Assembly: GCA_964357615.1 (NCBI GenBank)
Contig: CAYHMC010000003.1
Coordinates: forward strand, 34,678 to 98,677
Source: an uncultured Candidatus Saccharibacteria bacterium
GTDB taxonomy: Bacteria > Patescibacteriota > Minisyncoccia > UBA6257 > JACOXY01
Direction: 5' to 3'
DNA: 64,000 nt
In this document: positions 1 to 64,000 of the stretch, piece after piece
How the letters are laid out: each line of letters starts with the position of its first letter
How positions within the stretch are numbered: position 1 is the first letter of the stretch
Position numbers and translations under genes: made by a program
The notes under the pieces: model-generated
Told to the model about the DNA's origin: nothing
Database searches by the model: none
The model's input: the letters and a program-made list of their open reading frames with translations, nothing else

Positions 1-2
1 CA

Positions 3-1559
3 GTACTTGCAACAAGCGATGTAGATAAAGACATTATAAATCTAATTTATAGCAACTTATTCGACATTAGCGAGAGCGTAAAAGTTGCAGACAATAAATT
101 AGTTTGGAATATAAGACTCAAAGAAGGAGTACTGTGGCACGATAATATTCCTTTTACTGCCGATGATGTTATCTTTACAATTCAATCAATTCACGACCGA
201 GAATCACGATCACCAATCAGTATTACTTGGGATGGAATTTCAGTTGAAAGACTTAGCGAATTAGAAATAAAACTCACGACATCTGCTCCATACGCGTTTT
301 TTGAAGATAATCTAAAACAATTATATATTTTACCAAAGCATATTTTTGAAGATGTCCCCCTTGCAAACTGGAGGTCTTCGTCATTTAACCTACAACCTAT
401 TGGAACGGGACCATACAAATGGGTATCCCACGAACAAGAAAAAAGTGGTTTTATTTCTGATTACCAACTCACTAGGAATGAAAATTATTTTGGTTCTAAA
501 CCATATATTGAGAATATTGAATTATTATTTTTTAAAAATGAGGAAAGTGCAATTTCTTCATTTAATATGGCGCGCATTGATGGATTGGCTGGAGTTAGCC
601 CAAGTAACTTAGCACGATTAACACGATTTAATAATACCCACGAGTTACACATGCCAAGTTATTATGCAATTTTCTTAAATCAAAGCACTAATGAATTGCT
701 CAAAAATAAAAATGTTCGCCAGGCATTAAATTATGCCACACCAAAAAAAGAAATTATTGAAAAAGTATTTAATATGCGTGCGACTGAACCAACTGGACCA
801 TTGCCTTATAGTGGAGTCAAAGCTCCAGAGATTGATCTTCTCTCAAGTTATGATATCGAAAAAGCCAATCAAATACTTGATGATGGCGGAATTAATATCG
901 ATAAAAATGGAACTAGAGGAAAAATTACGCTAGTCGTTCCTAATATGCCTTTTCTTGTAAGTTCTAGTGAAATTATTAAAGAAAATTGGTCAAAATTAAA
1001 TTTAGAAATAGAAGTATTAATAATTGAACCTGCATTAATAAATGATGAAATAATTAAGACTCGTAATTATGATGCTATTCTTTTTGGTAACGCGCTTGCT
1101 AGAAATCCAGACATAATATCATTTTGGCATACAAAAGAGCGCTTCTACCCCGGGCAAAACTTAAGTTTATATAGCAATAAAACAGTTGACTCACTACTTG
1201 AATCAGTTCGTCAAGATTTCGATTCTGAAAGTCGTCTATCTCGTTTATTAAAATTACAATCACAAATTATTCAAGACATTCCAGCTATATTCCTTTTTTC
1301 TCCAAATTACATATTTATAACAAGCACCAAAGTAAAAGGAATAAATGAACTTGTAATAACAAATCCCTCTGACCGCCTTCTTAAAATTGGGTCCTGGTAT
1401 TTAAAAACAAAAAGATCTTTTAGTAACACCAAGGCAACTAGCACAACTTCAACTAGCATAAATTCATTAAAGTTACACAAAAACGATCAAAACCAAGAAA
1501 ATGAAAATGGTGGGGTTAGCACACCAAAAGCAACTACAACTCCAGCTAAATCAGAATAA
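3..1559 (+). CDS. ABC transporter substrate-binding protein, family 5 (oligopeptide/nickel type), 5' end outside window; Ser/Thr-rich low-complexity C-terminal tail
   Basis: Frame 3 is open from the window start and runs into the listed 567..1559 ORF. The translation (…WHDNIPFTADDVIFTIQSI…ILPKHIFE…GTGPYKW…) fits SBP_bac_5 architecture. Confidence 0.75.
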   Translation, partial: VLATSDVDKDIINLIYSNLFDISESVKVADNKLVWNIRLKEGVLWHDNIPFTADDVIFTIQSIHDRESRSPISITWDGISVERLSELEIKLTTSAPYAFFEDNLKQLYILPKHIFEDVPLANWRSSSFNLQPIGTGPYKWVSHEQEKSGFISDYQLTRNENYFGSKPYIENIELLFFKNEESAISSFNMARIDGLAGVSPSNLARLTRFNNTHELHMPSYYAIFLNQSTNELLKNKNVRQALNYATPKKEIIEKVFNMRATEPTGPLPYSGVKAPEIDLLSSYDIEKANQILDDGGINIDKNGTRGKITLVVPNMPFLVSSSEIIKENWSKLNLEIEVLIIEPALINDEIIKTRNYDAILFGNALARNPDIISFWHTKERFYPGQNLSLYSNKTVDSLLESVRQDFDSESRLSRLLKLQSQIIQDIPAIFLFSPNYIFITSTKVKGINELVITNPSDRLLKIGSWYLKTKRSFSNTKATSTTSTSINSLKLHKNDQNQENENGGVSTPKATTTPAKSE

Positions 1560-1593
1560 ACAAATAACAAAATCAAATTATCATATACTTATT

Positions 1594-1676
1594 GCCGCGG
1601 TGGCGAAACGGCAGACGCGCATGGTTCAGGGCCATGTATTCGTAAGGATGTGTGGGTTCAAATCCCACCCGCGGCA
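1594..1676 (+). tRNA. tRNA-Leu (anticodon CAG), long variable arm
   Basis: Acceptor stem GCCGCGG/CCGCGGC. Anticodon stem CATGG/CCATG with loop TTCAGGG gives anticodon CAG. Long variable arm, and a T-arm GGGTTCAAATCCCAC. Close to the E. coli tRNA-Leu layout. Confidence 0.85.
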
Positions 1677-1810
1677 CAAAAATTAATTGGTAATAAAATA
1701 AATAAAATTAAAAAAATATTATTAAAATTGTAACTCATTATTATTAAATTATTATTAGTCTCTAAAATATATTAATTTTAAGACAATAAACATTATAAAG
1801 ACAAAAACTT

Positions 1811-3742
1811 ATGGAAACCAAAAACCAACCTCCAAAAAGAATCCCGCCACGAAGACCCGACGAAAATCACGAAACAACAAAAGGCCGAAGACAACCAACT
1901 ACAACAAGAAGAGGCTCAACTCTAGGTCAAAATAATCACCCAGATAGACCTAGCCAAAGCAAAACGCGTGCCCGCCGACCCGCTTTTGGAGATAATCGCT
2001 CTAGACGACCTTCTTTTCGCGCCCCTGGAAGAAAATTTGTTTCGGGAAATGCAAACTCAACTAAAAATATACATAATGACGAAAGCGACTTGCTCCGCTA
2101 CATTCCCCTTGGCGGATTAGAAGAAGTTGGTCGCAATATGTGTTTCTTTGAATATAAGGACGAGATTGTAATCATAGATATGGGAATTCAATTCCCTGAA
2201 GAAGAAACTCCTGGCATAGATTTTATTTTACCGAATATAGAATATCTCGTTCCTAAAGCAAAAAATATAAGAGCTATTGTTCTTACGCATGGCCATCTAG
2301 ACCACATCGGAGCTATTCCATATCTAATAGAAAAGCTAGGCAACCCACCAATTTATACGACCGACCTAACTGCCGAGATGGCTAAAAAGCGCCAGCAGGA
2401 GTTCCCCAATGCTCACAAACTTGATATCAATCTAATTAAAAACCGAGATAAAGTTAACGTTGGAAAATATTTTGACTTGGAATTCTTTGGAGTAGCACAC
2501 ACAATTCCAGAAACAATGGGAATTGTAATTAAAACTCCCGTTGGAAATATTGTACACTTTGCCGACTTTAGAATTGCATACGACGATAACAATGTCGCAG
2601 AAGGCACCGAAGAATATGAACGCATTGGAAAGCTTGGAATTCATTCTTTTTTAATTGACAGCACAAATTCTCAAAAAACTGGTTTTTCAACTTCAGAAAG
2701 AGTGGTTCAAAAAAATCTAGAAGAACTATTTAGCAAAGCAGAAGGCAGAATTATTGTTGGCACATTTTCTTCTATGATAACTCGTATTGCCGAGATGATT
2801 GAAATAGCCCATAAACTAGGCAGAGTAGTGGCAATAAGCGGAAGGTCAATGCAAGAAAATTTACAGATTGCTCAAAATCTTGGTCACATTAAACCACCTA
2901 AGGGCACACTTATTACCCTAAACGACCTTCATAAATACAGAGACAACAAGATTGTAATCCTTTCAACTGGAGCTCAAGGAGAAGCAAATGCCAGCTTAAT
3001 GCGTGTTATCTCAGGCGAGCATAGACAAGTTCAAATTAAATCTGGTGATACAGTTATTCTTTCTTCTTCTGTTATTCCAGGCAACGAAAGAAGTGTTCAA
3101 AACCTAAGAGACAACTTGGCACGCCAAGGTGCTATTGTTTATACTTCTGGACTAATAGATATTCATGCTTCAGGTCATGCACCAAAAGAAGACTTAAAAT
3201 TGGTAATGGAAATTATCAAACCGAAATTTTTAATTCCAGTTCATGGCTATTACTTTATGAGATCGCTCACCGGCATATATGCCGAAGAAGTTGGTATTCC
3301 AAAAGAAAATGTAATTATGTTAGATAATGGTCAAGTTGCAGAAATGAGCCCAGATAAAGTAAAAGTAAGCAATGAACAAGTGCCCGCTTTTTATGTAATG
3401 GTAGATGGCTTGGGCATTGGAGATGTTGGTGAAATAGTGCTTCGCGACCGCAAAATGCTCGCCGCAGAAGGAATGGTTGTTGTAATTGCTACCATTGACA
3501 AACATTCGGGAAGAATATTAAAAAATCCTGACATTATTTCTAGAGGATTTATTTACCTTAAGGATAATGCAGAGATGCTAGATGAAATTCGAAAACGCAT
3601 CAGAGCTATGATTGGACGAATGGGCGAACAACATATTGATGGTGATTACCTAAAAACCTTAATGCGCGACCAAATTGGACAATTTTTGTTTACTAAAACC
3701 CACAGAAGGCCAATGATATTGCCAGTCGTAATAGAGGTTTAG
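1811..3742 (+). CDS. rnj: Ribonuclease J (beta-CASP metallo-beta-lactamase RNase) with ~90 aa Arg/Pro-rich N-terminal extension
   Basis: HGHLDHIG motif (HxHxDH), then LIPVHGYY and the beta-CASP region, with RNase J-like overall order. N-terminus is low-complexity basic: PPKRIPPRRPDE…RRPSFRAPGRK. Confidence 0.9.
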   Translation: METKNQPPKRIPPRRPDENHETTKGRRQPTTTRRGSTLGQNNHPDRPSQSKTRARRPAFGDNRSRRPSFRAPGRKFVSGNANSTKNIHNDESDLLRYIPLGGLEEVGRNMCFFEYKDEIVIIDMGIQFPEEETPGIDFILPNIEYLVPKAKNIRAIVLTHGHLDHIGAIPYLIEKLGNPPIYTTDLTAEMAKKRQQEFPNAHKLDINLIKNRDKVNVGKYFDLEFFGVAHTIPETMGIVIKTPVGNIVHFADFRIAYDDNNVAEGTEEYERIGKLGIHSFLIDSTNSQKTGFSTSERVVQKNLEELFSKAEGRIIVGTFSSMITRIAEMIEIAHKLGRVVAISGRSMQENLQIAQNLGHIKPPKGTLITLNDLHKYRDNKIVILSTGAQGEANASLMRVISGEHRQVQIKSGDTVILSSSVIPGNERSVQNLRDNLARQGAIVYTSGLIDIHASGHAPKEDLKLVMEIIKPKFLIPVHGYYFMRSLTGIYAEEVGIPKENVIMLDNGQVAEMSPDKVKVSNEQVPAFYVMVDGLGIGDVGEIVLRDRKMLAAEGMVVVIATIDKHSGRILKNPDIISRGFIYLKDNAEMLDEIRKRIRAMIGRMGEQHIDGDYLKTLMRDQIGQFLFTKTHRRPMILPVVIEV

Positions 3743-3772
3743 AGAAAAGCTTATAGTATGAATGACATAAAA

Positions 3773-3804
3773 AATAACGAATTAAATTGCGTTATTTTTT
3801 ATTT
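3773..3804. terminator. Bidirectional intrinsic terminator between rnj (+) and the convergent minus-strand gene
   Basis: Stem AATAACG…CGTTATT followed by a T-run. Confidence 0.55.
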
Positions 3805-3820
3805 GAATTAAAACAATATT

Positions 3821-4885
3821 CTAGGGAGTGTACCTAGGGCTATCTACAACCAAAAAACTAGTACCAGTTTTTTTAACAGTGTATTTAAAATCTGTTTTGG
3901 GTGGCTCTGGCGTCTCTTCTGTAGCTCCACAGCAAAGACCAATACCAAAAGTAGTTCCATCTTTGTTGACGAACTGGATCACAAAACTAAACTCAGTTGG
4001 AGAAATCTCATTTTGACTTAAAATTGTTTTTATTTTTAAGCAATTCAAACCATTAACCTCACAACCTGATTTAATCAACCCAACATGATCGTTAATGTCC
4101 ATATCAGGATTCCAATATTGGAGATATTCATATCCGGACCCATGATACTGCAGCGCTTCAGCGTATTGTCGCTCATTTAAAAGATTAAAATATGAAACAA
4201 GCACTTCCTTAGCCAATTCAATATCAGCTTCAGTTTTAGCCTGTTTAACTAATTTACCACTTATAAATTTATAAGTTTCTTTAATTGTTGGGTAACCAAC
4301 CCCCTCAATTAATACAACAAAAGTATTATTATAAATCGAGATTATTTTTCCATTTTGTTTTCCAAATCCAACTGTATCTACAATTTTTGCTATACCATTA
4401 AAATTTTTAAAGACATATAATTCGCCTCCGCTTGAAGCACGAACAACCCTACCCGGAACAAGCGCTTCTAAAAGATTGTCGCCATCCAAGTCGGCAAAAA
4501 TAAGACCATCATAAGAACCGGAACCTCCGGAACCCAACCCAATATAAGGCAATTCATCTCCAAGAGAATCTTTGCCACCCTCAGCTACTCCGTTTTTAAA
4601 TTGTCGATTGTACATATCAAATCCATTCCATACCTGCTCTTTGGTAATTTGCACAGTATTTTTGTTTATAGTCTCTAAAATTGCATCAGCCATTATTTCT
4701 GTTAGCGACGTCGTTGGTGATGATGTTGGTGATGGTATAGCTGGTCCAACTAAACCAAAACGCTCAACCAACGAGCTTTTTTCTAAAACCACATATCCGA
4801 TTCCGCCAATCAAAACTGTAGCCAAAATAATCATTAATATGTTTGCAAAACCCTGTGTTTTCATAGAAATAATTTTCTTATCCAT
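3821..4885 (-). CDS. Hypothetical secreted/membrane-anchored protein (N-terminal TM; DLDGDN FG-GAP-like motif)
   Basis: Long ORF with an N-terminal hydrophobic helix and a Pro/Ser/Thr linker. No recognisable catalytic motif. Confidence 0.5.
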   Translation of the reverse strand: MDKKIISMKTQGFANILMIILATVLIGGIGYVVLEKSSLVERFGLVGPAIPSPTSSPTTSLTEIMADAILETINKNTVQITKEQVWNGFDMYNRQFKNGVAEGGKDSLGDELPYIGLGSGGSGSYDGLIFADLDGDNLLEALVPGRVVRASSGGELYVFKNFNGIAKIVDTVGFGKQNGKIISIYNNTFVVLIEGVGYPTIKETYKFISGKLVKQAKTEADIELAKEVLVSYFNLLNERQYAEALQYHGSGYEYLQYWNPDMDINDHVGLIKSGCEVNGLNCLKIKTILSQNEISPTEFSFVIQFVNKDGTTFGIGLCCGATEETPEPPKTDFKYTVKKTGTSFLVVDSPRYTP

Positions 4886-4888
4886 AAC

Positions 4889-5827
4889 TTACGGCTGAAA
4901 TATATCCAAAGTCCTACCTTCTACAGAAAGCTTAACGCTTTTTAGGGTAGGAAATTGTAATAGTGTTTCCTTTATTTGAGCTACTCGCATTGTCATACTG
5001 CAAGATCCACCACCAGATTCTGTTATTGAATTAAAATCTGCGCGCGCTTCTCCGTTAACTATTACTAATGAATTAAGCTTGCTACCAAAAGGAATGCTGG
5101 TAATAAAACCGTCCTTTTTTTCTTCGACAGTAGGACCCTTCAACAATTCACTAATTGCAGCCGTAGCAATTTTCTCTGTCTTTTCAATTACTCTAGTAAC
5201 CAAGGTAACTTCATCACAAGAATTGGCTTCTTGGGTTTTGGTATTATGAAAATATACTTTAACGGGAGTAGTTTCTCCTGTTACTACAAAACTAACTTCA
5301 TTGCTCTTTTGCGCCCAAGGATCAACATAAATTTTATAATTTCCTGGAACTAATTTAAGAAAAGAATCGCACGGCAATCCACTATAAGAGGTGTCGTGAG
5401 AACACAAAGAACTAGCCAAAGTAACTTTTATAAGATTGTCGGTTGAGTCATTACTACCCCTAAGCAATCCTTTTACCCCAGATGCATTTTGAATCCATGC
5501 ATTCTTATCTCCTTCAAATCCAGAAAAATAACATCCCTTGATTTCTAATTTTGTTCCAGCAGTACCTGAATAACTTGAAAGTTGATGTATTATTGGAACA
5601 CTTTCCTCTCCGTCTTTCTCGGGCTCGCAGGGAAGCTCCATGGCGACTGGCGAAGGTGATGTCAAAACCGACAAATTAGGCGAGTTCATTGGGGAGGGTG
5701 CCCCATCTTCAACATATCTAATTGAATTTCTAAGCAAGGCAACGCACACTGAAACTACAGCCAAAACAATGAACATACTAACTACTAAAATATTTACAAA
5801 TCCCTTTTTTTTCATATTATTAAGCAA
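4889..5827 (-). CDS. GerMN domain-containing secreted protein
   Basis: N-terminal TM helix. C-terminal region VKVYFHN…LLKGPT..E…ADFNS…GGSCSMTMRVAQIKETLLQFPTLKSVKLSVEG matches the GerMN consensus pattern. Confidence 0.55.
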   Translation of the reverse strand: MLNNMKKKGFVNILVVSMFIVLAVVSVCVALLRNSIRYVEDGAPSPMNSPNLSVLTSPSPVAMELPCEPEKDGEESVPIIHQLSSYSGTAGTKLEIKGCYFSGFEGDKNAWIQNASGVKGLLRGSNDSTDNLIKVTLASSLCSHDTSYSGLPCDSFLKLVPGNYKIYVDPWAQKSNEVSFVVTGETTPVKVYFHNTKTQEANSCDEVTLVTRVIEKTEKIATAAISELLKGPTVEEKKDGFITSIPFGSKLNSLVIVNGEARADFNSITESGGGSCSMTMRVAQIKETLLQFPTLKSVKLSVEGRTLDIFQP

Positions 5828-5831
5828 ATTT

Positions 5832-6428
5832 TTATTTTATAAATTTAAAAGTAGAGAAAATAATGTTCAGCTCTTGCAATGCTTTATCTGCAATAACCTT
5901 GTCTACTCCAAGGTGTGCATACGCATAGATAGTCTTTCCGCTGAGCTCACCAGCAATCATCATGGCATACCCCAAGGGTATTCCTCGTTCATCTGAACTT
6001 CTAAAATTTATGGTTTGGTATGTTACCCCATTTGCAACAAAATTTCCCCCTTTACATCCTGAGGCTGGATTATTTGGAGTTGCGCACTCAAGTAGACTTT
6101 CTGGAGATCTATCTTCAAACATTATAAAATTAATCCAAAAAAAGCTACCGTCCCCAATGAGCCTCCAATGATAACTGTCGTTTAAAGTCTCTTCGATTTT
6201 AAAAGTTGATGGATACCTAAACTCAAATCCAGCTATTTTATTTAGATATATTTTCCAGCTTGAGGGCTCGGTAGCTAACACTAATGGCGATGGCATACTT
6301 AATCCAGGCTCCATGAGTATATCGGGAATTGCTTTATCTCTTTCTGTGAACATTACATACCCAACCACCCCAACCAAAACTACCCCCAAAACAACTATTA
6401 ATACATTTATAAATCCATTTTGCTTCAT
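5832..6428 (-). CDS. Hypothetical membrane-anchored protein
   Basis: N-terminal TM helix. Third in a run of co-oriented secreted proteins. Confidence 0.45.
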   Translation of the reverse strand: MKQNGFINVLIVVLGVVLVGVVGYVMFTERDKAIPDILMEPGLSMPSPLVLATEPSSWKIYLNKIAGFEFRYPSTFKIEETLNDSYHWRLIGDGSFFWINFIMFEDRSPESLLECATPNNPASGCKGGNFVANGVTYQTINFRSSDERGIPLGYAMMIAGELSGKTIYAYAHLGVDKVIADKALQELNIIFSTFKFIK

Positions 6429-6482
6429 AAAGTTAATTATAACAGATTGGATAAAAACTAATTGTAGAAGTATAATAATTTT

Positions 6483-7544
6483 ATGTCTAAACCAATTTTA
6501 ATATCCGGAATGCAACCCTCTGGGAAGCTCCACATTGGAAACTATCTTGGAGCACTAAAAAACTTTGTTGTCTTACAAAACTCAGGCAAATATCAGTGTT
6601 ATTTTTTTATTGCTGATTATCATGCTCTCACCGAGCCATTTGACCCATCTCAAACACCAGCATTAATGAGTAATTATCTTGCAGCGGGTTTGGACCCAAA
6701 AAAGTCTGTCCTTTTTGTACAATCTGAAGTGCCATATTCTACAGAGTTGGCATGGATATTAAACACCATAACGCCATTTAGCGAACTTATCCGCATGACA
6801 CAGTTCAAGGAAAAGGCGATGTTTAATGCAAAATCATTGTCAGGAAAAATTGCAGAGGAATATATGCCAGTAGATGGCGACATAGAGAATAGTGAGGTAA
6901 TTGAAAGACAAAATAAATCAGTATTAAGCCCCAATGTTGGACTATTCACCTATCCAACACTAATGGCCTCAGACATTATTTTATATAACGCAGAATTTGT
7001 ACCCGTTGGAAATGACCAAGACCAGCACCTAGAACTAACAAGAGAGTTAGTGAAAAAATTTAATAATAAATTTGGAAAAGTTTTTATAGAACCAAAACCA
7101 GTTCACACCTCAACTCCACGCATTATGAGTTTAAATGACCCAGCAAAAAAAATGTCAAAATCTTCCCCCGAGGGATGCTTGTTTTTAGACGATAACCTAG
7201 AGACAATTAAGAAAAAAATATCTCGCGCTGTAACAGACTCTGAAAGTGAAGTTAAGCTCGATGAGGATAATAAACCTGGCATAGCAAATTTAATTCGTAT
7301 TTATCATGGAATAACCAATAAACCAATAGAAAAAATTGAATCCGAATTTAGTGGCAAAAATTATGGCCAACTTAAAGAAGCTTTAACTAATGTGATTGCT
7401 AAAGAACTAGAACCTTTTCGCAATAAAAACTCTGCGCTATCAAAAAAATCTAAATTAGCCTTTTCGGCAGGCGCAAAAAAAGCTCGGAAAAATGCCGAAC
7501 TAAAAATGAAGTTGATTAAAAAAGCTATTGGGTTAATAAAATAA
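6483..7544 (+). CDS. trpS: Tryptophanyl-tRNA synthetase
   Basis: Class I motifs HIGN (GKLHIGNYLGAL) and KMSKS. TrpRS-like length, with a ~25 aa insertion before the GLFTYPTLMASDIILY segment. Confidence 0.9.
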   Translation: MSKPILISGMQPSGKLHIGNYLGALKNFVVLQNSGKYQCYFFIADYHALTEPFDPSQTPALMSNYLAAGLDPKKSVLFVQSEVPYSTELAWILNTITPFSELIRMTQFKEKAMFNAKSLSGKIAEEYMPVDGDIENSEVIERQNKSVLSPNVGLFTYPTLMASDIILYNAEFVPVGNDQDQHLELTRELVKKFNNKFGKVFIEPKPVHTSTPRIMSLNDPAKKMSKSSPEGCLFLDDNLETIKKKISRAVTDSESEVKLDEDNKPGIANLIRIYHGITNKPIEKIESEFSGKNYGQLKEALTNVIAKELEPFRNKNSALSKKSKLAFSAGAKKARKNAELKMKLIKKAIGLIK

Positions 7545-7548
7545 ATTT

Positions 7549-8127
7549 ATGAGAATAGGAGAAAGGCGAGAACAACTAATGGGCGGAGAAGGAAAAAAGT
7601 TTGGCAAAGATTTTGAAATAGATCTATTTGGACTACCAAGAGTTGACGACCCTAAATATCGCGAGGAATTAGAAAGAGTGAAAGATAAGCAATCTGGTTA
7701 TGTGCCATTTAGGGAGGCATTGGGTCTAGTCAGTAAAATTCAACCAAGAAAATATCGTCCTTTTTCAATTAAACTCACTCATGAAATAGCTAGGGCCTTG
7801 GGTCAAAATAAAAATCCTGACATTAATGATTCTAGGATTCGTTTTTATACAACGGTTGATACTCCACTTGATACATTTCATGGGGCAGATGCCATTATAG
7901 AAGTACGGAGGGAAGGAAAAGAACCTATTCAAATTCGATTGGGAGCAACAATGGCCGATGAATATACCAAAGATAATAGGCAATCAAAAAAATCTGATGT
8001 TGAAATAGAAGCATCGTGGCTCAATCTTGAAGACGAAGAAGCCTTAGATAAGGAAAAAATACCAGAACTTGCAGCGCGAGTAATTAGCCAATTAGAAGAA
8101 AAAGTTATGCCAAAAGAACCTGCTTAA
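7549..8127 (+). CDS. Hypothetical protein
   Basis: ORF directly downstream of trpS, co-oriented. No recognisable motifs. Confidence 0.45.
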   Translation: MRIGERREQLMGGEGKKFGKDFEIDLFGLPRVDDPKYREELERVKDKQSGYVPFREALGLVSKIQPRKYRPFSIKLTHEIARALGQNKNPDINDSRIRFYTTVDTPLDTFHGADAIIEVRREGKEPIQIRLGATMADEYTKDNRQSKKSDVEIEASWLNLEDEEALDKEKIPELAARVISQLEEKVMPKEPA

Positions 8128-8129
8128 AA

Positions 8130-9920
8130 TTATTTTAATCCAATCTGTAGCTCATATAACTTTTTATATGAGCCATCTTTAACTTTGATAAGCTCGTTAT
8201 GTGTTCCACGCTCAATAATTTTTCCTTTATCTAAGACTAGTATTAAATCAGCTTTTCTAACTGTGCTCAAACGATGAGCAATAATAAATGTGGTACGCCC
8301 TTCCATAAGTTTTTCGAGTGATTCAGTAATATATTTCTCATTCTTAGCATCAAGTGCTGAAGTGGGCTCGTCTAAAATTAAAATCCGCGGATTTCGAAGT
8401 ATTGCTCTCGCAATTGCAATGCGCTGTTTTTGACCAGCCGACAACCTAATGCCTCTATCTCCAACTCTTTGATTATATTTTTTAGGAAATTTACTTATAA
8501 ATTCATCTGCGTGAGCCATCTTTGATGCCTCGAGCATTTTTTCATTACTCGCACCAAAAGAACCATATTTAATATTATTTTTTATAGTCTCGTTAAATAA
8601 AATTGGTTCCTGAGCAACAACTGCGATAAACGAGCGCAAAGATATAAGGTCGGCTCGCGAGATGTCATGATGATCAATTAAAATTCTTCCTTTTGTTGGT
8701 TTATAATAATATGACATTAAATCTGTAAGTGTAGATTTACCAACTCCTGATTCTCCGACCAAAGCAACAATTTGACCAGATGAAACCTTAAAGGTAATAT
8801 CATGCAAAATTGAATTCTGTCCCCTACCATATTTAAAACTTACATTCTCAAATTCCACATTTCCTTTAATATCAGAAAATACAAAAGCATTGCTTGGTAC
8901 ATACTCTTCCTCTGCTGTTCCTAATATTTTTTCAGACCTCTGAATTGCTATTAAGCCATTTTGTATAAGATCCCAATTTGCCCCAACGCGATAAAAAGGA
9001 CCGAAAATTATAGCAGCGTAGCCATTAAAGGCGGCAAGTTCTCCCAATGTGATTCGCCCACTGCTTACAAAAAACACAGAAATAACAAAAATAGAGAGTT
9101 GTGTAAATGTAACAATTAATCTTTGAGATAAATTAAGGTTTGAAAAAACTTTTATATATTCTGTCCAGTAATGCACTGTTCCATATGTAAAGTTTTTTTC
9201 TAGTTTTCTTTTTTCAAAATTTTCAGCAGTTCCCTGTTTTACCGCAGAAACATTTATTACTGAATCATATGCCTCTCCATATGCCTTGTTGTAGGCTTTA
9301 TTCATTGATTGAAGCACTCCAGTATATTTGGGCGTAACAATTACTATAACTAATAAAAAAATGAAAAGTCCACCAAAAAGCACTGCTGTTAAAATTGGAT
9401 CAATAAAAATTACAATAAAAAAAGCTATAACTACACTAAAAATATCTGGTGCAAGATTTATAATAACTTGACCTATGATATTACTAATTCTTCCCGCAGC
9501 GCGCTCAACACGATTTATAACCTCCCCCATTTTGTGCTTCTTGTGAAATCCAAGCGGAGAATTAAGAAGGTGCGTCATTCCCTCTACAATATAATCGCTC
9601 TCTACTAAGGCATTTATTCTTTCGGACTCAACACTTTTATAACGCTCGGCAAAATCTGTTGTAATTTTAAATATAGCCCAAATAACCAAAAGGGCTACAA
9701 GAGGCGAAACGGGATATCCAAAAAATACAAACGGCAAAACATTTCCAAGAAGAGCATCGAAGTATTTTCCTACTAAATAAGGAACAATTGCGCTACCAAT
9801 AGCAGAAATTACACTTACTACAACTAAAATAACTATCTTTTTTTGATAGGGTTTTAAATATCTAGTAATTACTGTGATTCCATCTTTAAATTCGCTGTAA
9901 GTTATTTTCTTTTTAGCCAT
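8130..9920 (-). CDS. ABC exporter, fused permease/ATPase (MsbA-like)
   Basis: Six-TM N-terminal half. Walker A GESGVGKST, signature LSAGQKQRIAIARA, Walker B ILILDEP. Confidence 0.85.
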   Translation of the reverse strand: MAKKKITYSEFKDGITVITRYLKPYQKKIVILVVVSVISAIGSAIVPYLVGKYFDALLGNVLPFVFFGYPVSPLVALLVIWAIFKITTDFAERYKSVESERINALVESDYIVEGMTHLLNSPLGFHKKHKMGEVINRVERAAGRISNIIGQVIINLAPDIFSVVIAFFIVIFIDPILTAVLFGGLFIFLLVIVIVTPKYTGVLQSMNKAYNKAYGEAYDSVINVSAVKQGTAENFEKRKLEKNFTYGTVHYWTEYIKVFSNLNLSQRLIVTFTQLSIFVISVFFVSSGRITLGELAAFNGYAAIIFGPFYRVGANWDLIQNGLIAIQRSEKILGTAEEEYVPSNAFVFSDIKGNVEFENVSFKYGRGQNSILHDITFKVSSGQIVALVGESGVGKSTLTDLMSYYYKPTKGRILIDHHDISRADLISLRSFIAVVAQEPILFNETIKNNIKYGSFGASNEKMLEASKMAHADEFISKFPKKYNQRVGDRGIRLSAGQKQRIAIARAILRNPRILILDEPTSALDAKNEKYITESLEKLMEGRTTFIIAHRLSTVRKADLILVLDKGKIIERGTHNELIKVKDGSYKKLYELQIGLK

Positions 9921-9971
9921 ATAGCTATTATATAACGAATAACAGCAATTTAGTTACAAAAAAAGACCGCC

Positions 9972-10124
9972 TCAGTTGTTCTGGGCGATCCGGTGAAGTT
10001 CGCGCTTTTCTTGTCTGCGGTCATAGCCGTGCTTTCCTTTCTTAGTGGAATGATATCCACCAGTTTGTCTTGGTAGTGGAACACGCATCATTGCAAGCGG
10101 ATTCTTTGCTTTTACTTTTTTCAC
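9972..10124 (-). CDS. Small basic protein (50 aa, GTG start), GC-rich cassette 1 gene A
   Basis: SD GAAGGAGG sits 4 nt before the GTG start. ORF is MKKVKAKNPLAMMRVPLPRQTGGYHSTKKGKHGYDRRQEKRELHRIAQNN. An intrinsic terminator (GATCGCC…GGCGGTC plus T7) follows the stop. Not in the ORF track (<60 aa). Confidence 0.4.
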   Translation of the reverse strand: MKKVKAKNPLAMMRVPLPRQTGGYHSTKKGKHGYDRRQEKRELHRIAQNN

Positions 10125-10459
10125 TTTTCCTCCTTCGGTAAGTCGTAGCTTTAGCGAAGGTTACCCTTCATTAGTTTTTCTACTAGCTATAGTCTCTCCC
10201 TTTCAAAATCCACATTTAAACATGAACTTTAAAAGAAGCCCGAGGGACAAAACAGAGATGCGATTTCTCTGATGTGTCACTCGGGGTATAAATCGCGCAG
10301 TCCGCATACTTGATTGCAATCAAGTAGTTGCGGTTGACAGTGGTTACCGTGTGAATCTTGCAAAATGCACACAGATGCCTCCACTGCCTAACTCCTCTCA
10401 TTTCATCGCAAGGGTTGGCACGGTTTGGATTGGCTGCGCAACCAACCACCCGTAGATTT

Positions 10460-10714
10460 CTATTTGCGACGCTTGCGACTCTTGCCACCGCCACTCTTCA
10501 ATCCTTGAACCATCATCTGGAAACCTACGTAGATGATCCCAAGAATCACCACGTAGTTCAAAATGTGCTCGAGGAGTGGAGTTATGTGGTTTACAGCCAC
10601 AATTCCAAGTCCCGGAACCACAGAGAGGAACACAAGGACGAGAAACCCAATCGTCCAGAGACCTCTGGGAGGAAAGAAAAGATATCTTCCCCATGCTTCG
10701 AAAAAATCTCTCAT
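10460..10714 (-). CDS. Small membrane protein (84 aa, two TM helices), cassette 1 gene B
   Basis: SD GAGGAG sits 8 nt before the ATG. Two hydrophobic helices and a basic C-terminus. GC-rich codon usage unlike the flanking genes. Confidence 0.45.
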   Translation of the reverse strand: MRDFFEAWGRYLFFPPRGLWTIGFLVLVFLSVVPGLGIVAVNHITPLLEHILNYVVILGIIYVGFQMMVQGLKSGGGKSRKRRK

Positions 10715-11064
10715 ACTCTTTTCTCCTCGCTCAAATTTTTATTTGAGCTGTTATTGGTTTTTGATGTGCTGTCATTGCTTCCTTTCAAAATATTTATTGA
10801 GTTAAATATTTTGAAAGGAACCCGAGAGAGTCGACCGGCAATTTCTTGCTCGGCTCGCTCCCTCGGGAAAACGGGTTTTTCTCCGGCTATAAACCCGAAA
10901 ACGGTTCTGCTTTTTTTTGAGTCCGAGAGGGGGATCGGCCCTTCACAGCTGGCTTCTGCCCTCTCGGTGGTAGGTTTTTGCTGAAAACCTTTCCCCAAAA
11001 CAGCGCGCGCAATCCAGGTCAGGCACCTGGGAGCAGGAAGGATTTGGAGTCGTTTAGCACTCCG

Positions 11065-11298
11065 TTATCCTGCTCGTTCGCTTTGAGTCCGGAATGGACC
11101 CCTCACCCGACCCGGGCGAGCAAGCCTATCGTCCTGAACGAATCGGCATGGCAGCGAACCGCCTACATTCTGCATCGAGTGGCCAAACTCGTATGCAGAC
11201 CTCTGCTGAACACATGGGATTTTCCCCTGTGACCCCGTACCCGGATGGCTGCGCGCGTCCATCTGTACAGGAATTAAGATTTTTCTTCGGTAAGCCAT
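11065..11298 (-). CDS. Questionable small ORF (77 aa), cassette 1 gene C; start lies inside the repeated leader element and has no SD
   Basis: Open frame in GC-rich DNA. The region is full of hairpins and may instead be non-coding. Confidence 0.2.
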   Translation of the reverse strand: MAYRRKILIPVQMDARSHPGTGSQGKIPCVQQRSAYEFGHSMQNVGGSLPCRFVQDDRLARPGRVRGPFRTQSERAG

Positions 11299-11578
11299 AG
11301 CTTTAAACGAAGGCTACCCTAATTTCTGTACAGATGATTTACATACCTACTTAAAAAATTTAGCGAAGAACTTTTCTGTTTCGTCCTGAGCTTGTCGAAG
11401 GACTCATCAGTACGAGCATACACTCGTAGACAGAAAGGAGTTTTAAGGTCTCCTTAAACCCTACGCTGTGGTCTCGCTCATGCTTATCAAAAAGTTTGGC
11501 TAGAACTTTTATGTTCTGCTAATGCAGAACTTTTGCATGAATCCCCACTTACGTCTGCGCAAACGGCCAGAGCAACCC

Positions 11579-11857
11579 TTAACCGATACTCAGGTCAAGT
11601 ATTTGTCCGACGTAATCCTTAACATCAACACCTTGCGGTGGAGCGCCAAGAACCACGTACAGACAACGGTCGCTGTAGGCGGATGACATAGCTCGGAAGT
11701 CTGCGCTAATATTCTTAGCCGCAAGCGTCCGACGCACATGCGCAATCCGCCTCTGGCAGGTAGGACAACCATCCGCTTCGGCTACTTCGAAAAGAATGTT
11801 GCCATTCTCCTCCAGTATCGAGCGCGGAGTTGCCCAGCCTTGCACGCGAACTTGCAT
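11579..11857 (-). CDS. Small CxxC (CPTC) protein, thioredoxin/glutaredoxin-like guess, cassette 1 gene D
   Basis: SD GGAGG sits 6 nt before the ATG, and a 7-bp hairpin (CCTCAGA…TCTGAGG) sits just 5' of the SD. The protein contains GCPTCQ. Confidence 0.4.
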   Translation of the reverse strand: MQVRVQGWATPRSILEENGNILFEVAEADGCPTCQRRIAHVRRTLAAKNISADFRAMSSAYSDRCLYVVLGAPPQGVDVKDYVGQILDLSIG

Positions 11858-12039
11858 AATTCACCTCCTTTCATGCCTCAGAGCCATCTGAGGGTTAGTT
11901 GTGAATTATAAATCCATTCTCGAAGAACTTTCAGAAAACAAAATGTTTTCCTGTTAAAACATTCCAATCTTGAAATGCTTTAACAGAAACCCGAATTTTG
12001 TCTCGGGCGGGACACTCGTTTTTCCGGATAACGAGAAAC

Positions 12040-12273
12040 CTACATCGCGAGCTGGGGCTCCTTACGAACTGGGAGTCCCAGCTGGGCGAGTTCGGCGCGA
12101 ACCTTTTGGACCAGCGGACGGTCCGGAAGATTCACTTGCAAGGTAGCTTTACAGCCCTTGCACTTGCCGACCTGACCCAAGAGAGCAAGACGAATGCCCT
12201 CTCGCGGTGAGCGATGCGGACGATTTCGATGTCCGCATTCCTCACAGTAAACATAGAATGGTTTAAAGAACAT
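12040..12273 (-). CDS. Small zinc-ribbon protein (CxxC…CxxC), cassette 1 gene E
   Basis: SD GGAGG sits 4 nt before the ATG. Cys pairs YCEECGH and KCKGCK are spaced 24 aa apart. Confidence 0.4.
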   Translation of the reverse strand: MFFKPFYVYCEECGHRNRPHRSPREGIRLALLGQVGKCKGCKATLQVNLPDRPLVQKVRAELAQLGLPVRKEPQLAM

Positions 12274-12629
12274 TCGACCTCCGATTTCAACCCTAACCTG
12301 CTATTTCTAGTCAGGATTTTACAGGGCGTGATTCCTTAAGGAGAGACCACAGCAAAAGTTCAAATTACTATTTATAACTATGCTAAACTTTTTTCTATGG
12401 CCTCCCCTAAAGGAGGCGGGAGAGATATGTTTAGGTCTGTTATTTTGTAGTTACGACCAATCATCATATCTGCACCCCATATTTATTTTCTGCGGTCATT
12501 ATACTCGATTTTTATGTATTTGTCAAGTGTCGGTGACAAACCGCTAAAATAAGCCTTATTTACTATATTTTATAAGAAAATTACTCTTTATTACTATGTC
12601 AAAATAGATAGACTTAGTTTTTAATATAC

Positions 12630-12658
12630 TTGACTAAAAGTAAATTATATGTTACAAT
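12630..12658 (+). promoter_or_regulatory. Consensus sigma70-type promoter (TTGACT-17-TACAAT) driving a non-coding unit
   Basis: The -35 TTGACT is at 12630, then a 17-nt spacer, then -10 TACAAT at 12653. Confidence 0.5.
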
Positions 12659-12664
12659 CTGCTC

Positions 12665-12938
12665 GAATGTGGCTATTCTGGTTTTTGTTTGGGCCAAGCT
12701 ATGTTCAGAGTCTGCGCAACCCTCGACTAAGTCGAGGTGGGGCTAAGGAGGTGCCAAATGAAGCTAGGCGGATCAGGTATCTAAAGCAACTCAATTCTGT
12801 GGTCTCTTTTGCAATCACATAGTCTGCTAGGCCAGAGAACAGCAACCAAAAAAAGTCAGTTCAATAGGCATTCCGATATAATTAAATATATCAACTTCCG
12901 GAGGCACCACCATGTGGCAAGCCTCCACTTTTTATTTT
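12665..12938 (+). ncRNA. Candidate structured sRNA (~270 nt), identity unresolved (6S-like architecture possible)
   Basis: Runs from the promoter to an intrinsic terminator (CCGGAGGC…GCCTCC plus T-run, 12898..12938). No ORF beyond 8 codons. The 5' end (GGTTTTTGTTTGGGCCAAGCTATG) pairs with the 3' end (CATAG.GCTAGGCC…AACCAAAAA). Confidence 0.35.
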
Positions 12939-13025
12939 AGCCTACAACTTTAATGCTAATTTTTAATCAAAATTAAAAAATCCAAAGAATTTATTCTTTG
13001 GATTGTAACAACCATAAAAGCTAAC

Positions 13026-13787
13026 TTAATTTAATTTCTTCCACAAAAGCTCAAAAAGTGCTCGCATTGAATTCGCAATATCTCTGTCTTCTATTAAAAC
13101 ACCAGCTGACTTATCACGAAAAGCTGAAATACTCATAACATCGTCATAAATAGCTAAATCACAGGTAAACGGAAATTGTTCTACTGGAATAAATCTTGTT
13201 TCGCGAAGCAACGCTTTATTTTCTCTGCCTAAGATATCCCCCTTACTACTAGTGTAAATGAGTCTTGATTTAATACCTTTTTGCACTCGGCGTGGCGCAT
13301 GCTTTTCTGGATGATTAGGAAAAATTTTTAAAATACCATCAACATCTGCAATTGATATAATTTGTTTATTTTTCATCTTAAGAGCTTCGTCCTGCATTGT
13401 TTGCAATCCTTCCTTGCCCTCAAAAAATCTAACCTTGGGACGCGTACCAGAAAGTTTAAATAAATTTGAAAGCTCTGGGAGATTATTTTTTAGTGTTGAT
13501 GCACGCTCTTTAGCCTTAGCATTTTCGTTCTCAACAATTTTTTGTAAATGATCAGGATCTTCAGCCCGGAAATAAGTTTTGCCAGCTCCGCCCTTTTTTA
13601 TAATTTTTTCGAAACTGGAAACAAGCCCCATTTTCATGAGTGCTTCAAGTTGAACATAAGTTGTTGGTCTTTTTACTCCAGCCTTTTTTGCTACCTCATC
13701 TGCCGTAGCGCTGCCAATTTCTAAAAGCGCTAGATATACCCTTGCTTCATTTTCAGATAAACCAATTTTTTTAAGTTCTTCGTGCAT
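13026..13787 (-). CDS. TrmB-family transcriptional regulator
   Basis: N-terminal wHTH LSENEARVYLALLEIGSATADEVAKKAGVKRPTTYVQLEALMKMGLVS, typical of TrmB. Confidence 0.7.
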   Translation of the reverse strand: MHEELKKIGLSENEARVYLALLEIGSATADEVAKKAGVKRPTTYVQLEALMKMGLVSSFEKIIKKGGAGKTYFRAEDPDHLQKIVENENAKAKERASTLKNNLPELSNLFKLSGTRPKVRFFEGKEGLQTMQDEALKMKNKQIISIADVDGILKIFPNHPEKHAPRRVQKGIKSRLIYTSSKGDILGRENKALLRETRFIPVEQFPFTCDLAIYDDVMSISAFRDKSAGVLIEDRDIANSMRALFELLWKKLN

Positions 13788-13822
13788 AAAATTATTATAT
13801 CACTAGTTTGCTTAATTTTAAT

Positions 13823-16800
13823 CTAATGACTTTTTAATCCCACCCACACATCGCTTTCTTCGATTTTAGTCTCTATTTCTGCATCAATTTTATTCGTGCG
13901 CTTTAAATTAAGTTTTGTAGCACCCACCTGCTTAATAAATTCTTCACTATGACGTTCAATAATACCTCCGAATTGCTTTGAATCTAAATAGATTTCTATT
14001 TTATTTTTTGGTTGCAATTCAGCTTTTTGTCTTAATTCTTGCACAAGCCTTATAAATTCTCGAAGTATTCCTTCTTCGCGAAGCTCAGGTGTAATTTTTG
14101 TATCTAATTCAACACTCACATCTTTAAGTGTGTCGGAAATTTTTATTTCTTTAACATTAATTTCTTCTTTCAGAATACTAATAAGTTCTTTTTCTTTTAC
14201 AATCTTCGAAGCATCAGATTTTTTAGAAATATAAAGAACCGAAAGTGGTTGTCTAACTTTTATTCCAGCCTCTGCGCGCTTCGCTAATGCTTCGGTTGCG
14301 AGAGATCGCACCCAATGCATATTTTCAAGCAAGTTATTATCAATATGTTTTTTACTTACCACTGGCCAATCCTCAATATGAATTGAATCTTTATGCTCCC
14401 CACTTAAATTCAAAGACTTATAGATTGATTCTCCAAAAAATGGAGCGAATGGGGCCATAAGTTTTGCAATTTCTAAAATTGCAAAGCCCAAAGTTGCCGA
14501 ACAATCCTTAAAATCATTATTATCTTCTGGCCTCTGGAGACGACGACGAGAACGCCTTATGTACCATCTTGATAAATTATCTATCAGTTCTTCAATTGCT
14601 TTTGCTGCATTGCCAACTTCATATTTTTCTAATTCTTCTGTAACTTTCAATATTGTTTTGTTTAAACTTGCCAAAATCCACTTATCTAAAATATGTTTTG
14701 ATTTTAAATTTTTAAATACAGGGATTGGACTCTTATCTGCGTACATTTCATAAAAAACAAAAGAATTATACAAAATATTAAAAACTCTATTTTGAACTTT
14801 TTTAATATCAATTTCATCAAAGTTTTTTGTTTCTCCTGGGGCATTGATTGTATAAAAATACCACCTAATAGCATCAACACCATATTTAGCAATTACATCC
14901 CAGGGATTTACAACATTGCCCTTAGACTTCGACATTTTTTGCCCAAATTTATCATTAATAAGTCCAAGACAAATCACATTTTTAAATGGTGGCTCTTTAT
15001 GTCCCAGTAGCGTCCCAACCGTAAGGAGCGTATAAAACCAACCGCGCGTTTGATCGATTGCTTCACAAATAAAATCAGCTGGGTATGGAAATTCTTTTAA
15101 TCCTAGTCGTCTATCGTCTTTAACCAATGGATTACTTTTTTTGTATTTATTATCAACTGCAAACGGATAATGGGCTGATGCAAGTGGCATTGCGCCAGAA
15201 TCAAACCAAACATCGGCAACTTCTTTTATTCGCATCATCTTTCCATTACACTTTTTACATTTTAATACTACTTCATCTATGAAGGGGCGGTGCATATCAA
15301 GCTCGCCCTGTGTGTTATATGGCCAATTATTTAATTTTACTTTACGCGACTCACCAACCCGAATATAATCCATAGCCAACATTTCTTCATTAGAAAAATT
15401 TTTCATAGCACCCTCCATCATCCACAGTGGATCTCCGTGACTAACTATTAGAATGCGCTTATTAACATGGAGCTTATTAATTTCTCTAATAAATCCAAAT
15501 ACTCTCTTTTTTATATCAGTTAAATTTTCTCCCCCAGGCGGTGTTTTTGTAAATTCTTCAGACGGTGAATCAAAGAAAGCTTTGTGTTCTTTGGTTGGTT
15601 TTTCATTGAATATTCCAGCATTTGCTTCTTCTATTCTTTTATCTACAATAACTTTTATATCTGATGCTTTTCCTATTTCTTTGGCTAGCTCTAGTGCGCG
15701 CTTATAGGGAGATGAATAAATCACATCAATTTTTCCCTTTAACTTTTTAGCAATTTCGATTGCTTCTTTTTTACCTTTTTCTGTAAGTGGTTCTATTTTC
15801 CCCTTTGGGCCAGATGCCACAATATCCTTAACATTGTGTAATGCTTCTGTATGGCGCTGTAGCATAAATTCATTACCATAATAATCATGCTCGTTTAACT
15901 CCGATAAACCTTGTATTACATTTTCAATTCCACAATCCTCACAAGACCAAACAGGAAGCGGTGTACCCCAATAACGCTGTCTTGAAATAGCCCAATCTTT
16001 TGCTTCTTTAATCCATTCTCCAAAACGCCCTTCTTTTATGTGCTCTGGTATCCAATTAATTTTTTTATTGGAAGATAGAAGTTGTGGTCGGAGCTTAGAA
16101 ACTTCTATAAACCATGCTGTTCTAGCAAAATAAATAAGCGGAGTAGAACATCTCCAGCAAAAAGGATATTCATGTTCTTGTTTCTCTGACTTATACATCA
16201 ATCCCCTTTTTTCTAAGTCAGCAATGATATCATTGTCTGCGCTTTTGATAAATTTATGCGCTCCTGGGAATCCAGCTACCATATTACCATCGTCATCAAC
16301 TGTCACTGGAATATTTTGATATGAAAAACTATCCACAGATGATTTAATCAAATTAAAATCATCGACACCAAAAGCTGGCGCGATATGAACAAAACCTGTG
16401 CCATCTTCTACTAAAACAAAATCAGCGCTATAGACGCGATAAGAATTATCGCTTGATAGCTTATTGTGCGAAGTTTTATACAATGGTTCGTATTCAAGAC
16501 CAATCAATTTTTTACCAGATATTTTCTCGACAGCTTCTATGCTGTAATCTTCTTTCGTGGGAGGAGGATTTATAGACCAAATATATTCCAGCTTAGCGCC
16601 AGTCGAAAAAGATTTTTTTATAGCGTACTTTGTATATGTAACTCCAGAATTAACTGCGATAGCAACATTAGCTGGAAGTGTCCATGGCGTTGTAGTCCAA
16701 ACCAATAAGTATTCGTTTGTTTTATTTTTTATTTTGAACTTTATGTAAATTGATGGGTCTTTAACTTTTTTATATACACCAGGTTGACCCAACTCATGAC

Positions 16801-17368
16801 TCGCTAAAACCGTTTGACACCTTGGACAATATGGAACAACTTTATAATCTTTGCGTAATAAACCTTTATTTGATATTTGCGACAAAACCCACCAAAGCGA
16901 TTCAATATAATAATTTTCATAAGTAGCATAGGCGTTTTTTAAATCCAACCAAAATCCTATACGATTAGTCATTTTTTCCCACTCATCTTTATATTTCCAA
17001 ACAACTTCTTTAGCTTTTTGATTAAATAATCCTATGCCGAACTGTTCAATATCTTTTTTGTTCTTAATTCCTAATTCTTTTTCAACTTCTATTTCCACGG
17101 GGAGGCCATGAGTATCCCAGCCAGCACGGCGCGGAACATAATAACCACGCATAGTTTTATATCTAAGTATAATATCTTTAAAAACACGGCCCAATATATG
17201 ATGAATACCTGGCCTTCCATTGGCTGTTGGAGGACCTTCGTAAAAAACAAATCTTTCTCCCTTCTCTTTGGTCTTTAAAGTTTTCTCGAAAATTTGATTC
17301 GTTTTCCAATATTCTAAGACTTTTTCTTCAATGTCTGCTAGTTTAAATTCTTTTAGATTTTTTAACAT
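13823..17368 (-). CDS. ileS: Isoleucyl-tRNA synthetase (type 2) carrying an inserted histidine-phosphatase-like domain
   Basis: PPTANG…IHHILG (HIGH region), the CP1 editing domain, KMSKS, and zinc knuckles WSCEDCG and CKKCNG. About 185 aa between the knuckles carry LQRHTE, SSPYKRALELA and IVSHGD (RHG / SHG phosphatase motifs). Confidence 0.9.
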   Translation of the reverse strand: MLKNLKEFKLADIEEKVLEYWKTNQIFEKTLKTKEKGERFVFYEGPPTANGRPGIHHILGRVFKDIILRYKTMRGYYVPRRAGWDTHGLPVEIEVEKELGIKNKKDIEQFGIGLFNQKAKEVVWKYKDEWEKMTNRIGFWLDLKNAYATYENYYIESLWWVLSQISNKGLLRKDYKVVPYCPRCQTVLASHELGQPGVYKKVKDPSIYIKFKIKNKTNEYLLVWTTTPWTLPANVAIAVNSGVTYTKYAIKKSFSTGAKLEYIWSINPPPTKEDYSIEAVEKISGKKLIGLEYEPLYKTSHNKLSSDNSYRVYSADFVLVEDGTGFVHIAPAFGVDDFNLIKSSVDSFSYQNIPVTVDDDGNMVAGFPGAHKFIKSADNDIIADLEKRGLMYKSEKQEHEYPFCWRCSTPLIYFARTAWFIEVSKLRPQLLSSNKKINWIPEHIKEGRFGEWIKEAKDWAISRQRYWGTPLPVWSCEDCGIENVIQGLSELNEHDYYGNEFMLQRHTEALHNVKDIVASGPKGKIEPLTEKGKKEAIEIAKKLKGKIDVIYSSPYKRALELAKEIGKASDIKVIVDKRIEEANAGIFNEKPTKEHKAFFDSPSEEFTKTPPGGENLTDIKKRVFGFIREINKLHVNKRILIVSHGDPLWMMEGAMKNFSNEEMLAMDYIRVGESRKVKLNNWPYNTQGELDMHRPFIDEVVLKCKKCNGKMMRIKEVADVWFDSGAMPLASAHYPFAVDNKYKKSNPLVKDDRRLGLKEFPYPADFICEAIDQTRGWFYTLLTVGTLLGHKEPPFKNVICLGLINDKFGQKMSKSKGNVVNPWDVIAKYGVDAIRWYFYTINAPGETKNFDEIDIKKVQNRVFNILYNSFVFYEMYADKSPIPVFKNLKSKHILDKWILASLNKTILKVTEELEKYEVGNAAKAIEELIDNLSRWYIRRSRRRLQRPEDNNDFKDCSATLGFAILEIAKLMAPFAPFFGESIYKSLNLSGEHKDSIHIEDWPVVSKKHIDNNLLENMHWVRSLATEALAKRAEAGIKVRQPLSVLYISKKSDASKIVKEKELISILKEEINVKEIKISDTLKDVSVELDTKITPELREEGILREFIRLVQELRQKAELQPKNKIEIYLDSKQFGGIIERHSEEFIKQVGATKLNLKRTNKIDAEIETKIEESDVWVGLKSH

Positions 17369-17400
17369 ATTTTACAAATTTACTAATCAAAGAGTTATTA

Positions 17401-17557
17401 GGCCTGTTCCGCAATAATTTTCGTAGCGAGAGTTCCAGATTTTGAGCGAAGTGAAGTAAAAATTTCGAGAATGTATATAGAATATACTTCAAGAAATTTT
17501 TACAAAACTGGAGCCAAAATATGGAAATTGTAGTAGAGAATTATTATGGAACAGGTC
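17401..17557. repeat. 157-nt repeat element, copy 1 (covarying terminal helix; second copy at 28949..29105)
   Basis: Core identical or near-identical to copy 2: TTCCAGATTTT..GCGAAG.GAAGTAAAAATTT.GA…GTATATAGAATATACTTCAAGAAATTTTTACAAA..TGGAGC.AAAATATGGAA. Closed by a ~20-bp helix ggcctgttcc…ggaacaggtc. Confidence 0.7.
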
Positions 17558-17734
17558 TATCGTTACATTCTACAGAAAATCCACCATTTTGTGAAACGCA
17601 TGCTATAATAAACTTATGAATCCCGTACGAAATCACGAACACAAATTTAAACATAACATATCTACCATCTTTATTATTAAACATAATATTACGCGAAAAA
17701 ATAAATCATTAGTTCGTGTTCTATTTCGTACGGG

Positions 17735-18616
17735 ATGAATTTTCTTATTCCATTTTTAGGTGCGCTACTTGGCTCTGGAGCAATTATTGTAGATAAAATT
17801 CTTCTTGGCGGAAAAGGCATCACATACAAAAACTATTCTATAATATCATTTCTTGCCGCACTTTTTGTAGCAGGTATAGCATTTATTTTCGTAGGCAAGC
17901 CAATAGTGTCCGAGTTGTTTTATGGCTATGCTGGCTTTCTCTTGATTTTTACGACAATCGCGATTCTAACTTCAAACCTACTTTATTTTCATGCGCTTAA
18001 GCACGACTTGTTAACTGAAATGGAAACGGTGGGTTTATTATCATATATTCCAGTTATAGCTACTTCGTATATTTTTTACACCGATGAACGAAGTTTGCCA
18101 GTTCTTATTTCTGCAATAATAGCATCGCTAGCTGTAATATGGTCACACTGGAAAAAAGGACATCCATTTGTTAGGAAAAGAACTTATCCTTACCTTTTGT
18201 GGTTATTGATTATTGCGCCGATAGAGGCGATTGCTTTTAAAGAAATATTTCTTATGTGGGACCCGATTTCACTTCAGTTTGTGCGTGAAATTATTATAGT
18301 TCCAATTCTGGGTTATATGTATGCAGACACACTAAGGCGTGTTCCAGTGCGGTCTTTTTTTGCAATTTTTTTTACAGGAGCAGTTCTTACTTTAAGTTCT
18401 ATTTTGTTTTTTGTTAGCTACAGCAAATTAGGCATAATCCGTACTACTCTAATTTTTAACTTACAACCATTGCTTGCGTATATCGGAGCGCTTCTTTTTC
18501 TTAAAGAGAAATTTAACAGAAAAAAATTTATTGCATTTTTAATAGTTCTAATTTCAATTGTAGTAGCTCAGAATTACGAACAAATAGAGCTTTTTATAAA
18601 ACAATCCCTACAGTAA
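17735..18616 (+). CDS. Polytopic membrane protein, DMT/EamA-like transporter
   Basis: About 10 predicted TM helices; duplicated 5-TM organisation. Confidence 0.5.
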   Translation: MNFLIPFLGALLGSGAIIVDKILLGGKGITYKNYSIISFLAALFVAGIAFIFVGKPIVSELFYGYAGFLLIFTTIAILTSNLLYFHALKHDLLTEMETVGLLSYIPVIATSYIFYTDERSLPVLISAIIASLAVIWSHWKKGHPFVRKRTYPYLLWLLIIAPIEAIAFKEIFLMWDPISLQFVREIIIVPILGYMYADTLRRVPVRSFFAIFFTGAVLTLSSILFFVSYSKLGIIRTTLIFNLQPLLAYIGALLFLKEKFNRKKFIAFLIVLISIVVAQNYEQIELFIKQSLQ

Positions 18617-18650
18617 ATTGTCTATCTTGGTTTTTCTAAAATAAAAACCG

Positions 18651-18926
18651 CTACTTGCGGTTTGGATAATTTACTAAAATATTCTGAACTCTTCCCTCTG
18701 AAAAAACAAGAGAGGTGCCCGGATAAATAATCTCAAAATAATCTTCTTGAACTATCAGCTCAAATCCATCACGAAATTTTATATAATGTTTATCGCTAAA
18801 TGATATTACCTCGGAAGGAATAACAACCCCAGCATCATCATAAAGATTTCCTTTCCTTTTCCTTAAAACTTTATAGAAGTACACAATCAGACAAGGTTTT
18901 GAATTTGTCGCCACCACTACCTCCAT
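18651..18926 (-). CDS. Hypothetical small protein (91 aa)
   Basis: ORF between convergent genes. No motifs. Confidence 0.3.
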   Translation of the reverse strand: MEVVVATNSKPCLIVYFYKVLRKRKGNLYDDAGVVIPSEVISFSDKHYIKFRDGFELIVQEDYFEIIYPGTSLVFSEGRVQNILVNYPNRK

Positions 18927-18953
18927 CAGATAATAAAAACCGTCCGAACTATA

Positions 18954-20558
18954 CTACATCTTTTTTGGCTTAGCAATGCCAAGCAAATCAAGTGTGTTAC
19001 TTAAAATTGTTTGGGTTGCTTCTACAAGTTTTAATCTAAGTAAAGCTAAATTTTTATCTTTTTCTCCCATTATCCTTTCTTTCTCGTAGAAGTTATGAAG
19101 AGCGTGCGAAAGTTCACTTGCATAGCGCGTAAGTCTGTGCACTTGATAGTCTTCTGCTGTGCCTAGAACCACCTCTTTAAATTTCGTAAGTTCGCGAATA
19201 AGTCTTAAGCTTGCCTCTGAATTCAAGAGGCTTAAATTGAGCTTTAGATTTTTTTTATCTAATTTTTGCTTTTTGGCTTTTTGCAATATTGCACCACATC
19301 TGACATAAGCGTATTGAACATAATAAACAGGGTTTTTAACAGAGCGCTCTTTAGCGAGTTTCAAATCAAAATCCATATGACTTTCTGGCGCATGCATTAA
19401 AAAGAAAAATCTTGTGGCATCTACTCCAACTTCACTTATTACTTCCTCAAAAGTTATAAATTCTCCTTTGCGTTTTGACATCTTTACTTCAACGCCATCC
19501 TTAATAACCCTTACTGCTTGGGTTACCAATATATCAAGACTCTCGAGTCCCAATATAGTGGCGGAGGCTTTAATTCTACTCACATAGCCATAGTGATCTG
19601 GTCCCAAAATTAAAATCTTTTTAATAAAACCCCTAGTTTTTGTTTCTAACATATGACCAGAGTCGGCAAGAAAATAAGTGGGAAACGCATCGCTTGTAAT
19701 TAAAACTCTATCCTTGTCATCGCCAAAATGCGTTGTTTTAAGCCAAACCGCACCATCTTTTTTATATGTAAGTTCTTTTAAGTCAAAAATAGCGATGGTA
19801 TTTTTAATAAAATTCTTCTTGTGAATATTTTTATCCTCTGAAGTATAGCGATCAAAATGAATACCAGATTTTTTCTCAATTATTTTTTTAATATCAGAAA
19901 GCAAATCTTTACCAGCTTTTTTACCAATAGTAATTGGGTCTTTCTGGTTCTTTCTTATAAATGTTTTATTTTTAGAAGCCCAAGTTTTTATATAATGACC
20001 TTGGTAGAATTTTTCATCACCTGCGATTAAGCCAACCGCAGATAAAAGTGATTTTCCTAAAGTTATAATCTGATTTCCAGTATCATTTACATAATATTCT
20101 CTCTCAATTTTTTGTCCGGTAAATTCTAAAACATTTGAAAGAACATCGCCCAAAAAACCTCCGCGTCCATTTGCCATTGTGAGTGGACCAGTAGGATTTG
20201 CTGAAATAAATTCAACTTGGATTTTCTCTTTAGATTTTAATTTAGATTTACCATATTTATCTTTATCCTTTAAAATCTCATTAAATTCAGCCTGAATCGT
20301 TTTCTTAGAAAGCCAAAAATTAATAAACCCTGGATTTGCGACATCAATTTTATCGAACAACCCACTAGTGTCTTTCGCAGAAATCTCCTCTTTAAGTTTT
20401 TTGGCAACTTCAATTGGTGACATTTTCCATATTTTCGAGAGCTCGAAAGAAACATTAGTAGAATAATGTCCAAAAGCAATATTTTCTTGCGAAGAAACTA
20501 ATATACTAACATTTTCTAATATGGCTTTTCTTAGTAAATCAATTATCTTTGTGCGCAT
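18954..20558 (-). CDS. argS: Arginyl-tRNA synthetase with degenerate HIGH motif
   Basis: FISANPTGPL…GRG matches the ArgRS signature. The C-terminal DALR region is YVQYAYVRCGAIL. Canonical H(V/I)GH is replaced by TMAN. Confidence 0.9.
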   Translation of the reverse strand: MRTKIIDLLRKAILENVSILVSSQENIAFGHYSTNVSFELSKIWKMSPIEVAKKLKEEISAKDTSGLFDKIDVANPGFINFWLSKKTIQAEFNEILKDKDKYGKSKLKSKEKIQVEFISANPTGPLTMANGRGGFLGDVLSNVLEFTGQKIEREYYVNDTGNQIITLGKSLLSAVGLIAGDEKFYQGHYIKTWASKNKTFIRKNQKDPITIGKKAGKDLLSDIKKIIEKKSGIHFDRYTSEDKNIHKKNFIKNTIAIFDLKELTYKKDGAVWLKTTHFGDDKDRVLITSDAFPTYFLADSGHMLETKTRGFIKKILILGPDHYGYVSRIKASATILGLESLDILVTQAVRVIKDGVEVKMSKRKGEFITFEEVISEVGVDATRFFFLMHAPESHMDFDLKLAKERSVKNPVYYVQYAYVRCGAILQKAKKQKLDKKNLKLNLSLLNSEASLRLIRELTKFKEVVLGTAEDYQVHRLTRYASELSHALHNFYEKERIMGEKDKNLALLRLKLVEATQTILSNTLDLLGIAKPKKM

Positions 20559-20660
20559 AAAACTATTGTAACCTGTATTTTGAAATTAAATAAGTGCGAT
20601 TGTAAACCAAAAAAACTGTGCTAATATAATTAACAGTTCACAAAAAAGGAGTATAACCCA

Positions 20661-21317
20661 GTGAAATTCCAAGACCTCGTGCGAATAAATTTGGCAGCAA
20701 AATTTATTCATGAATCTAACTTAATTGAAGATGTTGATATTAAAATTGAGGCAATAAGAGAATGGATTAAAATGCGCTATAAACTTGGTCATGTAGGGGC
20801 ATTATTATTTTTAGAATATTGTCTAGATAAAGATATTCGTTTTAGCGAGATAGTTCTTTTTCAAATTCATAGATATATCATAGATGAACAAAACGAATAT
20901 TTTTCTGATATTTTAATTTCAGAAAATTTAATTGGTAAATATAGAAATAAACCGGTAAAAATTGGGACGCGCTTCGGACTTGATCATCGCTTAATCAGAG
21001 ACGAGATGGCTAAGCTAATTGAAAGAATTGAAAAATTTCAGCTTAAAGAAAAAAATAAAACAGGACTACTTAGAAAAAGCGACGAGCATGGTATCGTAGA
21101 AAAAATCGCCGATTTCCACTTTAGATACGAGCGCATTCATCCATTTATTGACGGTAACGGCAGAACTGGCAGACTTTTGGTTTGGTACTTGATGAAATTC
21201 GCAGGACTTAAACCTTTTATATTTACCTCACGCGACAAAGGACACACCTATTATGAAGCGTGTCGCTCGCAAAAATTAATGCGAGAATATTTTGCAACTC
21301 GAGCACTGTCAGCTTAA
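20661..21317 (+). CDS. Fic family protein (AMPylator-type)
   Basis: Core motif HPFIDGNGRTGRLL (HPFx[DE]GNGRxxR). Confidence 0.85.
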   Translation: MKFQDLVRINLAAKFIHESNLIEDVDIKIEAIREWIKMRYKLGHVGALLFLEYCLDKDIRFSEIVLFQIHRYIIDEQNEYFSDILISENLIGKYRNKPVKIGTRFGLDHRLIRDEMAKLIERIEKFQLKEKNKTGLLRKSDEHGIVEKIADFHFRYERIHPFIDGNGRTGRLLVWYLMKFAGLKPFIFTSRDKGHTYYEACRSQKLMREYFATRALSA

Positions 21318-21361
21318 TATGGTACAAAATCAAAAGAGCCAACTAGGCTCTTTTTTAAATT

Positions 21362-22057
21362 TTAATCATGATGGTTGCTAAATTCTCTATATAAACAAAA
21401 TTCGCATCTTTTGTTTACTGGTGGTAATGGCTCTCGTAGTGTTAGGACGGCCTCTCGAAAAGTTTTTAGCACACTGTCTGGGTCTGTATTAACTTTATAA
21501 ATTGAAATATTAAACGCTAAGGGATTTTTAATATCCATATTCTTATGGTCCAGATACCAATAAACTAAATAAGCTATATTTTCAGTTTTAATATCATTCT
21601 CTCTTAAAAACAAAGCATATGCACTCATTTGATATGCATAAGATGGATGTGGCTCGCCAGGTGGAAAACCCTTTGTCTTGTTATCGAGTGGCACTATAGA
21701 CCCATCTTCAAGCTCTAATGCATCATCTAACATTCCCTGAAAGTAGGCGTTAGTTTCTTTATCTAAAATACCAAAAGTTCTCGAGCGAAATTTTGCAATA
21801 AGTGCCTCATTAGACAAAAGTTTTACTTTTATTTTTTTAAATTTTTCATCTAAAAACGGTGGGGAACCTCCATTTTTTCTAAAATAATCAAAATAGTTTT
21901 TAAGCGTATAGTCCACTCCATTTGGGAGCGTTGACATAGGTCCAGATGGGCGCTTTATTTCTTCGTTAAACTGAAGCCAAAAACATCTCGAACAATCTCG
22001 ATAGAGAGAAAGGGATGAAGGAGATAATTTTATTAAACCAGCTTTTGATTTTGACAT
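21362..22057 (-). CDS. PD-(D/E)xK nuclease, Cas4/RecB-like with four-Cys cluster
   Basis: N-terminal CSRC and C-terminal CEFC give four Cys, as in Cas4/AddB Fe-S nucleases. Also a QxxxY motif (YQMSAY) and D/E-K residues. Confidence 0.5.
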   Translation of the reverse strand: MSKSKAGLIKLSPSSLSLYRDCSRCFWLQFNEEIKRPSGPMSTLPNGVDYTLKNYFDYFRKNGGSPPFLDEKFKKIKVKLLSNEALIAKFRSRTFGILDKETNAYFQGMLDDALELEDGSIVPLDNKTKGFPPGEPHPSYAYQMSAYALFLRENDIKTENIAYLVYWYLDHKNMDIKNPLAFNISIYKVNTDPDSVLKTFREAVLTLREPLPPVNKRCEFCLYREFSNHHD

Positions 22058-22117
22058 GAAATTTATTCAAACATATTAAGAATAGCGTAAAGTAAATCTT
22101 TGGTCTATTCTTAATAG

Positions 22118-22579
22118 ATGATGCAAGATAAAACAGGAAACATTTTAAGCATAAACAAAAAAGCTTCATTTGATTATGAAATCATTGAAACATATGTGGC
22201 TGGCGTGCAACTTTTAGGATTTGAGGTTAAGTCTATTCGAAAAGGATCAGCGTCTTTAATTGGCGCTTTTGTTGTAGTTCGTGGTGGTGAAGTATATTTG
22301 CTAAACGCCAATATTCCCCCATATCAATCAAACAATTCTCCAAAAGATTATGAATCAACCCGTAGCAGAAAACTACTTCTCAAGAAATCAGAAATTGCTG
22401 AGTTAATTGGTAAAACAGAAAAGACTGGCTTGACACTTGTGCCACTTAAGTTGTATAATATGGGCAGTAGAATTAAGTTACAAATCGGCTTAGCGCGCAA
22501 TAAAAAGAAACATGACAAACGTGCTTCCATAAAGAAGAAAGATGTTGAGCGCGAAGTTGGGCGTAGACTTAAAGGATAA
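22118..22579 (+). CDS. smpB: SsrA-binding protein
   Basis: Typical SmpB sequence (KKASFDYEIIETYVAGVQLLGFEVKSIRKG…). The tmRNA gene follows immediately. Confidence 0.9.
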   Translation: MMQDKTGNILSINKKASFDYEIIETYVAGVQLLGFEVKSIRKGSASLIGAFVVVRGGEVYLLNANIPPYQSNNSPKDYESTRSRKLLLKKSEIAELIGKTEKTGLTLVPLKLYNMGSRIKLQIGLARNKKKHDKRASIKKKDVEREVGRRLKG

Positions 22580-22583
22580 AAAT

Positions 22584-22931
22584 GGGGATGAAAGGCCTCG
22601 ACAGGCTACTAACCTTAAAAATTGCAAGCAGAGATGTGAAATCTCTTAAAACATTCACAAAAGAATAAGTGCAAACTCATTCAACAAACAACCGGCCTTA
22701 GCATTTGCATAAGACCCATCGACGCTACTTACGCCTAATCGGTTGATCGTCGGTGTTAAATTATTAGGCTCTGTTCCCTACTCCTGCGGAGGGAATGAAT
22801 ATTGAGCGGGAAAGTGTTGTGTGCTTGGCCTCCTGGCACTTGGCACATGACACTTAAAATAATGTCAGGATAAGCTTGTAGATATTTTTAATTTTACGGC
22901 CTGGACGGCGGTTCAAATCCGCCCATCTCCA
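22584..22931 (+). ncRNA. ssrA: tmRNA (SsrA)
   Basis: 5' GGGGATGAAAGGCCTCGACAGG. Tag reading frame GCA AAC TCA TTC AAC AAA CAA CCG GCC TTA GCA TTT GCA TAA gives ANSFNKQPALAFA. 3' tRNA-like end GGCGGTTCAAATCCGCCCATCTCCA. Confidence 0.85.
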
Positions 22932-22943
22932 CAAACTAAAAGA

Positions 22944-22972
22944 TCGCCCATTACAGGGCGGCTTTTTGTTTT
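22944..22972 (+). terminator. Intrinsic terminator of ssrA
   Basis: Stem TCGCCC…GGGCGG followed by TTTTTGTTTT. Confidence 0.6.
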
Positions 22973-23073
22973 ATGAGTGGATTTGAACGGGAAGGGGGTC
23001 GGGGGAACTCCTGTTTCCCCGTGGCGGAAGTTTTGAAACCGATGGGTTTCAAAAAATTTATAAAGTAAATTTG

Positions 23074-23095
23074 TTCAAATCCCCCATCTCCACCA
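23074..23095 (+). repeat. Direct repeat of the ssrA 3' end (att-like scar)
   Basis: TTCAAATCCCCCATCTCCACCA compared with the ssrA 3' end TTCAAATCCGCCCATCTCCACA (21 of 22 positions match, one indel). It lacks the 5' half of the T-stem, so it is a fragment and not a gene. Confidence 0.6.
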
Positions 23096-23134
23096 GATAA
23101 AATTGCTCGACTTTATATTGGGTGATTTTTAATA

Positions 23135-23163
23135 TATTGACTTTATAGATAAAATATAGTATA
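23135..23163 (+). promoter_or_regulatory. Consensus sigma70 promoter TTGACT-17-TATAAT (cassette 2, P1)
   Basis: Exact -35 and -10 hexamers with a 17-nt spacer. Confidence 0.55.
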
Positions 23164-23215
23164 ATTTATACAGTTCAGAAAACGCGCTATTGGCGCCCAC
23201 AAACAAGGAGAACGA

Positions 23216-23392
23216 ATGACAACCGCACAAGCAATGAGCGACTACAACACCAAGTGCTATGCAGCTGCACTTGGTCTTCCGGAAAACGCAGGGCTTCGAG
23301 CTGTAATGGACGAGATTAGCTCGCGCCGAGAAAAGGGTGAGCCCATTCCCACCCTGCGAGAGATCTTCGCAGCGCGCAACCAGAAGCGCTAG
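23216..23392 (+). CDS. Small hypothetical protein (58 aa), cassette 2 gene 1
   Basis: SD AAGGAG sits 6 nt before the ATG. GC-rich codons. A terminator follows. The antisense 105-aa ORF on the track is rejected. Confidence 0.45.
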   Translation: MTTAQAMSDYNTKCYAAALGLPENAGLRAVMDEISSRREKGEPIPTLREIFAARNQKR

Positions 23393-23433
23393 AAATATTA
23401 TTTCCCCAACCAAGCCCAGCATCCCCTGCTGGC

Positions 23434-23470
23434 AGACCCATCTCACGGTGGGTCTTCTTTTTTTTATTTT
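23434..23470 (+). terminator. Intrinsic terminator
   Basis: Stem AGACCCA…TGGGTCT followed by T9. Confidence 0.6.
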
Positions 23471-23586
23471 AAATTGACTTAATACTTTTTTATAGTAAGC
23501 TTTGAAAAGAAAAGTGATTTTATATCACTTAAAAAACACTAGGAAACAAATATGAGCACTACAAAGCAACGCGGGAGGAATGACAG

Positions 23587-23859
23587 ATGGGGTCTAAAGA
23601 TAGAGCTGGAATTTTAATTCGCAAAGCCCGCGTTAAAGCCGGTGATTATGGCAGTTGGAAAATTGCCAAAAAACACGACGGCATGGAAATATGGATTGTC
23701 GCAGAGAAACCAGTACACAAACGCTTTCGAAATCCTCGTGGTCAAACATCCGAGGGATTAGTATATCGCCGTCTCGATGGACTCGTCGCTCGAGCAGAGT
23801 ATCTTGAGCTTACAGATGAATTTGCGGTGTACAATCCAGACAATGCTGGCCATGCATAA
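23587..23859 (+). CDS. Hypothetical protein (90 aa), cassette 2 gene 2
   Basis: SD GGGAGG sits 7 nt before the ATG. GC-rich. A terminator follows. Confidence 0.45.
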   Translation: MGSKDRAGILIRKARVKAGDYGSWKIAKKHDGMEIWIVAEKPVHKRFRNPRGQTSEGLVYRRLDGLVARAEYLELTDEFAVYNPDNAGHA

Positions 23860-23889
23860 AGTAGTTACCCGACTAATCCTATTTCGTCC

Positions 23890-23927
23890 CCCGTTATATC
23901 TTCGCATCTAACGGGTTTTTTATTTTT
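23890..23927 (+). terminator. Intrinsic terminator
   Basis: Stem CCCGTT…AACGGG followed by T6ATTTTT. Confidence 0.6.
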
Positions 23928-23993
23928 ATAAAATCTATTTATTGCTATAAGAATTTATTCCATAGCTGATATTTCTATTAACTTTGCTTGATA

Positions 23994-24021
23994 TTGACTT
24001 TTTGATAAAAATTAGTATAAT
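23994..24021 (+). promoter_or_regulatory. Consensus sigma70 promoter TTGACT-16-TATAAT (cassette 2, P3)
   Basis: Exact hexamers with a 16-nt spacer. Confidence 0.5.
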
Positions 24022-24080
24022 GTTAAAAGCAAAAAGGCATTGTAGCTACATCGCACCCTAAAAACCAAAAGGAGAACTGA

Positions 24081-24221
24081 ATGGATGGGAGCTTGATTGT
24101 TCCAATTATTGTCTTTGCTGTTGCGGTCATTTTTTTTGGATGGTGTCGCTGGGTGCTAGACACAAAGCAACCACATCGCCTCAAAAGACTTAGGGACAAT
24201 TGGAAGGTTATTCCCGATTAG
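24081..24221 (+). CDS. Small membrane peptide (46 aa, one TM), cassette 2 gene 3
   Basis: SD AAGGAG sits 6 nt before the ATG. ORF is MDGSLIVPIIVFAVAVIFFGWCRWVLDTKQPHRLKRLRDNWKVIPD. Confidence 0.35.
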   Translation: MDGSLIVPIIVFAVAVIFFGWCRWVLDTKQPHRLKRLRDNWKVIPD

Positions 24222-24255
24222 CAAAAAGAAACCAAAAACCAGACGGAGGTAAAGA

Positions 24256-24564
24256 ATGCCATACATCGTCGCGCTCAGATACACCAAGGGAGCTGGTGGC
24301 TACTGCGGAGTAGTTACCTGGACACAGTTTCCGTCCAAAGAAGAGTTCGATAAGGTTCGAAAACAATTCCTTAATAGTTCCAATCAGGAAGTCGTCGAAG
24401 AGGGCATCACGGACGAGCGCGCCATTGAGCTCTCTAAGCAAACGCCAGCCGAATGCCGCATCAATGCCGCCGTCGAGGAGTCTCGAATCCCCGGCACCAA
24501 TTTAGTCGATGGCGAAGCGCTCAGTCATCATCTAACAAACGCAATTCTCGCTGAAATTTTATAA
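24256..24564 (+). CDS. Hypothetical protein (102 aa), cassette 2 gene 4
   Basis: SD GGAGG sits 6 nt before the ATG. Co-oriented with the 46-aa peptide 35 nt upstream. Confidence 0.45.
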   Translation: MPYIVALRYTKGAGGYCGVVTWTQFPSKEEFDKVRKQFLNSSNQEVVEEGITDERAIELSKQTPAECRINAAVEESRIPGTNLVDGEALSHHLTNAILAEIL

Positions 24565-24650
24565 TTCAAAGTTCAATCACCAATAAGAAGCTCACCTACT
24601 TCAATGCGGTTGGGCTTATTTTTTTTATTTATTATATATTTAAAACAATC

Positions 24651-24678
24651 CATATAAATTTGACAATTCTAAAAAAAA
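24651..24678 (+). promoter_or_regulatory. Consensus sigma70 promoter TTGACA-16-TATAAT (cassette 2, P5)
   Basis: Exact hexamers with a 16-nt spacer. Confidence 0.55.
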
Positions 24679-24726
24679 TTATATAATTACACCGAGAACT
24701 TTGAAGCAGGTGGCTTTGTAACCCCT

Positions 24727-25122
24727 TTGAAAAATAAGGGTGGAAATGAGGCGGAGGCTATGGAGCGTCAAGTAAAGATGTGGGCGGATACCGAAACCAA
24801 AAACGTTATTCTTGTGAGTCCTGATGGCACATGTGTCCATTCAACACTTATTCGCATCGTTGCGTACAAAGTAACGCTTGATGTCACAATCGCCCCAGGA
24901 CAGAATGGCGTTCCAGAAAGCATTGAAGATGCCGAAGTCGAAAGACTCGTGCTCGAGTTCTACTCCACTGAAATTCTACCAGGAGAATCCTTGGATGAAT
25001 TATTGTTTAGACTTGCGAACAAAGATAATAATTTCATTAGTCCAGAAACCGAAGAACTGCTTAATGCTGTCTGCAATGAAGGCAATATAATTATGCTTGG
25101 AAGCAGAGATTTTTTTATCTAA
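24727..25122 (+). CDS. Hypothetical protein (131 aa; alternative start at ATG 24760 with SD GGAGG), cassette 2 gene 5
   Basis: GC-rich ORF followed by a terminator (CCCACC…GGTGGG at 25136..25164). Confidence 0.45.
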   Translation: MKNKGGNEAEAMERQVKMWADTETKNVILVSPDGTCVHSTLIRIVAYKVTLDVTIAPGQNGVPESIEDAEVERLVLEFYSTEILPGESLDELLFRLANKDNNFISPETEELLNAVCNEGNIIMLGSRDFFI

Positions 25123-25223
25123 ACGATTACCAAAACCCACCCTTACATAGGTGGGATTATTTTATTAATTGAAGTTTTTACAACTTATAAAATATAACTT
25201 TCCGTGTTACTCTTAAAAAACAT

Positions 25224-26639
25224 ATGATACAACCAAACAGCACCAAGGTTAAAATCGTGGCAACACTAGGTCCATCAACCGACACCGTAAAGAATATAAA
25301 TAAAATAATTCAGGCTGGAGTTAGAATTGTTCGTATAAATTTTTCACATGTTTCTTCGTACAAAGACGCAAAAAAACTTGTTGACAACGTTAGAATCGTA
25401 GAAAAGACTACCAAAAGACCAATAGCAATTTTAGGAGACCTAGCAGGACCCAAAATACGCATTGGTAATATAGATGGAAATCCAGAACTTAAAAGCAATA
25501 AAATTTTTATATTTCACACAAAAAAAATTACGGGCACCAACGAAGCAACTTCTTTAAACTATCCGAAAGTATTAGAAAACTTAAAAATTGGAAGTGAAAT
25601 TTACTTAGGTGATGGAGATATAAAGCTAAGTGTAATAAGCAAATCTAGAGACGAAGTTAGGGCAAGAGTTCAGGTTGGTGGAATTCTTCGTTCTCGAATG
25701 GGATTTTCAGCCATAGGAATAAAAAGGCCCACGCTTTCGCTTCAGAAAAAAGATATTGCGGATATAAAAACATTGGTATCTCTTGGAATTGATGCTCTAG
25801 CAATTTCTTTTGTTGAAGACGAAAATGACATACATCAAGTAAGAAAATTATTGCCTAAAAATAACCCCCCATTAATTTTTGCGAAAACTGAAACCGAAAA
25901 TTCAGTGAAAAACGCTGAAAGTATAATTGATGCAGCCGACGGCCTTTTAATTGCAAGGGGTGATTTAGGATTTTCCGTGCCAATTGCTGAACTACCATTT
26001 ATTCAAAAGAAATTAATAAATCTTGGTTTAGAAAAATCAAAACCAGTTATAACTGCAACCCAAATGCTTGAGTCTATGATAAAGAGTCCTTATCCAACAA
26101 GAGCAGAGGTTACTGATGTTGCAAAAGCTATTTTGGATGGCTCAGACTGCGTGATGTTATCAGGAGAAACAGCCAATGGAAAATTTCCTGAAGAAACTGT
26201 AAAAATGATGTCTCACATTATAAGACGCGCAGAAAAAGAAATAGTAAATCCTCTTAAATTCCCAAAAGCAAAATCTGTTGCAGATACGGTAAGCGCAAGT
26301 GCAATACAGGCCACAGAACAAGTTGATGGAAAACTCATTGTAGTTTTTACGGATAGCGGATCTACCGCAAGACGCCTTGCGCGCCACAGAGCGACTTATC
26401 CAATCATAGCGCTTACTCCAAACAAAATTACATTTAGACAATTAAGATTTACATGGGGTGTATTTCCTTATTTAATTAATAAAACTCAAAATTTTGACAC
26501 TATATTAGTAGAGGCAAGAAAATTCGCAATGAGTAATGGAATTTGTAAATTAAAATCTGGTGATTTATATGTTATAAGCGCTGGACTACCACTCGGAAAA
26601 CCAGGGACTACAAACTTGCTACTAGTACAAAAAATATAA
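25224..26639 (+). CDS. pyk: Pyruvate kinase
   Basis: KIVATLGPS at the N-terminus, the K+/Mg2+ site region and MVARGDLG-like motifs (IARGDLGFSVP). Length 471 aa. Confidence 0.9.
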   Translation: MIQPNSTKVKIVATLGPSTDTVKNINKIIQAGVRIVRINFSHVSSYKDAKKLVDNVRIVEKTTKRPIAILGDLAGPKIRIGNIDGNPELKSNKIFIFHTKKITGTNEATSLNYPKVLENLKIGSEIYLGDGDIKLSVISKSRDEVRARVQVGGILRSRMGFSAIGIKRPTLSLQKKDIADIKTLVSLGIDALAISFVEDENDIHQVRKLLPKNNPPLIFAKTETENSVKNAESIIDAADGLLIARGDLGFSVPIAELPFIQKKLINLGLEKSKPVITATQMLESMIKSPYPTRAEVTDVAKAILDGSDCVMLSGETANGKFPEETVKMMSHIIRRAEKEIVNPLKFPKAKSVADTVSASAIQATEQVDGKLIVVFTDSGSTARRLARHRATYPIIALTPNKITFRQLRFTWGVFPYLINKTQNFDTILVEARKFAMSNGICKLKSGDLYVISAGLPLGKPGTTNLLLVQKI

Positions 26640-26676
26640 AAAATCCTCGCAGTGCGAGGTTTTTAAATTAAAATTA

Positions 26677-27162
26677 TTATGAAAATGATTTGATTTTTAC
26701 TTTCTGCCTAAGACCAGAGAACATCAATTCTTTGTCTGCTACTCTATCCGGAGAAGTGACTACATATAACTTATCGAATCCAAGATAAACAGTGCGAACC
26801 ATTTGATCTCCATTTACAGGACAAAGCACTGTTCCAATTGTTAAAACTGGAATCTCAACAGTAGCGAAAATATTATTCTTTAAAAGCCAGTTCTGCAATT
26901 TTTCTTGATTTGCCTCCAATACATCGCGCTGAATTTGTCTCTCTTTAAATATTTTTGTTTCGCGTCCCATCGGACCATGTTTCTTTACTTTAAATCCAAG
27001 ACGCTTAAACTCTTTGTTAATTTGAGTGCCTCCACCAACACATATTACAACCCACGCTTTTTTGGTTACTTTTTTAATCCACCTAAGAAATTTTGGATTT
27101 AAATACTCATCACCAGAAACTTTAATAAAAATCTTCTTACGAGCCTCTCTACCCTTTAGCAT
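26677..27162 (-). CDS. Hypothetical protein with amino-acid-kinase-like motifs (KVSGD … VVICVGGG)
   Basis: Weak resemblance to the AAK-fold glycine-rich loops. Too short for a canonical kinase. Confidence 0.3.
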   Translation of the reverse strand: MLKGREARKKIFIKVSGDEYLNPKFLRWIKKVTKKAWVVICVGGGTQINKEFKRLGFKVKKHGPMGRETKIFKERQIQRDVLEANQEKLQNWLLKNNIFATVEIPVLTIGTVLCPVNGDQMVRTVYLGFDKLYVVTSPDRVADKELMFSGLRQKVKIKSFS

Positions 27163-27619
27163 TTGCTATTCCAAAATATCTACCGATAAGATGCTGATGA
27201 GATTTATGAGAATTTCTAGGAAATGCGCCAAGCTTAAACCAATGGGGAGAGATAATGCTACCCGCAAACTTAGTAATTGACTGTCTACCACCCACAATAC
27301 TCCCCAAATATGTGTGGCGTACAAATTTTTCACGACTTTCAGGATGTAAAAGTTCATCCGAATAAAGTAATTCAACTTTAGCAATATAACCAGTTTCTTC
27401 TAAAAATTCTCGAATGGCAGTTTTTTCTGGTGTTTCGGTGCAACAATTATGTGTCTTTAATTTATCATCACAACATTTACCACCTGGAAGCCCCCATCGA
27501 TTGCCAGGTTTTAAATCATTTTTGTGTTTTGGCTTATCATAAACCATTAAAATTTCTTGATTGGATGGCTCTTTGATTATATTTCTAAGACAGATTACTA
27601 GAGACGAGTGCTTAGACAA
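27149..27619 (-). CDS. Nudix hydrolase with Cys-rich insertion in the Nudix box
   Basis: GGKCCDDKLKTHNCCTETPEKTAIREFLEETGY. The Nudix consensus Gx5Ex7REUxEExGU is recognisable but interrupted by CC…CC. Confidence 0.65.
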   Translation of the reverse strand: MSKHSSLVICLRNIIKEPSNQEILMVYDKPKHKNDLKPGNRWGLPGGKCCDDKLKTHNCCTETPEKTAIREFLEETGYIAKVELLYSDELLHPESREKFVRHTYLGSIVGGRQSITKFAGSIISPHWFKLGAFPRNSHKSHQHLIGRYFGIANAKG

Positions 27620-27716
27620 GATCTCCTCCTTGTTATCGAACTAGGCGCATTATAATCGATAGGAAACAAAATGTAAAATAAATGACCAGCCAATAAGGCC
27701 AGTCATTTATTATAAA

Positions 27717-28397
27717 CTATGTCGTTTGTGCTTCTTTTCCTCCAGAAACTCTCATAAAAACAACTACACCGAATATCATTGCAAACACTATGAGCACAAT
27801 GACTCCGGGTGGTGAATTAAGAGATGATTTAAGTGATGATAGCAATCCTTTATCTGCTGATGTTTCATTTGTGATTTTTTCGCTAGCTACCATTTCTTCT
27901 TTTACAACATTTTTTTCTGGAACCATTGCAGATCCTTTTTTTTCTAAATTGCTAAATGGACTTACTTCACTCACATTTTTCTTAATTACAATTGGAGCTG
28001 AATTTAATTCCACAAGATTGCGCACAGGAGTTTGATTTGCAGATGCAAGAGTGCCATTTAATGCCACGAGGTTTACACTCATTGAACTTAGCGTAGCATT
28101 CATTTCTCGAGCAATTAACGCTCTTTCATTACTTTCCTTAGGAAGCTTCGCAACATACGCATCCAGCGCAACAATCACCCCCTGTAAACCATCAAGCGCA
28201 GCTTTGAGCGCAACTAAATCTTCTTTAGAGAAAGTTACGACTGCAATTTTTGTAGCTTCGCTAGTTACTGTGGCAGTAACTGCATTCGTTGCTGTCATAA
28301 CACCTTCTTCAGCAAATACTGGCGATGCAATCGCTACGACCATCAAGCTAAGCAGGAAAAGCACACCGAGCATGTTTCTTTGATAAACATTTGTCAT
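27717..28397 (-). CDS. Hypothetical surface protein (signal peptide, Ala/Thr-rich, C-terminal TM anchor)
   Basis: N-terminal and C-terminal hydrophobic segments, with a low-complexity middle. Confidence 0.45.
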   Translation of the reverse strand: MTNVYQRNMLGVLFLLSLMVVAIASPVFAEEGVMTATNAVTATVTSEATKIAVVTFSKEDLVALKAALDGLQGVIVALDAYVAKLPKESNERALIAREMNATLSSMSVNLVALNGTLASANQTPVRNLVELNSAPIVIKKNVSEVSPFSNLEKKGSAMVPEKNVVKEEMVASEKITNETSADKGLLSSLKSSLNSPPGVIVLIVFAMIFGVVVFMRVSGGKEAQTT

Positions 28398-28676
28398 ACT
28401 CGATTATCCATATTTAATTTTAATACTCGACTTAACTCACTTTTAACTTTTCAAAGAAATAATTCTTTGAATAATTACTTGGTTTTTTACTTTTCAAATT
28501 TAAGATAGGGGCCTCACTCCACTAACAAAAATAATAAAAAGTCTTACCAATTTCTACTATACTTGAAATTAAAACCTCTGCAACCATTGACAAAGATTCA
28601 TAATAATTTTGAATTAAACTAGTATTATATTTTATTATTGATATACTAGAAGCAGAACATTTGAGGAGAAAAGGCT

Positions 28677-28886
28677 ATGGTTATAGACTGCATGCGAGGA
28701 CATAAAACTAGGACAGTTCGATGTACTGAATGCAAAGAAGAATTTAGTCAAAGTGGATTTGGTGAGGATGGGTGTTTTTCTCAAACTTTTTGGACCCCAA
28801 ATGAGTGTCCTAATTGCGGAGCATTTAAAAAATTCGAAGTTCCTTATATGTTCCCGATATTTCCATCAGATCTTGAAAAAACCTAA
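28677..28886 (+). CDS. Small zinc-ribbon protein (69 aa)
   Basis: SD GAGGAG upstream. Cys pairs DCMRGH…RCTEC…CPNC. Confidence 0.4.
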   Translation: MVIDCMRGHKTRTVRCTECKEEFSQSGFGEDGCFSQTFWTPNECPNCGAFKKFEVPYMFPIFPSDLEKT

Positions 28887-28948
28887 GTTTCCGGCGATTA
28901 GCCGGATTTTTTATATGAAAAGGATAGAGTCTTAACAAATGAGGAGCT

Positions 28949-29105
28949 GGGCTTCTTGCGAAATACTTCCGAAGCGAAACTTCCAGATTTTCTGCGAAGC
29001 GAAGTAAAAATTTTGAAGTTGTATATAGAATATACTTCAAGAAATTTTTACAAAGTTGGAGCTAAAATATGGAAGTTGGAGTAGAATGTATTTTGCAAGA
29101 AGCCC
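28949..29105. repeat. 157-nt repeat element, copy 2 (closing helix gggcttcttgcgaaatac…gtattttgcaagaagccc)
   Basis: Core about 85% identical to copy 1. The terminal helix sequence differs from copy 1 but stays complementary. Confidence 0.7.
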
Positions 29106-29127
29106 AGGATTTGGTATTATAATCGCT

Positions 29128-29499
29128 ATGGTAACGCTAGATGACTTTAAAAAAATTGAACTACGGATAGCTAAAATAGTGAGCGCAGAACTCGTTGCTG
29201 GTTCAGAAAAATTACTTAAACTCAAAGTTACGCTTGGAACTCAAAAATCCATATCTGACACCAGCGAAACGCCGCTTGAAAAAGTCGAAGAAGTTAGACA
29301 AATACTTGCTGGCATAGCAAAATCATATACTCCCGAAGATCTTGTGGGACGTGAAATTGTGATTATTGCCAACTTAGAACCAAGGAAGTTGATGGGTGAA
29401 GAAAGCCAAGGAATGCTTCTTGCAGCTACTAATGAAGACGGTCTACCAATCATGCTAGCGCCAGAAAAACCAGTTCCACCTGGCACTCTTATTAGATAA
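29128..29499 (+). CDS. tRNA-binding protein (CsaA/Myf-like)
   Basis: DFKKIELRIAKIVSAE…LLKLKV.LG…VGREIVIIANLEPRKLMGEESQGMLLAA matches the MetRS C-terminal/CsaA tRNA_bind domain. The track's TTG start at 29056 lies inside the repeat element; ATG 29128 is preferred. Confidence 0.75.
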   Translation: MVTLDDFKKIELRIAKIVSAELVAGSEKLLKLKVTLGTQKSISDTSETPLEKVEEVRQILAGIAKSYTPEDLVGREIVIIANLEPRKLMGEESQGMLLAATNEDGLPIMLAPEKPVPPGTLIR

Positions 29500-29506
29500 A
29501 TCTAAC

Positions 29507-30013
29507 TTGCTATTTACCACTCATACAATAGTAGGAGCTGCCGTAGGCGTTGCTACCAAAAATCCAGTCCTTGGCTTTGTAGCCAGTTTTTTTATACATC
29601 ACGCCCTAGACTCATTACCGCACTTCGACCAAGGAAGTTTTCATATAAAAACATCTGGTCCGCGCTATTTAGGAAACAATGAAATTGTCGATAAATTTAG
29701 CTTTACAAAAAAGGATTGGGTTATGCTTGTTGCCGATTTTGCAATTGGTGGAACAACGATACTTTTCTTACTATATTCTTTCCCCTTGCTTTGGAGTTCG
29801 TTGCTCATTGGAATTATTGGTGGTTTAATGCCCGATATTATTGATTCCTCTCCCTTGTGGTCTAAGCGACTTCGAGCTAAATATAAAATTAACTTTCACT
29901 ACCATAGATTTCATATATTTTTCCATTGGACCGCCACAAAAAATGAACTAATTTTGGGCTCCGCTACTCAAATTAGCGTAATTACACTATCATTATTATA
30001 TCTTTATTTATAA
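29507..30013 (+). CDS. Membrane protein, possible YdjM/DUF457-like metal-dependent hydrolase
   Basis: N-terminal THTIVGAAVG…HHALDSLPH and 3-4 TM helices. Low confidence. Confidence 0.35.
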   Translation: MLFTTHTIVGAAVGVATKNPVLGFVASFFIHHALDSLPHFDQGSFHIKTSGPRYLGNNEIVDKFSFTKKDWVMLVADFAIGGTTILFLLYSFPLLWSSLLIGIIGGLMPDIIDSSPLWSKRLRAKYKINFHYHRFHIFFHWTATKNELILGSATQISVITLSLLYLYL

Positions 30014-30068
30014 GATATTTTGCTGTCCAATACTTGATTATTCTTTAAATTAGGATATACTAACTACC

Positions 30069-30569
30069 ATCATACGAGCTAAAATAAACAACCAAATAAC
30101 AGCAGTCGAGCTTAGAGTAATAAGTCCAGAAGGTGACAATCTTGGGGTGCTCACTAAAGAAGAAGCTCTAAAAAGAGCCTTGGAGGCAAATTTAGACTTA
30201 ATTGAAATTGCACCAACTGCTAAGCCACCGGTAGCTCGCATTATGAGCTTTGATAAGTTCCGTTATCAAAAAGAAAGAGAGGAAAGAAAACAACGATTGG
30301 CCCAAAAAACAGAGGAATTAAAACAAGTTAGAATAAGTCCAAAAGCAGCAAAACATGATCAAGAAGTAATGGCTAAAAAAGTAAACGGATTTCTTGATAA
30401 GGGATCTAGGGTAGAAATTATGATGAGACTTCGTGGCAGAGAAAAAGCAAATAGAGATTGGGCAAGATTAAAACTTGAAGAGTTTCTAAAATTGCTTTCA
30501 CCAGAATTCAAATTAATTTCTCCACCAAGATATACTGGCAATGGATTTACAGTTCAAGTAACAAAATAA
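30069..30569 (+). CDS. infC: Translation initiation factor IF-3 with non-AUG start (ATC/ATA candidates 30069-30096)
   Basis: The frame is open from 30054. The N-terminal domain I.NNQITAVELRVISPEGDNLGVLTKEEALKRA aligns to the IF3 N-terminus upstream of the track's GTG 30147. IF3 genes classically use AUU/AUA starts. Confidence 0.8.
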   Translation: MIRAKINNQITAVELRVISPEGDNLGVLTKEEALKRALEANLDLIEIAPTAKPPVARIMSFDKFRYQKEREERKQRLAQKTEELKQVRISPKAAKHDQEVMAKKVNGFLDKGSRVEIMMRLRGREKANRDWARLKLEEFLKLLSPEFKLISPPRYTGNGFTVQVTK

Positions 30570-30570
30570 T

Positions 30571-30732
30571 ATGAAATCGAGTATCAAAAAAAGATTTAAA
30601 ATAACTAAAAATGGAAAAGCTATGCATAGACTTGGTGGTTTTAATCATTTTAGAGCAAAAAAATCTAGTCAAACAAAACAGAGGGGTCGTAAAAAAACTA
30701 GCTTGAAAAGACTAGTTGATATGAATTCATAA
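30571..30732 (+). CDS. rpmI: 50S ribosomal protein L35
   Basis: MKSSIKKRFKITKNGKAMHRLGGFNHFRAKKS… lies between infC and rplT, as in the canonical operon. Not in the ORF track (<60 aa). Confidence 0.8.
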   Translation: MKSSIKKRFKITKNGKAMHRLGGFNHFRAKKSSQTKQRGRKKTSLKRLVDMNS

Positions 30733-30744
30733 AAAAATCTAACC

Positions 30745-31089
30745 ATGACAAGAGTTAAAAGAGGCAAAATCGCCACAAAAAAACGAAGGAAAATATTAAA
30801 ATATACAAAAGGATTTCGCTGGAGCAGAAAATCCAAGGAGCGAGCCGCTAAAGAAGCGTTACTTCACGCATGGACTCATGCATTTATGGGAAGGAAGAAA
30901 AAGAAACGTGATTTTCGTTCTTTATGGCAAGTTAAAATTAATGCAGAGGTCCGCAAAAACGGCTTAAGCTATAGCAAATTTATAAATAAGTTAAAAAATT
31001 CAAAAATAGAATTAGATAGAAAAGTCCTTGCAGAAATAGCCGAGAAACATCCAAAAGTATTCAAAAAAATAGTTGAGAAAATAAAATAA
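30745..31089 (+). CDS. rplT: 50S ribosomal protein L20
   Basis: MTRVKRGKIATKKRRKILKYTKGFRWSRK… is typical L20. Confidence 0.9.
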   Translation: MTRVKRGKIATKKRRKILKYTKGFRWSRKSKERAAKEALLHAWTHAFMGRKKKKRDFRSLWQVKINAEVRKNGLSYSKFINKLKNSKIELDRKVLAEIAEKHPKVFKKIVEKIK

Positions 31090-31117
31090 CCCGCCTCTTC
31101 GGCGGATTATTTTTTAT
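31090..31117 (+). terminator. Intrinsic terminator of the infC-rpmI-rplT operon
   Basis: Stem CCGCC tcttc GGCGG followed by ATTATTTTTT. Confidence 0.6.
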
Positions 31118-31758
31118 CTATGTCTGTCGATTATAAACTGGTGCGCTCGCTCAAGAACTTTTTGATTTTCTTTATATCTACCGACAATTTGTTTTGCTTC
31201 GCGGTAAAGAAACCAAGCATATCCTTGATGTTCATGCGATATTTTGATGCGAGGCTCTCTTGTTTCAGCTAAATAAATAATTACAACTTTAAATATCGTG
31301 TCCTTTCCTTTTTTAAAATAAAATCTTTCGTACTCTTTAAAACCAGGAATAATTCTAATATCGCTTCTCTTTAAACCAGTTTCTTCAGCCGTTTCTCTAA
31401 TTGCTGCATCCAAACTCCTCTCTTCCAGCTCGACGTGACCTTTTGGAAAATTCCAATACTGACCCCTGTGATATAAAAGCAAAAATTTTAATCCCTCGAT
31501 TGTTTTCCTATATACTACGATGCCAGCGGTAATTTCTTTTTTGGAATTGTCATTTTCTCCTTGCTCATTTTCTCTATGCTGACGCTGTACCCCACCTTCT
31601 TTATTTATATCTAAGGCAGGATTAACTCTATAGCTTTGAGGTTTGGGAGATAAACCTCCTCTCATAAATGGTTTATGTGGGCCAGAGTTCATTTTGTGAC
31701 GAGCGGCTTCATTATGTATACGATTCTGACCTATTCTTTGATTGGGACGAGTTGTCAT
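31114..31758 (-). CDS. Nudix hydrolase with ~75 aa basic low-complexity N-terminal extension
   Basis: Nudix box GHVELEERSLDAAIRETAEETGL. Confidence 0.7.
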   Translation of the reverse strand: MTTRPNQRIGQNRIHNEAARHKMNSGPHKPFMRGGLSPKPQSYRVNPALDINKEGGVQRQHRENEQGENDNSKKEITAGIVVYRKTIEGLKFLLLYHRGQYWNFPKGHVELEERSLDAAIRETAEETGLKRSDIRIIPGFKEYERFYFKKGKDTIFKVVIIYLAETREPRIKISHEHQGYAWFLYREAKQIVGRYKENQKVLERAHQFIIDRHR

Positions 31759-31895
31759 ATTTCTTCAGTATAATTTAAAATCAGACTTATTTCAACTTAA
31801 CGAGAAATATTTTGAGCAAATACTTAGTTTATTATTTTTTCAGTTCTTCTAAATTCAGTGAATTACTTCATTTAGTTTCAGTAATCCAAAGTGAA

Positions 31896-34415
31896 TTAAT
31901 TTTCTGTTTTACTAAAAATAAATTTATCACCAAGAACTTGAACTTCAACATTATCAGCTTTGGAAATTTTGCCCAATAAAAGCTGATTCGCTAATTCTCC
32001 GCGCAATTTCTCCTCAATGGCTCTACGAAGTGGTCTCGCTCCAAATGTTTTTGTAAACCCAATTTTAGTAATAGCTTCAATAGATTCTGGTGAGAATGTT
32101 AGTGTAATCTCCTGAGCTTCTAAAATATCATCTGCTAATTCCTTAAGCTGTAAAATTGCAACTTTTTTCATATCTGCCATACCAAGCGGTTCAAAAATTA
32201 TTATATCTGAAAATCTATTTATAAGTTCTGGTTTAAAATAATCAACGAGGTGTTTTTTTACTTCATCTTTAATGTCTTCAGATTTTTTGCCAGTCTCTAA
32301 TGCTTCTATAATAAATTGCGAATGAGCATTTGAAGTAGCTACGATTATCGTGTTTTCAAAATTAGCTATTCGTCCAAGTCCGTCGGTCAAGCGACCCTCG
32401 TCTAAAACTTGTAAAAAAAGATTTAGTATGTCTTTTTCAGCTTTTTCGAATTCATCAAGCAAAACAAGAGCATATGGCTTCGACCGAATTGCATCAGTTA
32501 AAGATCCTGTTATGGCTCCATCAGAAGACCCAATAAATCTCGTTAAACTTCCTTTTTCTTGAAATTCTGACATATCAAAGCGGACCATCATGTCTTTTGA
32601 ACCAAATTGCAGTTCAGCAAGAATTTTAGAAAGTTCAGTTTTGCCAACTCCAGTTGGGCCGACAAACAAGAAAGATGCTATTGGCCCTCCTTTTCTAGTT
32701 AGTCCACTTCTATACTCTCTAAGCACCCTAGAAACAGAAGACACCGCTTCTTCTTGATTGATGTAATTTTTGTGAATCCTTTCTTCTAAATGCAGAAGCT
32801 CTTTGCTTTCTTCACCACCAACTTTGTGGATAGGAATATTAACGCGCCTCTCGGCTATTTTAATTATTATATCAGCGGTAACAGCTTTTTCACGCAATCT
32901 TGCTGCCTCCGCTATTGATTCTCTAAGCAAATCTTCTGCGCTTCCAGGCAGTGGTCTATCTCTAAAATATTTATGAGCCAAAGTAACAGCTTCTTTTATG
33001 GCACCCAAGGTTACAATTACTCCATATTGTTTTTCAAGCGACAAAGCTGCAAAAGTAAGATAGTTAAGCGCATCTTCTTCAATTATTTCAGCAACAGTTA
33101 TTACATCGAAAATTGATTTGAAATCTCCTCGATTTTCAATATATTTTTTATAAGCTTGAGGAGTTGTAGTTCCTATAACCGGAAATAATCCTTCGCGTAA
33201 TACTGGCAATAAAGTATCTACGACATTTAAAAGTCCCCCCTCTGATGTTCTAGCAAGCATATCCATTTGTGGAATATAGAGAATTATATTGCCGGCCGTA
33301 ATAATTTCTTCAACTAATTTTTGCATTCGTCCTTGTGCCGCATGAGGATCAAGACCAGCGATAGCACTTTCAATTCGAAGCTCTACCAAACGCTTATCAA
33401 AGAGAATTGGTGGAACCTTATCTTTTGTTATGTTAAACGCCAAATGGCGTATAAGAGAGTCTTTTCCGTTGCCAGTATCTCCCACAAGCAATGCGGCTGG
33501 ATTGCCAGGCCTCGAAAGCACATCAAGCAAACGACCATACTCATCCTTGTGACCAATTAAAAATCCCAAAGCGCCAGCATATGCGAGATCAGTTAAATCG
33601 TCTCCATGGTCACCAAGTAGGGGCGTAGGACGAGCAGTCCACGCCCTATTCATTGTTCGATGCCTAACTCGCCTTGCATAAACTCCCCCCAGCTCCCTCG
33701 GTCTTACTAATCGAGACAGCACATTAGTTCGTGCGTGACTGAAAATTAATGCCGTACGAAGATAGGCAGGTTCTAACGAAAAAAGTGATAATAATTTTTT
33801 TATGCTAGCGTCATCGACATCAAAAAGGCCAGCCACTAAAGCATGCGCTTCGATATAGTGCTCATTGCTTAGCCGACTCTCGCTATAAGCACCGAAAACA
33901 ATTTTTTCGATTAACTGCAAAATTGCATCTTTGTTATAATCTGAATTTTTAGAGAATAGGCGCTCTGCCTCACCTAAAAACTCAGAATAATTTATTTCCA
34001 TGCGAATAAACACATCTTGAATTTCTTTTAGTGCAAATAACTTTTTTAAAAGCACAAACTTAAAATCATCACCGCTTATAGTAGCGCGATCAAATGCGGA
34101 TTCCAAAATAGCAAAAGCTTTTGGAGAAAGCGAATCTGTTAGATTGTACCTTGTCCCAGCAGGAATGTAGTCTAAAGAGCGATTACCTTTTGTAAAGTGA
34201 AAAAGCTGATGCAAAAGCATTAATAAGAACAACACACCAAGCCAAAAAACATGTGCATTAGAAGAAAGTAAAAGAGCGAAAGCAAGCATCGCAAATACAA
34301 TAAATCCACCAAATCTGAAAAACCTAACAAACATCCTTCCGGGAGCAGTCATATAAAGCCTTGGGTCATCAAAATAAAAAATTGTCTCCTCTTTGTTTTG
34401 CATTTTATTAAACAA
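31896..34415 (-). CDS. ClpA/B/C-family AAA+ protein, N-terminal two-TM anchor, degenerate D1 and intact D2
   Basis: D2 has Walker A VGPTGVGKTELS and Walker B LVLLDEFEKA. D1 has GDTGNGKDS and ILYIPQMD in place of hhhhDE. Hydrophobic helices at aa 35-75, then Clp_N-like repeats. Confidence 0.7.
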   Translation of the reverse strand: MFNKMQNKEETIFYFDDPRLYMTAPGRMFVRFFRFGGFIVFAMLAFALLLSSNAHVFWLGVLFLLMLLHQLFHFTKGNRSLDYIPAGTRYNLTDSLSPKAFAILESAFDRATISGDDFKFVLLKKLFALKEIQDVFIRMEINYSEFLGEAERLFSKNSDYNKDAILQLIEKIVFGAYSESRLSNEHYIEAHALVAGLFDVDDASIKKLLSLFSLEPAYLRTALIFSHARTNVLSRLVRPRELGGVYARRVRHRTMNRAWTARPTPLLGDHGDDLTDLAYAGALGFLIGHKDEYGRLLDVLSRPGNPAALLVGDTGNGKDSLIRHLAFNITKDKVPPILFDKRLVELRIESAIAGLDPHAAQGRMQKLVEEIITAGNIILYIPQMDMLARTSEGGLLNVVDTLLPVLREGLFPVIGTTTPQAYKKYIENRGDFKSIFDVITVAEIIEEDALNYLTFAALSLEKQYGVIVTLGAIKEAVTLAHKYFRDRPLPGSAEDLLRESIAEAARLREKAVTADIIIKIAERRVNIPIHKVGGEESKELLHLEERIHKNYINQEEAVSSVSRVLREYRSGLTRKGGPIASFLFVGPTGVGKTELSKILAELQFGSKDMMVRFDMSEFQEKGSLTRFIGSSDGAITGSLTDAIRSKPYALVLLDEFEKAEKDILNLFLQVLDEGRLTDGLGRIANFENTIIVATSNAHSQFIIEALETGKKSEDIKDEVKKHLVDYFKPELINRFSDIIIFEPLGMADMKKVAILQLKELADDILEAQEITLTFSPESIEAITKIGFTKTFGARPLRRAIEEKLRGELANQLLLGKISKADNVEVQVLGDKFIFSKTEN

Positions 34416-34752
34416 ATACCTTATATACTATAAATACGGGAACAAGGGCCCACAAGATACAAAAAGCCACGGCAATCACAATAACCACAATATAAAATAA
34501 GCCACCGAAAAGTAGTCTAAATGACCTAAAAAAGAATCCGAGTATGTAACCAACTATACTTCTGTCTTGAAAAAGTGGTTTCCCAAAATATCGAAGAGTA
34601 ATTCTAAATGCAATAATTCTATCAAGTTCGACTAAAAAATCTATTAGGTGCCCACTAAACATTCGATATCCTCCCACATACCAATGCGTAAAAAACTCTA
34701 ATATTTCATTTAGAGTTTGTTTAAATATGTATATTAAAGCAAATTCAGTCAC
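34408..34752 (-). CDS. Small membrane protein (114 aa)
   Basis: Two TM helices; overlaps the clp start by 8 nt. Confidence 0.35.
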   Translation of the reverse strand: MTEFALIYIFKQTLNEILEFFTHWYVGGYRMFSGHLIDFLVELDRIIAFRITLRYFGKPLFQDRSIVGYILGFFFRSFRLLFGGLFYIVVIVIAVAFCILWALVPVFIVYKVFV

Positions 34753-34808
34753 AATTTAATTATAAACCAATGTGCGATTATAAGCTAAGGCGTTTATCAA
34801 TGTAAAAC

Positions 34809-35438
34809 CTAATCAATCTTTTTGTTGTAGTTATTATTTAAGAGTTTTTTTAATATTTTAAAATCTCTTTTCATTATTTTAATGGTATTGGAATTATATG
34901 CTCCGACTGCTGGATGATATAAAGCAATAATTTTTATCTCACCATACGAAGCGGGTGCCTCAAACACCTTTCCGTGTATTTTACCAATTGTTTGCAATTT
35001 ATCTTTTAATCCAAATTTTTCCAATATGAACGCCATGGGGATTCTGCCGAGGGTAGCGATAATTCTTGGCTTAATTATATCGATTTGCTTAATTAAAAAT
35101 GGAGAATAAATTGCAATTTCTGATGGTAATGGATCGCGGTTTTTGGGCGGTCTGTCTTTGATAATATTTGTAATATAAACTGAACTTCTATTGATACCAA
35201 TTGACGCGATTAGTTTATCCAAAATTTTTCCAGAAGCCCCACAAAATGGCCTGCCTTGCTTCGCCTCATTTGCACCAGGAGCCTCGCCAACAAACATCAG
35301 ACTAGCTTTATGGCTGCCTTCTCCTAAAACAGGGAAGTAATTATTACTTATTCTGTATTTATACAGAGGTGACCTCTTTAGTCCGATTACTTTCTTTTTA
35401 ATTAAATCAAGACTTGCGATTCTATTTTCTTCATTCAT
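34809..35438 (-). CDS. Uracil-DNA glycosylase, family 4
   Basis: LMFVGEAPGANEAKQGRPFCGASGKILD matches the family-4 UDG motif GEAPG…G.PF.G.AG. Confidence 0.8.
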   Translation of the reverse strand: MNEENRIASLDLIKKKVIGLKRSPLYKYRISNNYFPVLGEGSHKASLMFVGEAPGANEAKQGRPFCGASGKILDKLIASIGINRSSVYITNIIKDRPPKNRDPLPSEIAIYSPFLIKQIDIIKPRIIATLGRIPMAFILEKFGLKDKLQTIGKIHGKVFEAPASYGEIKIIALYHPAVGAYNSNTIKIMKRDFKILKKLLNNNYNKKID

Positions 35439-35448
35439 TGTTTGAGTA

Positions 35449-37161
35449 TTACAAACTATTACTCATCAAAGCAAGATCGTGTTTTTTGAGCTTATCCAAA
35501 TGTTCGAATCCATCGTCTTTCTTTATAGACTGCGCAATCTGAAGACCTCCTATAAAGTGGGGTAAAATTACATAATGGGCTCCCATCTTATAAAGATCTT
35601 TTGCTTCCCATTCATTCTCTGCGGTTAAAATTGAAATGGCTTTTGGATTCTCATTTCTAATATAGTCGAGTAGGTGCATATTATCGTTAAAATCTGGGAT
35701 TGTAGATATTACAACTCTAGCCAGGTGCAATACTGCAATTTCTTTGATTTCATCTTCTTCAATATCACCATATATAATTGGTTCACCGCGTTTTTTATAT
35801 TTTTCAATTACCAGCGGATCAAAGTCAACTAACACATAGGGTTCTTCTATTGATTTAAGCGCATTCAATATATTTGCACCCATTCTATGAACGCCCAAAA
35901 GAACTATGTGATTTGCATATGGCACAGGTGTAGAACTTGATAACTTTTCCAATTTCCCGCCTTTAAATTCCAGCCACTTAAGACTTGGTCGCAAATAAGC
36001 ATACAAGGAATCTCCGTGAAGAATAAGGTATGAGGAAATGGTAATTGTTATCACGCCGACAAGAGTTACAAGCGACACATCAGTATCTGAAAGATGTCCG
36101 AGCCCCTTACCCATAGAAGCAATAATTAAACTAAATTCTGAAATCTGAGCAACGGTTAAGCTGGCCAAAAAAGCCGTCCGCAAACGATATCCCAAAAAAG
36201 ACATAATTAAAATCACTATAAGTGGGTTGCCAACTAGAACAAACAAAGAAAGAATTAATGTTTCAAAAATTATGGCGCTGATATTTTCAAAAACTAACTG
36301 TGAACCCAAAAGAACAAAAAACAACATGATAAAAAAATCGCGCATCGGCCTAATGCGACTCGCAAGCTGTGCATGTTGTACAGAACTTGCAAGTGATATA
36401 CCAGCAAGAAATCCACCAATTTCGTAAGAAAACCCAATGAATGGCGAGGCCATAAGCGCGGCAAGCCCCAATCCCCAAGCGTTTCCAAAGGCGAATAAAA
36501 GCTCCTGTGATTTACCTAAGAAATCGAGCACTCTTGGAAAAACATATTTAGAAAGAATGAGTGATACTAAAATAAGCGCGCCACCCTTAACAAGGGACAT
36601 TGTAAAAATACCAACCGTATATGTTATTGAAGCACTTTCTTCAATGCGTGATAATCCCGAAAGAAATATAAGCGCAAGTAAAGCAATAAAATCTTGAACC
36701 AATAAAAATCCCACGACTATCTTTCCGTACAAACTTCCTAAATCTTTTTTTTGTGATAATAACTGGATAATTATAATAGTTGATGAAAGCGTAAGTGCTA
36801 TTGAAATATAAATTGCTGGAATGATACCAACGCTAAGAGCTTTTAAAATAATTACGCCAATAACAAAAGTACAAACAACTTGACCTAAGGCAGTCCAAAG
36901 TGCAGGCTTTCCGATTTCTCTTAAGCTACTCCAATTCATCTCAAGCCCTACTAAAAAAAGCAGGAATGCAATTCCAAGGTGCGAAAATACATTCATGTAT
37001 TCATGAAAATTTTCAGAAACTAACCCAGCTTTAATTAAAGTTGCCAAAAAAATACCAGCAAAAAGATAACCAACTAATGTTGGTTGCTTTAAGTAATGAG
37101 CAACAAATCCAAAAACAGCCGCCAATACAATTATTAATGCTAATTCAGAAAAAGGATCCAT
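35449..37161 (-). CDS. CPA2 cation:proton antiporter with C-terminal TrkA-N (KefB/C-like)
   Basis: About 12 TM helices, then a Rossmann region HIVLLGVHRMGANI (GxGxxG) in the cytoplasmic domain. Confidence 0.8.
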   Translation of the reverse strand: MDPFSELALIIVLAAVFGFVAHYLKQPTLVGYLFAGIFLATLIKAGLVSENFHEYMNVFSHLGIAFLLFLVGLEMNWSSLREIGKPALWTALGQVVCTFVIGVIILKALSVGIIPAIYISIALTLSSTIIIIQLLSQKKDLGSLYGKIVVGFLLVQDFIALLALIFLSGLSRIEESASITYTVGIFTMSLVKGGALILVSLILSKYVFPRVLDFLGKSQELLFAFGNAWGLGLAALMASPFIGFSYEIGGFLAGISLASSVQHAQLASRIRPMRDFFIMLFFVLLGSQLVFENISAIIFETLILSLFVLVGNPLIVILIMSFLGYRLRTAFLASLTVAQISEFSLIIASMGKGLGHLSDTDVSLVTLVGVITITISSYLILHGDSLYAYLRPSLKWLEFKGGKLEKLSSSTPVPYANHIVLLGVHRMGANILNALKSIEEPYVLVDFDPLVIEKYKKRGEPIIYGDIEEDEIKEIAVLHLARVVISTIPDFNDNMHLLDYIRNENPKAISILTAENEWEAKDLYKMGAHYVILPHFIGGLQIAQSIKKDDGFEHLDKLKKHDLALMSNSL

Positions 37162-37191
37162 TTAGTTAAGTATAACAAGTAAATCAATACA

Positions 37192-37536
37192 CTAAAAGAA
37201 GAGTCGCCACATGATTATTATTTTTTTTGACAAAACATGGGCTAGTTTTTGCAAGAGATAAACAAACAAGAAAATGGTTAGCGCATTTAATATAATACCC
37301 AAAGAACCTAAATAAAAATTCGAATCGTAATCTATCCAATTTAACAAAGACGATATTATGTATGACCATGGATATGTGATAAAACCTAAAAACAGTCCTT
37401 CGTGAAAAGCACAAAAGAACTCCCCCTGGCACCCACTTCGCACGACATAGTAATGAATAAAAACTTTAATTGCGAAAATTACATAAATCAGAGAAAGAAC
37501 TAAACTGGGCACATATTTTGAGTATTTCATATACAA
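37192..37536 (-). CDS. Small membrane protein (114 aa)
   Basis: Hydrophobic ORF co-oriented with its neighbours. Confidence 0.3.
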   Translation of the reverse strand: MYMKYSKYVPSLVLSLIYVIFAIKVFIHYYVVRSGCQGEFFCAFHEGLFLGFITYPWSYIISSLLNWIDYDSNFYLGSLGIILNALTIFLFVYLLQKLAHVLSKKIIIMWRLFF

Positions 37537-37582
37537 ATCTTAAAAAAGAATCGAGTAAAAAATTATATTAATTTTGACTAAT

Positions 37583-38812
37583 TTATTTAGTTGACTTAGC
37601 TGTGATTACAAAAAGAGCAATTAGTACGATAGCTGCGAAACCAATACCAAGCCAAGGCAACCAAGGATACTGTTCTGTTATCCGGCTCTCCTCTTTATCA
37701 CACACATTCCCTATCTTATCTCCATCAACATCCGCCTGATCTGAATTGGGCAAATCTTTACAGTTATCTTTGATATTAATAATTCCGTCTCTATCAAAAT
37801 CATCACAGGCATCACCCCTACCATTTCTGTCTATATCAACTTGATCAAAATTGCTAAGCGACACGCAATTATCATAAATATCTGAGATATTATCCTTATC
37901 AGTATCAGAAAGCGTATAAGTTGGATTGCTCATGGTCGGCAAAGTAGCAAGCTTAAGCACTCCTTCGTTATTAGACAAATTTCCAGCCTCTCCAGTTACG
38001 TGATAAACTCTTCTATCAGAATCAAAGTAAATTCGATAAGTTGTGTTTGGGCTGGCTAAAAACCTTAGCCCTCTAGAAATTGTTTTTGATACATTTTCTT
38101 CTTCTAATCTAAGCTCTGATATTCGAAGCGGCTGTGAATAAGTTAAATTTATACGCCAAGAATTTGATGTTGTCTTTGGAAATTGTATCGACTGTCGACT
38201 CATACTACGCTTAGCAACAATAATTTTATCAAAAACGCCTACATTGGCTCTTATTTCAATCGATGTTGGCAATGCAACATTATTATCTAGGAGCACCGTC
38301 AAAGCCGAGCTTGTAATCGGCTCAGAACTTTTGAGCGCTATGGACACCGTTCCAACTGCATTTTCTGGAAGCATAAATTCTGAAAATGTATTTACGTTAT
38401 TATCAACCATTAAATTTGCACTTGAAATATCTAAAGACGATTCAGCCGTGACTGGTATTTTTTGAATTAGAATATCATTTTTAAGATACGATGGTTCAAA
38501 TTTATTTTCTGTTTCATTAAAAACTGCAAAATCAAGACGCTCCAAAAAATCGTTTTCAATTGGAACTTCAACCACAGTTGGGACATTTATTTTTAGGATT
38601 TTGCATGAGCTCTCCGTTATTGGATACTCTAAAAGACAGGCTTTGTAGCCAATATTATCTATTTTTTTATATTTTCTGAAGGCTGTAAAAATTTCTATTG
38701 TGCCTGAATTTGGTGCATCTTGTGCAAATACTAAATTGGCTAAGCTGAAAATACATGCCACCATAATCAAACTTGCTCTTTTCTTTTTTTGATTTGACAT
38801 TAGTATTTTCAA
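37583..38812 (-). CDS. Secreted protein with thrombospondin type-3-like calcium-binding repeats and C-terminal TM anchor
   Basis: Repeated DxDxDGxxD segments ([14 protein letters not shown]…[26 protein letters not shown]…[12 protein letters not shown]). Signal peptide present. Confidence 0.6.
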
Positions 38813-40690
38813 TTAACCATTAAGAATATTCTTATTTTTATTTGCTCTTCCAAGAAATGCGGTGCTGATGAGTAATGCTCCAATTAAGAAAAAGGTTGCG
38901 GTTCTGATAGGTAATTCCATTTGCCAAACATCAACCAGTAGCAACCTACCTATCACAAAAGCCAAAAGCGCTCCTCCATAAGTAAGCATACCTTTTACTG
39001 CATTTGTTCGACCATAAAAATATGCCATAAGACCAACGATTGTATAAGCAACAAGCGAAATCATTACCGCAGCTTGAGCCCAATCTTTAAAAACAATGTG
39101 AAGCGAAAGCCAAATTAGCGCAAAAACATAGATAGAACTAAGGACGAGGGAGATTATGGTTAGAGATGATTGCGGTATTTTTTCTTTTTCGCTAGCTAGA
39201 TAGAAAAATGCACCAATGCCAAAGAGAGAAAGGGCGAGCATTAAAAGCACAAAAAAGTGTGTATTTAATATGCTGTTATGCCACTCATATAAATCTAGAC
39301 TTCCAAAAGACATAAGTATCGGCCCAATAATAAGAAATGAAAGAGCTTCGCTCTCTTCTCTCCTGCGCAAGACAACATAAGAAATAATTGGGATAAGCGC
39401 GCTTTCTATCGTGTAGGCTATTGTAAGTACAGCTCCATCTAGCTCAGCTGCAGTTGCAGCGGCAAGCATTGCAATACTTACGCCCAAATAGATATAAAAT
39501 GGTTCGCGTCTACCAGTTGCCCTAAAAATACTAAATCCACCGGCAGCGAAAACAACCATCCATGCTGAGATTATTAAGCTTCTCCACTCGGTTGACGCAG
39601 CAGACCAAATCCACAAAAGAAGCAGTAGACCATTTATTGATGCGGTAACAAGATCTGATGTAATTGATTTATCCTGAACCTTTAGAGCTCCTAAAGTGTG
39701 CGAAACATAAAATATTCCAGAGAACGCATATATAAAAAGCAAAACAACTTGAGGATCAGCTCCGCTGTATCCATTCAAATCTGGCAAACTATATAATCCA
39801 ACCATCATTAATCCTGCCGTAATAAGCTCTCTCCACCCCCTAAGTGCAGCTACCCAAAGAGTTCCAATAACAACAACCAGCAAATATGAATATAGTCCTA
39901 TGTGAGTTGTATCAGTCGAATTTGTAAGTAGCGGAGCAAAACCAGCCAAAATTAAACTTGAAAATGCTAAACTGCGACTCTGGTAGCGAACCGAAGCAAA
40001 CGCAACAAGCGCAGTGCTCATAAACATAATTACAAGCGCAGATAAAGGATCGAAAAAATTATAAAGTTGTCGCGCTGCAAATGTAGTTAGTAAAATTACA
40101 GTTGAACCCAAAACAATAAAAGTACCACCTTGATTTAGGTATTTGTTTATTCTCCAAAAACCCAGAATCATAATTAATGCTCCAGAAACAAGACCTAATG
40201 AAATTCGGCCCATCTCACCAATCCAGTCGTTTAATATGGCATAAGTGACAAACCATCCAAAACCAAGAAGAATTAGGAATGCGCCGAGCTTTAAAAGCCA
40301 ATCATCTTTTAGCCATTCAAAAAATCGCCCACTCCAATCCGATTCTGATTCATAAGAACTTGGCATCATTGAATCTCTATCCTGATCTTTATGAAAGTGA
40401 GATGTATAAGGTGCTGGTGGTAAATTTCCTGTTGTACCCAAATTACTGCTTGCCTCGCCAGAAACAAAAACACCTTCATCTTTCTTAAGATTACTCATCT
40501 GTTCTTTGATTTCTCTTCTAGAAAGTTTGTCGATTTGATTTTCTAGATTTCTAACACGCTCCCCAAGTTTTCCAATACGAATAAAAGTAATTATAGGAGC
40601 AACAAAAACAAAAAAGACAATTAAGCCACCGAAGAAAAGTAATGAATCCATCCCGTTAGAAGCAGATCGCGATAAAGATAACGCGATCAA
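38813..40690 (-). CDS. Large polytopic membrane protein (DUF2339-like), N-terminal coiled coil
   Basis: More than 14 predicted TM helices. Abuts the upstream TSP3 gene with no gap. Confidence 0.45.
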   Translation of the reverse strand: MIALSLSRSASNGMDSLLFFGGLIVFFVFVAPIITFIRIGKLGERVRNLENQIDKLSRREIKEQMSNLKKDEGVFVSGEASSNLGTTGNLPPAPYTSHFHKDQDRDSMMPSSYESESDWSGRFFEWLKDDWLLKLGAFLILLGFGWFVTYAILNDWIGEMGRISLGLVSGALIMILGFWRINKYLNQGGTFIVLGSTVILLTTFAARQLYNFFDPLSALVIMFMSTALVAFASVRYQSRSLAFSSLILAGFAPLLTNSTDTTHIGLYSYLLVVVIGTLWVAALRGWRELITAGLMMVGLYSLPDLNGYSGADPQVVLLFIYAFSGIFYVSHTLGALKVQDKSITSDLVTASINGLLLLLWIWSAASTEWRSLIISAWMVVFAAGGFSIFRATGRREPFYIYLGVSIAMLAAATAAELDGAVLTIAYTIESALIPIISYVVLRRREESEALSFLIIGPILMSFGSLDLYEWHNSILNTHFFVLLMLALSLFGIGAFFYLASEKEKIPQSSLTIISLVLSSIYVFALIWLSLHIVFKDWAQAAVMISLVAYTIVGLMAYFYGRTNAVKGMLTYGGALLAFVIGRLLLVDVWQMELPIRTATFFLIGALLISTAFLGRANKNKNILNG

Positions 40691-40832
40691 TGCTTATTAT
40701 AAAATAACTCGACTTGTATTTAGATTGTATTTTCATATTTGTAAAAATAGTGATCGCGGCTTCTAACGGGATCCATTTATTAATTATAGTGTTATTTACG
40801 ATATTATCACTGTGGATAATATTCTTAAATTT

Positions 40833-41879
40833 CTATAATTCTTTTAAGTCAATAATTTTAAATTCCGGTTGAAATTTATTATTTATTACGACGGGCACGC
40901 TCAAAACCTGGGTAACTCTACCCCCTTCAACATAAAAAACTAAAGCTAAACTATTCATTGTATCTTTGCTAAAACTTTGATCGAAAACAAAATTCCCTAA
41001 ACTCCACGCCACCCAAGTATTATTAATTTTCTCTACGCCCTGAACAACATGTGGATGATGTCCGATTATTAAATCAGCACCAGCACCAGACAACTGTTTT
41101 GCCAATTTTTTTTGAGATACATTTGGTACTTTTTCATATTCATCTCCCCAGTGCAATAGTATCGTAACAAATATATTTTCTTTCTTAAGTGATTTAATTA
41201 AATTCAAAGTCGTTGAGGCATACACATTGCTTGTTCCTGCTCGCGAGTCATGCGCCATTAGTGATTTTGGATATAAAGTTGTATAAGATAAAAATGCAAA
41301 TTTTTGACCATTCACTTCTTTTATATTTGGTTTGTTGGCTTCATCAAAATTAGAACCAACTCCAACGCCATAAATACCAACATCACTCAATCGTTTTATA
41401 GTATCCAAGAAAGCTTCACTGCCATAATCAAAAATATGATTATTCGCCAAAGAAAACACATCAAATCCAGCATAAAGAATACCTTCTAACATTTTTGGTG
41501 CGAAGCGGAAAGAATATATGCTACCAACTTTTTTGCCTCGGTCAGAAATTGACCCCTCAAGATTTCCAATTGTTATATCAGCGCTTTTTAAAAAAGTAGC
41601 AGATTTCAAAAATGGGAATAGTGGATCATTATTCTTATTGCTAACATGAGCTACGCCTCTATCTAGCATAATATCCCCGACAAACAAAAGAGAGGTGATT
41701 CTTTTATAATTGGCTAATTTATTTTCGTTCTTAATAGTATTTTGTATTGAAGCAAAATCAGGCAACTTATTTTGCTTTTTAAACTTAGATTCAAAAACTA
41801 AAGTTATGGATATCGTAAATATAAAAAAACCAACGAATACAATAATTAAGTATTTGTTGAATATGAACTTTTTATGCAT
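40833..41879 (-). CDS. CapA/PGA_cap family metallophosphatase
   Basis: LLFVGDIMLDRGV…GNLEGSIS…NNHIFDYG motifs. Confidence 0.7.
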   Translation of the reverse strand: MHKKFIFNKYLIIVFVGFFIFTISITLVFESKFKKQNKLPDFASIQNTIKNENKLANYKRITSLLFVGDIMLDRGVAHVSNKNNDPLFPFLKSATFLKSADITIGNLEGSISDRGKKVGSIYSFRFAPKMLEGILYAGFDVFSLANNHIFDYGSEAFLDTIKRLSDVGIYGVGVGSNFDEANKPNIKEVNGQKFAFLSYTTLYPKSLMAHDSRAGTSNVYASTTLNLIKSLKKENIFVTILLHWGDEYEKVPNVSQKKLAKQLSGAGADLIIGHHPHVVQGVEKINNTWVAWSLGNFVFDQSFSKDTMNSLALVFYVEGGRVTQVLSVPVVINNKFQPEFKIIDLKEL

Positions 41880-41896
41880 ACGAAATCTATATTTGC

Positions 41897-43504
41897 TTAT
41901 ATTTTTTTTAATAGTGCCTGAGTTTTTTTAACATCTCGAAGAATTTGTTTTTCGTAGACTTTAGCGCTGGCAACTTGTTTTATTTGTTCATCTTGAACTA
42001 TGTAAATGTAATCCAACCTCGCTTGATCTAAAAATGCCCTGTCGTGCGAAACTAAAATAACTGTGCCCTTAAAAGACTCTAGAACATCCACTAGGGCGGT
42101 AATGGCAGGTTCATCTAAGTGATTTGTTGGTTCGTCGAGCAATAAAACATTAACAGTTCTGGCAGCAAAACCAGCAATAAGTAACCTCGATCTTCCGCCT
42201 GGGCTAAGTCGCGAAATTGGCTTACTGGATTCAGCAGAATCAAATCCATATTTCTTAAGAATATTAAAAATAAACTCACGCGAAAAACCAATCTCTCCTT
42301 CTAAATATTCTAATAAATTTTTATCTCTTGGTAGGTTTTCGTGTGCTTGTGTTAGATTGCCAAAGATAAGTGCCGGCCCAACTTTTCTTACGCCTTTAAG
42401 TAGTTTTTGATTACCAGCTATCATCTTAATTAAGGTTGATTTTCCAGATCCATTTTTACCCAATATTCCTATTCTTCTTCCGAATGGGATTTCTAAAGAT
42501 ATTGGGCCAAGTTTAAAATCAGAATATCCTCCCAGGGCTTTTATTAAGTGTATACTTGGCTTAACTTTTAGGGCAGAATCACCAATTTCAATTGAAAGCT
42601 TTGCTCGTTCTATCGGTTTGTCTAAATGCGGAAGTTGAGAAATGCGGGACTCAATCGCTTTAGTTTGAGAGCTTAGATTTCTTTGGGCTCTGTTTTGATG
42701 ATACCCACTTGCCATTTTATCGTTATCACCAGTTCCATATTTGATACTTCTTTGCACGTGCTCTTTCTTTTTTTGAATTGCCGAAAAAAGTTGGTTTCTT
42801 TTTTCTTCTCTTTGGTGATACTCGTATTTTTGTTTTAGAAAAAGTTTTGCTTTATAAGCTAAGTACTCTGTGTGATTTCCAACAAAACTTACCACTTCTC
42901 GCTTAAACCAATCAATCTCTAAAACGCGGGTAATAACGCCATCCAAAAAACGCCGGTCATGAGAAACAATAATTGCAGATTTTTTTGATTCTCGAATATA
43001 TTCCTCTAGCCAAAGAAGCGCGGGTAAATCTAAATTATTTGTTGGTTCATCAAGCAAAAGTATTGGAGCATCATCCAAAAGCAGGGCTACAAGCGCCAAC
43101 TTGCTTCGCTCTCCTCCACTCATTTCGGAGATCACAGATTTAGAATTTATTTTATCCAATCCAAATCCTCTAAAAAACATCGTAGCGCGAAGCATAATTT
43201 TTTTATCGTCTGCTCTCGCCCCAAGAACTTTGCCAAAATATTCTCCGACATTTTTTACTTCTTTTACATCTATCTCTTGCTCAAGATACCCTATACGAGC
43301 GCCCCTTTTTAATTCCATGCTTCCCGTGTCGCTTGGTAAATTTTTAGAAATTATTTTAAGAAGCGTTGATTTACCAGCGCCATTTGCGCCAACAAGCGCC
43401 ACTTTTTCTCCTTCTTGCAACAAAAATGAAGCGTTTTTAAGTATAACCCTAACGCCATATAGTTTACTTATATTTTTTAATATTAGAATTGGTGACATAA
43501 TCAA
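41897..43504 (-). CDS. ABC-F family ATPase (tandem ABC domains, no TM)
   Basis: Two Walker A sites (GANGAGKST, GKNGSGKST) and two signatures (MSGGERSKLALV, LSPGGRSRLLIA), with a linker between them. Confidence 0.8.
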   Translation of the reverse strand: MIMSPILILKNISKLYGVRVILKNASFLLQEGEKVALVGANGAGKSTLLKIISKNLPSDTGSMELKRGARIGYLEQEIDVKEVKNVGEYFGKVLGARADDKKIMLRATMFFRGFGLDKINSKSVISEMSGGERSKLALVALLLDDAPILLLDEPTNNLDLPALLWLEEYIRESKKSAIIVSHDRRFLDGVITRVLEIDWFKREVVSFVGNHTEYLAYKAKLFLKQKYEYHQREEKRNQLFSAIQKKKEHVQRSIKYGTGDNDKMASGYHQNRAQRNLSSQTKAIESRISQLPHLDKPIERAKLSIEIGDSALKVKPSIHLIKALGGYSDFKLGPISLEIPFGRRIGILGKNGSGKSTLIKMIAGNQKLLKGVRKVGPALIFGNLTQAHENLPRDKNLLEYLEGEIGFSREFIFNILKKYGFDSAESSKPISRLSPGGRSRLLIAGFAARTVNVLLLDEPTNHLDEPAITALVDVLESFKGTVILVSHDRAFLDQARLDYIYIVQDEQIKQVASAKVYEKQILRDVKKTQALLKKI

Positions 43505-43573
43505 AAACTAATTTTGGGCTTACAATCTGCACGAATTAACTCTCGTGCAAATTATAAAACTTAAATCAAAGCT

Positions 43574-44950
43574 TCAGTTTTTGGGTGCATTCATTTTCTC
43601 TGAACTCAGCTCACCCACGCCCATCACCATACCAATTACAAGCCACAACATCAACCTTCCGGGTTCTAACGTCCAAAAATAATGATCTACCATACCCAAG
43701 GCAAGCAGTGAAAGTAACATTATTTTTGTGGTATAGTTTTCGAGATTAAAGTTCAAGCGAAACGACTTCATGGGAAATATTCCCTGTGCTAGTATTTTTA
43801 CTATAAAAATTAAAAACACTAAAAGGCCAAATATACCAATCTCTACGGCTATTAATATGTAAATATTATGAATTGGTTGCCACTCCCAAACATTTACCAT
43901 TCCTGCGTTATGATAAACACGATTATCGACTGAATAAATTACTTGATTCCCCAAACCAACACCAAGTGGATTATTTTTAATCAAATCGATGCCCACTCTA
44001 TTATAAGATAACCTATAAGAAACGGCTGGATCTTTTTTAGAAATTTGTGAGCGTGGAAAAATAAATGGCCAACAAGTCACCAGCAATATTACGCTGGTGA
44101 ATGCAAACAAAATTGCCAAACGAACTGCTTGAATCCAATGCTTTGTGAAAAAAGTAATAAAAATTATAGAGAATGTTAAAATCAAAGAAACAATCCAAGC
44201 GCTACGAGAAAATGTCAAAACTATTCCCAAAAGAATTATAAATATTCCTGTGCCTAGGAATAAATCACTTTTTAAGGTTTTTAATCCTGCCCAAATTTTC
44301 CATTCCGATGGACGCTTGAGCCAAAAATAATATATGGATGCTAATCCTAAAACAAGAAATGCTCCCAATATGTTTGGATGTGGAAATGTTCCATACGCCC
44401 TAAGTATTTGTATCCCCTCTATGATAATTTTTGCAGACCCTGGGACAAATTGACCGAGCCACGATTCGCCAAGCCACCAAAAACCCAAACTCTTTTGTAA
44501 AACAAATTGAAAATATCCAATAATCGCCTCGAAAACCGCCAAGGATGCAATTGAGCCTATAGATAACACAAAATTGCTCTTATCACTCGTGATTGCTCTG
44601 GAAACAACAAACGAAGTAATGCATAAGAATAAAAGGCGAACAAAATTATAGAGCGATAAAAATGGTAGGGTTGCTGAAAATATTGAAATTCCACAAATGA
44701 CAATAAAAAAAAATAAAATTTTTATACTACTTGCTTTATGCAATTTATTCGAACTTTTAAATAAGTGAGCGTGTTCTTTAAGACTAAAATTACTAAATAG
44801 AAAAAAACCAACTAATAAAAGCAAAGTGATATCGTTAGCATAAAAAAAGGCTGTTTCATATTCATCGAACCCCGGAGTCCATTGATATAATATCTTTCGA
44901 TAACCAAAGGGTATATTAATTAAAAAAAGATAAAAAAGTGCAATCCACAC
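43574..44950 (-). CDS. Polytopic membrane protein, O-antigen ligase/Wzy-like
   Basis: About 12 TM helices with a periplasmic loop. Weak family assignment. Confidence 0.4.
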   Translation of the reverse strand: MWIALFYLFLINIPFGYRKILYQWTPGFDEYETAFFYANDITLLLLVGFFLFSNFSLKEHAHLFKSSNKLHKASSIKILFFFIVICGISIFSATLPFLSLYNFVRLLFLCITSFVVSRAITSDKSNFVLSIGSIASLAVFEAIIGYFQFVLQKSLGFWWLGESWLGQFVPGSAKIIIEGIQILRAYGTFPHPNILGAFLVLGLASIYYFWLKRPSEWKIWAGLKTLKSDLFLGTGIFIILLGIVLTFSRSAWIVSLILTFSIIFITFFTKHWIQAVRLAILFAFTSVILLVTCWPFIFPRSQISKKDPAVSYRLSYNRVGIDLIKNNPLGVGLGNQVIYSVDNRVYHNAGMVNVWEWQPIHNIYILIAVEIGIFGLLVFLIFIVKILAQGIFPMKSFRLNFNLENYTTKIMLLSLLALGMVDHYFWTLEPGRLMLWLVIGMVMGVGELSSEKMNAPKN

Positions 44951-45024
44951 TTAATAGGCGACCCACAACCCAAAACCTAAAACGATTGCCTTGCGATTAG
45001 TCATAGGTTATTAGTTGTTGGTAA

Positions 45025-45555
45025 TTATTTGTCTAGTAATTTTATTTTTATATATGTCACGTCGCTTGGATTAGGGCTGAAAGATATGTCTCTCGTGGAT
45101 TTATTTAGCATTTGTTTTAGCTTGCGAGCAATTTTTAAAGCTAATTGATTTTCAGTTGTTGTAATTACTAGTTCTTTTTTATTTTTAACAACTGCGATAA
45201 CTCTATCCATTGGATCTCTTTCCCAAGCGCGCCGGCCATATGCCGAAACAAAACTGGTTATTTCCTTCTCGTTTTTTTCTGAAACATTTTCAATGGAAAT
45301 CTTACCTTCAAACTGCTTTGATTTTAACATTACGCAAGCCGGACACTTTTTAAAAATTACGGGGAGATTCTGATTCTCTGATTTTATTTTTTCTAGACCA
45401 TGATACCACCTCTTCTTAAAATAAGCGGCTTTGCAAATTTCACAAATTATTACACCCTTGCTACCACTTAAAGATTCTTCCGATCCCTTTTTATTAATTG
45501 GTTTTTCTGTATTCTGTTTTGATCGTTTTATTCCATTATAAGATATTTGATTCAT
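45025..45555 (-). CDS. Hypothetical zinc-ribbon protein (CEIC…CPAC)
   Basis: Cys pairs 28 aa apart. Basic N-terminus. Confidence 0.4.
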   Translation of the reverse strand: MNQISYNGIKRSKQNTEKPINKKGSEESLSGSKGVIICEICKAAYFKKRWYHGLEKIKSENQNLPVIFKKCPACVMLKSKQFEGKISIENVSEKNEKEITSFVSAYGRRAWERDPMDRVIAVVKNKKELVITTTENQLALKIARKLKQMLNKSTRDISFSPNPSDVTYIKIKLLDK

Positions 45556-45568
45556 AAAAGTTTATATA

Positions 45569-46720
45569 TTAAGGATATATTATTTCGGCTATCATTCCAA
45601 TTGCAAAAATCAAAATAACAAAATAGGCTGTTGTTTTTCCAAAATTAAGTAGCAATAATCGTGGCTTGTGCAATTCGTTCAGTTTGTTCCATATTAATGC
45701 AATGAAAATACACTCTACTGCTAAAAATATTCCACCCGCAATATCTATAAGTTCCAGAAATCCAAAATCCAAAAAATATATCATTGGTGGCAAAACTACA
45801 ACCAGAATGCCTGCTGTTAAGTGAGAAAATTTAAAATCTGCTTCCAGCATTTTTTTCAAACTTGAACCAATCGGTACATAAGTTGTAAAAAGTGCAGCAA
45901 TGCCCACGACTCCTAAAATTGGTAATAAAAAATTACCACTATTTGTAATGCCGGCTACGGAATCATCAGAAATATAATCAGAAGACAATCCCCAAATACC
46001 CAAGACAAATATAATATAGAGAATCGAGGGAATTGCTGTGCCCCAAAAAATTATCTTAGTTAGATATTTTTCTGAAAGGCGACTTTTTTTCATATCATCT
46101 AAAAGTGGCGTTATTGCGCTTCGTCCACTTAAAGAAAATAGCACTGGACCGAATGGAATAAAAAATATTGGTATTGATAACTCTCTTAAATAAAAATTTT
46201 TATTGCTGAAATCTCCGACTTGAATTCCTAGCACAAAAATAAAACCAATTAAAAATAAAATTGCGATCATAACAATAAATTCTATCATCGCTATTTTTTT
46301 TGCTTTTAAAAATATTGCAAATGATCCAATTGCCCAAAACAAAAAAACTATAACGGACGGAGAAATATCTGGAAATATGAGCTGAGCAAAACTAACCGAA
46401 AGAATAAGGTATGCGGCAGAAACAAGAATGGTGCCTATTCCAGTTGCAATTATAGATGGAATTCGTGCCCACTCACCTAGATATTTTCTAACATAGAGCA
46501 CAAAACCGGGAAGTCTTTCGGTGCGGAGAATAATATCAGCATACATAGAGTGAACAAGATAAAAAATAAAAGTAAACAAAGCTAAATAGAGTAACCCAAT
46601 CAAAAAACTAGATTCGCTAAAAATAAAAGGCAGGGAAAACATCCCCGCTCCAATTATTGTTCCAGCCAATATACTTGCTGGATATACATATTTTAATATA
46701 TTACCCATAACTCTGTGCAA
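45569..46720 (-). CDS. Polytopic membrane transporter (amino-acid-permease-like)
   Basis: About 11 TM helices. Confidence 0.4.
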   Translation of the reverse strand: MHRVMGNILKYVYPASILAGTIIGAGMFSLPFIFSESSFLIGLLYLALFTFIFYLVHSMYADIILRTERLPGFVLYVRKYLGEWARIPSIIATGIGTILVSAAYLILSVSFAQLIFPDISPSVIVFLFWAIGSFAIFLKAKKIAMIEFIVMIAILFLIGFIFVLGIQVGDFSNKNFYLRELSIPIFFIPFGPVLFSLSGRSAITPLLDDMKKSRLSEKYLTKIIFWGTAIPSILYIIFVLGIWGLSSDYISDDSVAGITNSGNFLLPILGVVGIAALFTTYVPIGSSLKKMLEADFKFSHLTAGILVVVLPPMIYFLDFGFLELIDIAGGIFLAVECIFIALIWNKLNELHKPRLLLLNFGKTTAYFVILIFAIGMIAEIIYP

Positions 46721-46729
46721 TTAATATTG

Positions 46730-47233
46730 CTATTCGGCAAAACGATCATTCTGATTTGATGGTCTATATGAAAGATTTTTTACAATTGCTTCTTCTACTA
46801 TCCAAAGAGCAACAAAAACAATAAGAACTAAAAAAGTGGTAAATGTAGCCACTGCATAAAATTTATACCCAACCGCCATGCCGATTGCAGCAGCAACCCA
46901 AAGCCCAGCAGCAGTTGTGACACCACGAAGCTTTGATGAATCAAAAATAATAATACCTGCTCCCAAAAAACCAATACCAACAACTATTTGAGCTGCAATT
47001 CTAGTGGGGTCAAAATTTATTGCGCCAATAACTTCTGCTCCACCAATAAATTTTAAAGCGTTTACGGAAATAATAGAAAAGAGACATGAGCCAAGCGACA
47101 CCAGTCCAAATGTTCGCATGCCAGCTTTTTTCTTTGCAATTTCTCGTTCAACTCCTAAAGCAGTACCCAAAAGCAACGCTAGTGTTAATTGACCAAATAT
47201 CTCCATATTCTCTTGTCCAAAAAATAATTCCAT
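46730..47233 (-). CDS. MgtC/SapB family membrane protein
   Basis: RGVTTAAGLWVAAAIGMAVG matches the MgtC signature. Confidence 0.7.
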   Translation of the reverse strand: MELFFGQENMEIFGQLTLALLLGTALGVEREIAKKKAGMRTFGLVSLGSCLFSIISVNALKFIGGAEVIGAINFDPTRIAAQIVVGIGFLGAGIIIFDSSKLRGVTTAAGLWVAAAIGMAVGYKFYAVATFTTFLVLIVFVALWIVEEAIVKNLSYRPSNQNDRFAE

Positions 47234-47234
47234 A

Positions 47235-47582
47235 CTATTTATAAATTAAATCACCCTCCCTAACTCTTTTCTTTACTTTTATACCAATTTCTTTATTGAG
47301 AGGAGTGGCTTTTATTTCTTTATAATCATACTGCATTGAAGAAATTTTTTGCTTAAAATCTGTTGTAGCTCCTTTAAAACGAACTTCGTCTCCAATTTTA
47401 ATCGGTTTTTTGCACTTAATTATACCCACTTTAATGTTACTAAAATAATGAGTTACGCGACCAATAGGCTTGCCGAGAACTTTATCGTTAGGCTTATTTT
47501 TTAAGACCACTTTTAAAATCTTTTTCTTTTTTAAAAGCTTTTTGGATATTTTTTTCTTTTTAACAACTTTCTTTTTTGTCAT
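47235..47582 (-). CDS. Lys-rich protein with C-terminal beta-barrel-like segment (115 aa)
   Basis: N-terminal 35 aa are K-rich. The C-terminal GRV…VGIIKCK…IKIGDEVRFKG resembles EF-Tu domain-2-like barrels. Confidence 0.35.
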   Translation of the reverse strand: MTKKKVVKKKKISKKLLKKKKILKVVLKNKPNDKVLGKPIGRVTHYFSNIKVGIIKCKKPIKIGDEVRFKGATTDFKQKISSMQYDYKEIKATPLNKEIGIKVKKRVREGDLIYK

Positions 47583-47589
47583 ATGCTTT

Positions 47590-48180
47590 TTATTCTTTAT
47601 ATTCCTTTTCTATTATAGCAACCAATCTATCTAATAACCTAACTGGATTTTCTTCGAAAACTGTCCTGTCTGAGGTACGGAATGTTTTATCAATAATTCC
47701 AGAAATAATATCTGCTGTGCCTCCAGATTTTAGCAAAACACCGGTGGGTTTTTTATCTTCATACCCAATCGTATACTCGTTTAAAGTACCCATACGACCA
47801 CAAATAGTAATAATAGCATCTGAAGACCTAGTAAGAATTAGGTTTCTTCCGGAATAATCGAAGCCGGTATATATAATAATGTCATGATAATCAGTTGGAA
47901 GATGATAGCTACGAAGATGGGCTGCTTTAGATGCGGCTGGCGAAAAACCAATAACCATTCCACCGGCCTCATAACACCCCTTGGCCGCCCAATACGGCAT
48001 TCCTGTTGTTGCTCCTGTTACTAAAACCATATCGCGCTCTGCAATAAGCCTACCAATTTCTTCGGCGTTTTCTACGGCAGATTTTGAGCAGTGGTCAGTA
48101 ACAGCTGCGCCAGAAACACAAATTTTATATTTTAGTGCCTTTTTGGAATGGCTATGTTTTTTGAGTGGTGACTTTGGCAT
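47590..48180 (-). CDS. LOG-family Rossmann-fold protein (TIGR00725-like)
   Basis: ICVSGAA…VLVTGATTG…ICGRMGTLNE, matching the GxGTxxE LOG signature. Confidence 0.55.
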   Translation of the reverse strand: MPKSPLKKHSHSKKALKYKICVSGAAVTDHCSKSAVENAEEIGRLIAERDMVLVTGATTGMPYWAAKGCYEAGGMVIGFSPAASKAAHLRSYHLPTDYHDIIIYTGFDYSGRNLILTRSSDAIITICGRMGTLNEYTIGYEDKKPTGVLLKSGGTADIISGIIDKTFRTSDRTVFEENPVRLLDRLVAIIEKEYKE

Positions 48181-48203
48181 TGTTAATTAATAAAATTTTT
48201 AAA

Positions 48204-48599
48204 TTAATATTTCTGATCTGGTGTTTTTTTTAAATTAAGGTCTATTTTTATATTTCTATTTCTCGTTGTTAAAAAAGCTACCGCGATGAGGCCAATTATT
48301 GATCCAGTAAAAAAAGTAATCATGCTCGAAAGTAATACAAAAAATATATAACCAATATTATTAAACATTCCTTTCGCCTTAAGAATGGATAAGCTCATGA
48401 TTGACACATAAATAATTTCGAAAGCTGATCCAAATTTTAAACCTATCAATCCAATTTTATCAGCACTAGTTTCAGTAATATATATGCCGAAAGCGACAAA
48501 GAATGCCCCAACTACAAGCACTAATGCAAGATTGATAATATAAAACAATATGGCTTGTTTCCAAGTTCTTGTTACAGATAGATCTATTATTGATTGCAT
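48204..48599 (-). CDS. Small membrane protein (131 aa)
   Basis: Four predicted TM helices. Confidence 0.35.
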   Translation of the reverse strand: MQSIIDLSVTRTWKQAILFYIINLALVLVVGAFFVAFGIYITETSADKIGLIGLKFGSAFEIIYVSIMSLSILKAKGMFNNIGYIFFVLLSSMITFFTGSIIGLIAVAFLTTRNRNIKIDLNLKKTPDQKY

Positions 48600-48611
48600 A
48601 AACTAATTATA

Positions 48612-49973
48612 TCACAACTCAACCACTTGATTTATTTTAGGCATCTCCGCATCAATATTAAACTCAGTTTTAATTTTAGAAATCAACATTTCAGCTTGAT
48701 CCGGTTCACCCATACAAGTAAAAACATATTTCAGATTTTTTTTGGCATGACTTAACCATTCGATTAATCTTGGTTGATCAGCATGAGCTGAATAACCACC
48801 TATTGCCACAACTCTACAATTCACAGGAACTTCCTCGTCAAATATTCTAACACTAAAAGGTACGCTTTTTTTAGATTCCTCTAAAATACGCCGACCAAGT
48901 GAGCCAATTGCCTGGTAACCAATAAATAGAAGTGTGTTATTTGCATCTTGCAAATATCTTCTTGCGTGATGAATCATTCTGCCTCCCTGCATCATTCCAG
49001 AACCAGCAATAATAATTTTGGGATTTGGTGTGTTATTTATTTCTTTGGATTGTTCAGTTTGAAGCGTAGTATGAAGTCCGGGGAAATTAAAAATTTTATC
49101 TCCGCTCTCTATTAGCTTGCGTGCTTCATCGTTAAAATAAGAATCATATTTTCTATAAATCGTAGTTAGTTTAATTGCAAGAGGGCTATCTAAATAAACT
49201 GAAATGCGGGGTATTTTATTATTTTCAATCAAGTCATTTAACTGATACAAGATATCCTGAGTGCGCTCCATTGCAAAAGTTGGAATCATTAATATTCCTT
49301 TTTTTGCAATTGTCTCCTCTATTATTTTTTCAAGTTTTTCTTTTTTAAGCTCAGTTGGCTCATGAACTCTACCGCCATACGTAGATTCAATAAGAACATA
49401 ATCCACGTCATTAATAAATTCAGTTTGTTTAATAATTGGTGCGGGATAATTACCAAGGTCACCAGTAAAAGCAATTTTCTTTCCCTCTGCTTCTACTAAA
49501 TAAATTGCCGAGCCTAGTATGTGGCCAGCGTCATAAGCAGTAACTCGAACATCGCCAATAGAAACTGTTTTATGATATGGAATTCCTTCCCAAAGCTTCA
49601 TTAAAGAAATAACATTGTCGGTATTATAAAGTTCTTCCTGTTTGAGTCTATCAGTCTCTCTTTTCATTATGTGCTCTGAATCTAAAAGCAACAGCTCAGC
49701 AACATCTCGAGTGGCTTCCGTGGAATATACCTTATTTTTAAATCCTGCCCTTACCAATTTAGGCAACCTACCGGTATGATCGATGTGGGCGTGAGTTACG
49801 AACACGGCATCAATTTCAGATGGGTCATAAGGAAAAGGATTGCAGTTGATTTCATCGCAAAAACCTATGCCTTGGCGCAACCCACAATCAATTAAAATTT
49901 TCTTTCCGCTTGTTTCGAGTAAAAAATTTGAACCGGTTACTGTTTCTGTCCCTCCAAAAAAATGTAATTTCAT
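48612..49973 (-). CDS. MBL-fold beta-CASP nuclease (CPSF/RNase J-like RNA-metabolising hydrolase)
   Basis: VFVTHAHIDHTG (HxHxDH) followed by beta-CASP and a C-terminal RNA-specificity region. Confidence 0.75.
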   Translation of the reverse strand: MKLHFFGGTETVTGSNFLLETSGKKILIDCGLRQGIGFCDEINCNPFPYDPSEIDAVFVTHAHIDHTGRLPKLVRAGFKNKVYSTEATRDVAELLLLDSEHIMKRETDRLKQEELYNTDNVISLMKLWEGIPYHKTVSIGDVRVTAYDAGHILGSAIYLVEAEGKKIAFTGDLGNYPAPIIKQTEFINDVDYVLIESTYGGRVHEPTELKKEKLEKIIEETIAKKGILMIPTFAMERTQDILYQLNDLIENNKIPRISVYLDSPLAIKLTTIYRKYDSYFNDEARKLIESGDKIFNFPGLHTTLQTEQSKEINNTPNPKIIIAGSGMMQGGRMIHHARRYLQDANNTLLFIGYQAIGSLGRRILEESKKSVPFSVRIFDEEVPVNCRVVAIGGYSAHADQPRLIEWLSHAKKNLKYVFTCMGEPDQAEMLISKIKTEFNIDAEMPKINQVVEL

Positions 49974-50036
49974 AGATTAATTAATTTAATACTAGGGTAA
50001 ATAATAATGATAGTTTTTGAAACATAAAATTTAAAT

Positions 50037-50612
50037 TTATTTCTTAAGCAATTTTAGAGCTGCCTTAAGTCGCCCAGAATCTCCTTCTATCGTAGCGTCT
50101 ACTTTTTGTAGGGCCTCTTGAGCATCTCTCTGCGCATAACCTAGATTTTGAAGGGCACCGAGCACATCTGCGTCTGACTTCATTGTAGCAACCAACTCCC
50201 CACTCTCAATTCCTGTTATTTTTTCTTTTAACTCTAATATAATTCTTTCTGCTATTTTTCTACCAATACCAGATGCTTTGGTCAAAAGTTCTAAATGACC
50301 TCCTTTTATAGCGGACACTAACTTGTCGGCCGAAGTAAGGCTAAGAATACCTAGCGCTGTTTTAGGGCCAATACCAGATATACCGTTTAACAAAGCGAAA
50401 AGGTTCAAATCTTTTTCATTCAAGAAACCATAAAGAGAAACGTGGTCCTCTCGTAGGTAAAGAAATGTATATAGCCTTAGACTACTCTCAACCTGTGGCA
50501 ATTCTTTTAAAACAGAATCAGAAACAAAAATTTTATACCCAACCCCACCAACCTCTAAAAGAATAAAATTATTACCAACGGCACTTAATTTGCCAGAAAG
50601 CGTATGTATCAT
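50037..50612 (-). CDS. ruvA: Holliday junction DNA helicase RuvA
   Basis: N-terminal OB fold (LLEVGGVGYKIFVS) and HhH region (ISGIGPKTALGILS). Confidence 0.9.
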   Translation of the reverse strand: MIHTLSGKLSAVGNNFILLEVGGVGYKIFVSDSVLKELPQVESSLRLYTFLYLREDHVSLYGFLNEKDLNLFALLNGISGIGPKTALGILSLTSADKLVSAIKGGHLELLTKASGIGRKIAERIILELKEKITGIESGELVATMKSDADVLGALQNLGYAQRDAQEALQKVDATIEGDSGRLKAALKLLKK

Positions 50613-50736
50613 AAATATATTATAACTCTAAAATTAGTTTATTTCATCTTTATTTTTTTAAAAATTAGCAAACATGGTGTTGCATTATTTTAATTTTTGT
50701 TATACAATAAGAATCTAATAATAACTAGCAAACGAT

Positions 50737-50997
50737 ATGCCAATCACTAAATCAGCCAAAAAGGCACTGCGCCAAAGCGTAAAAAGACGCGTATTAAACA
50801 TAGCAAAAAAGGAAACCTACAAAAAAGAATTGAAGAATTTTAGAAAATTAATTGCTTCGAAGAATATAGAGGGCGCCAAAACCCTACTTCCTAAAGTTTT
50901 TAAAGCGCTAGACAAAGCAGCTAAGACAAATGTTATAAAAAAGGGCAAAGCCAATCGACTCAAATCTAGAATAGCTCTTAACTTTAAATCAAAGTAA
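50737..50997 (+). CDS. rpsT: 30S ribosomal protein S20
   Basis: MPITKSAKKALRQSVKRR… A terminator follows at 51010..51030 (ACGCC tttc GGCGT followed by T5). Confidence 0.85.
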   Translation: MPITKSAKKALRQSVKRRVLNIAKKETYKKELKNFRKLIASKNIEGAKTLLPKVFKALDKAAKTNVIKKGKANRLKSRIALNFKSK

Positions 50998-51031
50998 TTT
51001 AAACATAAAAACGCCTTTCGGCGTTTTTATG

Positions 51032-51817
51032 TTATTGCAATGAAAGCTCAAGAAGCGCTTCATTGTATTCAATCTTTCCGGATTTGATTTCTATATCATA
51101 ATCAGCAAATCGCCTTATTTGACCTGGGTCTTGATACGCCAATATATTAAAAATTTTTGCGGAATCGTTTTTGAAATTAAACAGCCTTTCAAGGGTTGCT
51201 AGTTTTTCTATATACGATTTTCTAAACCACCCTGATATATATGAGAAAAAATCATTTTCTATAAATATTCCACAATTTTTTAACAAATCTAATGTTATAG
51301 GAGAAGAATTAATGAGCGACAATTTATTTAACTCTTCTGTGACACCCCATGAATCACCATTAAAAGCTCTGGATAGATATTCAATAATTTTTGCCTCTAA
51401 ATTCATGTTTCTTTTCTTCGATTCTTGATGAATAAATTCAGAAAAATCCCCTGCGCCGAGTTTTTTAAACTCCTGTACAAGATTTGGTTTAGCGCTTAAG
51501 AATTGAATATCTTTTGTAATCTTATCTGTCTCGTCACTTATAATGACTACGGTTTTATCGTTTAAAATATTTTTAAACAACGACTTTAAGCTGGTGTGAT
51601 TTAGTTCACTAATCCAGTTCTTTAGTACGATTAATTTAGAGTCTTGAAATAAGCTTGTGGTGGCTAAAAAAACACTTGCTTTTTGAAAGGCGTTATCATC
51701 CAAAGCATCAATTATCTCATATGCTAAGCTTGAATTTTTTTTAAGAAAGCTCGTAACTAACTCTTCGAGTTTTTTCTTTCGCCTGTATGCATCTTGTCCA
51801 TGAAGGGTGATAATCAT
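51032..51817 (-). CDS. holA: DNA polymerase III delta subunit-like protein
   Basis: The N-terminus IITLHGQDAYRRKKKLEEL resembles HolA. Shorter (261 aa) than typical. Confidence 0.4.
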   Translation of the reverse strand: MIITLHGQDAYRRKKKLEELVTSFLKKNSSLAYEIIDALDDNAFQKASVFLATTSLFQDSKLIVLKNWISELNHTSLKSLFKNILNDKTVVIISDETDKITKDIQFLSAKPNLVQEFKKLGAGDFSEFIHQESKKRNMNLEAKIIEYLSRAFNGDSWGVTEELNKLSLINSSPITLDLLKNCGIFIENDFFSYISGWFRKSYIEKLATLERLFNFKNDSAKIFNILAYQDPGQIRRFADYDIEIKSGKIEYNEALLELSLQ

Positions 51818-51875
51818 TGGTAATTAATTTAAAAAAAATATTATTTAAGAGTAGAATATTTAGCGTTTCCCTTTA

Positions 51876-53201
51876 CTAATCAAGTATAGTTTCTTTTTTG
51901 GGTATAAGATTAGGGTCCGTAGGGAGAAAGAAATGAAAAGTAGTTCCACGATTTAATTCAGATTCCACTCTCATATCTCCACCATGCCTTTTAATGATAT
52001 TTTTTGTTATATATAATCCAAGACCAGAACCCTCGGTTTGAATTTTTACAATATTCTCGCCTCGGAAAAATTTTGTAAAAAGCTTTTCAAGATTCTCAGA
52101 CGAAACACCAATCCCAGTATCAGCAATAGATATATCTATAAACGGGGAGTCAGTTAGCTTAGAAATTTTTACCGTTACAGACCCGTTTTTAACATTATAT
52201 TTTATGGCGTTATCTATTACATTGTTAAATGCTAATGCTAATTTTTCTTTATCTGCAATAATAACAATTTTTTCGTCTCCAGACTGATCGAGATATAAAT
52301 TAACTCCATATTCCTCTGCGGCAGCGCTATCAGCGCTAAGTATCTCATTAATAAATTGAACTAAATCAATTTCAGCAAATTGGTAACCAAATTTACCTTC
52401 TTCAATTTTTGCAACATCCAATAAATCATTTACAATTTTAGATAACTTGTTAGCCGCCTTAAGGCCATTATCCACAAACATTTTACCCTCATCACTTAAT
52501 GCTGATTCTTTTTTTAATGTTTCCATTGTCCAAGAAAGAGCATTTACTGGAGTGCGTAATTGGTGCGCAGCCACGGTGATAAAAGCACTTTTTGATTTAA
52601 GTAGTTCTATTTGGCGTGTTCTATCATTTATTATTTTTACAAAACCCAACAATCTCCCGCCAGGATCTAAAACTCTAGTAGTTGTTACCCTAAGTTCAAG
52701 ACCCGAGTCATCGAAGGATATATCAACTATTTGAATATTTGACCCAATCTCAGTTCGATTAACACTTGTGGCCGCAAGAGATGGAAACATGGACTGCATT
52801 AGTGTTTTTGACTTCATTTTAGAAGCGTAATCAAGCGAAAATATTTTTCCAATTACTGCCTCTGCTGGCATTCCGAAAATATTCTCCGAAGCACGATTGA
52901 AAACCAAAATTTTAAAATCAGTATCATATGCGATTATACCATCCTGAAGATTAAAAATAATGCTCTTCATCTGGTTCCTTTCTAATTTAATCTCCAAATT
53001 TGTGGTTGCCAGCCTTAAGCTGATAGCTAAAATAGAAGCCCCAACAATTGAAAGTAGGACAATGGATATATAGTTAGACCCTGGAATGTTTAGTAAATTA
53101 ACAATAATAAAAACAATTGCAACTATCAAAAAAATCCAAAATGTAACCAGTTCTGGAAGAGAAGCGTAAATTTTTATTTTTTTAAAAAGGTGCTTAAACA
53201 T
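51876..53201 (-). CDS. Sensor histidine kinase (TM + PAS + HisKA + HATPase)
   Basis: H-box AAHQLRTPVNAL. N, G1 and G2 boxes (DTGIGV…GSGLGLYITK). No adjacent response regulator. Confidence 0.8.
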   Translation of the reverse strand: MFKHLFKKIKIYASLPELVTFWIFLIVAIVFIIVNLLNIPGSNYISIVLLSIVGASILAISLRLATTNLEIKLERNQMKSIIFNLQDGIIAYDTDFKILVFNRASENIFGMPAEAVIGKIFSLDYASKMKSKTLMQSMFPSLAATSVNRTEIGSNIQIVDISFDDSGLELRVTTTRVLDPGGRLLGFVKIINDRTRQIELLKSKSAFITVAAHQLRTPVNALSWTMETLKKESALSDEGKMFVDNGLKAANKLSKIVNDLLDVAKIEEGKFGYQFAEIDLVQFINEILSADSAAAEEYGVNLYLDQSGDEKIVIIADKEKLALAFNNVIDNAIKYNVKNGSVTVKISKLTDSPFIDISIADTGIGVSSENLEKLFTKFFRGENIVKIQTEGSGLGLYITKNIIKRHGGDMRVESELNRGTTFHFFLPTDPNLIPKKETILD

Positions 53202-53204
53202 CCT

Positions 53205-55694
53205 TTACGAAAGATCAGCTAGGTTTTCTCCTTTTTTTATATTCACAATAAGTGGCACAGTTTGCGAATATGCAGACTCCATTATTTTTCGAATTAAATT
53301 CTCTGCTTCTTTAAGCATATCATCACGAACTTCAAACAACAATTCATCGTGTATAGAAAGCAATAGCACAATACTTTCACTCCATGATTTATTTTTACTT
53401 ATGGCTTCATCTATTTGAATCATGCTGAGCTTAATAATATCTGCGCCTAGGCTCTGAATTGGCATATTAAGAACAACTCTTTCTGCTGCGCTAGATTCCC
53501 TAGATCCACCAAATCGAATTGCTGGAACGCGCCTTAGTCGCCCGTTTAAGTTTCTAACCAAGCCACTATTTTTTGATTCAGCTTTTATTCGTTCTTGCCA
53601 TTCTTTTACGCCACTAAACTCTTTGAAATAATTTGTTATAAATTTTTTTGCTTCGTCTTGCTTGATACCAGCGGACTTAGAAAATGCACGAGGACCCATT
53701 CCATAAACAATTCCAAAATTTAATGTCTTTGCCAGTCGTCTTTCTGTGAGAGTTACATCTCCAAGCGGAATATTAAGCACGGTGCTCGCTGTTATACTAT
53801 GAATATCGTCTCCATTTTTAAATGCATTTATCATTTTAGTATCATTTGATAACGATGCTAAAATTCGAAGTTCTAGTTGAGAATAATCAAAAGAAACGAA
53901 TTTAAAACCAGGCGTTGGCACAAATGTTCTGCGAAGCTTATCTGCTAAATTATTTCCAATTGGAATATTTTGTAAATTTGGATTTTGAGAAGATAATCTT
54001 CCGGTGGCCGCGCCTGTTTGAATAAAATTAGTACGAATTCTTCCGTCTTTATCGCATAATTCTAAAATTGGTTTAATGTATGTCGACAATAATTTGTGTA
54101 ATTCTCGATACAATATTATAGATGATACAATCGGATGAGCTGATTCTAAATCCCTTAAAACCTCTTCGTCTGTTGAAAGTTTTCCTTTCGGGGTTTTTTT
54201 ATTCTTCGCTCCACCAAGGTGAAGTTTTTCAAAAATAAGCTCTCCTAATTGCTGTTGGGAATTCAGATTTATTTTTTTATCAGCCACTTTATAAATTGCG
54301 TCTTCGCACGCCTTAAGTTCTTTCTGAATTTCTTTTTTTAACTTAATGAGATTATCGCGGTGAATTGCAATTCCTCTACTTTCCATTTTAGCCAAAACTT
54401 CAATTAACGGGATTTCGATTTTTTCAAAAATTTTTTTGAGATTATTTTGTTCTATTTCTTTTTTGATGAAGTTATAAGCCGAAATATAATCATCGTCGTT
54501 ACCATGCCACTCATAACCCATAAATTTTACAAAAAGATCTTCAGGTAAGTATTTTTTAAAATCTGAATAACACACCCAATATCCAATACCTATATCAAAA
54601 AAAGGGCCGTTTACTCTAATGTTTTTTAGATGACATTCCTTAATAATCTCTTTTAAATTAAAACCGATTTTAAGTTTATTTGATGTTAGCTCTGGACTAT
54701 AAATTATATTTTTACCGTCCTTTAAAATAATTAAATCGTTTCGAATGGGATTTTTTACCACAACATTTTCTGCAAATAAGTTTAGAGTTTTTGATGAATT
54801 GTCTTTTTTAATTGAGCTATTAGTTGGTCCACTTACGCCATTAAATCTTTTTATCAAACTCTCAAATCCTTGAAACTCAAAATAGGGCAATAACTTTTCT
54901 GGTATTTGCTCTGTGCTAAGCTCTGAAATATCTACTTCAGGCAACGGGGCATCCCTACGAATATAAACCAGCCTTCTAAAAAGGGCGATGTTTTCTTCTT
55001 GTCCCTTAAACTTACTTACATATTTTGGCTCATTTTGAATTCCGGAAACAATATTCTCTAAAGTTCCATATTTTTTAAGTAATTCACTAGCGGTCTTAGG
55101 GCCAACTCCAGCGATACCTGGAATATTGTCAGACTGATCTCCCACAAGCGTTTTGTAATCTGGGAGTTTTTCTGGCGGAATCCCGTATCTATTAATGACC
55201 GCTTGCTCGTTATATGTTTCAGTGCTTGAAACTCCGACCTTCAATGTCTTTACAGTTATCCTATCCTTAACAACTAGCTGTAATGCATCTAAATCTCCTG
55301 TTAATATTTGTATTGATAAGTCTGGGGTATTCGAAAACCTATGGGCGAATGTTCCTATTAAATCATCGGCCTCGAATCCTGGAAGTTCATACGCAACTAT
55401 ACCAAACGCATTAAAAAGATTTCGCGCTTCAATAAGTTGCGAAATAAGAGCATCTGGGGCTTTTGGACGCTGAGCTTTGTATTCTTTAAATTCAATTTTT
55501 CGAAATGTTGGTTCTGGACGATCAAAAAAGGCAGCTGCGTAGTCTGGTCTTTCATCACGCCATACTCTAAGCAAAATACTGGACACGCCATAAAGAGCTT
55601 GGGTTGGTTTGCCGTTTTTATCTGTCATTGTTGGAAGCGCATGAAATGCTCGATGTATAAGCGCATTCGCGTCGATTAACAAAAGTTTTTTCAT
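53205..55694 (-). CDS. polA: DNA polymerase I (5'-3' exonuclease + polymerase; no recognisable 3'-5' exo motifs)
   Basis: FEN domain at the N-terminus. Polymerase motifs A (DYSQLELRILA), B (RRLAKTLNFGIVYG) and C (HDE). Confidence 0.9.
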   Translation of the reverse strand: MKKLLLIDANALIHRAFHALPTMTDKNGKPTQALYGVSSILLRVWRDERPDYAAAFFDRPEPTFRKIEFKEYKAQRPKAPDALISQLIEARNLFNAFGIVAYELPGFEADDLIGTFAHRFSNTPDLSIQILTGDLDALQLVVKDRITVKTLKVGVSSTETYNEQAVINRYGIPPEKLPDYKTLVGDQSDNIPGIAGVGPKTASELLKKYGTLENIVSGIQNEPKYVSKFKGQEENIALFRRLVYIRRDAPLPEVDISELSTEQIPEKLLPYFEFQGFESLIKRFNGVSGPTNSSIKKDNSSKTLNLFAENVVVKNPIRNDLIILKDGKNIIYSPELTSNKLKIGFNLKEIIKECHLKNIRVNGPFFDIGIGYWVCYSDFKKYLPEDLFVKFMGYEWHGNDDDYISAYNFIKKEIEQNNLKKIFEKIEIPLIEVLAKMESRGIAIHRDNLIKLKKEIQKELKACEDAIYKVADKKINLNSQQQLGELIFEKLHLGGAKNKKTPKGKLSTDEEVLRDLESAHPIVSSIILYRELHKLLSTYIKPILELCDKDGRIRTNFIQTGAATGRLSSQNPNLQNIPIGNNLADKLRRTFVPTPGFKFVSFDYSQLELRILASLSNDTKMINAFKNGDDIHSITASTVLNIPLGDVTLTERRLAKTLNFGIVYGMGPRAFSKSAGIKQDEAKKFITNYFKEFSGVKEWQERIKAESKNSGLVRNLNGRLRRVPAIRFGGSRESSAAERVVLNMPIQSLGADIIKLSMIQIDEAISKNKSWSESIVLLLSIHDELLFEVRDDMLKEAENLIRKIMESAYSQTVPLIVNIKKGENLADLS

Positions 55695-55709
55695 TTTTTC
55701 GATATATTT

Positions 55710-56192
55710 TTATTTAAATAATTTACTAAAATGCACATTGTCCACTTTGATTATTCTCTCATTGTTTTTAGCTCCATGTTCAAAATAAATCCAAATGGTT
55801 TCTTTGGGGAGTATTTTTTTAATTTTACCAGCCCACTCAATTAGAATTATTCTTTTTTTCTCCTTTAATATTTTAGTTAAATTTACCGCTTGGATTATTT
55901 CTGTTTTGTTTAGGCGGTATGCATCAATATGATAAGTTTTTTTATAATACTTACTTAGCCCAGTAAACCCGCTTGGATAATACTCTCTCATAATAACAAA
56001 AGTGGGGCTAGCGATTTTATTTTTAACTCCGATATATTTTAAAAAATTTTTAACAAAAAATGTTTTGCCGCTACCTAAATCGCCAATCAACCCAAACACG
56101 AGTGAGGATCTTTGTTTTTTATTTGTCTTTGCAATTTCATTAATTATTTTTAAAATAATTTCTTTTGTTTGTTTCTCTGAGTTTGATTTCAT
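55710..56192 (-). CDS. tsaE: tRNA t6A biosynthesis protein TsaE
   Basis: P-loop GDLGSGKTFFVK, typical length. Confidence 0.8.
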   Translation of the reverse strand: MKSNSEKQTKEIILKIINEIAKTNKKQRSSLVFGLIGDLGSGKTFFVKNFLKYIGVKNKIASPTFVIMREYYPSGFTGLSKYYKKTYHIDAYRLNKTEIIQAVNLTKILKEKKRIILIEWAGKIKKILPKETIWIYFEHGAKNNERIIKVDNVHFSKLFK

Positions 56193-56266
56193 ATCTACTA
56201 TTGAATTAAAAAATTAACTAACAATGAATTAGATTAAATTCATTAAAACAAATCAGTGGTCTCTCT

Positions 56267-57301
56267 TTAAATTAACGAACCGCCAGGCCTCAGCCCTAAG
56301 TGCTTATAAGCTAACTCGGTAGCAATACGCCCACTGGGTGTTCTTTCTAAAAATCCTAAACTCATTAGATATGGCTCATAAACATCCTCAATCGTTCCTT
56401 TGTCTTCATTTAATGCTGCGGCAAGCGCATTAATACCAACTGGTCCGCCACTAAATTTTGAAATGACTGTTTCAAGAAAGCGCCTATCAGAATCCTCAAG
56501 ACCACCCTCATCAATACCTAGAAAGCTTAGGGCTTTTTTACAAATTTGCTCGTCAACCAAACCTTGGCCCTTAACTTCAGCGAAATCACGAACACGCTTA
56601 AGCAAGCGATTAGCCACGCGTGGCGTAGCTCTACTAGCTTTAGCTAAAACATTAATAGCTCCGTCGTCTATTTTAACACCCAAAAGCTTACTAGATCTTT
56701 TAACGACTTGAACGATATCGTTTAAGTCATAGTAATCCAACTTAAATGTTGCCCCAAACCTAGACCTTAGTGGACCAGAGAGCAGGCTCATACGAGTTGT
56801 TGCGGCTATAAGCGTAAACGGTGGCAAATCTAAAGTAATACTTCTAGCTCCTGGCCCCTTACCAACCATTAAGTGAAGTTTGCGTGATTCAAGGGCTGGA
56901 TAAAAAACTTCTTCTATTAGCCTATTCAACCTGTGAATTTCATCGATAAAAAGCACATCACCTTCTTCGAGATTACTTAAAACAGCGGCAATGTCTCCTG
57001 TTTTTTCTAATGTAGGTCCTGAGGTAATTTTTATAGCGCTACCCATTTCCCTGCAAACCAAGTGAGCGAGGGTAGTTTTGCCAAGCCCCGCTTGCCCATA
57101 GAACAATAGGTGGTCTATGCATTCTTTCCTTCTCCTCGCAGCCTCAATGATAATTTTAAGATTCTTTTTGACCGTTTCTTGACCAACATATTCATCCCAA
57201 GTCGTTGGACGCAAAATTTGATCAATATTTCCAGTTGGTTCACTATCTTTCTTTGACTTTTCTTCTTTTTCAGCTTTGTCGTTTTGTTTTTTATCTATCA
57301 T
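56267..57301 (-). CDS. ruvB: Holliday junction DNA helicase RuvB
   Basis: Walker A GQAGLGKTTLA and Walker B LFIDEIHRL. Winged-helix C-terminus. Confidence 0.9.
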   Translation of the reverse strand: MIDKKQNDKAEKEEKSKKDSEPTGNIDQILRPTTWDEYVGQETVKKNLKIIIEAARRRKECIDHLLFYGQAGLGKTTLAHLVCREMGSAIKITSGPTLEKTGDIAAVLSNLEEGDVLFIDEIHRLNRLIEEVFYPALESRKLHLMVGKGPGARSITLDLPPFTLIAATTRMSLLSGPLRSRFGATFKLDYYDLNDIVQVVKRSSKLLGVKIDDGAINVLAKASRATPRVANRLLKRVRDFAEVKGQGLVDEQICKKALSFLGIDEGGLEDSDRRFLETVISKFSGGPVGINALAAALNEDKGTIEDVYEPYLMSLGFLERTPSGRIATELAYKHLGLRPGGSLI

Positions 57302-57396
57302 GATTATTAGTATTTATACACTAAAACGGTCGAAATTACAGTTTTTTCACTAATTTAGCTCGAATGATTCTAGTAATGGCCCCTAAATATAGGGGG

Positions 57397-57425
57397 TTGA
57401 CATTTTCATTTTTTTATGCTAATAT
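57397..57425 (+). promoter_or_regulatory. Consensus sigma70 promoter TTGACA-17-TAATAT in an intergenic region with no downstream ORF
   Basis: Exact -35 hexamer, 17-nt spacer, and a near-consensus -10. Confidence 0.5.
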
Positions 57426-57431
57426 TTGTAC

Positions 57432-57632
57432 GATATTTGTTCTTTGTTTGGGTCTGTGGGCGGGAATTTCTTTTAGCACCAAGGATTGTCTGGCTTCGGC
57501 TGGACTTCTCCTCGAAGGAATTCTAACCTCTTTTTATTTTAAGAAGAGACTAATTTAGTCCCTCCCACCAGTTTTGCTGATTATTCGGCAAAAGTGGCGG
57601 GGGGGCATATGCCCACAGACCCAAACAAAAAA
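57432..57632 (+). ncRNA. Candidate structured sRNA (~200 nt), 6S-like closed-hairpin architecture; identity unresolved
   Basis: TTGTTTGGGTCTGTGGGC (57444..57461) pairs perfectly with GCCCACAGACCCAAACAA (57611..57628). Internal hairpins, including a UUCG loop. No ORF. Confidence 0.35.
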
Positions 57633-59315
57633 CTACCAATTTAAAGGACCGGTTATCCTTTCCACCTCATCTAAAGTAGTAATCCCTAGAAGAGCTCGCA
57701 AAATACCCGCCTGCTGAATTGTTACAATACCCAATGATTTAGTAGCGGTCTTTATATCAACATCGGTTACTTCTTTTGAAATCAGCTGACTTACTAAGTC
57801 GGTTACTTTTAGAATTTCCATTATGGCAATTCTTCCTTTGTAACCTATGCCATTACAAGCGCTACAACCCACTGGTTGGTATAAAATTATATTTTTATAT
57901 TTATCTTGTGGCACCGTGCTGGGGAGAGACTGTAAAAATGTAGAAATTTTAGGTTTGAATTTTTCTGTTGCCTCGGTTTGAGGTTTTTTGCATTTATCAC
58001 AAAGACGCCTAACTAAACGCTGTGCGATTATTAAATTTATTGCCGGTCCCATAATAGCTGGCTTTGCTCCCAAATCAACAAGCCTCGGAATAGCTCCGAA
58101 AGAATCATTTGTGTGTAGTGTTGAAAATACAAGATGTCCGGTAAGTGCAGCGTTCAGTGCAATGTCTGCTGTTTCATAGTCTCTTATTTCTCCTATTAAA
58201 ATTACATCTGGGTCTTGCCTAACAATCGAACGCAATCCGCTTGCAAATGTGTAACCTGCTTCGGGGTTTACTTGGGTTTGTTCAACTCCTGGTAATTTAT
58301 ATTCAATCGGGTCTTCTATGGTAATCATTTTGTCCTCTGGTTTATTTACATGAACTAAAAAAGCGTATAGTGTTGTGGTTTTCCCTGAGCCAGTTGGTCC
58401 AGTGTTTAAAATCATTCCATTGGGTCGCTGAAGTTCTACTTCGATAATCTTAAGGTCTTCGTCGTTTAGGCCAAGGTCTTTTAGAGAAAGTAAAATTGTA
58501 TCTGGATCAAGAACTCTTAAAACTACGGTTTCTCCGTATTCAGACGGGAGAGCTGACGCCCTAATTTCGATTGTTTTTTTACCCATCTTCACCGAGAATC
58601 TTCCATCCTGAGCTGCATTGTGAATATTAAGTTTCATTGATGCAAGAAGTTTAATTCGCGAGAGCACCAAAAAATATTCTGACTGTGGAAAACCAGAATA
58701 TATTTCATGCAACAAACCATCAATACGAAGTCTAAATTTTACTCCTTCTTGTTCTGGTTCTAAATGAATATCGGATGCTTTAAGAGAAAGGGCTGCGGCA
58801 AGTACAATTTCTAAAACCTGTCCCGTGGCAACCTGCGACTTCAGAGCACTATCAATTGTTATTCGCGTTGCCTCTAAAGAAGAAATGCTCTCTTGAAGTT
58901 TGATTAATCTATCGTTATCTATCTCAACTTTTCCAGTAATATCTCCTAATTTTTTTCCAGCCAAATCATAAAAACTCCAAACTCTTTCGATGCCAGACAT
59001 AGAACCAATTAGTATGTCTATTTTTTTTGCTTTTTTAAGTAGTTGGTCGATTGTTTTTTTTGTGTTTGGTAATGAAGGGTCATAAGCAACAACAATAAGT
59101 TTATCTCTTTTTTCAGCAAGAATTGCGCATTTTGCTTCGTGTGCTTCTTCTTTTGATAAAATCGATACGGCGCTCACTTGAATTGGTGCTGTTTTTAGAT
59201 CAATATAAGTATATCCAAGTTTTTCGGCTCTTCGCTTTGCATCGCGCTCCTCTGCCTCTCGTGACATTTTCGTCAGTTTTTCTCCTAGTTTTGGCTTTGA
59301 AGATAAAGATGACAT
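57633..59315 (-). CDS. pilB: Type IV pilus / type II secretion assembly ATPase (PilB/GspE family)
   Basis: Walker A GPTGSGKTTT, an Asp box, a His box, and a C-terminal tetracysteine (CDKC…CSAC). Confidence 0.85.
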   Translation of the reverse strand: MSSLSSKPKLGEKLTKMSREAEERDAKRRAEKLGYTYIDLKTAPIQVSAVSILSKEEAHEAKCAILAEKRDKLIVVAYDPSLPNTKKTIDQLLKKAKKIDILIGSMSGIERVWSFYDLAGKKLGDITGKVEIDNDRLIKLQESISSLEATRITIDSALKSQVATGQVLEIVLAAALSLKASDIHLEPEQEGVKFRLRIDGLLHEIYSGFPQSEYFLVLSRIKLLASMKLNIHNAAQDGRFSVKMGKKTIEIRASALPSEYGETVVLRVLDPDTILLSLKDLGLNDEDLKIIEVELQRPNGMILNTGPTGSGKTTTLYAFLVHVNKPEDKMITIEDPIEYKLPGVEQTQVNPEAGYTFASGLRSIVRQDPDVILIGEIRDYETADIALNAALTGHLVFSTLHTNDSFGAIPRLVDLGAKPAIMGPAINLIIAQRLVRRLCDKCKKPQTEATEKFKPKISTFLQSLPSTVPQDKYKNIILYQPVGCSACNGIGYKGRIAIMEILKVTDLVSQLISKEVTDVDIKTATKSLGIVTIQQAGILRALLGITTLDEVERITGPLNW

Positions 59316-59433
59316 AATATGTAATCACTATCCCATGTTTTAAATCAAAAATCAAACCTATTTCCGTTTATTTTTAAAATACTTAGTCGGTTTGTGCTTA
59401 TTTTTTTAAAATTATAACTTATAATACTTAAAT

Positions 59434-59973
59434 ATGGCTGGTCATAGTCATTGGGCTGGAATAAAACATAAAAAAGAGGAAAAAGATCAGAAACGAGGTG
59501 TTCTTTTTTCAAAACTTTTAAAAGCAATTTCTGCGGCTGCCCAAAAAGAAACAGACCCTAATTTTAATCCTCGCCTTAGAACCGCTATAAAAAAAGCAGA
59601 AGAAGCATCTGTTCCTGAAGAAAATATTAAACGCGCCATAAACAAGGCCAGTATCGAAAATAGCGACTTAGAAGAATTATTATTTGAATCTTATGGTCCG
59701 GGTGGTGTTGCTCTTTTGATTTCAGTTATAACTTCTAGTCATAATCGTTCAGTTTCTGAAATAAAAAAAATATTAAATGACCACGGGGCTAAATGGGCAG
59801 AACCTGGAAGCGTAATTTGGATTTTTGAAGATGTGGGTCTTGGTAAAAAGCCGAGGGCTAAGTTTTTTCAAAATATCTCAGATAACGACCTTAAGCTTCT
59901 TAAGGTGTTGCTATTGGAATTATACAAAAACGATGACGTGTTTGATGTGTACTCAAACACTAAACTGGAATAA
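59434..59973 (+). CDS. yebC: YebC/PmpR (TACO1) family protein, short form
   Basis: MAGHSHWAGIKHKKEEKDQKRG…NPRLR is the DUF28 signature. 179 aa against the usual ~240. Followed by ruvC, as in the canonical operon. Confidence 0.7.
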   Translation: MAGHSHWAGIKHKKEEKDQKRGVLFSKLLKAISAAAQKETDPNFNPRLRTAIKKAEEASVPEENIKRAINKASIENSDLEELLFESYGPGGVALLISVITSSHNRSVSEIKKILNDHGAKWAEPGSVIWIFEDVGLGKKPRAKFFQNISDNDLKLLKVLLLELYKNDDVFDVYSNTKLE

Positions 59974-59991
59974 TAAAATTATTTTAACAAT

Positions 59992-60483
59992 ATGAATGAA
60001 AAAATTTCAAATGTTCTGGGTTTAGATCCAGGAACAACAAGGATAGGATTTGGTCTTATAACCAACGAAAGAACACCGAAATTAGTTTCGTGTGGGGTGC
60101 TTAAAATAAAAACAAAAAACAACGAAGAGCGCATTTTTGAAGCTATTAGCCATTTAAAACAATTATTAAAAAAATTTAAACCAGAAATAGTTGCCCTTGA
60201 AAAATTATTTTTTGTAAAAAATCAAAAAACTGGCCTTCAGGTAGCTGAGATGAGAGGAGCATTACTTTACGCAATAAAAGAAGCTGGCTTAAATGTAGTT
60301 GAGTATGGTCCAAAAGAAGTAAAGAAAAGTATCACCGGAGATGGAAATGCAGATAAATATTCCGTAGCAAAAATGGTTAAAATTACATTAAAAGAAAAAG
60401 AAATTGCCGGTCCTGATGATATTACTGATGCGCTTGCTATAGCACTAACTGCTTTTTACGATATCCGAAATAAACTAAAGTGA
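59992..60483 (+). CDS. ruvC: Crossover junction endodeoxyribonuclease RuvC
   Basis: VLGLDPGTTRIGFGLI at the N-terminus. Catalytic D/E positions are conserved. Confidence 0.85.
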   Translation: MNEKISNVLGLDPGTTRIGFGLITNERTPKLVSCGVLKIKTKNNEERIFEAISHLKQLLKKFKPEIVALEKLFFVKNQKTGLQVAEMRGALLYAIKEAGLNVVEYGPKEVKKSITGDGNADKYSVAKMVKITLKEKEIAGPDDITDALAIALTAFYDIRNKLK

Positions 60484-62904
60484 GGTTTGTCCAAACAACA
60501 CAATGTCTTTTTGAAAGGCACTATTTTGGCTATTAATTACTCTTATTGAAAGTTTGTTTTGAACTTCAATACCAGAAACAACTAAGGTTTTTTTATAAGT
60601 AATAGGGTTTTCGTTAATTAAAGCCTGGTCAATTAAAGAGTCGTTCCACAAAATTTCGAGTCGCTCTAGTTTTTGTGATATTGTTACTACGCTAAAGTCT
60701 AGATTTATTTGGTTATTTATAAAATCACCAGCTTGAGGAGAACTAACTACGATTTGTACGTTGGGATTTTCTCCAATATTATTAACCCCTTTATTATATA
60801 AATTAAAATCTACTAGGTTTTGTTTTGCCCATTCTAAGACTGGAATTTCCCAATTCCAAAACTGTGAATCTTCTTCTGGGTTTGCGGGCCCAGGTCCGGT
60901 TGGATTATTTTTATCTACATAATAAAGAATTGAGTGAACCTGTTTTTGGTTAAGATAGTCTCCGTTTAAAATGGGCTTATTCGCTATATATGGTTCTGGC
61001 TTCATAAAAGCTTCGGGTTCTTTTTGTTCTAATGCTTTATTCATAAAATCACTCCACATAGGAAGCGCAGCTAAAACACTTCCTCCGTTTTCTTGAAGTG
61101 GCTCTCTGTGATTGTTTCCCGCCCAAACACCAACGACTATACCTGGAGTATACCCAATTGCCCATGCATCAACATAATTGTTGGTAGTTCCGGTTTTTAA
61201 TGCAACCTCATGTCCTGGAAAAACTGTTAGCCTTAAAGAGTTTCCTAATAAACCCGAACGCGCATCAATATCGGACAAAATATCGTTAATCATGCGTATA
61301 TACTGCGGTTCAGCGATTTTACTAACTTCGTTTTTGTATGTTTCTAAAACTACTCCTTTGTCGTTTTTAACCTCAAGAATCATTGTTTGTATGCTTTGCA
61401 TTCCATCGTTAGCAAAAACAGTATATGCGTGAACAAGCTCTGATAAACGCACTTCGCCACCACCTAAAACCAAAGACAACCCATAACGAGACCTGTCTGT
61501 TAATGTGCTAATTCCAAACTGTTGCGCATTTTTTATAACATCATCAATTCCTGCCAAATACATAATTTTTACAGCTGGTATATTAATTGACCGCGCAAGA
61601 GCGCTTCTTAAATTCATGGGCCCTCTATATACATTTCCGAAATTTACTGGCTTATAGCTATTTTCTTTAATTTTTGTTGTATCAAACTCGGTTGGAAGGT
61701 CAAAAAGAACTGTATTTGGACTATACCCCTTAACAAAGGCGGTGTAATAAGCAAATGGTTTAAACGAAGATCCTGGTTGGCGCAATCCTTGCATTGCAAC
61801 ATTAAAATTTCCTTCATTTTCTGTGTCAAAGTAATTTTTTGAACCTACCATTGCTAAAATTTCTCCGGTTTTTGGATCTTCGACAAACATTGCTCCATTT
61901 TTACCTTTATAAAGCTCTGTATTACGATTAACATTCCTTAATACAATTTCTTCTGCAGCTTCTTGTAGTTTTAAATCTAAAGTTGTAATTACATTTAGTC
62001 CTCCTTTTTCGACTGTATCGAAACCATATTTTTTTACTAAATAATCTTGTGCTGCAATAACAAAATGAGGCGCTTTTATTGATGTTGCTTGTGGAGAAAA
62101 AACAAAACGATATTTTTCGGCGACAACGAGCTCTTGTTCATTAATAAACCCAAGTTTTTTCATTTCTTTTAAAATAAAACTTTTTCTTGTTATAAGGTTG
62201 TCTTTGTGTGAACCATACGGAGAATAATACGATGGCGCATTTGGAAGGGAAGCGAGTAGTGCTGATTCTGCGATATTTAAATCTTTTGCTTTTTTATTAA
62301 AAAATGTTTTTGCAGCTGCTTCGATTCCGTACGCATTCGACCCGTAAGGAATTTGATTAAGATAAAGATTTAGTATCTCATCTTTTGTGAATTGCTTCTC
62401 TAATCTCATAGCCAAAAAAAGTTCTTTGATTTTTCTTGTGATTGTTTTTTCTGGTGTGAGATAAGCGTTTTTTGCAAGTTGTTGAGTAATAGTAGAACCA
62501 CCTTGCTCAAATCTAATATAAACAATATTTTTTATTACTGAGCGAAGTATTGCTTTCCAGTCAAACGCAGGATGATTATAAAAACCTTGGTCTTCTATTG
62601 CTAGGGTTGCGTTTTTTACAGAATCTGGAATTTCGGTAAATGGTATAATTGTTCTTTTTTCCTCACCATGTATTTCATAAAGAACTACCTTGCCTTCTCT
62701 GTCGTACAATTTCGTCGACTGACTAACTTGATGATTAAATAAGTCTTCTTGTTTTGGAAGATTTTTATAAATTACTGCAACCGTAACAAGTGTTATTAAA
62801 GCAAAAACAAATAATAAAAAAATACCACTATAAACAAAATATTTAATAGGTTTGTTTTTAATTTTTAAAAATCTAAAGATGTTGCTTTTCTTTTTTTTAA
62901 CCAT
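60475..62904 (-). CDS. Penicillin-binding protein 1A (bifunctional transglycosylase/transpeptidase)
   Basis: GT51 motifs EDQGFYNH and RxxITQQ. TPase SxxK = SSFKP, plus KTG. N-terminal TM helix. Confidence 0.85.
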   Translation of the reverse strand: MVKKKKSNIFRFLKIKNKPIKYFVYSGIFLLFVFALITLVTVAVIYKNLPKQEDLFNHQVSQSTKLYDREGKVVLYEIHGEEKRTIIPFTEIPDSVKNATLAIEDQGFYNHPAFDWKAILRSVIKNIVYIRFEQGGSTITQQLAKNAYLTPEKTITRKIKELFLAMRLEKQFTKDEILNLYLNQIPYGSNAYGIEAAAKTFFNKKAKDLNIAESALLASLPNAPSYYSPYGSHKDNLITRKSFILKEMKKLGFINEQELVVAEKYRFVFSPQATSIKAPHFVIAAQDYLVKKYGFDTVEKGGLNVITTLDLKLQEAAEEIVLRNVNRNTELYKGKNGAMFVEDPKTGEILAMVGSKNYFDTENEGNFNVAMQGLRQPGSSFKPFAYYTAFVKGYSPNTVLFDLPTEFDTTKIKENSYKPVNFGNVYRGPMNLRSALARSINIPAVKIMYLAGIDDVIKNAQQFGISTLTDRSRYGLSLVLGGGEVRLSELVHAYTVFANDGMQSIQTMILEVKNDKGVVLETYKNEVSKIAEPQYIRMINDILSDIDARSGLLGNSLRLTVFPGHEVALKTGTTNNYVDAWAIGYTPGIVVGVWAGNNHREPLQENGGSVLAALPMWSDFMNKALEQKEPEAFMKPEPYIANKPILNGDYLNQKQVHSILYYVDKNNPTGPGPANPEEDSQFWNWEIPVLEWAKQNLVDFNLYNKGVNNIGENPNVQIVVSSPQAGDFINNQINLDFSVVTISQKLERLEILWNDSLIDQALINENPITYKKTLVVSGIEVQNKLSIRVINSQNSAFQKDIVLFGQTSL

Positions 62905-63044
62905 AAAGATTGGGGTGTTTCTCTGTTGTAGTGATTTTGTATTTATTATAACAGAACATTAATTAAAAATCCCACTAATTATTCTTGTGGTGAACAAAAA
63001 TATTAGATGGGATTTATTTTAGTTTTGTCTGTTTTAAAAATGCT

Positions 63045-63227
63045 TTATTCTTCGTTAAACTTATCGTCTCCTACTTCTAATTCTTCGTCATCTTCGTCAT
63101 CACTACTTAAATCATCGCCTGGTGGAATTACACCTTCGTCTTCGTCGCTTTCATCAGAAAGTTGCCATCCGTGTCGATTCAAAATACCTGGTAGTTCTTT
63201 TATGATTTTTGTTCCTGTGCTTGCCAT
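63045..63227 (-). CDS. Questionable small acidic protein (60 aa)
   Basis: ORF with an Asp/Glu-rich C-terminus downstream of dnaN. No SD. Confidence 0.2.
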   Translation of the reverse strand: MASTGTKIIKELPGILNRHGWQLSDESDEDEGVIPPGDDLSSDDEDDEELEVGDDKFNEE

Positions 63228-63349
63228 ATGTTTGTATTGTATATGGGTGTTTTACGACCTTTTTCCAATTTGTTATGTTTACTAATTTTAATAATATTGG
63301 TTTTTAAGAAGTATATGTTTATTTTTACTACTGTCAACCCTTGGTTTTT

Positions 63350-64000
63350 CTATTGTTTTATCGGCATTAAAATATAGAAGTATTGGTTGTTTTCTGATTG
63401 AATTAAGGCCGGACGAGAATTTCCGTTTAAAATAAATGTTGTTGTTTTTTCTTGTGTGTTTTTTAATCCGTCTAAAATAAATTGCCAATTAAAAATTATC
63501 TCATTGTTTTTTCCTTTTATTTTAGCTGGGATTGTAGTTTTAAGTTTTCCAGAACTTTTTTCAGTTGATTGAATTTCAAAGTATTTTTTTTCAAAATGAG
63601 CAATTATTTTAACTTCATAAATAGATTGATTTGACGATCCGACAAATTTTAATGCGTTAATAAATTCATTTTTATCCACTTCTATTTCTGTTTCTTTTTC
63701 TTTTGGAATAATAGAAGTGTAGTCAGGAAAATTACCTTCTAATAATCTTGATATTAGTTCTGTTTGATTGTTTTTAAATAAGATTTGGTTTTCATCTAAA
63801 AATATTTTTACAGTCTCGTCTTTTTTAAAGATTTTAATACACTCTTGTATTGTTTTTATAGGTATAATGCATTTAAATCCTTGGGTATAATTTGATTTAA
63901 AATTAGTGCTTTGTATCTTTTTTTCAGCTAAACGAAAACTATCTGTTCCAACAAGAGTTATTGAATTTAAATCAAAATTAAAAAAAACACCACTAATTTC
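63350..64000 (-). CDS. dnaN: DNA polymerase III beta subunit (sliding clamp), C-terminal portion; 5' end outside window
   Basis: The frame is open from 64000 with no stop. …LVGTDSFRLAEKKI… and FNWQFILDGLKN are typical of DnaN domains II-III. The track's start at 63679 is an internal GTG. Confidence 0.75.
   Translation of the reverse strand, partial: EISGVFFNFDLNSITLVGTDSFRLAEKKIQSTNFKSNYTQGFKCIIPIKTIQECIKIFKKDETVKIFLDENQILFKNNQTELISRLLEGNFPDYTSIIPKEKETEIEVDKNEFINALKFVGSSNQSIYEVKIIAHFEKKYFEIQSTEKSSGKLKTTIPAKIKGKNNEIIFNWQFILDGLKNTQEKTTTFILNGNSRPALIQSENNQYFYILMPIKQ

Follow-up and report, generated by a model that had tools for sequence, protein, structure and literature searches.

A probable MITE-like family of palindromic elements at two gene promoters of a Patescibacteria genome

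The window, the 64-kb stretch of DNA analysed here, has a G+C content of ~35% and holds two gene pairs whose spacers each carry a copy of one palindromic element. At the first site, ileS lies divergent from a gene for an EamA transporter; at the second, a gene for a 69-aa zinc-ribbon-like protein is followed by a gene for a tRNA-binding protein. Judged by sequence, the host belongs to a sparsely sampled CPR (Patescibacteria) lineage of groundwater. Apart from one exact match, the best homologue of its IleRS (1181 aa) is 68% identical, and the named matches are from Parcubacteria/Patescibacteria. This IleRS (13823-17368, minus strand) contains a histidine-phosphatase (His_Phos_1) domain at residues 502-664, inside the synthetase, an architecture found in all 120 best homologues listed, of which the organism-named ones are Patescibacteria. 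A 2-kb contig from a Hainich groundwater metagenome (L004) represents the second locus of the same population; it differs from the window at 2 of 2029 nt and carries an identical copy of the element.

The only long direct repeat in the window is a 119-nt core (17419-17537 / 28967-29085) that aligns ungapped with 87% identity, in agreement with the ~85% of a preliminary description of this DNA. That description had also placed two 157-nt copies correctly; the closing helix that surrounds each core runs two pairs further, to 161 nt. The parts of the two copies are:

17399..17559, plus strand: palindromic element, copy 1, 161 nt once the two additional closing pairs are counted (157 nt, 17401-17557, as previously described)
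28947..29107, plus strand: copy 2 of the palindromic element, 161 nt (157 nt, 28949..29105, as previously described)
17399..17422, plus strand: 5' arm of the copy 1 closing helix, TAGGCCTGTTCCGCAATAATTTTC (24-nt arms, 83% complementary)
17536..17559, plus strand: 3' arm of the copy 1 closing helix, GAGAATTATTATGGAACAGGTCTA (pair table from the alignment)
28947..28966, plus strand: 5' arm of the copy 2 closing helix, CTGGGCTTCTTGCGAAATAC (20-nt arms, 95% complementary)
29088..29107, plus strand: 3' arm of the copy 2 closing helix, GTATTTTGCAAGAAGCCCAG, which includes TTGCAA, the predicted substitute −35 box
17456..17503, plus strand: apical hairpin of copy 1, GTAAAAATTT ... GTATAT AGA ATATAC ... 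AAATTTTTAC
29004..29051, plus strand: apical hairpin of copy 2, an inverted repeat that matches the copy 1 apex

The copies share their orientation, with 11.5 kb between them. A 35-nt stretch free of differences (17472-17506) takes in most of the copy 1 apical hairpin, and the 31-mer at the apex occurs in the window at two sites only, the two copies, where the chance expectation is none. The apical hairpin had been called near-perfect, which holds for copy 2; in copy 1 it is present and less perfect. Conservation is uneven along the element. In the core, 99/114 alignment columns are identical (87%; paired core positions 94%, unpaired 75%), against 29/45 (64%) in the closing helix, where four gap columns stand opposite each other on the two arms. 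Identity changes from 64% to 87% at mirror-image alignment columns 24 and 139, which pair together. Despite the 64% identity, all 22 pairs of the closing helix are formed in both copies. A covariance model (R1) built from these same two copies scores copy 1 at 183 bits on the plus strand and 59.5 bits on the minus strand, and copy 2 at 186.7 bits.

Six-frame translation of the element revealed no ORF conserved beyond nucleotide identity. All six frames, concatenated, were compared with a 5.8-billion-sequence protein collection in a search aimed at spurious ORFs called over other copies, and gave no match at E <= 10. A short ORF that follows a Shine-Dalgarno-like GGAG (from 17521 in copy 1, with an equivalent in copy 2) was judged non-coding; the two peptides have their first six residues alone in common, and the differences in this frame are non-synonymous.

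Each 157-nt copy folds as one uninterrupted rod, at −61.4 kcal/mol (copy 1) and −61.2 kcal/mol (copy 2). The corresponding shuffle means are −24.8 and −28.3 kcal/mol (z −10.6 and −10.1), and 0/200 shuffles fold as well as the real copies. RNAalifold applied to the pairwise alignment gave 57 consensus pairs, every one of which (57/57) is kept in both copies. Two-sided changes affect six pairs of this two-sequence alignment, five in the closing helix (A-U/G-C, C-G/U-A, G-C/C-G, C-G/G-C and U-A/C-G) and one in the core (U-A/C-G). Another five pairs have changed on one side, always between Watson-Crick and G.U on the plus strand, and in copy 2 a one-base deletion in the 5' arm lies opposite a one-base deletion in the 3' arm, forming a paired indel. 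When the 3' partners were slid by 1-3 columns as a control, 0-1 two-sided changes and 33-50% pairing remained. The earlier observation that the terminal helices differ between copies and stay complementary is therefore sound.

The two strands are not equivalent. Plus-strand RNA folds at −64.3 and −65.4 kcal/mol in copies 1 and 2, minus-strand RNA at −50.5 and −55.7 kcal/mol, so that the plus strand is better by 10-14 kcal/mol in both copies because most of the non-Watson-Crick oppositions are G.U on that strand. An unbiased alignment of arm against arm on the plus strand gave G.U:A.C ratios of 4:1 (copy 1) and 3:1 (copy 2), some of these oppositions being common to both copies. This asymmetry is consistent with constraint on a single-stranded form of the plus strand, RNA or DNA, and is the best point in favour of such a constraint, with G.U and A.C counts that are small. 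In a DNA hairpin, moreover, no mismatch destabilises less than G.T.

Copy 1 lies in the ileS-EamA spacer, 31 nt from the ileS start codon (minus strand). The closest relative, L003 (GCA_030680955.1), has the same divergent ileS-EamA arrangement, and its spacer reads, in window orientation, ...TTTTTTAACAT AGTCTAGAATTAAAGTTA-TA-TTTCTATTCTACAGAAATAAGATGGTTTTGTGAA..., where the window has ...TTTTTTAACAT ATTTTACAAATTTACTAATCAAAGAGTTAT-TA-[GGCCTG...157 nt...CAGGTC]-TA-TCGTTACATTCTACAGAAAATCCACCATTTTGTGAA.... At the point of insertion, the empty site AAAGTTA-TA-TTTCTATTCTACAG corresponds to AAAGAGTTAT-TA-[157 nt]-TA-TCGTTACATTCTACAG in the window. The flanks of copy 1 thus align with L003, and the element together with its closing helix is missing there. 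The orthologous spacers of two other relatives (L005 and L006) also lack the element. TA stands on both sides of copy 1 and once at the L003 empty site; it also extends the palindrome.

A consensus scan identified the best promoter-like site near copy 1 on its outer side:

17567..17595, minus strand: predicted ileS promoter TTCACA-17-TAGAAT (10/12 consensus positions; letter-for-letter in L003)

Transcription of ileS is predicted to start at ~17560, ~7 nt after TAGAAT, which is the outer edge of the hairpin. Copy 1 sits at this predicted start, so transcription would run over its minus strand: given a promoter that functions as predicted, the ileS mRNA would open with the minus-strand element (−50.5 kcal/mol), followed by a 31-nt AT-rich leader. 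Both copies had been described as lying upstream of plus-strand genes, which is only partly apt, since copy 1 adjoins minus-strand ileS and is separated from the EamA gene by that gene's own promoter and another inserted element (element B, below).

The signals around copy 2 are:

28890..28916, plus strand: intrinsic terminator of the upstream 69-aa gene, just 5' of copy 2
28932..28937, plus strand: ancestral −35 box TTAACA of the tRNA-binding-protein gene, displaced 160 nt from the −10 box by copy 2
29112..29120, plus strand: extended −10 box TGgTATTAT, 7 nt upstream of the ATG (29128), conserved in L008/L007

Two relatives, L008 and L007, keep this gene pair, a small zinc-ribbon-like gene followed by a tRNA-binding-domain gene. 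From terminator to start codon they read (AGT)CTTAACAA-...-ATTTG(C/A)TATTAT-...-ATG, in which the promoter consists of TTAACA, a 17-nt spacer and TATTAT with a preceding TG, and the element is absent. L008 retains AGTCTTAACAA and L007 retains CTTAACAA, in both cases with the 17-nt spacer and TATTAT after it. The window instead has AGTCTTAACAA, 11 nt, the 157-nt element, 9 nt and TATTAT, so that TTAACA and TATTAT are 177 nt apart rather than 17 nt, an excess of 160 nt. Copy 2 lies between terminator and promoter, and is flanked by CT and AG; no duplication is visible, and the 160 extra nt allow one of <=3 bp. With 7 nt between −10 box and ATG, the mRNA is probably leaderless. The consensus scan pairs TATTAT with TTGCAA (29093-29098, in the 3' arm of the element) at 16-nt spacing, with the TG. 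Copy 2 thus splits the old −35 and −10 boxes, and its TTGCAA is predicted to form a hybrid promoter with TGgTATTAT, as a replacement −35 box.

Relatives have neither copy at the corresponding site, which identifies the elements as insertions specific to this lineage and not as conserved RNA genes. No palindrome is present at either empty site, which means that the closing helix arrived as part of the insertion and was neither a prior feature of the target nor random flank. The promoters at both empty sites are intact and conserved in the nearest relatives, and a single insertion in the lineage of the window is far more probable than precise loss in every relative with the 17-nt spacer restored each time. 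An origin of the closing helix as an inverted copy of target DNA was rejected, as the helices align at 64% in register and the targets in the relatives are unlike them.

The window contains two more hairpin insertions, elements B and C, which belong to a second family; both end in CCCGT and both have clean 6-bp target duplications:

17622-17734 (113 nt; site 17616-17740): element B, ends CCCGTACGAAAT.ACGAAC, duplication ATGAAT
40652-40770 (119 nt; site 40646-40776): element C, ends CCCGTTAGAAGC.GATCGCG, duplication ATCCAT (ATGGAT on the minus strand)

Element B sits directly after codon 2 of the EamA gene, where L003 has the empty site TGCTATAATATTGCTATGAACTTTCTTATTCC. The EamA promoter, TGCTATAAT, is followed by 6 nt and the ATG, and the mRNA is probably leaderless. 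The duplicated ATG at 17616 starts a 40-codon frame that runs through element B and whose TGA overlaps the authentic ATG at 17735 (ATGA), suggesting translational coupling. Element C likewise lies directly after codon 2, in a minus-strand gene for a DUF2339 membrane protein with the promoter geometry TATAAT, 6 nt, ATGGAT. B and C have in common only their CCCGT..GAA termini and the ATGRAT target. The clean target duplications of these two insertions, together with the empty site for element B in L003, indicate that such elements are active in the lineage. A DDE transposon was encountered in a relative: L008 carries an IS1595-like transposase gene (442-1125; weak Zn_ribbon_IS1595 and DDE_Tnp_IS1595 matches) ~9 kb from its empty copy-2 site, so that DDE transposons occur in the clade.

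A hunt for further copies, suggested in the preliminary description, produced no third copy in the window, in ~80 kb of relatives' DNA or in the collections. Run unfiltered, model R1 found no third copy in the 64-kb window and gave a single 26-bit match in the ~80 kb of relatives' DNA, at 16688-16837 of L003. This match was assigned to another hairpin element, outside the family: a 150-nt rod-like hairpin of L003's own, with outer helix AATTAACCACT/AGTGGTTAATT and the inner motif GTCATTGCGAGG../..CCTCGCAAAGAC. A single nt separates its end from a TGGTATTAT box directly adjoining the start codon of the ABC-transporter gene, and this position beside a −10-like box resembles that of copy 2. The conserved 22-mer ATATACTTCAAGAAATTTTTAC had two matches only among 185,579 representative genomes, both in unrelated sequence and judged to be chance (one lies at the 3' end of an apparent coding region). 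In the metagenome collection its sole match was L004; in IMG/VR viral contigs it had none, and one further viral-contig scan gave no match. A small terminator-like hairpin with GCGAAGCGAAGTAAAAATTT from a virus, to which the covariance model had no match, was put down to chance or to unrelated sequence. Phages and plasmids gave no BLASTN match. Nothing in Rfam came near its gathering score; at relaxed thresholds, the only matches were weak ones to plant microRNA precursors, far below threshold, which are generic long hairpins. All inferences made here rest on two copies from one species, within the 64-kb window and the collections searched.

Structured sequence is present elsewhere in the window. 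At 57398-57633, 195 nt of G+C-richer sequence (57439-57633) follow a strong promoter (TTGACA ... TAATAT); they lie between ruvB and a gene for a type II/IV secretion ATPase and are without an Rfam match. The surrounding 57432-57640 (209 nt) folds at −100.8 kcal/mol (z −11) into a branched, very stable structure with a 23-bp closing helix. Either an ncRNA so far unrecognised or one more hairpin insertion could account for it. At 12630-12945, TTGACT-17-TACAAT is followed by ~280 nt closing in a terminator-like hairpin and T-run (GGAGGCACCACCATGTGGCAAGCCTCC TTTTT); with no long ORF, no Rfam match and a modest fold z of −2.4, ~12660-12945 is a candidate ncRNA gene. The region 9920-12500, from an ABC transporter gene to the TrmB gene, is a gene-poor island with small ORFs, within a stretch of raised G+C (0.41 over 8001-12000). 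The hairpin motif CTTCGGTAAG.C.TAGCTTTA.CGAAGG.TACCC occurs in it twice (~10132-10170 and 11288-11320), and the syntenic interval of L003 (14.4-16.8 kb) is likewise without called genes and hairpin-rich.

We consider it probable that the family is a small, non-autonomous, MITE-like palindromic element inserted at the promoters of two genes; its sequence would be new, its class known. The copies are short, non-coding and palindromic, appear dispersed (two in 64 kb), have terminal inverted repeats within each copy, lie as lineage-specific insertions in AT-rich promoter-proximal sites and are without transcription signals of their own, and one end of copy 2 would supply a promoter box, traits that fit this class. 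The terminal repeats tell against this reading: they are 64% identical between copies, against 87% for the core, where one transposase normally needs similar ends, and whereas typical MITEs have their ends most conserved, this element has them least conserved. A target-site duplication is possible at copy 1 (TA), with none visible at copy 2. A Pfam scan of ~45 ORFs of the window found no transposase, integrase, Y1/HUH enzyme or reverse transcriptase, and the window holds neither a longer element with the same ends nor a further match to either end.

The preliminary description had taken the compensatory changes to speak against a MITE and to point to a possible family of small structured RNA genes or a retron-like ncRNA. 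The argument against a MITE is invalid, as such changes are documented in REPINs (PMC3116915) and in bcr1 (PMC3184786); because mobile palindromes show them too, compensatory changes in a long palindrome are by themselves no proof of an RNA gene. A retron msr-msd ncRNA was rejected, there being no reverse transcriptase domain among the ~45 window ORFs scanned; the neighbours of the two copies encode IleRS, the EamA transporter, the 69-aa zinc-ribbon-like protein and the tRNA-binding protein, none of them a reverse transcriptase. A family of RNA genes, in which the plus strand would yield a ~157-nt rod-like RNA with a closing stem constrained in structure only, would account for the six two-sided changes with 0/57 pairs broken, for the plus-strand advantage of 10-14 kcal/mol in both copies and for the excess of G.U over A.C mismatches (4:1 and 3:1), and functional RNAs commonly combine a conserved core with a variable closing stem. 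We nevertheless regard RNA genes as unlikely. The orthologous sites lack the element in every relative examined (L003, L005 and L006; L007 and L008), and a plus-strand consensus scan found no sigma-70-type promoter upstream and no intrinsic terminator downstream of either copy, whereas sigma-70-type promoters are readily visible elsewhere in the same window. The unpaired core is less conserved (75%) than the paired core (94%), the reverse of most functional RNAs, the element is without an Rfam match, and the transcription predicted through copy 1 is of the minus strand only, from the ileS promoter. Nor does the element make a convincing leader common to two tRNA-related genes, a reading we find very improbable: both neighbouring genes, for IleRS and the tRNA-binding-domain protein, deal with tRNA, and copy 1 falls inside the predicted ileS 5' UTR, but the element points in opposite directions with respect to the two genes, copy 2 precedes the −10 box of its gene and hence is outside the mRNA, and relatives express the same genes without the element. 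The opposite polarity relative to local transcription at the two sites, with copy 2 perhaps untranscribed, weighs against a strand-specific RNA gene and a shared leader alike.

The behaviour of the ends calls for some coupling of the two arms, since matched changes are not expected from the independent drift of two protein-binding ends. Selection on a single-stranded hairpin (DNA or RNA), mutational copying from arm to arm and a composite origin are possibilities. Quasipalindrome template switching is such mutational copying of one arm from the other. The G.U-compatible one-sided changes and the better plus-strand fold (by 10-14 kcal/mol) also fit a constraint at the RNA level. In a composite, a ~115-nt core element would have inserted mid-way into two members of a separate short-palindrome family, the closing helix being the older, outer element. 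The abrupt 64%/87% switch at mirror-image positions (columns 24 and 139, which pair) speaks for this origin, and some insertion sequences are known to target the loops of palindromes; IS1397 and ISKpn1, for example, insert into REP/BIME sequences. Yet the window contains no solo outer hairpins at <=3 mismatches, the core boundaries are without direct repeats, and the outer helices still align in register with the core (64%). The empty sites of the relatives also lack the outer hairpin, so that a composite would need two nested insertions per site, and we think it quite unlikely. Insertion of the core into a hairpin already present at each site was rejected because the relatives' empty sites have no hairpin.

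For the MITE-like element, which we prefer, events probably ran as follows. The element inserted into AT-rich, promoter-proximal DNA of a Patescibacteria genome, mobilised in trans by an enzyme presumably encoded elsewhere in the genome. Constraint would act on the continuous single-stranded rod (DNA when mobilised, RNA when co-transcribed) and not on terminal sequence, so that the ends drifted between copies and stayed complementary. Transcription of the element and any regulatory effect are likewise predictions, and effects on neighbouring genes would be by-products. At copy 1, a very stable stem-loop would form the 5' end of the ileS mRNA, where it could shield the mRNA from 5'-end-dependent decay (an RNase J gene is present in the window) or, alternatively, could make it a substrate for a double-strand RNase. 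At copy 2, the insertion splits the promoter and would replace its −35 box with TTGCAA from the element's own arm. A more speculative mechanism, to which we give a low probability, would read the hairpin shape and conserved core and not the termini, through an enzyme acting on the extruded rod or through fold-back copying of the arms. Such shape-reading or fold-back propagation would let the termini diverge and remain complementary, and is a mode undescribed for MITEs or REPINs.

On this evidence, a streamlined Patescibacteria (CPR) genome carries hairpin-type insertion elements. All four hairpin insertions seen in the window (4/4) landed at promoter or start-codon regions, among them the promoter region of the essential ileS, and the sequence of the elements appears to have been used to re-form signals for expression. 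For RNA discovery, the family advises caution about covariation in long palindromes. Should more copies confirm a conserved core with ends that are free and yet complementary, they would point to structure-dependent mobilisation; if true, shape-reading mobilisation would be a new mode of propagation of palindromic elements, in a minimal Patescibacteria genome.

Among known repeats, the closest analogue appears to be the Correia elements of Neisseria (CREE / nemis), and the anatomy also seems near that of bcr1 of Bacillus. The target duplication of CREE is TA, which the possible TA flanks of copy 1 would match; copy 2 is without TA flanks. By eye, no sequence similarity to the CREE consensus is apparent. 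CREE are mostly 153-157 bp, with inverted repeats round a conserved core, are non-coding and lie 5' of genes; they duplicate their target, create promoters at their ends and, when transcribed, form RNase III hairpins (PMC2649163). The element resembles them in size, in its terminal inverted repeats and core, in being non-coding and 5' of genes, in a promoter box predicted at its end and in the long hairpin. Hundreds of CREE copies have conserved ends (the 26-bp Correia repeat, in a few variants), whereas the ends of the element are its most diverged part and co-vary between the two known copies.

The ERIC / IRU sequences of enterobacteria are imperfect palindromes of ~127 bp, intergenic and co-transcribed with their neighbours, that affect mRNA fate. 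They differ from the element in host range and sequence, and ERIC copies share their termini. REPINs, doublets of REP sequences mobilised by RAYTs, are like the element in that the whole forms one long hairpin in single-stranded DNA or RNA; the ~45 window ORFs scanned include no RAYT gene. Compensatory changes across the REPIN hairpin are "common" (PMC3116915). In REPINs, invariant REP 16-mers at the ends enclose a variable central spacer, and the element reverses this arrangement, with ends at 64%, a centre at 87% and a 35-nt identical apex. The bcr1 repeat of the Bacillus cereus group is ~155 bp, MITE-like, variable in distribution among strains and transcribed, with compensatory changes that keep the RNA fold (reviewed in PMC3184786). 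It has 5-bp direct repeats, a cruciform-like fold with two stem-loops and many copies, where the element has no clear duplication, one rod and two copies; the two are alike in size, in their MITE-like nature, in a patchy distribution and in their compensatory changes.

Follow-up and report, generated by a model that had tools for sequence, protein, structure and literature searches.

The 3' end of the tmRNA gene (ssrA) in the window, by which we mean the whole 64-kb stretch of DNA that was analysed, carries a very small insert, closed by hairpins and coding for no protein, through which the end of the tmRNA gene is duplicated, and the agent behind it is not a recognisable integrase element. 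On balance we think it probable that the insert belongs, by its layout, with a class of small structured elements, that it sits behind ssrA with the original gene end displaced, and that it entered by a site-specific exchange whose enzyme was supplied in trans.

The repeat of the ssrA end is real and non-random. ARAGORN and Rfam both place ssrA directly 3' of smpB, with the terminal sequence GGCGGTTCAAATCCGCCCATCTCCAC (full layout ...GGCGG-TTCAAAT-CCGCC-CATCTCC-A-CAA); because the gene terminates in ACAA, it does not completely encode CCA, which is likewise incompletely encoded in most ssrA genes of the clade. An earlier note had described the sequence at 23074-23095 on the plus strand (TTCAAATCCCCCATCTCCACCA) as a repeat of the last 22 nt of ssrA with one indel, and we recovered it as such: comparison of 23073-23095 with ssrA 22911-22932 gives 10 + 11 identical bases with one G absent (a 22/23-nt copy with one indel), and the second copy terminates in ACCA where ssrA itself has ACAA. 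No match at ≤3 mismatches arose in 100 dinucleotide shuffles of the window (0 of 100), and GTTCAAATCC, the sequence with which the repeat begins, occurs four times in the window against 0.24 expected, three of these occurrences falling inside 170 nt here; a chance origin of the repeat is thus excluded. The note was also right that the copy is not a second gene, since ARAGORN calls only one tmRNA and one tRNA and Rfam gives nothing credible over the insert; no second tmRNA or tRNA gene or pseudogene was found there by ARAGORN or by Rfam to E = 10 (22500-23300). The features of the locus, all on the plus strand, are the following.

22118..22579, plus strand: smpB (Pfam SmpB, E=1.5e-50)
22584..22934 (ends 22932/34), plus strand: ssrA (tmRNA), tag peptide ANSFNKQPALAFA (ARAGORN; Rfam RF00023, 146.6 bits)
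22911..22932, plus strand: X1, ssrA from G53/T-loop through its 3' end, GTTCAAATCCGCCCATCTCCAC, the copy in present use by ssrA (repeat analysis; same 3' end in relative L204)
22944..22972, plus strand: strong predicted intrinsic terminator inside the inserted unit, TCGCCC-ATTACA-GGGCGG plus T-run (terminator/fold prediction)
22973..22998, plus strand: X', in which part of the ssrA T-loop and T-stem recurs in inverted form, then GGGAAGGGGG (inverted-repeat search, 88% complementary)
23001..23020, plus strand: hairpin 1, GGGGGAAC-TCCT-GTTTCCCC (folding; unique in the window)
23031..23054, plus strand: hairpin 2, TTTTGAAACC-GAT-GGGTTTCAAAA (folding; once in the window)
23054..23072, plus strand: hairpin 3, A+T-rich, AAATTTAT-AAA-GTAAATTT, directly before copy 2 (folding)
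23073..23095, plus strand: X2, the direct copy of the ssrA end, GTTCAAATCC-CCCATCTCCACCA, one G missing (repeat search; collinear with the native ssrA end of relatives)
23096..23165, plus strand: what is left of the ancestral terminator T-run, followed by the promoter of the first cassette downstream, TTGACT-17-TATAAT at 23137-23165 (collinearity with relatives)

The inserted unit is 162 nt long (22911-23072), equal to the start-to-start spacing of X1 and X2, and starts with a replacement 3' end, passes through the strong terminator and the inverted copy, and finishes with three hairpins. Between the two copies lie 139 nt of non-coding DNA without an ORF. This interval had been described as 140 bp holding the ssrA terminator and a hairpin-dense segment, and that much stands, both of the hairpins then named being real (23001-23020 and 23031-23054); a third hairpin at 23054-23072 and the inverted copy at 22973-22988 had gone unlisted. 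X' begins 39 nt past ssrA, directly after its terminator (palindrome at 22944-22961), on the plus strand in the same sense as ssrA. Within it, ATGAGTGGATTTGAAC (22973-22988) is complementary to GTTCAAATCCGCCCAT at 14 of 16 positions, GTTCAAATCC reads on the minus strand at 22979-22988, and GGGAAGGGGG (22989-22998) is complementary to CCCCCATCTCC of copy 2. The insert is predicted to fold as a closed multi-branch, multi-hairpin structure (z = -3.8 and -2.6 for the plus strand), and its minus strand folds about equally well. No promoter precedes it, and a strong terminator stands between it and ssrA. Rfam, at the gathering threshold and at E ≤ 10, gave nothing credible over the insert, and because nhmmer returned only the window itself among the first 81 loci, the interior of the insert is without comparative support.

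The locus was compared with 80 smpB-ssrA loci of reference genomes and with contigs of the closest SmpB relatives. In L002 (SmpB 87% identical to that of the window), ssrA is followed by its terminator and then by a TTGAC..TATAAT promoter, with no insert; terminator and promoter likewise follow ssrA without an insert in L208 (SmpB 86% identical) and in L204 (SmpB 79%), whose ssrA 3' end is identical to that of the window (GGCGGTTCAAATCCGCCCATCTCCACAAAC). L202 (SmpB 85%) has a different insert, a LAGLIDADG-like ORF after the terminator, and two more ssrA-terminus copies bound successive cassettes. The hairpin segment of the window is absent from all four of these close relatives. The tandem arrangement is therefore missing in four related genomes (L002, L204, L208 and L202), and the objection raised in advance to the insertion reading, that the arrangement might be a conserved part of the ssrA terminator region, fails; the insertion logic of the earlier note holds. 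The comparison supports the reading of the repeat as the sign of an insertion into the end of ssrA, with copy 2 the probable right-hand boundary of a 162-nt non-coding insert.

As to which junction is ancestral, a point the note had left to such an alignment, the answer is the side of copy 2. No gap is needed to align the window, from copy 2 as far as the promoter, with the region of L002, L208 and L204 that runs from their native ssrA end to their promoters; the T-run, -35 and -10 are in register, and because copy 2 is collinear in this way through the promoter, it is probably the displaced ancestral ssrA 3' end, as in an attR. The displaced end would still stand at the ancestral distance from the next promoter, and its decay appears to have begun (one G lost). 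The trailer after copy 1 (AAACTAAAAG, ten bases) is closer to the native trailer of L204 than is the sequence after copy 2, and given this likeness a duplication made at insertion fits as well as a replacement end borne by the element.

Further features were seen around this locus in the window and in its relatives. Window positions 23216..25160 (plus strand) hold four promoter-ORF-terminator mini-cassettes with G+C-rich ORFs of 58, 90, 46+102 and 131 aa, in a genome of ∼34% G+C; these ORFs had no Pfam match and no credible PHROGs match (only phrog_25296 for the 46-aa ORF, E = 0.049). Because pieces of the cassettes recur in L002, L202 and L204 in another order, the lineage has a variable small-ORF array after ssrA. 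A pyruvate kinase gene (25224-26639) separates the cassette array from the next syntenic gene and is absent from that place in L002 and L202. In L202, the LAGLIDADG-like ORF (LAGIIDGEGS, 1011-1463) directly follows the ssrA terminator, and the further ssrA-terminus copies bounding successive cassettes lie at 1476-1500 and 2155-2200 (..CCACCTCCACAAATAAAAATAACC.., and ..GTCCACAAATAAAAATAACCCC plus terminator). Just upstream of smpB in the window are a Fic-domain protein (20661-21317, plus strand) and a PD-(D/E)XK (Cas4-like) nuclease (21362-22057, minus strand); the nuclease is syntenic in relatives, and the Fic gene is also present in L002 and was not called there in L203-L207, L209 and L210. 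Several contigs of close relatives (L001, L203, L205 and L209) end shortly after smpB or within ssrA, among them one from the sample of the window and identical to it; a contig of Hainich groundwater sample H41 (ERZ1292625) with an smpB identical to that of the window ends inside ssrA. These contig ends suggest that assembly fails at the 3' end of ssrA because of repeats or of heterogeneity in the population. Elsewhere in the window, ∼3 kb at 42-49% G+C (9950-12950), with no convincing ORF, lies between an ABC transporter and a TrmB-like regulator; it includes a type III hammerhead ribozyme match (11373-11436, minus strand; Rfam 44.6 bits, gathering 48.5, E = 8.7e-8), and the region is a candidate for a large non-coding RNA or for a mobile element that codes for no protein.

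Elements of similar build stand behind other tmRNA and tRNA genes of Patescibacteria. The search of the 80 loci gave secondary ssrA-end copies at 130-260 nt in L013, L017 and L024 in addition to the window, a split search added L010, L054 and L069, and on reading these loci a shared interior was visible, which nhmmer ties to sequence just downstream of tRNA-Ile(TAT) in L064, L008 and L067. The order X, terminator, X', core, X is found behind ssrA in L010, L054, L069, L017, L039, L013 and L007, and the same X/X'/core/X layout behind tRNA-Ile in L064, L008 and L067. A search pattern taken from the shared core (CGGGGTNGCNNAAWWTTN{8,35}TATNYGTGAC) occurred on at least 120 metagenome contigs and on no viral contig in IMG/VR. 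Among the matches listed, a same-strand tRNA ended 40-350 nt upstream in ∼80 of 130 instances, with essentially every isotype represented; the chance expectation, roughly estimated, is ∼1%. From 5' to 3', the layout of the family reads as follows.

1, a tRNA whose last part is X (T-loop plus the 3' strands of T-stem and acceptor)
2, a hairpin that in many cases is a terminator
3, X', reverse-complementary to X; in many cases a conserved hairpin (loop AACTGCTT) splits it where acceptor and T-stem join
4, AAR
5, helix P2 (G-N-C ... GGA ... stem-loop ... GA ... G-N'-C)
6, GGG
7, helix P3 (GTCGCRN-AAATTT ... bulged A ... YGTGAC)
8, X again

In nearly all cases the direct repeat of the family begins at T-loop C56, 19 nt before the tRNA end, and it reaches the 3' end and sometimes the trailer; many of the displaced copies are decayed. 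As far as their sequences tell, elements of this putative class encode no protein, and both of their ends are copies of the 3' half of the host gene, one of them inverted.

Covariation supports a three-way junction as the predicted fold of the family core. In a 57-sequence MAFFT alignment, 90% of cells were paired, compared with 75% in shuffles and 37-50% in slid controls, and there were 248 double-change cells versus 71; the N:N' pair was CG in 23, AU in 14, GC in 11 and UA in 6. The corresponding values in a 122-sequence alignment, which is model-based and fitted to the covariance model itself, were 90.6% versus 70.9% in shuffles and 35-49% in slid controls, with 623 double-change cells versus 178. 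One invariant G.U pair identifies the functional strand of the family as the sense strand of the tRNA. Rfam 15 had no match to family members, and a hammerhead or other small ribozyme was rejected for the junction because, with Rfam silent, the junction lengths and motifs also misfit. A pseudo-tRNA formed by tandem duplication was ruled out as well, the 5' arm being a true reverse complement even for non-palindromic T-loops. Full-text literature searches found no published description of such elements; the nearest item, group I introns at position 35/36 of Patescibacteria tRNA genes (PMC13011429), concerns a different feature.

The family is patchy at orthologous loci (6 of ∼80 ssrA loci, 4-5 of ∼60 tRNA-Ile loci) and forms tandem units in L083, L193, L150 and L155, those of L150 being two in tandem after tmRNA. 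Its members also occur in protein-gene 3' ends with duplicated C-terminal coding sequence (L113, L139, L142), after an L7/L12 gene (L171), and beside 5S rRNA in antisense (L096, L105, L161), the target being duplicated in the 3'-protein-gene and 5S cases. No conserved neighbouring protein emerged, as clusters of 656 flanking ORFs were housekeeping families only. Because copies on the same contig are no more alike (0.667) than copies on different contigs (0.675), the elements appear to be old residents, and a recent intragenomic MITE-like burst is ruled out.

Two covariance models, R1 and R2, were built here for the family (core AAR / G-N-C..GGA..GA..G-N'-C / GGG / GUCGCRN-AAAUUU..A-bulge..YGUGAC). 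Several single loci deserve description. In L109 (7118-8463, minus strand), each of tRNA-Cys, tRNA-Leu(taa), tRNA-Lys and tRNA-Leu(tag) has an R1-family element of its own behind it; the five elements in 1.2 kb share 47-76% core identity with one another, forming arrays with no terminator between tRNA and element. In L113 (∼5560-5860), L139 (∼3480-3780) and L142 (minus strand), the host gene has the C-terminal motif ..TKTIPERCSNK.C.NHNPHK, and a diverged duplicate of its last ∼60 coding bases follows the R1-family element. L024 carries a perfect 62-nt direct repeat of ssrA 3' end and terminator (6839-6900 and 6995-7056) around ∼95 A+T-rich bases; it is of the size class of the window insert, its interior is unrelated, and it lies outside the R1/R2 family. 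Between smpB and ssrA, L204 has ∼270 nt of structured sequence (3246-3515) with inverted ends containing GTTCAAGAATATT and the motif ..GTCTCCACCAG.., and R1-model matches occupy the same interval in L075 (6493-6572) and L005 (6453-6527). Among the fetched loci, some dozen other tRNAs have the X, t, X', core, X arrangement around different cores.

The window insert was rejected as a member of the R1/R2 family. With filters off, its scores over 22989-23091 on the plus strand (10.3 bits, E ∼1.8 for R1; 10.9 bits, E ∼0.7 for R2) are non-significant, true members scoring 27-90 bits, and nhmmer on the 81 loci found the insert only itself. Of the core motifs, only GGGGTCG and an A+T hairpin directly before X are common to the two, and the window repeat begins at G53 (GTTCAAATCC), the family's at C56. 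The insert shares with the family its position, its sense, the inverted and direct closing copies (22973-22998 and 23073-23095) and a hairpin-only interior. Given the non-significant scores and the G53 start, its place in the class is a matter of layout alone, and it is best described as a probable divergent or independent variant of the class. The broader proposal, that the elements constitute a new class of ∼90-170-nt structured elements built on the 3' halves of tRNA, tmRNA and occasionally other genes, each with an inverted and a direct copy of the host segment on either side of a conserved three-way junction, and either protein-less insertion elements guided by structure or tRNA-mimicking RNAs that tRNA-processing enzymes mature, with the window insert as a divergent member, we advance only tentatively.

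Known systems offer a model for how such an insert might enter. An integron cassette consists of a core site, an ORF, an inverse core, the attC centre and a core site; integron attC sites and the folded single-strand attP of CTX-phi and IMEX depend on structure over sequence, are strand-specific, use a recombinase in trans, and can stand in arrays. The sequence of core site, cargo, inverse core site, structured centre and core site corresponds to X, t, X', core, X, and the elements resemble these systems further in keeping structure more than sequence, in the strand specificity of the R1 family (the invariant G.U), in having no recombinase in cis, and in forming arrays. The window layout fits imperfect inverted arms round a structured centre, both window strands folding about equally. 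The differences are that the arms here are ∼20 nt and copied from the individual target gene, rather than being a fixed 7-nt box or a dif mimic, and that the usual cargo is only a terminator; a dependence on IntI or Xer would be putative here.

This shared layout of X, cargo, X', centre and X favours a site-specific exchange with an in-trans enzyme. The insert would carry its own copy of ssrA from T-loop to 3' end, which would now complete the gene; its inverted and direct copies would pair as a hairpin stem that mimics the duplex target; and entry would take place by a Campbell-type, site-specific exchange within X between the chromosome and the folded hairpin, catalysed by an enzyme encoded elsewhere and supplied in trans. 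Such an exchange would resemble the integration of integron cassettes (attC) and of CTX-phi (folded attP), and the replacement 3' end that comes with the insert would leave this essential gene intact. Against the account weigh the rewriting of X and X' that it would demand for each target gene and the match that old copies still keep.

In size (∼100-170 nt), lack of coding sequence, inverted termini, hairpin formation and intergenic position, the elements are also like MITEs, Correia, REPIN and ERIC sequences. Unlike those of MITEs, however, the termini here are derived from the target and differ at each site, the duplication is 20-60 nt (22 nt in the window) and starts at a fixed tRNA position, the window version is single-copy in the window, and same-contig family copies are old and divergent. 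The window insert does not qualify as a MITE: its termini copy the local gene in place of fixed inverted repeats, its duplication is long for a target site (22 nt), and its hairpins, far from being present in many copies, occur once in the window.

The main rival is that the insert would be a functional RNA, either a stretch of the tmRNA or tRNA transcript or a separate small RNA, with a closing stem that imitates the acceptor/T-arm helix, and that it would act by being released by RNase P and 3'-end enzymes or by controlling maturation through pairing with the gene 3' half. We consider this rather unlikely, yet the family core looks RNA-like: one G.U pair is invariant, an A is bulged, and both the asymmetric GGA/GA internal loop and the bases of the junction are conserved. 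Its sense is always that of the upstream gene. The operon-like cluster of L109, in which each tRNA has its own element and no terminator intervenes, points the same way, as do the age and divergence of within-genome copies that have kept their structure; the age of the family copies fits conserved RNA function at least as well as mobility. CCA appears in some copies where the gene has none (window, L099, L200, L176) and looks non-templated. tRNA-like RNAs that tRNA-processing enzymes release are familiar from the tRNA-like domain of tmRNA, mascRNA and bacterial YrlA, and the elements share with these a closing helix with acceptor/T-stem sequence, a discriminator (+CCA) 3' tail in some, and extra arms; they differ in giving no ARAGORN tRNA/tmRNA call and no Rfam match, and in having a T-loop that is base-paired rather than free. 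Against an RNA role at this locus, the strong terminator separates the insert from ssrA and no promoter precedes it, and the four close relatives do without it. In the family at large, members also lie in protein-gene 3' ends and antisense by 5S rRNA with the target duplicated, which is the behaviour of an insertion, and many displaced copies are decayed. The RNA reading is compatible with the preferred one, a mobile element with an enzyme in trans, because a mobile element can act through RNA.

Two further readings, a decayed integrase island and a pure replication error, rank lower. The first would be a classical att scar, a prophage or island that entered by its own tyrosine integrase and was then mostly deleted, leaving attL in ssrA, 139 nt, and attR (copy 2). 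Integrase islands and prophages at ssrA and tRNA genes have attL and attR as direct repeats of the gene 3' end, a general rule reported in the surveys of K. P. Williams. The window insert is like them in restoring the gene with its own 3' end and displacing the original downstream, in an identity block that runs from T-loop to 3' end, in a presence that is polymorphic among relatives, and in the tandem accretion seen in the lineage (L202). It differs in being ∼160 nt rather than kilobases long, in lacking an integrase and cargo, in its extra inverted target copy and structured core, and in that a single core family is found with tRNAs of all isotypes, an integrase element being bound to one gene.

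For such a scar speak the direct repeat of the ssrA 3' end, the displaced distal copy that is collinear with native downstream DNA, and the insertion polymorphism relative to relatives in which the insert is absent. The variable cassettes after ssrA in this lineage, some bounded by ssrA-terminus copies (L202 1476-1500 and 2155-2175; L204 ∼4525), are of the same tendency, and ssrA islands with direct repeats of the 3' end are well known, for example the genomic islands of Dehalococcoides (PMC3146451). However, the earlier note's attribution of the repeat to an integrase found no backing in the window: the third copy or integrase that it proposed to look for was not found within the 64 kb (≤3 mismatches; 30 ORFs), the 30 ORFs that were Pfam-scanned across the window including no integrase or other recombinase and comprising only housekeeping or uncharacterised proteins. 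There is no tyrosine or serine integrase in or beside the insert and no kilobase-scale DNA between the repeats (162 nt); what lies between the copies is a 139-nt non-coding hairpin interior that begins with an inverted target copy and has hairpins throughout, unlike a random remnant of an element. Inserts as compact and of like layout and size also recur at independent loci, with a copy 130-260 nt downstream in L013 (inverted), L017 and L024, which is not expected from independent large deletions, and the family core had no match in viral contigs. A phage origin was rejected on this absence of the core pattern from IMG/VR, together with the downstream small ORFs having no Pfam or credible PHROGs match. 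A prophage or island at the window ssrA is thus not supported by the sequence, the att-like reading apparently being right in its logic and the agent one without a recognisable integrase, and we regard the scar as improbable.

Least of all do we credit a local replication error without any element, in which replication switched template or slipped at the terminator palindrome and so made an inverted, then a direct copy of the adjacent ssrA end: the inverted copy does directly follow the terminator hairpin, and in L013 and L007 the terminator palindrome runs perfectly into the ssrA end, but ∼85 nt of unrelated hairpin sequence between the copies and the fixed C56 repeat boundary would be unaccounted for, as would a conserved covarying core at >120 loci, which strongly disfavours the idea.

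Partial repeats of tRNA and tmRNA 3' ends are routinely taken as the scars of integrase islands; here the scar is that of a much smaller, protein-less thing, and such elements can mislead island-finding tools and may account for the frequent breaks at ssrA in assemblies of these genomes. Similarly built elements stand after tRNAs of every isotype, in a phylum of tiny genomes in which non-coding DNA is scarce, and for one core, to which Rfam has no match, the supporting compensatory changes number in the hundreds. Were the elements mobile, they would show how essential RNA genes can be entered harmlessly with no dedicated integrase; were they RNAs, tRNA maturation in Patescibacteria would have a partner that has so far gone unrecognised.

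Follow-up and report, generated by a model that had tools for sequence, protein, structure and literature searches.

To our knowledge, every Hsp100 ATPase that has been studied grips its substrate with pore-loop tyrosines. Among these enzymes, ClpB/Hsp104 carries a coiled-coil M-domain for coupling to DnaK, and ClpA and ClpC carry an IGL/VGF docking tripeptide as well as the pore-loop motif GYVG. Membrane anchorage is known in bacteria from FtsH, an AAA+ protein held by two N-terminal membrane helices with its entry face toward the membrane, whose one AAA module belongs to the classic clade and has an aromatic pore loop; its helices are separated by a periplasmic domain, and an M41 zinc protease is fused to it. 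Reduced rings and membrane partners are found in other AAA+ clades, in eukaryotes: NSF (in D2) and Pex1/Pex6 (in D1) retain a degenerate ring as a scaffold while the other ring works, and Torsin, whose pore loops are not aromatic, relies on a membrane partner (LAP1/LULL1). In Plasmodium, HSP101 of the PTEX complex is an Hsp100/ClpB-type hexamer that works in concert with membrane proteins (EXP2) at a membrane (PMC7355975). Finally, Msp1/ATAD1 is described as an N-terminally anchored AAA+ hexamer that pulls proteins out of the bilayer with no protease involved (PMC12793716).

The gene pair described here lies in a 64-kb window (the whole stretch of DNA that was analysed) and consists of a Clp-like ATPase gene and, directly upstream, the gene of a small membrane protein (Table 1). 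The best sequence match of the ATPase is ClpB (351 bits to the T. thermophilus protein, 439 bits to the NCBIfam ClpB model), with which it shares the D2 module and D2-small domain, a putative Clp_N-like N-domain and a helical segment in the place where a ClpP-docking loop would be; it differs from ClpB/Hsp104 in having no coiled-coil M-domain, an apparently dead D1 and no pore-loop tyrosines, and in its membrane hairpin and the membrane partner dedicated to it. With ClpA it shares an N-domain/D1/D2 layout that lacks a long M-domain, in a single continuous alignment, and ClpC is its top structural match, but the IGL/VGF tripeptide and GYVG of these two proteins are missing, D1 is probably dead and the protein is predicted to be membrane-anchored. 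Whereas FtsH resembles it in the mode of anchoring, the ATPase here combines two Hsp100-type modules with a loop of 5 residues between its membrane helices and has no protease domain; Peptidase_M41 was not matched in it by Pfam, and the HE[AGS]GH[AT] (HEXXH) motif was not found in the window.

Table 1. Features of the ATPase gene and its upstream partner gene (positions are those of the 64-kb window; aa, residues of the ATPase).
Feature	Position	Strand	Remarks
Candidate sigma-70-like promoter, best match found	34777..34806	(-)	TTTACA-18-TATAAT, 11/12; consensus match only
Partner gene, 114-aa single-pass membrane protein	34408..34752	(-)	Directly upstream of the ATPase; uncharacterised family
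Hsp100/Clp-type double-ring AAA+ ATPase ORF	31896..34415	(-)	Likely true start ATG 34403, 4 nt past the partner's stop codon
Conserved N-terminal motif YFDDPRLxMTxxGRxxVR, aa 8-31	34323..34394	(-)	Predicted cytoplasmic; family conservation and model
Membrane hairpin, aa 32-72, two hydrophobic helices and a ~5-residue loop	34200..34322	(-)	Both ends predicted cytoplasmic
Putative divergent Clp_N-like domain, aa 90-230, eight helices	33726..34148	(-)	Profile matches and model
Linker motif RHRxMNRAWTARPTP, aa 251-265	33621..33665	(-)	Invariant; just before D1; predicted disordered in the monomer model
D1 AAA+ module, aa 266-530	32826..33620	(-)	Degenerate yet well conserved; D2 directly after, no M-domain
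D1 Walker A GDTGNGKDS, aa 312-320	33456..33482	(-)	Lys retained, Thr to Asp; family consensus GEPGSGKET
D1 Walker B position IILYIPQMD, aa 377-385	33261..33287	(-)	DE to PQ; family consensus ILYIPDIHN
D2 AAA+ large domain, aa 545-742	32190..32783	(-)	Invariant Walker A GPTGVGKT, Walker B LLDEFEK, sensor-1 TSN, arginine finger NRF
D2 pore loop 1, aa 629-640, GSSDGAITGSLT	32496..32531	(-)	No aromatic; 4-residue deletion vs ClpB GAPPGYVGYEEGGQLT
D2 small domain, aa 743-830, ClpB_D2-small	31926..32189	(-)	Sensor-2 GARPLRR

The ATPase open reading frame spans 839 codons, of which TTG 34415 is merely the first possible start. ATG 34403 (MQNKEETIFYFDDPRL) agrees with the N-termini of the homologues, lies just beyond the stop codon of the upstream gene and is the likely start, which would probably give a protein of 835 aa. 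The best promoter-like site lies ahead of both genes, in a gap of 56 nt that precedes the partner gene; promoter-like sites in the region are no more numerous than in shuffled sequences.

Both sequence and structural model support placing the ATPase in the two-tier Hsp100/Clp family of AAA+ proteins, to which a sequence-only reading of the locus had assigned it. Specifically, Pfam detects AAA_2 (1.6e-50), ClpB_D2-small (1e-17) and, in D1, AAA_lid_9; the best PDB and NCBIfam matches are ClpB, ClpA and ClpC, and a Foldseek search with the model puts ClpC, ClpC1, ClpB and ClpA at the top. Some 120 full-length homologues (47-86% identity) all have the hairpin and the dead-type D1, 148 cluster representatives match at E<=1e-30, and matches occur in 228 GTDB species, all of them Patescibacteria-type MAGs, from which 77 genome copies were taken that likewise have the hairpin and the dead-type D1. 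In full-text literature searches, neither a membrane-anchored Hsp100/Clp ATPase nor the present Patescibacteria family was found to have been described.

The two N-terminal hydrophobic helices that had been proposed are present. More specifically, the AlphaFold2 model has helices at residues 24-49 and 54-72 (pLDDT 90-97), the Kyte-Doolittle maximum over 19 residues is 2.25, and in 119 homologues both segments are nearly free of charge, with flanks that carry 3.6 and 3.2 Lys+Arg per sequence. Sequence and model thereby support an ATPase that would be anchored in the membrane by a conserved hairpin with basic flanks on either side. The core of the second helix is merely 13-16 residues long, and the hairpin could be monotopic or re-entrant instead of fully spanning. 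A mis-called upstream start was considered as the source of the hairpin and rejected, because the conserved YFDDPRL motif precedes it in homologues that span 97-100% of the query; in the AlphaFold2 model, a short strand within this N-terminal motif pairs with residues 89-91.

The Clp_N-like repeats that had been read behind the hairpin find weak support in the sequence. The Pfam Clp_N model stays below threshold (E 0.08 in the query, and E<=1 in 6 of 27 members), and the N-terminal profile of the family matches Clp N-domains almost exclusively (ClpC/ClpA/ClpC1/ClpB), at E values of 5e-4 to 1e-2 (best 4.6e-4); the region shows in the model the eight helices expected for Clp_N. The linker that follows is strongly basic, and its Trp is invariant.

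The first ring had been called probably inactive as a catalyst on the strength of a Walker A reading GDTGNGKDS and a Walker B position reading ILYIPQMD. In phmmer alignments to T. thermophilus and E. coli ClpB, these motifs fall opposite GEPGVGKTA and ILFIDELH, respectively, and because the alignment is gapless at both of them, the motif assignment is correct and the Walker residues are still missing on realignment. Misaligned Walker motifs were also weighed against the family columns, which agree with the ClpB alignment, and this explanation was rejected. D1 as a whole aligns to ClpB D1 at 92 bits. Four losses are found family-wide, namely those of the Walker A Thr (replaced by Asp/Glu), the Walker B DE (PQ/PD), both arginine fingers and the pore-loop Tyr, and the resulting consensus (GxxGxGKE, hhhhPD, no arginine fingers) holds in the ~120 full-length homologues and the 77 genome copies. 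With all the elements for hydrolysis and substrate gripping gone, the sequences support a catalytically dead D1. Judged by its conservation, this ring is still under strong purifying selection, the mean pairwise identity being 0.58 in the D1 large domain, 0.74 in D2 and 0.35 in the N-domain.

For the second ring, the earlier description as canonical holds for the active site and fails for the pore loop. The family alignment is invariant at G586-T593 (Walker A), L652-E655 (Walker B), T694-N696 (sensor 1), N733-R734 (arginine finger) and G792-R794 (sensor 2), by which D2 is, on sequence, a complete ATPase site. Where ClpB has GYVG, however, the family has GSPDGxIxG, and the residue that stands opposite the D2 Tyr varies (K/S/T/A/R); pore loop 2 is well conserved. 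An aromatic pore-loop residue (KYR in D1, GYVG in D2) is absent at both positions in 121 and 78 sequences. Aromatics missing from both rings argue against classical polypeptide threading, on which an extraction model relies.

Two further elements of the known Hsp100 proteins were looked for. ClpB aligns as two stretches, skipping ClpB residues ~417-505, and ClpA aligns continuously (273-825 to 175-733); therefore the ATPase has no M-domain, and coupling to DnaK is not expected because of this. A long coiled coil was not seen in the AlphaFold2 model (pLDDT 86.7) either. The suggestion that a ClpP partner might be found fared less well. The ClpP-docking tripeptide (I/V)G(F/L) was not found in residues 697-725, where the alignment to the helical segment of ClpB is gapless and the model forms a helix (699-723), and no ClpP-, Lon- or FtsH-like motif was found within the window. 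A ClpP partner thus appears unlikely on sequence and model, since neither the docking tripeptide in the ATPase nor a ClpP-like motif in the window is present. Overall, these results support the three claims of the sequence-only reading (Clp family, membrane anchor, dead D1), which was incomplete rather than wrong. Apart from the missing M-domain, docking tripeptide and pore-loop aromatics, it had passed over the invariant linker, the likely ATG start and the membrane protein gene directly upstream.

The upstream gene encodes a protein with an N-terminal part of ~80 residues (a long helix at 2-47 and a basic juxtamembrane region at 48-82) followed by a TM segment at 83-108, and its basic N-terminal part is predicted to be cytoplasmic. 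The AlphaFold2 model consists of two long helices (pLDDT 86), and the TM segment is free of charge, with 5.3 Lys+Arg ahead of it. Homologues in related loci are 38-51% identical, and the family comprises at least 572 proteins. It has no Pfam match (merely scattered sub-threshold matches), the structure gave nothing below E 2 in a Foldseek search of the PDB, and homology to Torsin-type partner proteins was not detected by either route. In 80 of 84 loci this gene is adjacent to the ATPase gene and shares its strand, and the two frames often overlap or abut. The adjacency shows that the two genes are functionally linked in some way.

Across many species, the pair lies in a conserved housekeeping synteny (UDG, NUDIX, L20/L35/IF3), and not in variable islands. 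On the downstream side, where sequence was limited, PolX and NUDIX genes were each counted in at least 20 loci. A functional link to the UDG/PolX/NUDIX neighbours was considered and rejected, as a family-4 UDG gene lies upstream in just 44 of 73 loci and general conservation of gene order accounts for the block.

From these data we infer, with a probability of about 0.55, a membrane-tethered remodelling machine that is driven by D2, acts together with the small partner on membrane-proximal clients and feeds no protease. With the hairpin in the membrane and both its ends cytoplasmic, the Clp_N-like domain and the D1 face would be held near the inner membrane surface. In the presumed hexamer, D1 would be a structural scaffold ring and D2 the sole motor; D1 may bind nucleotide, since the P-loop Lys is kept. 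The N-terminal anchor, if inserted as presumed, would turn the conventional entry face to the bilayer, as in FtsH and Msp1, and from this orientation the most likely activity would be the remodelling, extraction or disassembly of clients that lie in the membrane or close to it. Roles as adaptor, as regulator or in client binding would fall to the small partner and perhaps also to the invariant linker. The machine would then remodel its clients, with neither hand-over to ClpP nor DnaK-coupled disaggregation, and the grip on the substrate would have to differ from canonical Hsp100 threading because there is no tyrosine staircase. Msp1/ATAD1 may offer the closest functional analogy for such a role, although it is eukaryotic, is anchored by one TM helix, has just one AAA module, of the classic clade and with aromatic pore loops, and is related through the AAA+ fold only.

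Such a protein would be a membrane-tethered Hsp100 in which one ring has been silenced, both tyrosines and the ClpP and DnaK interfaces have been lost and a dedicated membrane partner has been gained. That it is kept in hundreds of Patescibacteria species despite extreme genome reduction points to an important and distinct handling of membrane-associated clients in these cell-attached organisms. For AAA+ researchers, it would be a natural 'D1-dead, Tyr-less' variant in which to test what the remaining elements do. A wider formulation is put forward only tentatively: the family may be an unrecognised class of membrane-integrated Hsp100 proteins, near-universal in Paceibacteria-type Patescibacteria, with a pseudo-ATPase D1 scaffold, an aromatic-less D2 motor, hairpin helices arranged in a ring and a single-pass partner that is obligate, which would extract or remodel membrane clients or move a non-protein polymer with a grip unlike the tyrosine staircase of the Clp/Hsp100 proteins studied so far.

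The rival that survives best, if itself rather doubtful, is an ATP-driven switch or assembly factor that does not thread at all. D2 cycling would alter the conformation of the hairpin ring and the partner, by which a membrane complex would be regulated or assembled with no polypeptide drawn through the pore; comparable modes are those of Torsin with LAP1/LULL1 and of AAA+ scaffolds with inactive rings. The lack of an aromatic pore-loop residue in either ring fits this reading, and the variability at the D2 Tyr position implies that it is not under selection for grip. The dedicated membrane partner points the same way, as does the linker, which is invariant yet disordered, suggesting a binding interface. 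A factor of this kind is harder to reconcile with the good conservation of D2 pore loop 2 and of an overall ClpB-like D2, and with the apparent retention of the Clp_N-like domain, which is a substrate- or adaptor-binding module in other Clp ATPases.

An unlikely rival is a non-polypeptide translocase or exporter, in which 12 hairpin and 6 partner helices would line up as a membrane conduit in register with the AAA+ channel, and a basic, non-aromatic pore would move nucleic acid or another polymer or push cargo across the membrane. AAA+ rings of the RuvB clade can move DNA, the pore-loop positions here are polar or basic and not aromatic, the linker combines a strongly basic character with its invariant Trp, and the UDG, PolX and NUDIX genes recur nearby at the frequencies given above. 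The nearest parallel is PTEX, where Hsp101 is coupled to the EXP2 pore. HSP101, however, is soluble, with active rings and pore-loop tyrosines, and docks its exit (D2) face on the pore, whereas the ATPase here would be tethered by its N-terminal (D1) side. The anchor puts D1, where substrates usually enter, next to the membrane, and this polarity is wrong for export in the usual D1-to-D2 direction; moreover, the hairpin has a very short loop and no evident pore-lining polar residues, and the synteny with repair genes is partial, shared with ribosomal genes and probably just conserved gene order.

An ordinary soluble unfoldase of the ClpC/ClpA type that feeds ClpP, with its N-terminus mis-called and its D1 motifs misaligned, is already contradicted and highly improbable. 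It is the reading implied by public annotation pipelines, which name the homologues 'ATP-dependent Clp protease ATP-binding subunit (ClpC)', and ClpC-ClpP complexes are among the top Foldseek matches of the model. Besides the conserved N-terminus ahead of the hairpin and the gapless alignment of the D1 motifs to ClpB, it conflicts with the ClpB-type helical segment EALETGKKSEDIKDEV that occupies the docking-tripeptide site of ClpA/ClpC, and with scores far under every NCBIfam equivalog cut-off (439 vs 1232 bits for TIGR03346 and 362 vs 1417 for PRK10865, both ClpB; 393 vs 993 bits for TIGR02639, ClpA). Applied to this ATPase family, the label 'ATP-dependent Clp protease ATP-binding subunit ClpC' that databases use probably misleads.

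An anti-phage defence component of the DolB/Dodola or PDC-M37 type, suggested by matches to the PADLOC models PDC-M37B (E 2e-33) and DolB (3e-26), and a decaying pseudogene are equally improbable, since those matches are confined to the generic D2 module (residues 529-813), the partner has no PADLOC match, the context is one of housekeeping genes instead of variable islands, the reading frame is intact and the AAA modules are 58-74% identical across the family.

Both its fold and its second AAA+ module (D2) make the ATPase, an Hsp100/Clp-type two-tier AAA+ protein, a member of the Hsp100/Clp superfamily, and its sequence and structural model point to an Hsp100-type enzyme with a predicted membrane hairpin, namely an N-terminal pair of hydrophobic helices. 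It lacks the M-domain, the ClpP-docking tripeptide and aromatic pore-loop residues, and a small predicted membrane protein (the partner) is its near-universal neighbour. Full-text literature searches yielded nothing on either a membrane-anchored Hsp100 or this family, whose database label, ‘ATP-dependent Clp protease ATP-binding subunit (ClpC)’, is generic and probably misleading.

Searching 5.8 billion proteins gave at least 120 homologues, which among the matches listed share 47-86% identity with the ATPase, are mostly 820-866 aa long and all bear patescibacterial source names (Parcubacteria, Lipton-, Brenner-, Harrison- and Wolfebacteria, Minisyncoccia). Query coverage is 97-100% in 118 of the 120, the exceptions being P0016, a 618-aa fragment (70%), and P0084 (95%). 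With a profile covering the first 262 residues, 148 of 1.84 billion cluster representatives matched at E<=1e-30; all those of full length have 804-851 aa and carry the module N-terminally. In a scan of GTDB species genomes the motif [HR]RxMNRAWT was found in 228 species, all Patescibacteria-type MAGs, from which 80 loci were kept; several of these genomes are labelled ‘uncultured Candidatus Saccharibacteria’, a generic label that is unreliable as a fine assignment.

Pfam places AAA_lid_9 at residues 447-514, AAA_2 at 578-737 (E 1.6e-50) and ClpB_D2-small at 744-825, with no Clp_N and no AAA match above threshold in the first module (D1). Among NCBIfam models ClpB ranks first (439 bits), followed by ClpA (393) and then ClpK, ClpG and ClpV, and the score is far under the curated cut-off of every one of them. 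The closest PDB sequences are ClpB of T. thermophilus and E. coli, with ClpC and ClpA next. ClpB aligns in two pieces (D1 265-531, D2 495-830) that skip its M-domain and ClpA in one unbroken stretch (273-825 to 175-733), which indicates a layout of N-region, D1 and D2. The ATPase differs from ClpB in its missing M-domain and from ClpA/ClpC in its missing docking loop, scoring under the cut-off in both cases, and from FtsH in having no M41 domain.

An AlphaFold2 model computed from the family alignment (mean pLDDT 86.7, pTM 0.76) has hairpin helices at 24-49 and 54-72 (pLDDT 90-97), a short strand 12-14 paired with 89-91, eight helices within 98-228 and a disordered segment at 238-259. Throughout the family the hairpin segments are essentially charge-free, with a loop of ~5 residues and basic flanks on either side (Lys+Arg 3.6 and 3.2), so that the membrane anchor proposed in the sequence-only reading is supported as a prediction. 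The charge pattern is compatible with both ends being cytoplasmic, although the hairpin may instead be monotopic or re-entrant, since its second hydrophobic core is short (13-16 residues). Nor is the hairpin the product of an upstream start call, because in homologues it is preceded by the conserved N-terminus YFDDPRLxMTxxGRxxVR; the likely true start, ATG 34403 (MQNKEETIFYFDDPRL), agrees with the N-termini of homologues. The Clp_N-like repeats, also claimed earlier, are probably real and very divergent: PDB matches to an N-region profile are nearly all Clp N-domains (ClpC, ClpA, ClpC1, ClpB; E 5e-4 to ~0.03, profile positions ~94-223), but Pfam Clp_N stays sub-threshold. Mean pairwise identity across 77 full-length genome copies is 0.36 for the hairpin and 0.35 for the Clp_N-like region. 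Outside the ATPase sites the best-conserved stretch is RHRxMNRAWTARPTP in the disordered linker (N256, R257, W259 and T264 invariant), which suggests an interaction motif; its conservation in the genome copies, retrieved through this motif, is by construction, and it is equally invariant in the independently retrieved protein-search homologues.

The partner stop codon (34408-34410) lies 4 nt ahead of the ATPase ATG, and the region's strongest promoter-like sequence (11/12, a consensus match only) falls in the gap upstream of the partner gene. Three unrelated loci also have a partner homologue (38-51% identity) ahead of the ATPase. Of 85 loci fetched, 84 have an ATPase ORF, and the partner is present in 83 of these, 80 times adjacent and in the same orientation; the single locus without it has no upstream sequence. 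Wider synteny is common and not universal (UDG upstream in 44/73 loci; PolX, NUDIX and L20/L35/IF3 downstream), and the conserved unit is the two-gene pair. At least 572 proteins of 110-144 aa (mostly 113-120) make up the partner family, every one ‘hypothetical’ and none with a Pfam match. The AlphaFold2 model consists of two long helices, for which a structural search gave no match, and a charge-free segment at 83-108 after a strongly basic stretch predicts an N-in, single-pass topology.

The degeneracy of D1 noticed in the sequence-only reading persists on realignment. Specifically, in gapless HMMER alignment with ClpB, Walker A reads GDTGNGKDS opposite GEPGVGKTA, Walker B ILYIPQMD opposite ILFIDELH, the pore loop AGLDPHA opposite AGAKYRG and the arginine-finger site DFKSIFD opposite ALERRFQ. 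These changes remove both arginine fingers, the pore-loop Tyr, the Thr that coordinates Mg and the Asp-Glu of Walker B, and leave the P-loop Lys in place. The family consensus is similar (GEPGSGKET, ILYIPDIHN, with DFASAFE where the arginine fingers would lie), and the same degeneracy recurs in 77/77 genome copies. As the D1 large domain nevertheless keeps a mean pairwise identity of 0.58, the ring is under strong purifying selection, catalytically dead yet conserved, and we infer a scaffold rather than a domain in decay.

The description of D2 as canonical holds for the ATPase site, which is complete in its motifs: Walker A (GPTGVGKT), Walker B (LLDEFEK), sensor-1 (TSN), arginine finger (NRF) and sensor-2 (GARPLRR) are invariant in the homologue alignment, both Walker motifs also in the 77 genome copies, where the large domain averages 0.74 identity. 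It fails for the pore loop, GSSDGAI----TG against GAPPGYVGYEEGG in ClpB, with a four-residue deletion and no tyrosine; the family pattern is GSPDG-x-[IVTM]-x-G with K/S/T/A/R at the Tyr-equivalent position, and the loop is tyrosine-less in 77/77 copies. Residues 697-725 (AHSQFIIEALETGKKSEDIKDEV) contain no (I/V)G(F/L) ClpP-docking tripeptide; they align gaplessly to a helical segment of ClpB and are helical in the model.

The ATPase would form a hexamer with D1 as scaffold and D2 as motor, its N-domain/D1 face held at the inner membrane surface in the manner of FtsH and Msp1; together with the partner it may act on clients embedded in or near the membrane, with an output that would not feed a protease. 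The main difficulty for threading is the missing tyrosines. The principal rival is that the ATPase might be, by analogy with Torsin, a non-threading switch or assembly factor. A role as a conduit, or one on nucleic acid, is improbable. The data contradict an ordinary ClpC/ClpP function (no docking tripeptide, scores under cut-offs), a pseudogene (D1 and D2 conserved in 77 genome copies) and a defence system.

Features of the window
Feature	Position	Strand	Remarks
ATPase ORF	34415 to 31896	-	single ORF, 839 codons
Partner ORF	34408-34752	-	114 codons, directly upstream of ATPase
RNase J	1811-3742 (+) / 48612-49973 (-)		one of beta-CASP pair; basic low-complexity N-terminal extension, ~100 residues
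Beta-CASP/RMMBL protein	same pair		453 aa
GC-rich stretch	9950-12350		~2.4 kb
Hammerhead-like match	11373-11436	-	type III
Aminoacyl-tRNA synthetase	13823-17368	-	class I, 1181 aa
Fic/DOC family protein	20661-21317	+	just upstream of smpB, adjoins nuclease
PD-(D/E)XK nuclease	21362-22057	-	between Fic/DOC gene and smpB
SmpB gene	22118-22579	+	tmRNA directly after
tmRNA	22584-22932	+	tag peptide ANSFNKQPALAFA, ending LAFA rather than LAA
Kef-type Na/H exchanger	35449-37161		TrkA_N domain
Secreted or anchored protein and DUF2339 protein	37583-40690	-	adjoining genes

Elsewhere, a related 899-kb Patescibacteria contig has a mobile or defence island inserted beside the conserved UDG/partner/ATPase block; upstream of that block, positions 1-5494 of the retrieved locus encode a serine recombinase, an HTH protein, GmrSD_N, a restriction enzyme of the MvaI/BcnI type and an N6/N4 methyltransferase. 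Within the 64-kb window no tag-degrading protease (ClpXP, Lon, FtsH) is visible. Both members of the beta-CASP pair are metallo-beta-lactamase RNases. The genes upstream of the exchanger encode a secreted or anchored protein of 409 aa with thrombospondin type 3 repeats and a 625-aa multi-pass DUF2339 membrane protein. The GC-rich stretch (0.42-0.56 against a background of ~0.34) has no convincing ORFs and may represent a mobile or viroid-like element, or else encode a large non-coding RNA; the hammerhead ribozyme-like match inside it scores 44.6 bits, slightly below the gathering score of 48.5 (E 8.7e-8). The synthetase, probably IleRS as judged by eye rather than by a family-specific test, has an unusual insertion, a histidine-phosphatase domain (His_Phos_1, residues 502-664, E 7.5e-27) between the halves of its catalytic domain.

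Follow-up and report, generated by a model that had tools for sequence, protein, structure and literature searches.

6S RNA (ssrS, RF00013) is a rod with a large central bubble that is single-stranded on both sides, and the 5' strand of the bubble templates product RNA. The SRP 4.5S RNA and the bacterial Y RNAs are housekeeping or protein-partner RNAs whose ends are clamped by pairing, and the domain IV motif of SRP RNA combines a GNAR loop with nearby symmetric and asymmetric loops. A large part of bacterial diversity falls in the CPR/Patescibacteria, which have tiny genomes with very short intergenic regions. To our knowledge, essentially no small RNAs have been characterised in this group. 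The transcriptome paper on TM7x, a cultured Saccharibacterium, speaks of "no currently validated small RNAs". Literature searches on 6S, SRP and non-coding RNA in CPR, and on an RNA motif at pilB/ruvB, yielded no description of the family reported here.

In the present study, we analysed a segment between ruvB and pilB that a preliminary description had flagged in a 64-kb stretch of DNA; "the window" below means this whole stretch. On the sequence evidence, we consider it a solid conclusion that the segment is a separate structured small RNA gene on the plus strand. The RNA belongs to a family that spans the CPR/Patescibacteria and is absent from Rfam 15. With a promoter of its own, a fold backed by covariation and no conserved frame, it falls in the generic class of stand-alone structured small RNA genes, in which we rate it as a new family.

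Promoter and neighbouring genes

The gap between ruvB and pilB measures 331 nt, and both flanking genes lie on the minus strand: ruvB at 56267-57301 (Pfam RuvB_N, AAA_lid_4 and RuvB_C) and a gene for a pilB-type T2SSE ATPase at 57633-59315 (Pfam T2SSE). A consensus scan of the plus strand places a -35 hexamer, TTGACA, at 57397-57402 and an extended -10 element, TGcTAATAT, at 57417-57425; TAATAT itself occupies 57420-57425, at a 17-nt spacing from TTGACA. Direct reading together with the Pfam matches therefore bears out the TTGACA-17-TAATAT promoter that had been described between minus-strand ruvB and pilB. This promoter is divergent from ruvB, and the RNA is convergent with pilB. Transcription is predicted to start at about 57431-57433. 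The whole predicted RNA, of about 195-200 nt, would occupy 57432-57635 on the plus strand, with its ends deduced from the position of the promoter and from the closing helix P1, which begins 14 bases past the -10 element.

This near-consensus sigma-70 promoter is conserved in the family. Among 60 non-redundant homologues, 54 have TTGAC[AT] in the 110 nt that precede P1, and 49 have the extended -10 pattern TGnTAnnnT in the 70 nt that precede it. The offset from TTGAC[AT] to the extended -10 element is constant across homologues at 20 nt.

The segment had been said to contain no ORF. Strictly, three mechanical ORFs, of 64, 36 and 47 aa, overlap it, the first two beginning upstream of the predicted transcription start. 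Coding is argued against by the covariation, compensatory changes and indels seen in the family. No conserved reading frame was found in the RNA family, and indels accompanied by compensatory changes are incompatible with coding.

A G+C-rich hairpin, GGCCCCTAAATATAGGGGG (57377-57399), adjoins the -35 box, with a T-rich run after it. A different hairpin stands at the matching position in locus L001. The window hairpin may be an element proximal to the promoter, or may serve to terminate antisense transcription of ruvB. The window contains a sole other promoter of the TTGAC[AT]/extended -10 type, TTGACT-17-TGTTACAAT (12630-13025, plus strand), which is probably the "first orphan promoter" of the preliminary description. 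It faces about 750 nt (12274-13025) without an ORF of at least 60 aa, and the first 246 nt after it fold with a z-score of only -1.5. A canonical tmRNA gene is located at 22584-22934 (Rfam, 146.6 bits).

No record was found with the exact sequence of the window's own PilB. Many CPR homologues of PilB (P0008, P0010, P0012, P0024 and others) are 750-980 aa long, compared with 560 aa in the window, and these long proteins have 200-400 extra residues and additional Pfam matches, consistent with an insertion in the ATPase, possibly an intein.

Fold of the RNA and its homologues

The plus strand (201 nt) folds at -100.8 kcal/mol, compared with -52.5 +/- 4.1 kcal/mol for dinucleotide shuffles (z = -11.9), and none of 200 shuffles folded as well. 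The minimum-energy fold is a four-way junction of helices P1 to P4. P1 closes the molecule by pairing 57439-57462 with 57610-57633. Its outer part covaries only, its inner part on the 5' strand (CUGUGGGC) is conserved in sequence, and its 3' strand (GCCCACAG...) ends on the first base of the complement of the pilB stop codon. Pairing of 57439-57461 with 57611-57633 gives 23 bp with one mismatch (96% complementarity) and includes the perfect 18-bp duplex (57444-57461 with 57611-57628) on which attention to the segment had rested.

The P2 arm (57463-57524) is the conserved core of the family, and only 0-1 unpaired nucleotides separate it from P1 on the 5' side in the window. Its outer helix (57463-57473 with 57514-57524) and its inner helix (57483-57494 with 57499-57511) are separated by an internal loop with UAG+N on the 5' side and UC on the 3' side. 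The inner helix, GGA...UCUGGC[UUCG]GCUGGA...UCC, has tandem U·G/G·U pairs and a bulged C at 57508. Its UUCG loop, at 57495-57498, confirms the UUCG-loop hairpin seen earlier (57488-57505). P3 (57528-57548) is a hairpin of CUCUUUUUA and UAAGAAGAG with a pyrimidine-rich 5' strand. P4 (57558-57606) is a lineage-specific hairpin of 20 bp with CCCUCCCACC/GGCGGGGGGG in its outer part and CCAGUUUUGC/GCAAAAGUGG in its inner part. The CCAGUUUUGC/GCAAAAGUGG hairpin described earlier is the inner part of P4. The G/C-rich runs CCCUCCCACC/GGCGGGGGGG pair with each other, but they do so inside one hairpin and do not form helices flanking a bubble.

By synteny, nhmmer and pattern scanning, we identified about 90 homologues in CPR genomes and metagenomes, from Saccharibacteria and from Lipton-, Portnoy-, Wolfe- and Jorgensenbacteria. 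Among GTDB genomes with RuvB relatives, a homologous element lies upstream of ruvB in L001, whose RuvB is 88% identical to that of the window, in L013 (Liptonbacteria) and in L008 (Portnoybacteria). An inverted but recognisable version is present in L002 and L005 (Saccharibacteria) and in L006 (labelled Harrisonbacteria). A degenerate pattern drawn from the shared core, GGAYNNNNYGGCTNNGGCTRGNNNNCTCCTC, returned 99 stretches in a metagenome scan. About 86 of these have a closing helix of 13-30 bp around the core, and four or five GC-rich matches are due to chance. One stretch, L079, from a Hainich groundwater assembly (ENA ERZ1292625), is identical to the window. The covariance model built for the family, R1, matches the window at 57440-57632 on the plus strand with 114 bits (E = 1e-21), as a single copy in the 64 kb.

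PilB homologues of 51-54% identity led to seven further loci, some of them from Wolfebacteria, Jorgensenbacteria and Parcubacteria. The RNA was found at 76-119 bits in all six of these loci that keep pilB beside ruvB; this retrieval is independent of the pattern, with the limit that R1 was itself built from the pattern-derived set. A more distant relative, in L007, scored 24.8 bits. No meaningful similarity to the RNA was found in E. coli. No copies of the RNA were found in viral contigs, and phage records gave just a 34-nt chance match; a phage origin was rejected on these two grounds. As far as sampled, the spread of the family is limited to CPR/Patescibacteria.

The fold is strongly supported by an alignment of 61 non-redundant sequences (A1). 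RNAalifold on A1 gives 44 pairs and finds compensatory double changes in 32, and our own structure of 43 pairs has double compensatory changes in 31. In the 43-pair structure 94.4% of cells pair, versus 39-53% in controls with the 3' partners shifted by 1-3 columns; covariation scores 0.547 in the true register and at most 0.18 in the shifted ones, and none of 500 shuffles reaches the observed values of pairing or covariation. In P1 alone, both partners vary in 19 of 21 pairs, and pairing holds in 96.5% of cells. The inner 8 bp of P1 are conserved as CUGNRGGC/GCCYNCAG, and the pair at the N position swaps among U-A, G-C and C-G.

Conservation in P2 is of a different kind. An outer helix of about 10 bp leads to an asymmetric internal loop, with UAG and 1-7 variable nucleotides on the 5' side and UC on the 3' side. 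The consensus of the inner 12-bp helix is GGA-Y-NNN-YUGGC[YNNG]GCUGG-NNN-R-C-UCC, with the bulged C and the tandem U·G/G·U pairs. In the metagenome set this invariance is partly circular, because the search pattern fixes part of P2. The circularity is mitigated because the PilB-homologue loci and 12 sequences not found through the DNA pattern agree with the rest. These 12 share the same P1, inner P2, P3 and conserved core, with GGA/UCC, the G·U pairs and the G-C pairs present in 11-12 of the 12, and the apical C-G pair of P2 changes to U-A in three of them. The same switch from C-G to U-A occurs in the six PilB-homologue loci, where UUCCUC replaces CUCCUC.

Outside P1 and P2 the family is more variable. 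Nearly all homologues have a hairpin at the position of P3, with differing sequences. P4 is found in about half of the family; it is common to the window, L001 and L013, and elsewhere there are shorter hairpins or none. One subgroup has an additional hairpin between P1 and P2, and the smallest members (110 nt, L032) consist essentially of P1 and P2. Most members have 0-2 unpaired nucleotides on the 5' side of the junction, and very few unpaired nucleotides are conserved across the family. Inspection of the alignment led us to reject a UUAG/CUAA pseudoknot, which shows no covariation and for which several members that keep UUAG have no CUAA. Readings of the P2 internal loop as a K-turn or as a tetraloop receptor were also rejected, as the sequence requirements of these motifs are not present.

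Strand, termination and genomic slot

At pairs not fixed by the search pattern, G·U/U·G combinations fill 309 cells and A·C/C·A combinations 45. This excess fixes the plus strand as the RNA strand. R1 likewise favours the plus strand of the window, with 114 bits against 33 for the minus strand. These two results and the conservation of the promoter in 49-54 of 60 homologues support the independent plus-strand RNA, with its own promoter, that had been proposed. For the same reasons we rejected the possibility that the segment is merely the 3' UTR or terminator of pilB on the minus strand. The plus strand also folds more strongly than the minus strand (-100.8 versus -86.8 kcal/mol), and the window has no minus-strand U-run after the element.

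A T-run of at least four directly follows P1 in 37 of 57 relatives, compared with 18% of background windows; on the opposite strand, after the complement of P1, the figure is 20 of 57 against the same 18% background. Together, the strand asymmetry, the conserved promoter and the T-run after P1 indicate that the RNA family is a self-contained transcription unit. The window copy is of the minority type without a U-run after P1. In this respect the preliminary description was accurate on direct reading, both in the missing U-run and in placing the 3' end of the RNA at the pilB stop.

The same strand asymmetry bears on the idea that the segment acts as DNA, either as a miniature transposon with terminal inverted repeats or as a protein-bound or cruciform palindrome. 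The 23-bp terminal inverted repeat invites this idea, as do other palindromic elements dispersed in the window. We regard it as having next to no chance of being correct: there is one copy in 64 kb, it occupies the same syntenic slot across distant lineages, its arms covary and are not conserved in sequence, G·U over A·C is a signature of RNA, and viral contigs and phage records are without copies. A miniature inverted-repeat element in particular was rejected on its single copy, its syntenic location and the RNA-type covariation.

Palindromic elements with 27-nt arms, ATCCCGTTAGAAGC...GCTTCTAACGGGAT, occur in the window at 40637-40785 and 17607-17749. Others of this type are found near the 5' end of ruvB in L001 and downstream of the RNA in L043, L074 and L097. 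This distribution suggests a repeat family, MITE-like or otherwise, dispersed in the genome and in related CPR contigs. At 28947-29107, a 20-nt inverted repeat encloses another strongly structured intergenic segment, whose plus strand has a folding energy of -89 kcal/mol.

The genomic setting of the RNA is nearly fixed. In nearly every locus ruvB points leftward, the RNA rightward and pilB leftward; in about 90% of loci the RNA is on the other strand from both its neighbours. The start of ruvB lies 60-300 nt before P1 and the pilB stop, in most homologous loci, 0-150 nt after it; tsaE, polA, yebC and ruvC are nearby. The exceptions are of two kinds. In L002, L005 and L006 the RNA is inverted and co-directional with pilB and ruvB; in L029, which closely resembles them, it is oriented as in most loci. 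In L003 and L004 (Patescibacteria) pilB stands directly beside ruvB with no RNA between, and in this lineage the RNA has been either lost or moved.

The three loci with an inverted RNA share further features. A conserved pair of DnaA-box-like repeats, TATCCACAGGTTATCCA, precedes the RNA promoter by about 100-130 nt, these Saccharibacteria-type copies are also flanked by a second conserved hairpin element, and L006 has a third copy of a P1 arm about 250 nt upstream. The DnaA-box-like repeats raised the idea of a replication origin, which was rejected, as the window shows no skew switch or box cluster near the element.

Such a fixed arrangement, with the RNA near-universally between two co-directional genes and in the opposite orientation, might mean that the element serves as a cis antisense or insulator element of the pilB-ruvB unit and blocks or processes pilB read-through into ruvB. 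It could do so through polymerase collision, through a complementary duplex cut by RNase III, or through P1 as a two-way terminator; where the U-run is missing, as in the window, an antisense RNA against the 3' end of pilB would also be made. The short distance from P1 to the pilB stop fits such a role, as do the enrichment of opposite-strand T-runs (20 of 57 versus 18%) and the lack of a terminator in the window copy. We nevertheless think it unlikely. Neither collision nor antisense pairing needs the near-invariant nucleotides, conserved G·U pairs, bulged C and internal loop of P2, and the excess of G·U reflects selection on the plus-strand fold only. Furthermore, L002, L005 and L006 keep the RNA after its inversion onto the strand of pilB and ruvB, and in L003 and L004 pilB adjoins ruvB without any such element. 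On these sequence patterns, a purely cis-antisense or insulator role would be hard to reconcile with the conservation of P2 and with retention of the RNA after inversion.

The convergence of the RNA with pilB, the U-run after P1 in 65% of relatives and the complex conserved junction fold could also be read as a riboswitch-like RNA, which senses a ligand or signal and in which P1 and the U-run terminator gate antisense transcription into pilB. This appears highly improbable, because P1 (15-28 bp and nearly perfect) is far too stable to depend on a ligand and because the RNA precedes no gene in sense orientation. Alternative pairing was not detected in the family, many members including the window have no U-run, and the inverted copies face ruvB.

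Proposed function and relation to known RNAs

The explanation that we favour, and to which we attach moderate confidence, is that this stand-alone structured RNA gene would encode a trans-acting RNA that most likely has a protein partner bound through P2. The RNA would act as a folded molecule rather than by base-pairing, and would most likely be the RNA partner of a conserved protein. P1 is proposed to clamp the 5' and 3' ends and shield them from exonucleases, and in most relatives P1 and the following U-run would form an intrinsic terminator. In the window genome, which has no U-run, the 3' end would presumably arise when the transcript is trimmed as far as P1, and part of the transcription may continue antisense into the 3' end of pilB. 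The P2 arm would provide the specific recognition surface, made up of the UAG/UC internal loop, the bulged C, GGA/UCC, the tandem U·G/G·U pairs and the YNNG tetraloop, with P3 and P4 as structural accessories. That P2 probably binds protein is suggested by its conservation pattern, on which this proposal rests.

Two observations argue for action in trans. The family offers hardly any conserved unpaired nucleotides for base-pairing, and the RNA is kept in both orientations, an inversion that a cis-antisense element should not tolerate. In contrast, the strict linkage to pilB and ruvB could point to a local, cis role and counts against the trans reading.

We also considered a housekeeping ribonucleoprotein RNA that is universal in CPR and has no counterpart in other bacteria, a reading that seems to us quite unlikely. 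In one version the RNA would be a decoy of the 16S rRNA 3' end and titrate a factor that binds or processes the 3' end of the small subunit; in another it would functionally replace 6S RNA in reduced genomes. The decoy idea comes from the conserved 3' half of P2, GGCUGG-N4-CUCCUC, which resembles helix 45 and the anti-Shine-Dalgarno tail. It matches 11 of the 12 specified letters of the 16S 3' end (helix 45 3' strand and anti-Shine-Dalgarno), GGCUGGAUCACCUCCUU, with a 1-nt difference in spacing. The 16S tail, however, is single-stranded, whereas in P2 the UCC is paired with GGA and GCUGG lies beside the tetraloop; unlike the 16S 3' end, pattern-independent members of the family read UUCCUC or ACUGG. 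The resemblance may be due to chance. The 16S 3' end itself was looked for in the window and homologous loci and is not present there. As a test of rRNA mimicry, P2 showed no similarity to E. coli sequences, which is a weak test because E. coli has GGUUGG at this site.

The fixed slot, the near-consensus promoter, the covariation-proven fold and the occurrence from Saccharibacteria to Parcubacteria make this RNA a strong candidate for a core function of the lineage as a whole. The covariance model R1 is ready for annotating CPR genomes, and the RNA gives pull-down or knock-down work a defined target in those few Saccharibacteria that can be manipulated genetically. It may offer a handle on the regulation, in CPR, of the pilus, DNA-uptake and recombination cluster, or of the translation or transcription machinery.

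The preliminary description had likened the RNA to 6S and called for an Rfam search and a comparison of folds. Neither supports the likeness. Rfam 15 at the gathering threshold returned only tmRNA and tRNA in the 64-kb window, and only tmRNA and tRNAs in 146 kb of related loci. At E <= 10 the RNA region gave chance microRNA and snoRNA matches only, and at E <= 5 nothing was found at the element in 18 homologous loci. Hence there is no match to 6S or to any Rfam 15 family. The fold is a multi-helix junction in which P1 abuts P2 on the 5' side. As P1 runs into P2 directly there, the RNA has no two-stranded central bubble, and with no 5' bubble strand there is no template for product RNA. The supposed internal helices of 6S correspond to one optional hairpin, P4, which is absent from about half of the family.

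A divergent 6S-type RNA, an abundant rod that mimics open promoter DNA and sequesters RNA polymerase holoenzyme, would nonetheless fit the size of the family (about 130-200 nt) and its housekeeping-type promoter, and the closing helix and terminal arm could stack as a rod, with the 3' side of the junction carrying P3 and P4. No 6S match occurs elsewhere in the 64-kb window or in the 146 kb of related loci, which is compatible with this role but uninformative. We consider the role very unlikely. The 6S model has no match even at E <= 5-10 in 19 family members, most members have 0-2 unpaired nucleotides on the 5' junction side and so no product-RNA template, and conservation peaks in the apical P2 arm and not in the flanks of the junction.

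The trans-acting RNA that we favour shares with 6S RNA a stand-alone, promoter-driven gene, a similar length, closure by a long helix and an extended terminal arm; like 6S RNA it is probably abundant and trans-acting. It differs from 6S RNA in having a hairpin-bearing junction in place of the two-stranded bubble and in having its conservation in the apical arm. It resembles the SRP 4.5S and Y RNAs in its paired termini, its long helix and its single copy per locus, as well as in the conserved internal loop and bulged nucleotide of a long hairpin, a possible protein site. Unlike SRP RNA, P2 has an apical stem of 12 bp capped by a YNNG loop and shows no domain IV loop arrangement. Rfam gave no SRP or Y RNA match in the window and the 18 homologous loci, and no Ro or Ffh gene lies near the RNA in the window and homologous loci. 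Nor is it a retron msr-msd RNA, which would have a reverse transcriptase gene next to it: the neighbours in the window and loci are pilB, ruvB, tsaE, polA and yebC.

The RNA also resembles the orphan classes of the raiA, OLE, ROOL and HEARO type, which came from comparative genomics and are likewise defined by covariation, restricted in lineage but wide within it, and unassigned in function. It differs from them in having no Rfam 15 match, in its restriction to CPR as sampled and in its slot between pilB and ruvB.
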